Below, one piece after another: positions 1 to 34,600 of a stretch of DNA of 34,600 bases. This DNA comes from Spirogloea muscicola (lineage: Eukaryota). The notes beneath the pieces were generated by a model, which saw only the letters and a list, made by a program, of their open reading frames with translations, made no database searches and had not been told where the DNA came from. How positions within the stretch are numbered: the stretch's first letter is position 1; the number at the start of each line of letters is the position of its first letter. The translations under genes and the position numbers were made by a program. The DNA is taken from assembly GCA_009602725.1 (NCBI GenBank), contig WELB01000013.1:818561-853160 (forward strand). The letters run 5' to 3'.

Positions 1-204
1 TAAACAGCCAAAGATAAAGATATCGACTGCAGCTGGCAGGAGCTGATCGCATCGGGGGTAATTGATGTAGTGCTGCAGCTTTCTATGTTCTGCACTTCCC
101 ACTGAGAGCTGCTACCTGGAGACACGTTTCTCTGACCTGCGGCTGCTCACAAGGCAATGTTGAGCACTCGATGGCTACTTGAGTCGCCGTGTGCATTAGC
201 GATT

Positions 205-870
205 TTCTGGCCCCTTCGAGAGCCACTTTCTTTCCTTTGAACGTTCGTTCATTCTCGTTCTGAGCTGGCCAATCAAGTTCATCGCCCTCTACACTCGCCT
301 TCGCCCCCGCTCTCGCCCTCGCCTCGCCCTTGGGAGAGCCACGTCTTCTACTTGACGATCCTAATGGGCAAGCTTTGAGAAAGCGCTTTTGGCCCGTGCA
401 GACCTTGTTTCGGGCTGGCTATTGACAGCCCTTGCCCAATCGGAAGAGCCACTTTCTTTCGTTCTTTCGATCATGCTTACATTTCTTCAAAGAAGAACCA
501 GTTTTTCAAGGGGTGGAGGGCTGTAAGGAGGGAAAAGCTCTTCCAATGTAGGACAAAGGCTGTGTTTGCTGTAGTATCTAGCATAGCTGTGTGGTTTTAG
601 CACCTTTCACAGCCCTTTACATTTATCTCTCCTTTCAACCTTGTCCTTTCTTTCTGGGCTGGCTTTTCAAAGCCCTCGCCCGAGCTTGCTACTTTGTGAG
701 AGGCAAGCCCTCAGGAATAATGAGGTCTTACAGGGCCAGAAGGCGCAACGACTCGAAACTTTCTCCGTGATATCTAGAAATGTCAAGGGCCACCCCCCCC
801 CACGAAAGGGAATAAAGGAAGAAAGAAGCTCTTTCAAGGGCGACGATGTGACAGGCCAGCCCAAACAGGC
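205..870. repeat. Cluster of degenerate retroelement 3' ends (nest 1)
   Basis: Decayed copies of the 3'-terminal motif: GACCTTGTTTCGGGCTGGCTATTGACAGCCC..GAAGAGCCAC (400-451), ACCTTGTCC..GGGCTGGCTTTTCAAAGCCC (638-675), TTGGGAGAGCCAC (329-342), and minus-strand copies near 530-570 and 820-865. Confidence 0.7.
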
Positions 871-985
871 CGGAGTGTCGACTTACAAGTAGGTCCAGAT
901 GCGAAAGCGGACATGGATATAATCCTGAATGAGCTTCAGAACAGAGTTTGTCAATCGACTTGCATGTCAACAACATGATAGCTGT

Positions 986-3350
986 TCATGTAACTTGACA
1001 AACTGCAGCAGCAGCAGTTGTGCCCACATGAGCAGCTGCAGCAGCCTTTTGCTTGATCGTCTCATAATCTCTAGCCTTCATGGCCCTCTTGTCAAAGATG
1101 GCACTAGAGAGGACGACTGCTAAAGCTCCTGCAGCAATGTAGGGAGCTACCATGTCTGCAGAGAGAAAGCAGAGCGTAAGCTGCCTGCTGCTCTGGCACC
1201 TGAATACTGAAAAGCTGGAGAGCCTTAAGGAATGCTGTAGGCTGGCAGGCACAAATAATCAATACGCATACGCATGCAGATGCACAATCAAAGAAGCTGA
1301 ATCAGAGCACCTAAACACCTACAGTGAGTTCAGAATTTAGACCCAAAACCCTCAATAGCGGACCTCACCAAGTTGTATTCCATGGGCAGGGACAAAAGAT
1401 GCATCCTTCACGATGCGTGCCATTGCTTGGAGAAGGTCTGTGCCCCCAGCTGCCTCTATTGGAAATATCTGCACAGACACAATAGCATTTCTTTTGAATG
1501 ACTCGATGCCAAGTCAACAAGCTGGGACACATACAGGCCCCTAGGCCCCTTACCCTAAGATCATAGCAAGACAGACCATTCACTTCACCTTTATTAGGTT
1601 GGCACCTCCAAAGTGTGCCTGCACAATCTGTCAGTCAACCAGATAGAGCTTAGAAGAAATTCAACAACATGCCTAGACTCATAGTCATTGCTGTACGTCA
1701 ACACATCAGATTGCCACACAGCGCCACATCACATGAGCGTACCTCAGTTGGTGTCATGGCGCCAGGTATGAAGAGCACGGGGCGAGGCAGCCTACTACAG
1801 TGCTTAAATAATGCCTGCAGATGTAAGATGAGATGAGCCTGAAATGAGAACATTCTGTATTGGGTCATTGAGCAGCCAATTAGCACCCTCTTGAGATCAT
1901 TGTCCACTTTCGAAGCATGAGGCGCTCAAGCGCACACTTTGAGGTCAGCTTGGCCTTCACCTCATTGTAAACGGGGCTTAACAGAAACTCTGCACCAGCT
2001 GCGACTGCCAGGTCTGCTTCATGCCTTGTCAGCACTGTTCCTGCCTGGCCAAGAATGCAAATCAACTGTCATTACTTGCAGGTCCTCACTGACTAAATTT
2101 CCGCTTTGATAGCGACTCTAAAATTGACAAAGGTGGTCAGGTTGAATGGTAAAAGTATTTTAGAGTGGTCTGAGTGGTCTAGAGTGAGTGGTCTGTCTAG
2201 GCCGGCAAGACCAATCAATTATCAAGTTCACACTCTCACATGTTGCAGCATCTGGATTCCTTACAAAGGTGCTGCATAGCCAGTGGTACTCCACGCAACA
2301 TACAGGAAGTAAGTCTGAAAGGCAAGCTTTCATACACCAATGCAAGCTTGTGGATGACCGTCCTTCAAAGTACGAATAAGCTGTAAAAGGTCAGGTGAAT
2401 GCGTAAGCTTGGAGCTTGAGCTGAGCTCAGAACTATTCAATGACACAAACACAGAAAACCTATAATAGTCTGTGAGGCAAGTAGCAGGTTGTTGTAGTTG
2501 CATATACCACAGGAACAGTGGCATGTATTGGCTTGCACCAGACCTTCCAAGCCTTTGAAAGATTTTCGGTACAGGGGCTTACTGCAGGAGCTTTCGGAGT
2601 GGTCATGGTCACCTCCAACTGAGACACAGCATCAAAGAGAAACTTGTCACCATCTTGCATCAAGCAATTGGCAGTCCATATTCCTGCCAGTAAAACCGCA
2701 CTTGATGCTATCAGCATGAAGGTGAAGGCCTAGGACTTTCTTGCATACCATCTCAATGCCACCCTGTAGAGCAGCCTCTGCAGCCCTGCGAGCAACCTCC
2801 AAGCTGCAGCAAGAGGAAGTGTTGGCATATTACTGTCCGGGGCGGCCAGGCTGCCAATAAAATTCGGAATGAAGTCGTAATGACTTCTTTCTCTTAAAAA
2901 ACAGCTATCTTGCGAGTACGAAGTGTGTCACACTGCAAAAGCTGGCTTGCATCACCTCCTGGCGCCTCACCCTGGACTGCGGACTTTTCTAGCTTGACTG
3001 ATATCTCAGAGTTGTATTCGACTGGAGCAAGGCAGCATTGAGCTGTTCGATCATGAGTCACACCTGTCAGCCCTTAAGCAGGCAATAATACCCGACCTCC
3101 TCATGACAAGGATCATGCCAAGTGTGTGAGCTTCTCTCCTGCTGTCCAGACTTGATAGACGATTTTGCTCCACTCGTTGGTCAATCTGGTATGAGCAGAT
3201 GACTTGTGCTGAAATTGCAGGGTCGTTAGGTCCCTCTGCTCTGTGAACTGGACTGAGCCTGAAGAGTCGCCCTCTTTGTTTGCTCAGGCTGAAAGACGAG
3301 CTGATGCAGTCTGCGAACGCAGGACCCCTCGCTGGGGCCAGTCTGCTCAT
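986..3350 (-). CDS. eda: KDPG/KHG aldolase (Entner-Doudoroff aldolase), 9 exons, probable N-terminal transit peptide
   Basis: GT-AG exons 3350-3064, 2803-2749, 2618-2583, 2380-2336, 2044-1961, 1814-1743, 1627-1589, 1468-1369 and 1155-986 splice in phase. They give GIIACLRA..ALQGGIEMLEVTMTTP..IGAGTVLT..AVAAGAEFLLSP..FIPGAMTPTE..GANLIKIFP..YIAAGALAV. The start codon is the least certain part. Confidence 0.9.
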
Positions 3351-3723
3351 CTTCTCGACCGTCACACAGGCCCTCTGAAGCCACTAGGATCTTGCTATAG
3401 GTCTCCTTCGCCCGAATGGAGCTGACGAAGGCACCCTCGAGGCGTGAGCCAACATGCCCCGTCCGTCGGGAACAAGAAGGTGGGCTGATGGCCACCAATG
3501 GAGCTCAAAGCCACAGGGAAAGGAACTGCAGTTGCGTAGCGAAGGCGGCAGTCGTGGCAGCGATGGTATTGGAGGTGGGAGCGGCGGCGGAGGCTCCGCT
3601 GTGAGGAACGACGGCGGCGGGTGGCGGCGGCGGCGGCCGAGGGGGGGGGCCTCGCAGAGCTTGAGACTGGGAGTAATTTGGGTTGTGAACGTTGTACGAC
3701 CAGAGCGTCAGGCACCAGCGTTA

Positions 3724-3774
3724 TCAGATTAACTGGTGGCAGGGAGAGGCCAGCCCAAAAGAATGGACAAGGTC
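3724..3774 (-). mobile_element. Short 3' end of a gamma-type retroelement
   Basis: Minus strand reads GACCTTGTCCATTCTTTTGGGCTGGCCTCTCCCTGCCACCAGTTAATCTG, nearly identical to 4235-4284. Confidence 0.75.
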
Positions 3775-3814
3775 GCGTCCTCTGTGCCTCTTTCCCTGCA
3801 GCGAGCTACTCAGA

Positions 3815-4147
3815 GGAAGAAGTGGCTCTCCCAATGGGGGCAAGGGCTGTGAGAAGCCAGCCCGAAAAGAATTGACAAGGTTCGAAGGGGCCAAACTACG
3901 AGCTAAGCAGCGACTGCGGGGCCTGAAGAGGCTATGGCAGAATGGGGGAGGATGGACCACTTAGTAGTTACGAGTGAGGAGCCTCACATCCGACAGACTA
4001 GCTGCCGGTAAACTATCCCCCTGACGAAAGCCGGAGGCCGCAGCGAGAGCACGGCCAGCACGCAGATGCAAGGCGTGGGCCATGGACCGCTGGAGGGAGA
4101 CGGACAAGCGCATACGATACACCTGAGCCCACGAGCCAGCGGCGTTG
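3815..4147 (-). mobile_element. 5'-truncated alpha-type retroelement (333 bp) with 7-bp TSD
   Basis: Flanked by ACTCAGA at 3808-3814 and 4148-4154. Encodes ..SDVRLLTRNY-stop and matches 15856-16187. Confidence 0.9.
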
Positions 4148-4220
4148 ACTCAGACCTGATGTTGCTCACTCGTGGGTACTGAGCTTCCCTCTGCATCGTT
4201 TCTGTGTTCTGCAGTGTTTT

Positions 4221-4345
4221 CTCGCAAGCGCGGCCAGATTAACTGGTGGCTGGGAGAGACCAGCCCAAAAGAATGGACAAGGTCTGAAGGAGTCGGAGTG
4301 CTAAGGACTGAGACAGCAGTAAGCGAACTCTCAGTAACCTCTCGT
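4221..4345 (-). mobile_element. 5'-truncated gamma-type retroelement (125 bp) with 9-bp TSD
   Basis: Flanked by CAGTGTTTT at 4212-4220 and 4346-4354. Begins ACG AGA GGT TAC TGA (TRGY-stop) and ends in the GGGCTGG hairpin motif. Confidence 0.85.
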
Positions 4346-4385
4346 CAGTGTTTTGTAGTGTAGTCCTTTCTCTGGCTTTTTCCAG

Positions 4386-4591
4386 GGGATAGTTTACCGG
4401 CAGCTAGTCTGTCGGATGTGAGGCTCCTCACTCGTAACTACTAAGTGGTCCATCCTCCCCCGTTCTGCCATAGCCTCTTCAGGCCCCGCAGTCGCTGCTT
4501 AGCTCGTAGTTTGGCCCCTTCGAACCTTGTCAATTCTTTTCGGGCTGGCTTCTCACAGCCCTTGCCCCCATTGGGAGAGCCACTTCTTCCT
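4386..4591 (+). mobile_element. 5'-truncated alpha-type retroelement (about 206 bp) with 10-bp TSD
   Basis: Flanked by CTTTTTCCAG at 4376-4385 and 4592-4601. Near-identical inverted copy of 3815-4020. Confidence 0.88.
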
Positions 4592-4707
4592 CTTTTTCCA
4601 GCCCCTATCCTCAATGGGCGAACCCTTCTCTCTTTCTCCGGCTCCTCTTTCTTTGGACATTGTCTTTGCCAGCCCCTCTTCTCTATGGGCGCGCACTTCT
4701 CTTTAGC

Positions 4708-4741
4708 CCTTGCCCTTGCCCCCATTGGGAGAGCCACTTCT
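4708..4741 (+). mobile_element. Micro-insertion of the alpha 3' tip (about 34 bp) with 8-bp TSD
   Basis: CCTTGCCCCCATTGGGAGAGCCACTTC flanked by TCTTTAGC at 4700-4707 and 4742-4749. Confidence 0.7.
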
Positions 4742-4749
4742 TCTTTAGC

Positions 4750-7700
4750 GCGTCCACCCCTAAGAAGCGAGGGGACCCGCGAGGTGACCACGCTCCTCAT
4801 TCTCAGGGTACCATGCCCCATGTGCCCTGACGTCCCTGAATGTATTCTCCGGCGACACAGGTGCCGCAGCCGCAAACGCCCGCCGCGCCGTCGCCACCAC
4901 TGCCGCCGTCGTCCCCACCGCCCCCATCTCCCCCGACGCGGCCTTCCCAACCATCCCGCCTCTCGAGCCGCCCAGCCCCCCCGCAGCCGGCGCCATTGAC
5001 GCCACCTCCGCCACCGCCGCCTCCACCTTCGCCGAGCGCGCCGGCTCCACCTCCTTCGCCCCCACCTCACTCGCCCGAACCACTGCTGTACCAGCACTGC
5101 CAGAGGACCTTCAACACGCGGGCCGGCCGGACCAACCACGAGCGAGTCTGCACGTGCCGCAACAACTGTGCGGAGCAGGCGCCTAGCGCAGCGGCTGCGG
5201 GCGGCCGTCGGAGCAGACCAGGCAGGCCAGTCCCTCCCGCGCCAACCCCTCCCACGCCTCAACACTGGCAGTGGCTGGCTGGCCTCGACCTGGCTGCCAT
5301 CCACCGCCAGGCGGCCCTTCCGCTCCTCCGCCATGTACCCCGCTGGCTGCGCCGGCACATTCGTCGCGCGCTCCGCCCGGCGATGCAGCGGATTGTCAGT
5401 GACCACCAGGACGAGGCGGCTTGGAAGCAGTTTCTCCTCATCCCCCGCCTGCTGCTCGGGCGCGTCCCCCACGATGGCCGCTGGCGGGGCCAGCAGCCCC
5501 TCCTGGAGCGCGTCCAGTTGTTCGAGAGCGGACATTGGGAGGAGCTTCTTGAGCGCCACAACGAAGCGGTGGCAGCCTTGGCAGCAAACCGAGGTGACGC
5601 GCGGGCAGCGCCAGACAGGGCCGCCAACGTCCGCCGGGCTCTGCGCTTCGGTCACGCGGGCGAGTTGTCCAGGGCGGTCCAGGCCCTGGACGACTCGGTG
5701 CTGGCGCCAACCAACGCAGCCACACGGGCGGCCCTGGAGTCCCTGCACCCTGAGGTCCGCTCCCCCCCTGCCTCCGTGGCTGGCCACCTTGGCACCGCCG
5801 GAGGAGGGGCCCTCGACGCCGACGCTCTTCGGCAGGCTCTGCAGAGCAGCCGTCGCGCAGCCGCAGGAGGTCCTTCACACATGCTCACCGAGCATCTCCG
5901 CGAGCTCTTCCTGGAGGAAGAATCAAATGATTTCCAGGCACTCCACCAGATGTGCCAGCTCCTTGCTCGCGACCAGGTCCCGGCCAGCATTCGCTGCGTC
6001 ATTTGCACCAGCACGCTGCTGGCCCTCAGCAAGGCCAACGGGGGGGTCAGGCCCATTGCCGTTTGCGAAGTGCTCTACCGCCTGGTGGGGCGCACGCTAT
6101 GGCAACAGCACGCAAGGCTGGCCCAGGCACACCTGGCACCTCACCAGTTCGGCGCGGGGCTGCGGAGCGGCGGTGAGGTGGTCGTGCACGGCGTACGGGC
6201 CGCCTTGGACCTGAACCCCGGATGGATGGCGGTAGATGTCCGGAATGCTTTTGACAGCGCAGACCGGGAAGTCATTGCAGAGGAGCTGCGGGCGGCCTTC
6301 CCCAGCCTCCTACCCTTCTTCAGGCTGGGCTACGGTCAGCCAAGCGACTTGCTGTGGCGGACAGGGCGTGGTGGGGTGGAGGTCCTCCAGTCCTCCACAG
6401 GCGCGCCGCAAGGGGATCCGCTGGCGGGGCTCCACTACGCCCTGGCTCACAACTGTGCGCTGCTGGCAACGGTCGCGGCTCACCCTGGCGTCCTCGTCCC
6501 CTCGTACGCGGATGACACCACGCTGGTGGGGCCGCCAGACAACGTCGTGGCAGCCTTTGCCACTCTCGAAGTGCAGTTGGGCGCGATCGGCCTGGGCATC
6601 CGTGCGGCCAAGTGCAGTGCTTGGTCCCCCCGGGGCCTGCCAGCCCACCTGCGCCTACCCTCTGGCTGCCAGATACCAGCCGGGGGCTTCACCCTCCTCG
6701 GCGCCCCCATAGGCTCCCCAGCCTTTGTGATGGAGCAGCTCCAGTTACGACTGCTGGAGCACCTCCGGCCGGCGGACCGTCTCCACACGCTGCAAGACAT
6801 GCAGCTGGCGACCGCTATGCTGACCAGGTGCATTGCCCAGCGTCCGCACTACTTGGCCTGCGTCCTCCCCCCCTCCCCGGCGGTGAAGGCGGTGTACGCG
6901 GCTTTTGACACCGGCATTCTGGCGAGCGCGGCCACTCTCCTCCAACACCCCGGTTTCCTCACCACGCCAGCCGCGCTGCTCCAGGCTAGCCTGCCAGTTT
7001 GCCGCGGCGGCTTGGGCTGCCGCCCAGTCGCCCGCGCCTGCGAGGCTGCCTACCTGGGCAGCTGGGCCCAGGTCGCCGCCCCCATCTGCCAACGGTCTTC
7101 CAAGTTCAACGCAACCGCACCCTGGAGCGGGTGGTAGCTGATGTGGAGAGCGGCCAGTTGCCCTTCCAGGCTGCTCTTTGCGCTGCCCATGACAGGCTAC
7201 TGGCGGCCCACCCGACATGTCGCAGCAGGTCGTTTTGTCGTCCACCTCGCGCACACCCCCGACCTGCGGGCCCAGGCACGCTACACTGCGCTGGCGGACA
7301 AAGCGGCCTATGACCAGGTGGTGGAGCTCCTTCCGCCGCACGACCTTCGAGGGCGCGCCCGGCTGCTCTCAGCCTCCTCCCCCAGGGGGGCGGCGTGGTT
7401 ATCAGCTCTCCCAATCTACGCGTCGCTCACAACACCAGACGAGGTTTTCAGGACGGCGGTCCACTGGCTCCTGGGCCTCCTCCCTTCCTGTCTCGTCGGG
7501 GTCCAACTGTGCGAGTGCGGTGCCCGCCACGATGACCCTGCGACGCTGGCTGCCCACATACTCTGCTGCGCGCATGGGGGCGAGCGGACCGGTTCACACG
7601 ACCTCCTGCAAGACGGCATGCAGGGTGTGTTCATGGAGGCCGGCTACAAGGTCAGTGGAAAATACGACAATTATGCCCATCAAGCGGGGCGCCGCCGGAC

Positions 7701-8308
7701 AGCTCCACACCCGCCGCGCTGACCTAGTCGCCATCCCGCCCGGAGGAGGTCCGCGTATCATCGCAGATGTGGTGACTGCAGATTGCGTCGACTCCGCCAA
7801 CCCCGCCAAGTCAGCGACGCTCGCCGGCCACGCGGTCGCTTTGGCGGCTCGGAGTAAGTAGCGCAAGTACGCTGACCACCCTCCAGGCGATGTCTTCGCG
7901 GCCCTGGCCATTGACGTTCACGGGGCCTTCGGCAGTGGCTAGTTGGATCTCCTCCAGCGGCTTGCCCGGCAGGCCATCGAATGGCGGCCGTGTTTGCCAG
8001 ACTTCATTGCTGTCGGCTCCCTCGCCCAGGTATTTCGTATGAGGCTGGCGGTCTCGTTCCAGCGCTCTTTGGCTCATGCGGTCCACACGCGAGCTGGCCG
8101 CGCTATTGCTGCTGCCTCAGGGTCTTGGCTGATCGCAGCTTTTCCTGCTTCGAGTTATTCTGATTTGTTGTTGCGCACTCGTTGTTACTGAGCATCCCTC
8201 TGCATCATTATTGGTGTGTAATTTTGTCATTTTCTTTGGATTTGGACATTGTCCATTCTTTTTTGGGCTGGCTTTGCTAGCCCCGCTTCTCTCAGGGCGA
8301 GCACTTTC
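4750..8308 (+). mobile_element. Near full-length CRE-clade-like non-LTR retrotransposon (beta family)
   Basis: Single-ORF architecture: Pro-rich N-terminus, zinc finger, RT, CCHC knuckle, PD-(D/E)xK-type endonuclease, then a 3' UTR ending GGGCGAGCACTTTC. No LTRs. The 5' boundary is approximate and no TSD was found. Confidence 0.9.
4840..8191 (+). pseudogene. Disabled RT-RLE polyprotein
   Basis: RT motifs KANGGVRPIAV, QFG, DVRNAFD, GAPQGDPL, YADD, LLGAPIG and LPVCRGGLG; knuckle CECG..AHILCC..RTGSHD; endonuclease RRADLV..IADV..RSK*RKY..LAIDVHG. Frameshifts near 7100, 7230 and 7655. TAG stops at 7859-7861 and 7940-7942, where the sister copy has GAG and TGG. Confidence 0.9.
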
Positions 8309-8361
8309 TTTGGGAGAGCCACCTTCTTTCACAGCCCCCGCCATGTTTGGAAGAGGGGAGG

Positions 8362-9320
8362 GCTCGCCCATAGAAAAAGAGGGGCTAGCAAAGCCAGCCC
8401 AGAAAAGAATGGACATTGTCCGCAGGCCTCAAAAGGCCACAAAACAGTGCCAGGAAAGACAAAACTACACACCGAGACACGAAATGATGCAGATGGATGC
8501 TCAGTAACCACGAGTGAGCAACAGCAAATCAGAATAACTCGAAGCCGGAAAAGCGGCACTCTGCCGAGACCCTGAGGCAGCAGCCATAGTGCGGCCAGCG
8601 CGCGTGTGGACCGCATGAGCCTGAGAGGCTGGAGCGAGACCGCCAGTCTCATTCGAAAGACCTGAGCGAGAGGCCAGCAGCATTGAGCCTGGCGAACCCG
8701 GCCGCCGCTCAATGCCCGCCGGGCAAGCTGCTGGAGGAGATCCAGCCAGCCACTGCCAAGGGCCCCGTGAACGTCAATGGCCAGAGCCGCGAAGGCATCG
8801 CCTGGAGGGTTGTCAGCGTACTTGCGCTCCTTACTCCGAGCCGCCAAAAGCGACCGCGTGCCCAGCGAGCGTCGACGACTTTGCGGGTTTGGCGGAGTCA
8901 ATTCAATCTGCAGTCACCACATCTGCGGTGATATGCGGACCTCCTCCGGGCGGGACGGCAACTAGGTCAGCGCGGCAGGTGTGGAGCTGTCCGTCGGCGC
9001 CCCGCTGGATGGGCATAATTGTCGTATTTTCTAAATGCCACCTGGTAGCTGGCCTCTAGGAACACACCCTGCATGGCGTCTCGCAGAAGGTCGTGTGTAC
9101 CAGTCCGCTCTCCCCCGCGCGCGCAGCGGAGCATGTGGGCAGCTGGCGCGGCAGGGTCATCGTGGCGGGCACCGCACTCGCTCTGTTGGACCCCGACGAG
9201 GCAGGTAGGGAGGAGGCCCACAAGCCGGTGGACCGCCGTCTACCCTCGTCTGGCATTGTGAGCGCCGCGTAGAGTGGGAGCGCTGACAACCACGCCGCCG
9301 CCCCAGGGCGGCCGACCTCA
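8362..9320 (-). mobile_element. 5'-truncated beta-family copy, tail-to-tail with the long element
   Basis: Homologous to about 7376-8302: WLSALP, ECGARHDDPA..AHMLRC..RTGTHD, RSKERKY..LAIDVHG, SYSDLLLLTRGY-stop (8501). Frameshifted. Confidence 0.9.
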
Positions 9321-9329
9321 GGAGCTCAC

Positions 9330-10180
9330 GTCCTCTGGACTTGCTTCTTCTGGAAGAGCTTATTGAAAGAAGCAAGCGCGGCCAGGTTAGGTTGTGGCTG
9401 GGAGAGGCCAGCCCATAGGAATTGACAAGGCTTATTACTCTCCGCGCCTGGGCCAGCCATCGGAAAGAAGGCGCGGCCAGATTGACTGGTGGGCCAGCCC
9501 AAAGGAATGGACCAGGTCTGAAGGAGCCGATTGTGCAGAAATCAGAGAAGGCGCGCATGATATTGAAAGGGAGGCCAATTCTAGCCTTGCAAATGTCCTG
9601 TTACTGGGTAATGAGCTGGCCAATGGGGACACTAGTATCCCCGAGTGAGCACATGCATATCTGACATGCCATACTGAGGCGCCAAACCACCACCACGGAA
9701 GCCATTAGCCTGGGCTAATGCACGACCAGCACGCTGGTGTATCGCGAGTGCCTGCGAGCGCTGTAGACTCAATGATAGCCGCATTCTATAGCATGCAACG
9801 ATGGCTTGCGGGACGCTAGAATGCCCCAAGAATGCCCCTCTTCTCTATGGGCGCGCACTTCCTTATCTGGACTCGTCCTCTATGGGCGAGCACTTCCTTC
9901 CTCTGGACTTTCTTCTTCTGGAAGAAGCAAGCGCGGCCAGATCAACTGGTGGCTGGGAGAGGCCAGCACAAAGGAGTGGACAAGGCTTGTTACTCTCCGC
10001 CCCCTTAGCCAGCTCAATACCTAGTTAACAAGACATTTGTAAGGCTAGAATTGGCCTCCCTTTCATGCGCACCGCGCCGCCTTCTCTCCGCGCCTGGGCC
10101 AGCCATCGGAAAGACGGCGCGGCCAGATTGACTGGTGGGCCAGCCCAATGGAAAGCCGGATTGTGCAGAAATCAGAGCGT
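9330..10180. mobile_element. Composite of gamma-, delta- and beta-type 3' ends, including a delta fragment at about 9465-9829 (minus)
   Basis: 9632-9829 minus encodes YRMRLSLSLQRSQALAIHQRAGRA..SDMHVLTRGY-stop. Terminal hairpin motifs near 9375-9430, 9470-9520, 9930-9985 and 10115-10147; beta tips at 9835-9895. Confidence 0.8.
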
Positions 10181-10624
10181 TGATCGTCTCGGCAACCCCC
10201 GGCATCCCAAGTGGGGTCCCCGACGTCTGACGGTGGCGAGCCCCCCCCCGGCCCCTGTCATTATTGCACCGGAGCTGGCCGGGCGAGGCCCAGCCGCATC
10301 TCGCCGCGCCCCCCCCGNGCGGCGGCGTTGGGCCGCTCTGCGCGCGTCTCGCCCGCAGCCCGGAGCTTGCGGCCGCCCTCTCGACGGCCATCCTTGACCG
10401 TAGCTGCGACGGCCTCCTGTGGCTCCTGGCCTTCGCCGTAGCCGCCGGCCCCGGCGATTGCGGCAGCCGCTGCGCCGCCTGCCCCGGGCTCGTCCCGGAG
10501 GCGGCCGTGGCCGGCTGACTGCCAGGAGGCCCCGGGCCTGCTCGGATCAGCAGTCTGCGCCCGGCCGGAGCTCTCATAAGGCCTTGGCTTTGCTGGCGAG
10601 GCCTCGGCGCCAGGGCCGCCTGCC

Positions 10625-12828
<2,204 letters not shown>

Positions 12829-13319
12829 GTAGAAGGTGCAGACAGACAAGGACCATTACTGTCTCCCATGGACAGGTGCAAGGAGAAAGAGAGTCTCTGG
12901 TGGCCATATTCACAACCTGCGCATGATAGCATTGCCAATCAATTTTAGGCAAGGTCACCGGCAACAAATCTTATTGTCATGTGGGTGTGTAGTGCACGAC
13001 TACTATAGCCTCTAAGCGATTAAAATGCATGAGTCCTGCTAACCTGGAATGCTCAAGTCATGTCTTAAAACGTGATGAAGGTGTTGAGCGGGATTGATCG
13101 AGTTGGAGCCCATGGGTTGAGGGACACTGGCAGACTTTCATGGAGAGGAACAGCCTCTTGCTGTTAGCGTGCCTTTCACCTATACGTTGCATTTCAAGGC
13201 ACACGTATGTCACTGGGAGGCAAGGCACACGTATGTCACCTCGTGACCAGTGTGGATTGCCGCTCAGAAGTCCTTGTCAACAAGTTGGAATGACTAGCAG
13301 CCGCAGCCGATAACGAAAA

Positions 13320-13870
13320 GTCAAACGGCTCTTCAGAGCAAGGCGATGGCTGTGCGAGGCTAGCACAAAAGGGACAGCTCCTCCGATGTCAAGCGATGGC
13401 TGTGAGAGGCCAGTCCAAAGGGATGAATAGAGATGAACAATGATCTTATTTCTTCCAAGGTGACGAGGATAGGATTCGCGCCGCCCATGTCGGAGGTGGC
13501 AGCCGGGGCACCGCTAGCATGCAGATATCAAGTCGAAGCAAGGAAATGCTGCAGAGAGGGGCAAGCGATTCACAAGGGAAATGCTTTGCAACGTTGTCGA
13601 GAATCTCTTTGACTTTCCACTTCATTTTGGCCCCTCGGGACCTTGTCCTATTTCGGGCTGGCTTTTCACAGCCCTCGTGGATACTAGCGTCCCCTGTCAT
13701 GTTAGCCACCTTACCCATAGGGCTTCGCTCTATGTAGCGCCTCTTTCTTCACGAGTTTTGCCTGAACAGTGTATTGGCTTACATTGGCCTCCATTTCATA
13801 TAATATGCGCTCTGCGCACCTTCTCTCAACCTTTGGCACCCTTTCAATTCAAGCGCACCGCGCGCCTTCA
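13320..13870. repeat. Degenerate retroelement 3' ends (start of nest 3)
   Basis: Two tandem minus-strand ends at 13325-13425. GACCTTGTCCTATTTCGGGCTGGCTTTTCACAGCCC (13639-13674) is fused directly to CGT GGA TAC TAG (RGY-stop) and a delta-like UTR similar to 14867-14990. Confidence 0.7.
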
Positions 13871-14119
13871 CTTCGGATGAGCTTAACTTCGCAGTGAAGT
13901 CTAGTGGACAGACAATCTGTGACAGCGGGTGGAGGCCCTAGACCTGGTCAGGGCGACGCTTCTCAGCCCTCTAATTAGTCTGACTTGCACTTGCTGACTA
14001 GAGCTTATTGAGAGCCCACTTGCTGACGTCTTGGAGACTAGTCTCCTGCTTTTTGCACCTTCGGCTCTCAGACAACGTCTGAGAGCTGAAGCCCGTCCCT
14101 TCGGCTCTCAGACAACCTG

Positions 14120-15095
14120 TTCCGTACAGCGCTCCATTACCACCTCGGCCTCCCCCCCGCTTGCTTGGCTGGCATCCGCCAGCGCGAGTGTGGTCATATT
14201 GCCGATGTCAAGCTCGCTCTTGCTGCGCACATGCTGAGGTGTGTTGAGGGGGGTGAGCGCATTGCCTCCCACGACTTACTCAGAGATACTATATTTGGAA
14301 TTGTGCGAGAGCCGGGGTATCATCCGGCGATGGAGGTGTCCGGCATCATGCCAATCTCCTCAAGGTGCGGCAAGCCATGCGTGCAGCGGCTGGACGTGGT
14401 CGCCAGCCCCCGGGGCGGTGGGCCTCGTCTGCTCCTGGACTTGGTACTGATCGACGCATACAAGGCTGGCGCACCCACGTCAACCGTGTCTGTCTGGGCC
14501 ACATCCAGCGCAGAGCGCAAGAAGGAGCGGCACTACCAGGACCATCCCCGAGGGGACCATCTTTATCTGTGTGCCATGGATATCTACGGAGGCTACGGCG
14601 TAAAATGGTCCTCCCTGATCCAGCATCTGGCCCGGCTGGTTGATGCGCGTTGTCGAAGTCGGGGGGACAGCTTGGGCCACTCCAGCATTTCCAGGCCTTA
14701 GTCGCATACTACAGAATGCGGCTCTCGCTTGGTTTGCAGCGGTCGCAAGCATTGGCTCTTCATCAACGTGCAGGGCGCGCTCTATCACGCCTCTGGCTTT
14801 CGTGGCGGCGCTTAAGCTCCCCAAGTTAGCTTGTCGAATTTGTTTGTGCTCACCCGTGGGTACTAATGTCACCTTAGGCACCTCACTTTAGGACTCCGTA
14901 TTACGTTGCCGTTTAGTTTGCTCTAGGCTCTGCCTGAACACTGTATTGGCTTGAATTGGCCTCCCTTTCATTTCATGCGCTCCACGCGCTTCCTCCTCTT
15001 CCTCCTCTTTTTGCACCATCCGGCCCTCGCAGACCTTGTACATTCCTTTTGGGCTGGCCTCTCAGCCACTGCCGTAAATTGGAGGAGCTGTTTCC
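14120..15095 (+). mobile_element. 5'-truncated delta-type retroelement (knuckle + endonuclease + 3' UTR)
   Basis: ECGH..AHMLRCVEGGERIASHD..GYHPAMEVSGIMPI..RLDVV..LLLDLV..AERKKERHY..AMDIYG, then frameshifted YRMRLSLGLQRSQA and NLFVLTRGY-stop (14852-14866). Terminal motif at 15031-15090. Confidence 0.85.
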
Positions 15096-15279
15096 TTTCT
15101 TTTTTTGGGCTGGCTTTGCCAGCTACTCTTCTCTATGGGCGAGCACTGCCCCCAGCCCCCTTCGAACCTTGTTCATTCTCTGTGGGCTGGCCGATCCCAG
15201 CCCCTATCCTCTATGGGCTGGCCTCGCGGGCTGGCCACGCTGCGGCGAAGGCCGCTCGCAGCAAGGCGGCCAACAGAGA

Positions 15280-15705
15280 AAGTGCTCGCCAATAGAGAAG
15301 AGGGACTGGCAAAGCCAGCCCAAAAAAGAATGGACAATGTCCACAGCCAAAGAAAGAGGAGCCGGAAAAAGGACTACACTACAAAACACTGCAAAACACA
15401 TAGACGATGCAGAGGGAAGCTCAGTACCCACGAGTGAGCAACATCAGGTCTGAGTAGCTCGCTGCAGGGAAAGAAGAAGAAGTGGCTCTCCCAATGGGGG
15501 CAAGGGCTGTGAGAAGCCCGAAAAGAATTGACAAGGTTGGAAGGGGCCAGGGAAAGAGGCACTCCGTCGAGACCCAGAGGCGGCGGCCATAGCATGACCT
15601 GCTCGCGTGTGGACGGCGTGGGCAAGGGAGCGTTGAAGCGATACCGCCAGGCGCATGCGGAAGACTTGGGCGAGCGAACCGGCGGCGTTGAAGCCGGGCA
15701 TCGCC
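15280..15705 (-). mobile_element. 5'-truncated beta-type copy carrying a nested alpha tip
   Basis: PGFNAAGSLAQVFRMRLAVSLQRSLAHAVHTRAG..SFPAASYSDLMLLTRGY-stop (15421), followed by the beta 3' UTR. Confidence 0.85.
15475..15547 (-). mobile_element. Alpha 3' tip (73 bp) with 10-bp TSD
   Basis: Flanked by CAGGGAAAGA at 15465-15474 and 15548-15557. Confidence 0.85.
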
Positions 15706-15711
15706 CCTGGC

Positions 15712-16187
15712 CAAACACACCGACCACCCGGCTGCAGATGAGTTCGTACCCCTGGCCGTGGACGTGCACGGGGCTCTCGGGTCCCGGTGGCTCGACCTGC
15801 TGGCCAGGCTTGCGCGGCGTGCTGTGTCCCGCTGGCGCGGTGAGCCGGCTGACTTCAATGCCGCCGGCTCGTGGGCTCAGGTATATCGTATACAATTGTC
15901 CGTCTCCCTTCAGCGGTCCATGGCCCACGCCTTGTATTTGCGTGCTGGCAGTGCTCTCGCTGCGGCCTCCGGCTTTCGTCAGGGGGATAATTTTCCGGCA
16001 GCTAGTCTGTCGGATGTGAGGCTCCTTACTCGTAACTACTGAGTGGTCCATCCTCCCCCATTCTGCCATAGCCTCTTCAGGCCCCGCAGTCGCTGCGTAG
16101 CTCGTAGTTTGGCCCCTTCGAACCTTGTCAATTCTTTTCGGGCTGGCTTCTCACAGCCCTTGCCCCCATTGGGAGAGCCACTTCTTC
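15712..16187 (+). mobile_element. 5'-truncated alpha-type copy (longest alpha piece in the window)
   Basis: DHPAADEFVPLAVDVHGALGSRWLDLL..SDVRLLTRNY-stop (16042), plus the full alpha UTR ending GGGAGAGCCACTTCTTC. Confidence 0.88.
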
Positions 16188-16390
16188 GACCTGGTGTTGC
16201 TCACTCGTGGGTACTGAGCTTGCCTCTGCATCGTCTACGTGTTTTGTAGGTGTTTTGTGGTGTAGTCCTTTTACCGGCTCCCCTTTCTTTGGCTTTGGAC
16301 ATTGTCCATTCTCTTTTAAGATTTAGGGTGTACCCCAGCCCCTCTTCTCTATGGGCGAGCACTTCTCTATGGCGAGCACCACTTCTTTCT
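16188..16390 (+). mobile_element. Beta-type 3' end directly abutting the alpha tail
   Basis: GACCTGGTGTTGCTCACTCGTGGGTACTGA (DLVLLTRGY-stop) plus UTR with a tandemly duplicated tip CTTCTCTATG(G)GCGAGCA. Confidence 0.8.
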
Positions 16391-16678
16391 GGCCTCTTCC
16401 CCTCTTCTCTGAGCGGTCCCGGCGCGCGTGCGGGACGGTTGCCACGCGGCGCACCTGCGAGCTTCAGGCCCGGCGGGGGTGTCGGTTAGGGGCAGCCTGG
16501 AGATGTTTCTGATTGCTGCCCGTAGCCCGCCCGGCAGCCGGCGGGCGGGGGGGGAGACCTTCCTCGCATTGCCCCCCGAAGCCGGGCAGTTCCTGCAATG
16601 ACGGGCAGCTCTGTGGGAACTTTTTGACCAGGGTCGGGCAGGCTGGGAGCTAAGAGGGGAACAAAAGTCTTCCCGTGA

Positions 16679-17404
16679 GACCCGCCGCTTACGGCGGCGG
16701 CCGCGGCGGCCGCCGCCGCCGTCGGCGCCGCCGCCGCCGCNCTGGCGCCGGCGAGGCCGTCGTCGGACCCCGAGTCTGACGGGGTTGCGGCCGGCCCAGC
16801 GGTGTTCCCATCGCCGCCACCGTCGCCATGCGCAACCGGCTCCTCCGCCGCCTGCGGCCCGTCGGCGGACAAGTCGTGGGCGGTGCCCTCGCGGTCGGCG
16901 ACGCGGCTCATCCTGGTCGCCGCCGCCGCCGTGACCGGCGCCCTGGTCATGGCCGCCGCCGTTGCGGCCTGCTACCTCCGCCACATTGGCCTGCGGCACG
17001 GCGGCGGGCAGGCCGCGGCGCGCGCCCGCGCCGAGGCCGCCGCCAAAGAGGAGGTGGCGCGCGGAGCCTCCGTGCCCATCTACGTCGCCGGCACGCTCGT
17101 CATCATGGCCGGCGACGACCGCCCACAGTACATTGCCCATCCATCGTCGCCGCTGCGCGACGCGCTGCCAACACCAGCTGGCGACTTGGACTTGACGGCT
17201 GCCGGAAGCGTCGAGGGCGAGCCTCGGGACGGGGATGGCGGCGCCGAGGAGGCCGGAGAGATCACGTCGGAGGCACAGGACGCTCGCCAGCTCGGCGGCG
17301 GGCCCAGCGCCGGACCGGCGGAGCCCAGCGGTGGTGGCGACTGCTTGCATTGGGGAGCGCTTGGGAGGATGCCGTGGATGGCAGCCCGTCGGAGTCTTGG
17401 CTGA
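16679..17404 (+). CDS. Single-pass membrane protein with VIMAG motif, GLUTAMINE DUMPER-like; start not resolved
   Basis: Hydrophobic segment LILVAAAAVTGALVMAAAVAACYL followed about 40 aa later by LVIMAGDDRPQYIAHP, which resembles the GDU VIMAG..PxxLAxP motif. An N at 16741 obscures the 5' end. Confidence 0.65.
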   Translation, partial: DPPLTAAAAAAAAAVGAAAAXLAPARPSSDPESDGVAAGPAVFPSPPPSPCATGSSAACGPSADKSWAVPSRSATRLILVAAAAVTGALVMAAAVAACYLRHIGLRHGGGQAAARARAEAAAKEEVARGASVPIYVAGTLVIMAGDDRPQYIAHPSSPLRDALPTPAGDLDLTAAGSVEGEPRDGDGGAEEAGEITSEAQDARQLGGGPSAGPAEPSGGGDCLHWGALGRMPWMAARRSLG

Positions 17405-18237
17405 CGGCCACCTCGTCAGTGCCGGCGCCACCTTCGCCGAGGCCCCTCACCATGTAGTCACCCATTGCAATGCTGCCGCACGCTGTCGCGCTGCAATATA
17501 GTCCAAGGTCTGCGTAGCAGACCCACAAATTTTTCCTCTTCTGGCATGTTGCACCAGACTTCGTATGACAGGAGGGATGAATCCATGGCCGATGCGCAAG
17601 AATGAGACCTTGACGACCACGCAGAAAGGCGCTGAATTTCGCCCTGCACCAGCAACAGCGGCCTGCCGCCAGTCTCGAGGATGCACTCACAAAGCACGGG
17701 CTGTTAGAGCTTGTCAAAGCTAATCTCTGTGGGGCTAGTGCTGCCTGCCGATGCACTCAGTGGCAGCATTGTCCTAGTACCGCCTAAGGCTTTCTGCATA
17801 TCCTCGATGTGGAACCCATGGATGGCTACGCCTGCTCATTAAAGGTAGATGCCTGAAGATCCACAAAGCAGGAAAAAACTTAGCAGGCGCGACTTGTAGT
17901 GGCAAACTTCATCGCTGGATCCAGATAACTCGCTGCTGCTTGCTCACGACCCGAAAGGGAACAGCCAGTCCTGGCCCACACACCAACCTGCGCAGCAGCG
18001 CCCCACTACCACCGTGGCATTGTAGGGTTCAGAGAACAATGGTCGCTGGAGTGTGGTCCCGAAAATCCATGATTTAGGCCTGCTGCACACTGACACAACC
18101 AGCTTCATGAAGTCAGCAGGATGGAGGCAGGGCCACGCAAGGAGCATCAAACCACAATCATTTAATACACTGTTCTCAGTCAGACCAAGATACCTCATCT
18201 CCTGATAGGCATTGCAAGCAGCTGTCTCATCTCTCGA

Positions 18238-21200
18238 CTATTTTCGCAAGGATCCCCACCGCCGCGCTTTCTGCAGAGTAATGGCCTTCAAAGAATTCAG
18301 TCACTTCTTGCAGCTGGTTACGCAATCAATTTGGCAAACGGAAGTGATTGTCTCCAATCTGTGATTGAAGCGATGAGCGCATGCTATTGCAGTTTGCATT
18401 GAGCACTGCCTTGCGTTGACCCTGGTCCAGATGGTCGAGAGAGGCTGAGCATACGTGGCTGCAGTGAAGCTGGCATAGCCAGCTTGACAGCCTGTGACAA
18501 GACATCACGTGAAGCAGAAGCTTTCTGATAAGCTTGCCTCTGATCCATCTGGAAGCGTCCCAGAAGCACGTCCAGCACTCCTCCTCAGCTGACTGTGCTG
18601 GCTCCTGAGTGGCACATCATCCTCATCGTCGTCTTCATCGTCCTTGTCATCCTCCAAAACCAAGGACTTCCTCTGTGCAGGGGTTGCACCTGCCGGGCTC
18701 TTGCCCTTCTTTGCAGCAGCACCTCTGCCTCTTCCAGAGCCCGTGGCCCTTTTTCTCCCTCTCCCACGCTGCGGTGATCGTGCAGGCTCCTGCAGTCTTC
18801 CTGTATCCTTAGTGGATGTTGCGGGCCTGGCAGATGAGCATGTGCAACTGAAGGTACGGTACTGCAAGTGACGCCTGTCCGGCAGCTGTTCTGCTTCTGG
18901 TCAGTAAGCATTACACCACCAGCTGAAATTGGAAAGGCTGACCTACCTCATCCTCCCAATCTTCTTCAGCTTCACGAGCGACCTCATGATCACTGTCTGA
19001 AGCAATGTCATCGTCATCATCAAGACCGTTGACTGCTTCCCTTATCATGGTTGCAGCAGCAGCGGCAGAGGCCCTGCGGCCAGCGAGGATCAGTTTAAGT
19101 AGCACATTGATGCAAACCGCATGATCATGGTGTTATTACACTTGAGGAAGCCGATGTGTGCAGCGACAGGCAAAAGCATAGACTTGATGTGATACCGTCG
19201 GTTCTGGCACGGGCTAGGAGTGTCAAGGGTGGACTGCGACAGAATGCGGCCTCTGGCAGTGGATGCTCCCCTGCCGCGACCCCTTCTGCTGCCTTTTGCC
19301 GAGCTTGTCCTGCCAGATGTGCTAGGAGTTGATTGACCTTCACCAACTGGATCCTCCTCACCATTCATGTCAAGCGCATCTGCAGGCCGTTTGACTGATT
19401 CCCTTCTCTGCACGTTCTCAACCTGCACGAGCAACAAGCAACAACTCAACGACCCAACTATTACTGGTTATACAAAGAATTAACAAACCACTAACACCAC
19501 GAAGCAATGTGAAGAGACCAGGCAACTATTCTTGGAATGGACATGGCGTGCAGAGTCCACTTTTAGTGAGCATGCGCTTAAGCACTGAGTGACATTCAGC
19601 ACTATACTTACGGGCCTTTCCTGCCTTTGGGCGTTCAGCAGGACATCTTGATGTCCTACTCTTGCAGTCAAGCCCGCTGCCTGCCTGGCTTCTTCTTCTG
19701 CCTCCCGTACCTGCAAGGTGCACAATACAAAGTCAGGAGTGAAGAAGGTGAAGACTGGTCAAGGTCTTATTGCTGCTGAAATATGGTCAGTAGTGACACA
19801 GTGATAATCTTCTTAGGCTCTACAAAATGCTCTCATCTTATGTGGAAGGCGTGTTAAAGATTGAGAGCACCGTAATCATTCCCACCTGTACGTGGTGGTT
19901 GACCATCTCCAAAACATCCCTCGCTTCCAAGAGCTGATTCTCCTCGCCTTCTTTCACAAGCTTGCTCTGATACCAAAAGACAACTCTGCTTACCATGGTT
20001 GTCAGCATGACAGGGTCACCAGTTTGACATTGGCATCAGTAGCTCTTGATCAAGAATCGGGTCATATCCATAAGAAGCACAAGAATGGTTGTGTGTGAGG
20101 TTAAGCTCGAATGTCATGCCTGTGTCTTATCCAGATTGCTTTTCATGCAGGTGTAGAATGCCTGTTTGTCATCCTTGTTGACAAACTCCTGAAGCGCCAC
20201 TCCCAGTTCATGTACTGAAAGGATCTCTGTCTTCTGCATGGCTATAAGTGGTGCATATATAAGGCTCACAAGTAGCAAACATGCTTTTGGAGGGCTTGAC
20301 TGCTTAGAGAAGGGCACTGGCACTAGACGATTTGTCTGGAAGGAGACAGTGTCTGCGTGAAGTGAATATCAGTGACTGAAGCTCACCAGATTACTTTCGC
20401 CCACCAGAGCTTCAATGTTCTGTTGATTCAGTTCTTCTGGTCTCAGCATCTCCACATCCTCAATGTTTTCTGCGAGTCATAATGGAGTTCTTACACTTAA
20501 AGAGTACTTGGAGGATTATCTTCGACAACATCACATTTGAAATTAGAATAACTGGTAGCAGCTGTAAGACCGTCATTGCGACATTTCAGCCAAGAAGAGG
20601 ATGAGTTGCCATGTCTACCATCTGCAGTTGCCCGCTTCTTTGGTGCCTTGGTGAAGAGAAGAATATCATGAGGATTTGCAACCTGCTTGAGGAGGAGAAA
20701 TCGCATGCTATCAAGGCCCACCATGAGGCTAACTACCACCCACTCCAAGCGAAGGATCCCTGCAGGCAATGTACTTGAATGAACAAGCAGTATTACTTCT
20801 TCTTAGGCATCTGATGTGTAGCTCTCACCTTGCCAACAAACCTCTGACCAAATCGCTGGGGATTGATTGTAGTGAAACCAGTGTAGTCGACCTGCAGCAG
20901 GAATTCACATTTGCCAAGTACGTCCAGTCAACCCTTCGCCAGAACTTTGAAAGGCTGATGCGTGACTTTGCAGACCTTCTTGACACCCTGTGAGTATGAT
21001 TTGCATACGTAGCACAGACCCGGACTCGAATTAAGGGAAGCATGGGCGGCGCTTCTTCTGCTCGATGTAGGCCAGCAAAATTGATCATCTCATGGACCTG
21101 TTGGCAAGCAAGAAGGAGGTGAGGGCAGCACAAGGAAAATCTTTTCAAGCTTCTATCTCAATTGCTCATAGCCAAGTCAACCCCCGAACAAAATAACCCT

Positions 21201-24199
21201 GAGTCAGAGAAGCTGTTTTTGATACTGTAAGACATGGGTGTTCACCTTGCCCTCAAGAAACTTGAGAACAGCACCTTCATCAGCTGCATTGAGATCTGAT
21301 TGATCTTTCAAGGATACCTGCACTAGGAGTAGGACTGAGGACAGTCCCAAGAATCCTTCGACATCATGCATTCAAAATACCATGTAAGAGATGACTGAAA
21401 TTGGGATGAATCTCATCCGTGACACTGTCACTGTTAGCTGTGTACCAGTTTTCTGGTATTGAAACTCACATCTGCAAATTTGAAAGGTCGCACTGATTGT
21501 AGGGGGATCTTAGTGGGTCGATATTGACTGCCCTGCAGCAATTCCATAACAACAAAGTCAGTTGTTCATAGCTTCATTGAATCGCAACTTAGGCATCTCT
21601 TTTCAAGTCTGCAGGCACACATGTCAGGCTTTATATATTCCATGGAGCACGAAGCGTGCCCAGTGTTGTCAGAGACCTTGATCTCAAGTAACAAGACATG
21701 CTTCGGAGCTGCTTCTCCATCAATCAAGGACGTCGCTACAGAAGAACCCGGCTGACTGATGTGAAATCCCATGCCTGGCACTTCCTAAAGGGTTTACAGT
21801 CATGAGGTGTAGCAGTCAAGAATGATAGGCAAGTCCTTCTTCCAGGATGTGCTTACTTGACACGCGTACACAAATATTGACACACGCCAACCTATGAGTC
21901 TCACAAGAACATTTGCAACCACAAAATGGATGATATGAAACAGGCACACTGTGCAGGAAGAGCTCTATAACAAGAGACTGTATTGGCAACGACAATGCAA
22001 TGACAAACGACGAGGGACATACTGTGCAGAGTACTCAATGGATCAAATGCTGCAGTCGGACTACTTAGCATGTCTTTGTTGTCATGAAAGCTCACCTGCG
22101 GATCCACAAGGCACTCGTGCTCATGACCCCAGATGACAAAGTCCAGGAACTTAGCCAGGAAATGTTCATTGATTGCATTCTTTGGGTTTGCTTTGACCCT
22201 GCACGTGACTCAAAAAAGAAAGCTCCATTCAGCAGCTGCTGTCCCCAAGTAATGCGTTGGACCAACGCTATTGAGTGGCAAAGTTGTGTGGTATCATCAC
22301 TGTGATCATCAAGTCAAATTCAGGGTAAGGCAAGGTTTCTTATACACTTACCTGTTCTGATGAAGCACGAGTATGTTGAACCAGTCCGACACGCTGCAAT
22401 CCTCTTGAGCTTCGGGCCGTATCCACTGAACAGCATGAGGAGTCTGCCAGAGAACGCTTTGTTTGAGTATGATCGAGTTTGAAAGACAAGCTTGAAATTC
22501 TAGCAGGAGGTGCTTCTCAGCTACTGTGAATGAGTTTCCCCTTACGAGCATACATAGCAATGAGGAGAAAAGATCGCACCTGGAACATTCTGTTTAGCCG
22601 CTCATCCCTGATATTGCCCATACCATACAATGCAATTCTTGACTTGCCCTGCAACCTCCTGGTTCAGCCATGTTATACACAAGGATTTGTCGATATCCAT
22701 AGATGAGTGCGCATCTCTTTGACATGAATGTAGGAAGTGCTTCAACATTCAAGAAGGTGCACACTTTACGCACCTTGCACAAGAGAATGGGATGAAGCTT
22801 AATATCACCAACTCCACTTCCTCCTAGAACCATCTTCCCGAAGTAGTTGACCAGATTGCATGTAGACAAGATGTCAATAGCAGATAAATTGTCCTGCAGG
22901 ACCACCATCAGCGGAATGTGGAGCTGGCAACAATCATCCAGGGAGCCTGCACTAGCTCATGCTTAAGCGAAAGATGTGAGGAGGATCCTGACTGCAGTAT
23001 CCAGTACTACAAGTAGGCCACAAGTCTAGGCACACTGCTGAAGAATTGATGAAGTATAGAGCTATCCCAGAGGAGTGGGAAATGTCTACCACGCCTGCTG
23101 GGTCATCGTGGTTCCCATGGATCGTGAAGACTGGCATGCCTACGTTGTAATGGGGATCTTCATAGTTGACATGCCCAAACCTGCCCAGATTTTGTTCTTA
23201 AGGAAAGCTAGGAGGCACACACACAGGAATCAAGGAGAAGGCCTACAGCTCTCCTAACAGGAGGCATACAAGGACCAGACCTCATTACCTTCACACAAGT
23301 GGCACAGGGCAACACACCACCTGCATGAGTATGAAGCTTCTACGTTTCATAAGCCCAATCAAAGCTCAATGGTGCAGTGCTTACCCTTGCGAGAAGTTGA
23401 CAGTCTGATCACTAACAACCTGGAACTTGACGGGATGATCATTGAGACAGTATCGTCGAAGCAGCTCAATTGTCCTCACTAACGTTGTTCGGGATGGCTT
23501 GTTTTCGTGGAAAAGGTCGCCACCAAGCAACATGAAGTCCACCTGCAGAGCACACTTTCTTAGCTAGGTCCTGAGCAAGTAGCACAATTACCTCCAGCCA
23601 GCGTCAGGTAGTGAGGGACAGCATAATCAGCTTGGTAGCTTGCAGGAGGCAACCAAGCTGGTCTCTCAGATGTATGTTCATGTTGATGGTGTGTGCTGTT
23701 GCGAAGAAGCTTGAGTAGTTCAGATAAGAAAGACCGTTGGAGACTATGGGCCATCCATTGTGGGACTGCCAAAAGTGACACTTCCTTATCAAGTAGCAAT
23801 TACAGAAAAGGGAGATCAGGTCAGTCACTGAGCATGGACATTTACCTTCTGCCTCTCAGCAATCTTACATATCTCCTCGAATGTAGCAAACGAGTCTTCT
23901 CTTCGAATTTCATCCTTCTCCATGAATCCAAGGTGGCAATCCGTGGCGACCAGGACTTTGAAGACATCATCACTGCGTGAAAACCTCCAATACTTAGATA
24001 CTTACGAGTGACATTGTTTCTCATTATAAATTGCATAAGCCTCACCTCATTACATGCAACAGTGAACGACTAAGCCAGCTGCAGCTGAAGTGTAACGAGC
24101 ACTCTCTGGAGCTAAAGCATGATGTATACTTGCGACGCGGTCGTTGCAGGATCACTCGGTTAGACTGGCAGTGCGGAAGGACCTGTCATCGGCCGACAT
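18238..24199 (-). CDS. MRE11: Double-strand break repair nuclease MRE11, multi-exon
   Basis: Exons encode [10 protein letters not shown] (23972-23846), [88 protein letters not shown]-type RGRGRG and terminal [12 protein letters not shown]. Putative exon 1 (24199-24183) splices in phase; a more upstream start is possible. Confidence 0.96.
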
Positions 24200-24444
24200 G
24201 CTGCTGGGGGCCAGCCGGCGCTGGGCTGCAACCCAGGTGACACGAGCTCCACGGCACGCTATCAGCTGCAACGGCACATTCTCCGCCACCAAGACATCCC
24301 TCCAGCTCGTTGCTGCCCCCGCGCACCCGCCGGGCCGTCTAACCTACAGGCACGCCCGCAGGGGCGCTGCCGCCGCGGCAGGAAGCGCGGCGAGGGCAGG
24401 GGAGGGCGCGACCTCCTGGCTGTACATCAGCTCGACAGCGTCGA

Positions 24445-24473
24445 GGTGGTGGTGGTGGTGGTGGTGGTGGTGG
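24445..24473. repeat. (GGT)n microsatellite
   Basis: About nine GGT units read directly. Confidence 0.9.
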
Positions 24474-24734
24474 GGGTAAAACTCGATCACTCGCTGGCCA
24501 AGCCAATGTCTCTCACTCCCATTGCCTTAACACGAGCTATTTCTTCCAGATAGTGTTTGTGGTAGTGGTGAAACAGCTCCACAAAGTAAGGCGACGGGCA
24601 AGGAGACGGTGGTTGTGAACGGCGCTTGGACCCCTGAGTCCCCGCCACGCCCACTGCAGGCCATTTGGCCAAAGCTTGGGTCAGACCAAAGCAGGCGTGG
24701 TCGTGCCACCACTGCCCGCCAGCGCCGCCGCACT

Positions 24735-24764
<30 letters not shown>
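24735..24764. repeat. (CGG)n microsatellite in the GC-rich divergent promoter region
   Basis: About ten CGG units read directly. Confidence 0.9.
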
Positions 24765-24765
<1 letters not shown>

Positions 24766-24869
24766 CGAGTCGGGTGTCTGGAATCGGCGTCCGCGTGCTC
24801 AGGGCTCTCTGCCTGCTCTCTGATCTTGGAGTTGCCACAGCTCCCATTCCCTTGACGGCCTTGGCCGCC

Positions 24870-26435
24870 ATGTCGGACACCGGGAGCTTCATGGCGAAGC
24901 AGGCCATGAGCTCCCTGTTCAGCGCCACCAAGTCCGGCTTCAGCGCCATCTCGTCCGGCATCTCCAAGGCCCGCAAGTCGTACGCCGACTACTCCGAGCG
25001 CGACCGCCTGGAGGCCCTGCGCCGCACCGGCGTGGCCCCCGCCGAGCTGGTCCACCAAGGCGAGCAGCGCCGAGCCCTGGTCCCTTCAAGCGGTCGGGAT
25101 TGCCGCAGATTGATGGCTCTTTAAAAATTGGCACTCCTTCTGATTGCTTGAAGCTTTCAAGTGATGTGGCACTGCTGCTGTGCGTGCAGCCCTGGAGCGC
25201 TTCTATCACCTTCTTCTGGCCGGCTACAAGAACGAGCTTGCCGCTGCCGCGCAGAAAGCTGGTGCGAGGCTGGTCAGTATGTCTCACCTGATAAGTCTGC
25301 TCACGTGCTCCAGGCTTACATCCAGCCAGTCACGTCCTAGGGCTTGACTCCAGTGGCCTCATTGTGGTACTCAGTAGCGCAGCTAAGGGCTGCCTGTCTT
25401 TTGTCTTGATCACCTTGGGCAGCTTCTGCATAGGAGAAACTTAGGTGTGCAGATTGTGTGTCTTGACAAGCGCAGGCAGATGTGGAGAAGAGCAGCATTC
25501 CAGCAGAAGCCGTCATGGCAATTGGCTCCATCCTGACAGACATGTCTCTCAAGTATGGCAATTTTGCCAAGACGTCGCTCACCCAGGGCCTGCAGGACTT
25601 CCTCAATGGGTCGAAGATGGGCAAGGACCACTACGACCGAGACGCCCTTGCCAATGACTTGTATTTTGCAGTTCTCCTACTGGCAGAGGTGGGCGTTCTG
25701 CAGAACATTGACGTCACATAGCGCAACCATTGCTGTCTTGCCTCATTTGATAGCAAGCACTTTACTTCTATCCGCTATGTTTGTGACTCGGATGGGTTGG
25801 TTGGACCTTCCTGACTCATACCCTGCATCCTGAGCATGTCAACAGAGCTGTGCTGGTGCCGGCCCAGCCTTTGAGAGCGCCATTAGGGCGGCAGGGAGCC
25901 GTCTCGTTGAAGGTCACACTATTGAGCAGCCCGGATCTTATAGCTCAGTCCCTACTGCATATGGAGGTGGAGCAGGTGGGGGCCTCCCCGCATACGCACA
26001 GGCAACTCCTCAGTACGCACAGGTGCCTTCAGCTGTCGCTAGCACTACCAGTGCCACGATGAGCAAGCCTGAGGACGATCCCAAGTGAGCTTGCAGAGCT
26101 CTATCTCTGACAGCTTGATAAAGATGATGTAGGTCAAATGCATGGGCCGGTGGTCATTGCACGATGCACGTGGTGTATCCTACATTCCCATGAGGACTTG
26201 TCAGCTTGTTTGTCAGTCCTGTCTGTCCCGTCTAATGCTGTGCTCTTGTCTCTCAATCGTGTATCTGAGAGGCAGAATGAAGGCAGCCAAGGCACTCTAC
26301 GCAGTTGGCTCCTCGATCAAGAAGGCGGCAGATGAGGCTGAGCTTCGGAGGCAGAAGACTCTAAGGGAAGCAGAGGCTGCCCTCAAGAAGGAGCAGGAGC
26401 GAAACAGCCTGCGGCTTTCCCATACACAAATTTGA
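24870..26435 (+). CDS. Uncharacterised protein, 5 predicted exons, C-terminal coiled-coil-like segment
   Basis: Phase-consistent exons at about 24870-25059, 25190-25261, 25480-25688, 25845-26083 and 26276-26435: MSDTGSFMAKQAMSSLF..LVHQ/ALERFYHLLLAGYK../DVEKSS..VLLLAE/SCAG..EDDP/KMKAAKALY..HTQI. No family recognised. Confidence 0.7.
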
Positions 26436-26948
26436 GATTGAGACCAAGTTTGTAGATAAGCTATCTGCACAGCTGCATTGTGCTTCTTGACACTATTAAA
26501 GACTGACTCGCTTTGTGATTACATGACCAAGCCGCACAACACGGCGCTTGTGATCTCACAGAGAAAAAAAGAGAAAGCGTAAAATATCTTGGCCATGCTC
26601 AAACGACTTATATATCAAAGACTCAAAGACCCTCATTCATGAGACTCTGACACTCTGGAATAAGCATGTAAGATACATGGACGGGTGCATCGTGCTACTT
26701 AAGACCTCAATGACCTAGGTTGTACAGTCGAGTGCACAACCTCTCAACACATGTGATGCCAATAGAGGTAGCCTAAGACGGTGCAGTCGTCAATGATATG
26801 GCCAGTCTCTGGTATGATCAATATGAGAGTCTTTTACAGAGAGTAGTAGTCAACAAGGTGTGCCCTAAAGCAGGTACTAGCCTCCAATTGTCGTCTGCTC
26901 AAAAGATTGCGCCAAATTCGCGTGGCTTTGCAATATAGCAAGGTAACC

Positions 26949-27516
26949 TCAAGCACTCCGTGGAGGCCCGTCCTCCCTGAAGTCAATCCCGTTTGCCTCG
27001 AGAAACTCTGTTGCCTTCACAATGTCCTGCATGCCGAAAGGACGACGTCAGAGATGTCAGCTCCTCGTGACATACGACTTGGTGCATATAACCATTTGGG
27101 ATCAAGCCACAGACTGAGCATGTCGAGCACGAGTCCGGGCACGAGCAAAAGCGGGTGGCACCTTTTGGAGGAGCAGCGCCTCCTCGGGACAGGATGGGAA
27201 GACCATGACGCCGTAGCCCAGGGCGCCGAGGCCGTAGCACCCGAGCGCCACGAGTGCATACAGGGGCAGCTGCGCAGGCGAAGCTGTCCTTAGTTGAATA
27301 GAGCCAAGGAGTGACAATCCTTGTGTCAGTGGTTCAAATCTGCAGCGCAGCAAGCGGCGGCGACCGAGGGCGGCGGCGGCGGGGCCACGGGGGAGCGGCG
27401 CTCACGATCTGCACGACCTTCCGCTGGGCCGGCGTCAGGTCGGCCGCCAGCAGAAGCCCCAGCCAGGCGGCGAGCAGCGCCGCGGTGCCGGCCAGCCACC
27501 GGAAGATGTGCCGCAT
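26949..27516 (-). CDS. DPM3: Dolichol-phosphate mannosyltransferase subunit 3, 3 exons
   Basis: MRHIFRW..AWLGLL / LPLYALVALGCYGLGALGYGVMVFPSCPEEALLLQK / DIVKATEFLEANGID; two TM helices plus the FxxCPEEA motif; GT-AG junctions. Confidence 0.93.
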
Positions 27517-27549
27517 GGCGCTCGCCGCCGCCCTGCCGCCGCCACGGCC

Positions 27550-27801
27550 NNNNNNNNNNNNNNNNNNNNNNNNNNNNNNNNNNNNNNNNNNNNNNNNNNN
27601 NNNNNNNNNNNNNNNNNNNNNNNNNNNNNNNNNNNNNNNNNNNNNNNNNNNNNNNNNNNNNNNNNNNNNNNNNNNNNNNNNNNNNNNNNNNNNNNNNNNN
27701 NNNNNNNNNNNNNNNNNNNNNNNNNNNNNNNNNNNNNNNNNNNNNNNNNNNNNNNNNNNNNNNNNNNNNNNNNNNNNNNNNNNNNNNNNNNNNNNNNNNN
27801 N
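27550..27801. other. Assembly gap (252 N)
   Basis: Run of N between two very GC-rich gene starts. Confidence 1.
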
Positions 27802-27857
27802 CCGCCGCCGCCGCGGGGCGGCCTCCGGGCGGCGCGCTGTCCTTGGTGGCGCCCGCG

Positions 27858-28406
27858 ATGAAGGTGCGGGCGTCCGTGAAGCGGCTGTGCGAGTTCTGCC
27901 GCGTGGTGCGCCGCCGCGGCCGCGTCTACGTTGTCTGCTCCGCCAGCCCCAAGCACAAGCAGCGCCAAGGCCTCGCCACGGCGGCCGCCGCCGCGGGCCT
28001 GCCGCCGCCGTCGCCGCCGCCGTCGACGGCAGCCGTGGCCGCGTGGGCGAGGCAAGGCCCGTCCCCGCCCCTGCGCCACCTGTCGCATGCTTCGCCGTCA
28101 TTGGGAAAAGGGTTTGGGGTTGGATTCAGGGTTTGGGTCCCGGGGCTCAGCTCGCAGCAGCCGCGCCGTGCCGCAGCTCTGACCACACTTGGCCTGCGTG
28201 CGCGCTCGCGTCGTCCGCAGCCCATCGGCACCGCCGATGCCGCGCTGGAGGAGCCCGCCGGCGCCGTTTGCTGCCCTGGGTGCCGCCGCTGGCGCCCACC
28301 GCCAGCCCATCGCAGTTGCTGTGCTCGGTGGCGGCTGTATGGGCCTTGGCGTGCTGCTCTCCAAGGAGTGACGCGGCCGAGGTCGTGGCGCGCCTTGACA
28401 GAGTGA
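27858..28406 (+). CDS. RPL36: Nuclear-encoded organellar (probably mitochondrial) ribosomal protein bL36 with C-terminal extension
   Basis: [38 protein letters not shown] at 27858-27971. The 3' end shown is the unspliced stop and is uncertain. Confidence 0.9.
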
Positions 28407-29617
28407 GCGAGCTGCAGCAAGGTCTACAGCACAGTGGGGACAGTGCACCGCCTCGCGACAACTGATGACACCTGTATTCGCCATCTGCCGCGGGCGTCAA
28501 CTTGCCGCTGTGCCTCCAGCAGACAGCCGCGCTGCAGAAGAGAGGTGCCCGCTTCTCATCGAGTTGGCACTATCGCCGTCGAAGGCTCCGACTCTACATT
28601 AGGCGGTTTTGAGGCCCTGTACATAGCTCGTCTCGCATCCACCACCATCTTTGTACTGATGCAGGAGGGACGGAGAGGCGATGGCGTTCTCTCTGCAACT
28701 ATTTCCCTGCACTTTTCCTTGTACCTTAGTGCCTCTCTGGGGGCTCCTCCTGCCCGAATGATGTTGAGTTTAGGCTGAAGCATCGAGCCGCGTGTGCGGG
28801 TGCGTGTGCGCTCAGTGGCGTTAATCAAGCCACATGGACCATCAAGCTTTGCAAATGGCTGATGGATGTACAATTTCCGGATGAATGGTGCTGATGAGCC
28901 CTCTCGCCCTTTGTTTCGAGCACTTGCCCTGCCCAGCAATATCCGTGTGCAACTCCCCAGCTTCAAGCAGTTGCCCTGCAAGATGTCATGTTTCCACCAG
29001 AAGGAAAGTTATTTATCAGCATATTCGTGTGCTGAGATGCATTTGGACCTATTTGGCTCGCTTGGCAATAGTACTTAACATGACAGTCTCGAGTACATCT
29101 CCTCCCAGCATAAGCTGATATCTTTGAAAGACGATTTATCAGAATAGCAAACTTCTTGAGAGACCCTTTCATGTACCGGCGGTAACAGCCTGTACTTAAT
29201 GGAGACGAGTACAATGCTTGTATTGCACACCAACGGACCTCGATGCAGAAGGAGAGGTGCAGCAGGCCAATGTCAGAATCCACTCCCTCTTATTTCCTAC
29301 TTATGTAGGAGTATAAGTATGGCTGGCCCATGTGAGATACCTTCATCTCTCCCTTTCTGCCTGTGAGGCTTGACTTATGCTTGTGCACAAAGATTGTCAT
29401 AGCCACATACTGCAACGTAGTGAGGCTTCCAGCTTCTGGTTGACAATTCTAATTCAATGTCATTCGGACAAGAAGTTCAATCCTGGATAAGTCTTGAGTC
29501 ACAAAGCCGATCAACACAAACGGCCTGGCTTTCCGAACCTGATGAATGAATTGAATGGAAGACAGTGTTCAGGGCGTAGAGTCCTGTTGACTCTGCACAT
29601 CATGACATACTATTGTC

Positions 29618-32600
29618 TCATTTGAGTGGGAGGGCATTCTCCACCAGCTGCACCCAGTAGGACGCTCCCAGTGCAAGGATGTCGTCATTGAAGTCGTACC
29701 TGTGACAAGAACCGGGCTTGCTTGGTACTGGCCTTCTCAAAGCCAACAACCTACCTCCTACTTGCCTAGGCCTTGCATATAAATTGTGATGCTTGAATGG
29801 ACACTGCTCCTCCTGGACAAGGATCCAGAAAAGAAGACAACCCCACTCCATTGTGCTACTCAGAGGGTTTGGCATGTGTTGCCACACATTACCCGTGCAG
29901 CATTACCTTGGGTTATGCAGCCTGCACCCGCCCTCAGTGGGCCCATTTCCTAGCCAGACATAACACCCTGCACAAAGCTTCCATCAACAGATAGGACTGC
30001 TTACACTTGAGGTATATGCTATACATGCTTGCAGTGGGTTGCTCAGAGTAGCCATCAGGCTATAGAATCACAAGCAACTTGCGCAGAAACAGATTCGCCC
30101 TCACCTACTGGTGAGCAGAATCTGACAGATGCAGCCAGCCTTGGCCTTAGTTACGGTGCAGACCTTCGACATTCTGCAGGATGTAGCCAAAGTCCTCGGC
30201 ACCCATGCTAGGTGCCATAGTGTCCATATGCAGATTAGCACCGACAACAGCCTTTGCAGCATCCGCAGCTTCGGCAGCTTCAGCAGGACTATTGACTGTT
30301 GGCGGAAAGTAATTCAAGAAGCGCACTGTCGCACTGCAACCTGGCACAGGGAAGAGCACACGCTTAAGCATCATTATCCAGCTCGAGATCAATTTAGCGA
30401 TGTGCAAGGAGCGCAATGAAATTGCAGCAAAGGGTAACATATCCCTCCACACAAAGCCAATGGCTTGCCACATGTAGAGTCCTATTACCAAGTTCTTGTG
30501 CTGACAAATGTCCATTCTACTACTGGCCATATTATTCCTTGAATTCTTGCCGCTGCCTTGCTGTATCTCTGCTACGAAGCAGCTAAGCCTGCTCCCAGAC
30601 ATGAATGCAAGCCAGATCATTGGCTTCGGTTCTACTCTCTAAGGAAGAATTTGCTACTTATATTTGCTTGTCGCTATGCTCTGATAGCTCATCTGTGAGG
30701 AATGACGCCAGGGAAAGAGAAGGGTCTCCGACCAAAAGGCCAAGAAGGTTGCTTAATCAGCATGACTCTCTATGGTAATGACCCTTGATTACAATCTCAA
30801 GTAAATAAAAAAGTAATGGCAGATTAACCTAAGGTGTGAACCCTAAACCCTTAATCCTAGAGCTCATATCCAAAGCCCGGACAATTTCATCCGTAATCAC
30901 TGATATGAAAATATTAGTGATTCAAACATTTGCTGCCCATCGAACAAGCACGGGCATTGCACAGTACGGTAGAGCTACAAAAGTGGCCAGAAGTGCTGCA
31001 TTCACACAAAGCCCAAAGCTACGGCAGGAGCAGCAGCAAAATATTCAGTGGTGATTATGAGTAGAGCTTTACCATAAGCTGCAGCTGTTGACTCTGCTAC
31101 TTGCACCACACCCCCCTTAACGACTTCACTGATAGCTTTCTTGAACGTCCTGATGGTCCCACGCAGTATTACCTTTAAAAAGCACACAAGGTACCAAGGT
31201 AAGCTCAATGCTTTGCCTTTGATGGACTACGAAATTAACAACTATTTGATAGGATACAGCAGTTGGCCTAAAGGTAGGACAAAGCTTACGGTGGGAGGGA
31301 TGACATTGTACGCATCACCACCGTGGACTTGCGTTACGCTGACGACGGCAGACTCTTGTGGATCAACTCTTCTACTCACAACAGACTGTCATGGTGGACA
31401 CTTCAAGATGGTCAAGGTCAGTCTGACAATATAAGCAGGGCGCTTGCCAGGCATTCAATACCTTGCCAACAAGGGCATCCGGCTGCGCACCATACTTATT
31501 AAAGTTGGTATGCATCCACTTTTGTCACAGTGACCTACAATATCGCCTTCAGCATGGGCCTGAGCAACCTGTCTCTGAACCCTGACAATATATTAGCTGA
31601 AGATCATAATATGCTCATATAAGAGGACGCTGCACCAGAATATATGATCTTGCCTGCAGAGCTGTTATTATATGGGCTGCGCACACAACTGCATCGCTGC
31701 CGGTGGCCAGGTGCGGCATAGCTGCATGACAGCCCACTCCATCTACCTGACCACATGATCATCAAGAATCAAAACATGTAAAGGAGCAAGCATGTTAGCA
31801 GCCCTGCAACCAAAATCCCTGTTGAATAGATAGCATTGAATAAGGCAGCTGTACAATGAAGAATACCTACTTCTATGGTGAAATTTTCCACGCCAGCCAT
31901 CACTGGCCCGCTGTGGACGGCCATGTGACCTACTGGTAAACCTGGCCTGAAACAGAGCAAACAGCAACCTGGGGGCATAGTCATGCAGATGTAAGCTTGC
32001 CTGTACCTTGTACTGACAGCACAAATACAGACACTACATCCAGTTGACTCAGAACTCCTCACAGAGTGGCAGAGTCGTGGGCAAGTCAAAGTTACTAGAT
32101 TTCTGTTTCTGTGACCGCGTCGCTTCCTCAAAGAAAGAGAGCACAAGTGGGGTAGTGCTCACCAGTTGTGTAGGCCAAAGGCGGCTCGAACAGGGTACTT
32201 TGCAAGGAGGCCATCTTTAAGCATGGCCTCAGCTCCACCACCACGGAGGCCATATTTGTTGTCGGTAGGTGTGCCTTCTTCTGCCGGCTAAGAAAGTCAA
32301 TGCCACATAAGGTAACCAAGTAAGGTGATCTCCAACTTCACCTATAAAAGTCAATATGGTACTCTCCTGTCAGCAAGATTCCAACTACGACTCCTGACGA
32401 CTCTGTCCTTTTCAAATTACAAGCGCCTTAGTAATTTCTTCAAACTACCATCATCACTTTCCCTGACAGAGGACACATTGTGAATGCTGCCCAGTTCATG
32501 ACTGGCAAATCCAGCACCTGAAAGACAAGGTGAATTGTTCCCAGAAATGACCGCTTCTTAGCCAACTTCCTCGCAGCTCCCAAAAGCATTGCCGTGTGAC

Positions 32601-33904
32601 CTGTTCAAAGGAGGAGATTGGACGACAATTTGGCGCATTGATCAAATATTACAAGTGCCACCTCAAAGCCTACTATCACCAGCCAGTCTGTGACTGGGGC
32701 TGCACAGATTGCTCCAATGGTGTTATTGCAAATATAAGACCCTTAAGCAAGCCGGCTCACCATCGTGCCCGCAGGCATGCATCGTGCCCGTGCTTTGAGA
32801 ACGGTGCTCAAAGTCATTGGCTTCTCCAATCGGCAGTGCATCCATATCAGCTCTGCCTTGTGTGAACACAATATGCAGCGGCCAAGCTGAGTAAGACACT
32901 AGCTGCAATGCAGTCCTTACCAAGTCACAGCCCAATAGCGACCTGCAAAAAGCTGTGATTCTACCAAGCTTTGGCCTTTACAGTGACGTGTTTCTGCTTT
33001 CAAGCAACAGGTATCAGGCACTGACAAATCCCTAAGTACTCAACTCTATAGAATGAGCATGGACAGTACATTCCACTTACCGCAGCATGACGGCAGAACC
33101 CCCGCCACCTGTGCGCAAAGTTCCGACAACACCTGTGCCGCCGAGGGTGCGGTCCACTTCATAGCCCCACTCAACGAGGAGATTGGCCACCAAGTCCGAA
33201 GTCACATGTTCCTGCATTGCATCGCAGCAAACAGAAAACATCCACTCAGCCAGTGAAATGAGTGTGAGATTGCTAAGGAAGGACGTCTGGTCCCCTTGCT
33301 TCTGTGCAGGATGGTCAGTCAGTGACAACCAGACAATGCTGCTGGTCACTGTGAGGGTCGGAATGTGCTCGACAGACCTGAAAGGCAAGCTCGGGCTGGC
33401 TGTGAATCTGCCTACGCCAAAGCATCATGTCAGCATGCCAGCTTCCAATTCTGCTCCTGGCCTCGTCCAGCAGGCTTTGAGTAGCATCATCTGACCAGAC
33501 TATCCCCCTGCAGTACGCCGGCTGCACGGATCAACTCTCAACAGAGATTCAAGGTATCAAAAGTCTGGCCCGCACTCAGCCATGCGGAAGGCCTGACAGG
33601 AACAATGCATTGACACCACCAAGCAACAAGCAGAGAGGGAGTCCTTACTACCATGTCATTGATGCAGCTGAGACGTGGATCGTCAGCCTTCAGGTAATCC
33701 ATACCTTGAGCCAAGTGTCAGCCTGCGCTTCGGTGCCGGCTTCTTGGAGTTGCTCTTGAGAGCTTGCTCCGAGCTGCCTTGATTGTGCACTCGCGCTCCT
33801 AGACGCGACGACGAACACATTCCTCGCGGCAGCAGCAGGCTCCGCCTGCGGCCAGTCTCCGCGCCCGCCACCGCCGCGACGGGAGAGGGAGCGAGGCTCG
33901 CCAT
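29618..33904 (-). CDS. M20D amidohydrolase (hippurate hydrolase / aminoacylase-like), about 13 exons, N-terminal extension
   Basis: [113 protein letters not shown] junctions. Confidence 0.93.
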
Positions 33905-34054
33905 GACGGCGCGGGCCGACGGAGGCTCGCCCGGGGCTCCGCCAACAACGGCAGCCGCTGGGAGCCGTGCCAGTGGAGCTGCCGGCGCTGACGGGCGGCT
34001 TTGGAGAGCGCGCGCAGCTCCACGGGTGTCCTCGTCGCGCAATCTGAGGCGTTG

Positions 34055-34446
34055 GTGGCGGCGGCGGCGACGGCGGCGGCGGCGTCGGCGGCGGCGGCGG
34101 CGGCGGCGTAGTGGCGCTGACTAGACGGCAACTGCAGCTCGCTTGGGACCAGGCAGGCAACGAAACGTCAGTAATAGCTCGACCCGTCGCACGGTCGTTT
34201 GACGGCGGCTGCAATTTTGGGACGACGCGGGGATATTCCATCGTCGCCACCTCCGGCTGCCGGCTATCCGAAGGGCCTGGGAGGGGGGCCTCGCCGGCCG
34301 CGGCGAGAGGCATGGAAAGCGAGCCCATTTGGCTGTGGAGAGGCGCCTGTGCTTCTGAGGGGAGGGGGGGAGCTCCTCCCCCCCGCCATAAAACCCCGCA
34401 GCCCCACCCCTGCGGACCAGCCCCGGCGATCGCGGCGCCGAATGCG

Positions 34447-34477
<31 letters not shown>
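34055..34477. repeat. (GGC)n and (GCC)n tracts in the GC-rich divergent promoter region
   Basis: Imperfect GGC run at 34055-34108 and GCC run at 34450-34477, pointing in opposite directions. Confidence 0.85.
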
Positions 34478-34495
34478 GGCTGAGCTGCGGCCGCC

Positions 34496-34600
34496 ATGGA
34501 CGAGGACTTCGACTACGAGGTGCATCAGGCGCCGCGCCTCCGCCTGGGCCGCGGCGGCGAGGAGGAGGAGGACGCGGCGGCGCCGCCGGGCCCCAGCGCC
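34496..34600 (+). CDS. Probable 5' start of a gene running off the window
   Basis: GCCGCCATGG strong context; MDEDFDYE..; open to the end of the window. Confidence 0.55.
   Translation, partial: MDEDFDYEVHQAPRLRLGRGGEEEEDAAAPPGPSA

What the first reader, a model, noticed from the sequence alone, without database searches (positions are those of the whole stretch)
3780..4750. Russian-doll nest: CRE-like retroelement families insert into each other's 3' ends
Seen: one beta 3' end is interrupted by three inserts, with a fourth at its tip. Each has a clean TSD: ACTCAGA, CAGTGTTTT, CTTTTTCCAG and TCTTTAGC. About 11 kb away another beta copy carries an alpha tip (TSD CAGGGAAAGA) roughly 15 bp from the first site. 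At 16187/16188 an alpha tail joins beta within 2-3 bp of the ACTCAGA site. I saw no such inserts in about 20 kb of host genes and introns. Known: RLE-bearing CRE-clade elements are often target-specific (SL-RNA genes, telomeric repeats). Inference: here the preferred target may be the 3' end of related elements, a self-perpetuating safe-harbour system shared by several families.
Basis: partly seen in the sequence, partly recalled or inferred. Interest (0 to 1): 0.85.

Follow-up and report, generated by a model that had tools for sequence, protein, structure and literature searches.

The report
Jumping genes stacking in relatives' tails
Several related jumping-gene families in a green alga have inserted into one another's tail ends up to three layers deep, most likely because their (CTT)-repeat tails prime on short C/T-rich spots that those tail ends supply in abundance and where insertions are likely harmless, rather than because they recognise one fixed site.

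Summary
The nest is real and deeper than reported. All five stated target-site duplications (TSDs) are exact. A fifth insert (TSD CTTTCTC) is the true host of the third one, and the whole nest has its own 7-bp duplication. The elements are R2-group, RLE-bearing non-LTR retrotransposons of a streptophyte alga; CRE membership fits on motifs but was not tested by tree.

Of 12 TSD-defined insertions in the window, 10 lie in 3' ends, 1 in an ORF body and 1 at a 5' edge (P about 0.002 by length; 0.02-0.065 after weighting for tail-like motifs). Eight of 12 TSDs begin with a tail-like triplet. In public contigs, all 14 tail-to-element joints in the displayed rows land in 3' UTRs, at many different spots. 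But 3' stubs are about 50-100 times deeper than the ORF body, and 90 alpha-tail and 149-168 delta-tail contigs run into unrelated DNA.

Verdict: loose, tail-matched target bias plus stub abundance and selection, like Alu-in-Alu and Cnl1-in-Cnl1. A dedicated cross-family targeting system is not shown and not excluded. No assembled genome was available for the decisive count.

The parts
3774..3780 (+). Left copy of CGCGTCC, likely TSD of the whole beta nest (right copy 4749-4755)
   Evidence: no empty site seen
3781..4707 (+). Host: 5'-truncated beta 3' end in four pieces (3781-3814, 4148-4220, 4346-4372, 4632-4707), ORF end SYSDLMLLTRGY-stop at 4182
   Evidence: 111 of 115 nt identical to the copy at 15274-15708
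3815..4147 (-). Insert 1: alpha 3' end, antisense, TSD ACTCAGA (3808/4148)
4221..4345 (-). Insert 2: gamma 3' UTR starting at the TRGY-stop codons, antisense, TSD CAGTGTTTT (4212/4346)
   Evidence: empty-site joint 4211>4346
4373..4631 (+).
   Evidence: empty-site joints 4369>4637 and 4369>4639
4386..4591 (+). Insert 3: alpha 3' end inside the epsilon tip, TSD CTTTTTCCAG (4376/4592), right after the (GGG)CTGG motif
   Evidence: 204 of 205 nt identical to insert 1
4708..4741 (+). Insert 4: 34-nt alpha tip at the beta tail, TSD TCTTTAGC (4700/4742)
   Evidence: no empty site seen
3723..3773 (-). Gamma-type 3' tip abutting the nest
   Evidence: 48 of 50 nt to insert 2
4756..8312 (+). Near full-length decayed beta-related element (B'): two zinc-finger-like motifs, RT with YADD, CCHC and RAD-x14-D endonuclease motifs, TRCY-stop; no tip inserted in its 3.4-kb body
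8361..9308 (-). Second B-type copy, tail to tail with B'
9311..10177 (.). Array of gamma-, delta- and beta-type tips; includes a delta-type tip with TSD CTCTCCGC (9993/10084, empty site at 9438) and an ambiguous TCTGGACT pair (9866/9902)
14060..15006 (+). Delta element inserted in the 3' UTR of an eta element, TSD CTTTTTGCACC (14049/15007)
   Evidence: empty-site joint 14048>15007
15274..15708 (-). Beta copy inserted antisense into an alpha ORF body, TSD GGCCAA (15268/15709); counter-example to 3'-end targeting
   Evidence: joint 15267>15709 in all four runs
15475..15547 (-). Alpha tip in that beta copy, sense, TSD CAGGGAAAGA (15465/15548)
   Evidence: joint 15464>15548
15226..16388 (+). Alpha (15226-16187, interrupted by the beta copy) joined without TSD to a 5'-truncated beta (16188-16388); the pair is flanked by CTGGCCTC (15218/16389) inside an epsilon tip
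   Evidence: composite status inferred, no empty site seen

Best explanation
These are high-copy, mostly 5'-truncated RLE-type non-LTR retrotransposons that likely insert by target-primed reverse transcription with a loose bias for short C/T-rich words matching their own (CTT)/(CT) tails, so they would pile up in each other's 3' ends, which are the richest and likely the most tolerated source of such words. Shown: sequential nested insertions with 6-11 bp TSDs; TSD starts that match the tail; C/T-rich sense strands in the 3' UTRs; 3' stubs far more abundant than bodies; clusters confined to three intervals between genes. Inferred: the endonuclease nicks with low specificity, the RNA tail anneals to the exposed purine-rich strand and primes cDNA synthesis, early truncation leaves another C/T-rich stub, and selection removes insertions from the compact genes. 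The loop is self-feeding but needs no dedicated recognition of relatives.
For: 8 of 12 TSDs start with TCT, CTT or CTC in element orientation against a background of 0.12 in 3' ends (P about 1e-5); all 4 alpha TSDs do. Tail-like triplets are 0.23 per position on the UTR sense strand, 0.015 antisense and 0.07 in the B' body. 9 of 14 contig joints land on such a triplet (P 0.001; partly an alignment effect). Landing spots are many and scattered. 90 alpha-tail contigs in run X3 (median loose part 233 nt) and 149-168 delta-tail contigs per run leave the family sequences altogether, and their loose-end consensus begins C/T-rich. Tip bins are 56-117 times deeper than the median B' body bin. Same logic described for Alu self-insertion at its A-rich linker (PMC2836564, passages).
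Against: Motif density does not fully absorb the excess: 10 of 12 in 3' ends still gives P 0.023 (fitted weight) to 0.065 (motif required). A young-looking 190-nt beta stub took four inserts while the adjacent 3.4-kb B' body, 6-7% diverged from high-depth family contigs, took none. 4 of the 10 3'-end events are antisense, where tail-like words are rare, and 4 of 12 TSDs (AAA, CGC, TTG, CTG) do not match the tail set. One position, just after GGGCTGG, recurs in more than one host family.
Confidence: 0.55

Rival explanations
1. True cross-family targeting: the protein (or the RNA by pairing with homologous DNA) recognises the 3' motif shared by the families, CCTTGTC(C/A)ATTCTTTTGGGCTGGC plus its hairpin, or the conserved ORF end, and nicks nearby.
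For: Residual enrichment after motif weighting. The motif is kept across families whose UTRs are otherwise unlike. Recurrent site at GGGCTGG|CTT: alpha in epsilon (4376), alpha tail to alpha 16146/16147 (about 5 times single-copy depth each), and a 4587>4663 joint that corresponds to this position in beta. Three alpha events fall within about 25 nt at the beta ORF end. 9 of 14 contig landing sites lie within about 20 nt of the GGGCTGG motif (read off). Most RLE clades are target-specific and some non-LTR targets are transposons (PMC4640811, passages).
Against: No dominant site; an ORF-body insertion; 90 and 149-168 tail contigs lead elsewhere; mixed orientation; the recurrent site itself begins CTT, so tail matching explains it equally; hairpin shows no two-sided covariation (0 of 6 pairs) and no consensus fold.
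Confidence: 0.25
2. No preference at all: insertions are random, survive only between genes, and hit 3' ends because 3' stubs are most of the element DNA.
For: Tips dominate element DNA in the contigs. Host genes are compact: the IDH gene has at least 7 aligned blocks in 2.2 kb. The nest was chosen for being extreme; without it only 5 of 6 events remain (P 0.035).
Against: Within the window bodies are longer than 3' ends (5675 against 3569 nt) yet hold 1 of 12 events (P 0.002); TSD starts are strongly non-random.
Confidence: 0.1
3. Many tail-to-stub junctions are not insertions into a stub but template jumps during one reverse transcription, or copies of an already nested master element or duplicated segment.
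For: The 16187/16188 join has no TSD while CTGGCCTC flanks the alpha+beta pair. The 7 tail joints whose strand is stated are all same-strand. Identical joints at 2-8 times single-copy depth could be one event amplified.
Against: It cannot explain the nest itself, where each layer has its own TSD and two inserts are antisense; empty sites exist for most. Near-identical joints differ in tail letters (16187>16147 TT, 16187>16146 T), which suggests separate events.
Confidence: 0.1

Closest known systems
Cnl1 (Cryptococcus) and MoTeR/FoTeR (Magnaporthe, Fusarium), R2-group RLE non-LTR elements
   Same: Single ORF with RT and C-terminal RLE, heavy 5' truncation, short variable TSDs (0-13 bp for Cnl1), arrays; Cnl1 is reported to insert preferentially into copies of itself, with its specificity undefined (PMC12810828, passages).
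   Different: Those arrays are subtelomeric, mostly one family, tied to telomere-like sequence. Here at least six families interleave in small intergenic clusters, with (CTT)/(CT) tails and no telomere repeat seen.
CRE clade of trypanosomatids (CRE1/2, SLACS, CZAR)
   Same: Single ORF, 1-2 zinc-finger-like motifs, RT, RLE, variable TSDs (PMC12278014, passages).
   Different: They insert at one position of the spliced-leader gene and end in poly(A); these elements have many landing sites and a pyrimidine-repeat tail.
Alu-in-Alu and other nested hot spots in the human genome
   Same: Tail-to-target annealing creates a self-insertion hot spot with sense bias; new elements are about 4-fold enriched in old ones (PMC2836564, abstract and passages). 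This is the closest working analogy.
   Different: L1 APE endonuclease and poly(A) tail; here an RLE enzyme, a (CTT) tail, and cross-family nesting among autonomous families.
Zepp of Coccomyxa/Chlorella
   Same: Green-algal LINE that forms clusters of nested copies (PMC3446292, passages).
   Different: About one large cluster per chromosome, probably centromeric; L1-like enzyme (recalled). Here three small clusters lie within 17 kb among genes.
EhLINE1 of Entamoeba histolytica
   Same: Non-LTR element without targeted insertion whose endonuclease has a short preferred word, with DNA context adding hot spots (PMC1635306, abstract); RLE type (recalled).
   Different: Different consensus (GCATT), AT-rich genome, nesting not the reported theme.
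Tx1-clade elements that target other transposons (Xenopus Tx1L into Tx1D; recalled)
   Same: A retroelement using another mobile element as safe target.
   Different: APE enzyme and a fixed site; no fixed site is seen here.

Membership tests
RLE-bearing non-LTR retrotransposons (R2 group in the wide sense) | Non-LTR-type RT domain | tested here: met
   RVT_1 E 8.6e-11, above cut-off; a profile of relatives hits R2 structures at E 1e-30 over positions 181-886 against L1 ORF2p at 1e-8
RLE-bearing non-LTR retrotransposons (R2 group in the wide sense) | C-terminal CCHC knuckle followed by a PD-(D/E)xK-like endonuclease | tested here: met
   CEC-x12-H-x3-C-x9-HD and RAD-x14-D in B' (split by a frameshift), CEC..SHD and RLD-x14-D in delta
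RLE-bearing non-LTR retrotransposons (R2 group in the wide sense) | TSD-flanked, 5'-truncated copies with a simple-repeat 3' tail | tested here: met
CRE clade | Single ORF with 1-2 N-terminal zinc-finger-like motifs | tested here: inconclusive
   CPMC..H..R and YQHC-x12-H-x3-C in different frames of the decayed B' copy; no intact copy in the window
CRE clade | REL spacing C-x1-3-C-x7-8-H-x3-4-C-x9-10-RHD/N ... R/KPD-x12-14-D/E as given in PMC12857005 | tested here: inconclusive
   Order and most spacings fit, but the C-to-H spacer is 12, RHD is SHD and RPD is RAD/RLD
CRE clade | RT groups with CRE1/SLACS/Cnl1/MoTeR in a tree | not testable with these tools
   No named CRE protein among the 8 and 36 hits; named relatives are Closterium, Klebsormidium and Porphyridium proteins
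CRE clade (trypanosomatid type) | Insertion at a fixed position of a multicopy target; poly(A) end | tested here: not met
   12 different target contexts in the window, 14 scattered landing sites in contigs; tails are CTT/CT repeats
Transposon-targeting site-specific LINEs (Tx1 type) | Most copies at one site in another element | tested here: not met
   Top recurrent joints are 2-8 times single-copy depth; many tails lead to unrelated DNA; tables were truncated, so the fraction is unknown

The most novel reading that the evidence does not exclude
A guild of at least six RLE retrotransposon families shares one conserved 3' signal (CCTTGTC..TTCTTTTGGGCTGGC plus hairpin) that serves both as the RNA handle for reverse transcription and, in DNA form, as a landing mark, so every truncated insertion of any family seeds a new target for all the others: a cross-family, self-renewing safe harbour in a gene-dense algal genome.
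Probability: 0.2. Interest if true: 0.75.

Novelty: new variant of a known kind. Interest (0 to 1): 0.45.

Why it matters
RLE elements are the textbook site-specific retrotransposons, and how Cnl1-like members choose between their own copies and host repeats is stated to be open (PMC12810828). This genome holds several recently active families at high copy number with clean TSDs, so one genome-wide count can separate tail annealing, motif recognition and selection. If the shared 3' motif is also the landing mark, it would be a dual-use signal that I did not find described for RLE elements, and of interest for R2-type gene insertion tools. If not, it is a tidy algal parallel to Alu-in-Alu nesting.

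Tried and rejected
No assembled genome is held, so no genome-wide count. Exact patterns for the alpha tip and the beta stop found 0 matches in metagenome and viral contigs; the closest full-length relative found 0 loci in metagenomes. Earlier-finding look-ups by place and by sequence were empty. A sequence search of solved structures with P0001 alone gave 0 hits; the profile search worked. The ESM Atlas gave only unnamed RVT_1 clusters. The shared 3' hairpin: 80% of cells pair but no two-sided change, and RNAalifold found no consensus structure; single-strand z-scores ranged from -2.5 to +0.7 over 7 tips, so a conserved structure is not shown. Rejected: assembly artefact (each layer has its own TSD and most have empty sites elsewhere); twin priming for the beta/alpha head-to-head join near 15709 (the beta piece has its own 3' end and a TSD); a single shared cut site at ACTCAGA (the three nearby events differ in position and strand). 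The window's own B' variants are missing from run X3; contigs drop rare variants, so this was not used. A Pfam test of an exon at 22597-22893 gave no hit. The TCTGGACT event is ambiguous; dropping it gives 9 of 10 classed events in 3' ends, P 0.001-0.036.
Full report
Setting. The window is eukaryotic, with compact intron-bearing genes. An exon of the isocitrate dehydrogenase gene (10625-12825) has a 100% identical hit labelled SM000013S26516 and then moss, lycophyte and liverwort proteins. The element's named relatives are from Closterium and Klebsormidium. I infer a streptophyte green alga. No assembled genome was held. The nest lies between a minus-strand gene ending near 3650 (aldolase-like peptide; the label is recalled) and the plus-strand IDH gene, so it is intergenic (inference).

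The observation. All five stated TSDs are exact, at 3808/4148, 4212/4346, 4376/4592, 4700/4742 and 15465/15548. Dropping the inserts restores a beta 3' end matching the copy at 15274-15708 at 111 of 115 nt. The rebuilt host aligns cleanly only if a fifth insert is also removed: an epsilon tip with TSD CTTTCTC (4366/4632), which is the real host of the third insert. The whole nest is flanked by CGCGTCC (3774/4749). Public contigs show the empty sites 4211>4346 and 4369>4637, and 15464>15548, 15267>15709 and 14048>15007. No empty site was seen for the TCTTTAGC, CGCGTCC and CTGGCCTC events, and only an indirect one (8273>4596) for CTTTTTCCAG. The two alpha inserts are 204 of 205 nt identical, so the nest is recent.

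What the elements are. The 4756-8312 copy encodes an RT (RVT_1, E 8.6e-11), two zinc-finger-like motifs, a CCHC knuckle and an RAD-x14-D endonuclease motif, broken by a stop and frameshifts. A profile of 7 relatives matches R2 structures at E 1e-30 and L1 ORF2p at 1e-8. They are therefore RLE-type non-LTR elements. CRE-like is reasonable from motif order (PMC12857005 and PMC12278014, passages), but no named CRE protein was retrieved, so no tree test was possible. The families end their ORFs in TRxY-stop. Most share CCTTGTC..TTCTTTTGGGCTGGC in the 3' UTR; the delta type lacks it. Tails are CTT or CT repeats. A hairpin after GGGCTG is possible in 80% of cells but shows no covariation.

Is there a preference, inside the window? 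I resolved 12 TSD-defined events: 10 in 3' ends (last 60 nt of the ORF plus UTR; 3569 nt in all), 1 in an ORF body (5675 nt) and 1 at the 5' edge of B'. By length alone P is 0.002 (10 of 12). Eight of 12 TSDs begin with a tail-like triplet (TCT, CTT, CTC), P about 1e-5 against 3'-end background, including all 4 alpha events. Such triplets are 0.23 per position on the UTR sense strand, 0.015 antisense and 0.07 in the B' body. Weighting by them raises P to 0.023-0.065. Six of the ten 3'-end events are sense and four antisense. The class boundaries and the triplet set are mine and were chosen after seeing the data; the events are few and not independent. All 32 tip hits with E<1 lie in three intervals and none in 16400-34600, as selection in gene-dense DNA would also give.

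Is there a preference, genome-wide? Five runs hold the stretch: four of one sample and one of a second organism. I laid X1, X2, X3 and X5 on 13600-16420 and X3 on 4140-8345. All are contigs and the tables are truncated: 15 of 955 and 15 of 264 joints, and 12 of 601 and 12 of 200 rows with letters between, were shown. Among the rows shown, 14 join a tail to a downstream element position, and all 14 land in 3' UTRs; two are probably the same event seen in both calls. The other rows were empty sites, family variants, internal deletions, 5' junctions or unclear, and were not counted. The 7 joints with stated strand are same-strand, and 9 of 14 land on a tail-like triplet (P 0.001, inflated by ambiguous junction placement). 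Each is 2-8 times single-copy depth; a duplicated or polyploid genome could account for the low multiples. Against exclusive nesting: 90 alpha-tail contigs in X3 (median loose part 233 nt) and 149-168 delta-tail contigs per run continue into DNA unlike the stretch at 85%; some may be old or other-family stubs. Availability is very uneven: tip bins are 56 and 117 times the median B' body bin (summed contig depth, not copy number). The second organism holds the same families at low depth, with two of the empty sites. The nested fraction cannot be computed from these tables.

Mechanism. I commit to loose, tail-matched target priming in a self-feeding landscape (0.55). Shown: nested order, TSD words, strand asymmetry of C/T words, stub abundance, clustering. 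Inferred: low-specificity nicking, tail annealing, selection. The rival, recognition of the shared 3' motif (0.25), keeps some support: the residual enrichment, an empty and older-looking 3.4-kb body beside a stub hit four times, and a recurrent site at GGGCTGG|CTT in more than one host family. That site also starts with CTT, so it does not decide the matter. Pure chance plus survival (0.1) fails on TSD words. Template jumping (recalled for R2) or amplified composites (0.1) may explain the 16187/16188 join, where CTGGCCTC flanks the alpha+beta pair, but not the nest.

Known parallels. Cnl1 is reported to insert preferentially into its own copies, with specificity undefined (PMC12810828, passages), and forms subtelomeric arrays with 1-12 bp TSDs (10.1101/2021.08.11.455996, passages). 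MoTeR arrays sit in telomeres (PMC7367193, passages). Zepp forms nested clusters in a green alga (PMC3446292, passages). Alu has a self-insertion hot spot explained by tail-target pairing (PMC2836564, abstract and passages). EhLINE1 has a short nick preference without targeting (PMC1635306, abstract). Most RLE clades are target-specific (PMC4640811, passages). I found no paper on nesting of RLE families in streptophyte algae: searches returned 0 papers, one search returned 2 reviews (PMC11630846 passages had no CRE mention), and the listings showed none. The library lacks most subscription papers and Repbase reports, and I read no supplements.

Verdict. It is a new variant of a known kind: multi-family 3'-end nesting by RLE elements with pyrimidine tails. 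Interest 0.45; the bolder dual-use-motif reading has probability 0.2 and would deserve 0.75.

Noticed in passing
window 16108: Hot spot where alpha copies appear to start: 103 contigs in run X1 have loose ends before 16108, about 80 nt from the 3' end; window tips at 15547, 15157 and 13628 start at the same motif. Possibly an RT stall at the 3' signal or a short non-autonomous form.
   Followed up: partly
window 4345 and 13675: Two inserts begin exactly at the T-R-x-Y-stop codons, and the beta at 16188 begins 15 nt before them; truncation points may cluster at the ORF end.
   Followed up: no
window 9331-9545 and 9899-10177: A segment of about 215 nt of stacked tips is duplicated on both sides of a delta-type copy (78-97% alike): an unusually long TSD or a local duplication.
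   Followed up: no
window 15218-16396: Alpha and a truncated beta share one flanking 8-mer and have no TSD between them: candidate cross-family template jump.
   Followed up: partly
window 3803-3810 and 16176-16183: The alpha 3' end (GAGCCACT) resembles the beta word beside the three clustered alpha events (GAGCTACT), 7 of 8 letters.
   Followed up: no
window 7381-8312 and 8361-9308: Two B-type copies lie tail to tail as a long imperfect inverted repeat (86-93% in blocks).
   Followed up: no
window 247-865 and 13324-13426: Older, decayed tips also lie in small arrays, so clustering predates the young families.
   Followed up: partly
window 27858-27974: Nuclear gene with a ribosomal protein L36 domain followed by an alanine/proline-rich extension, next to a 252-base N gap.
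   Followed up: no
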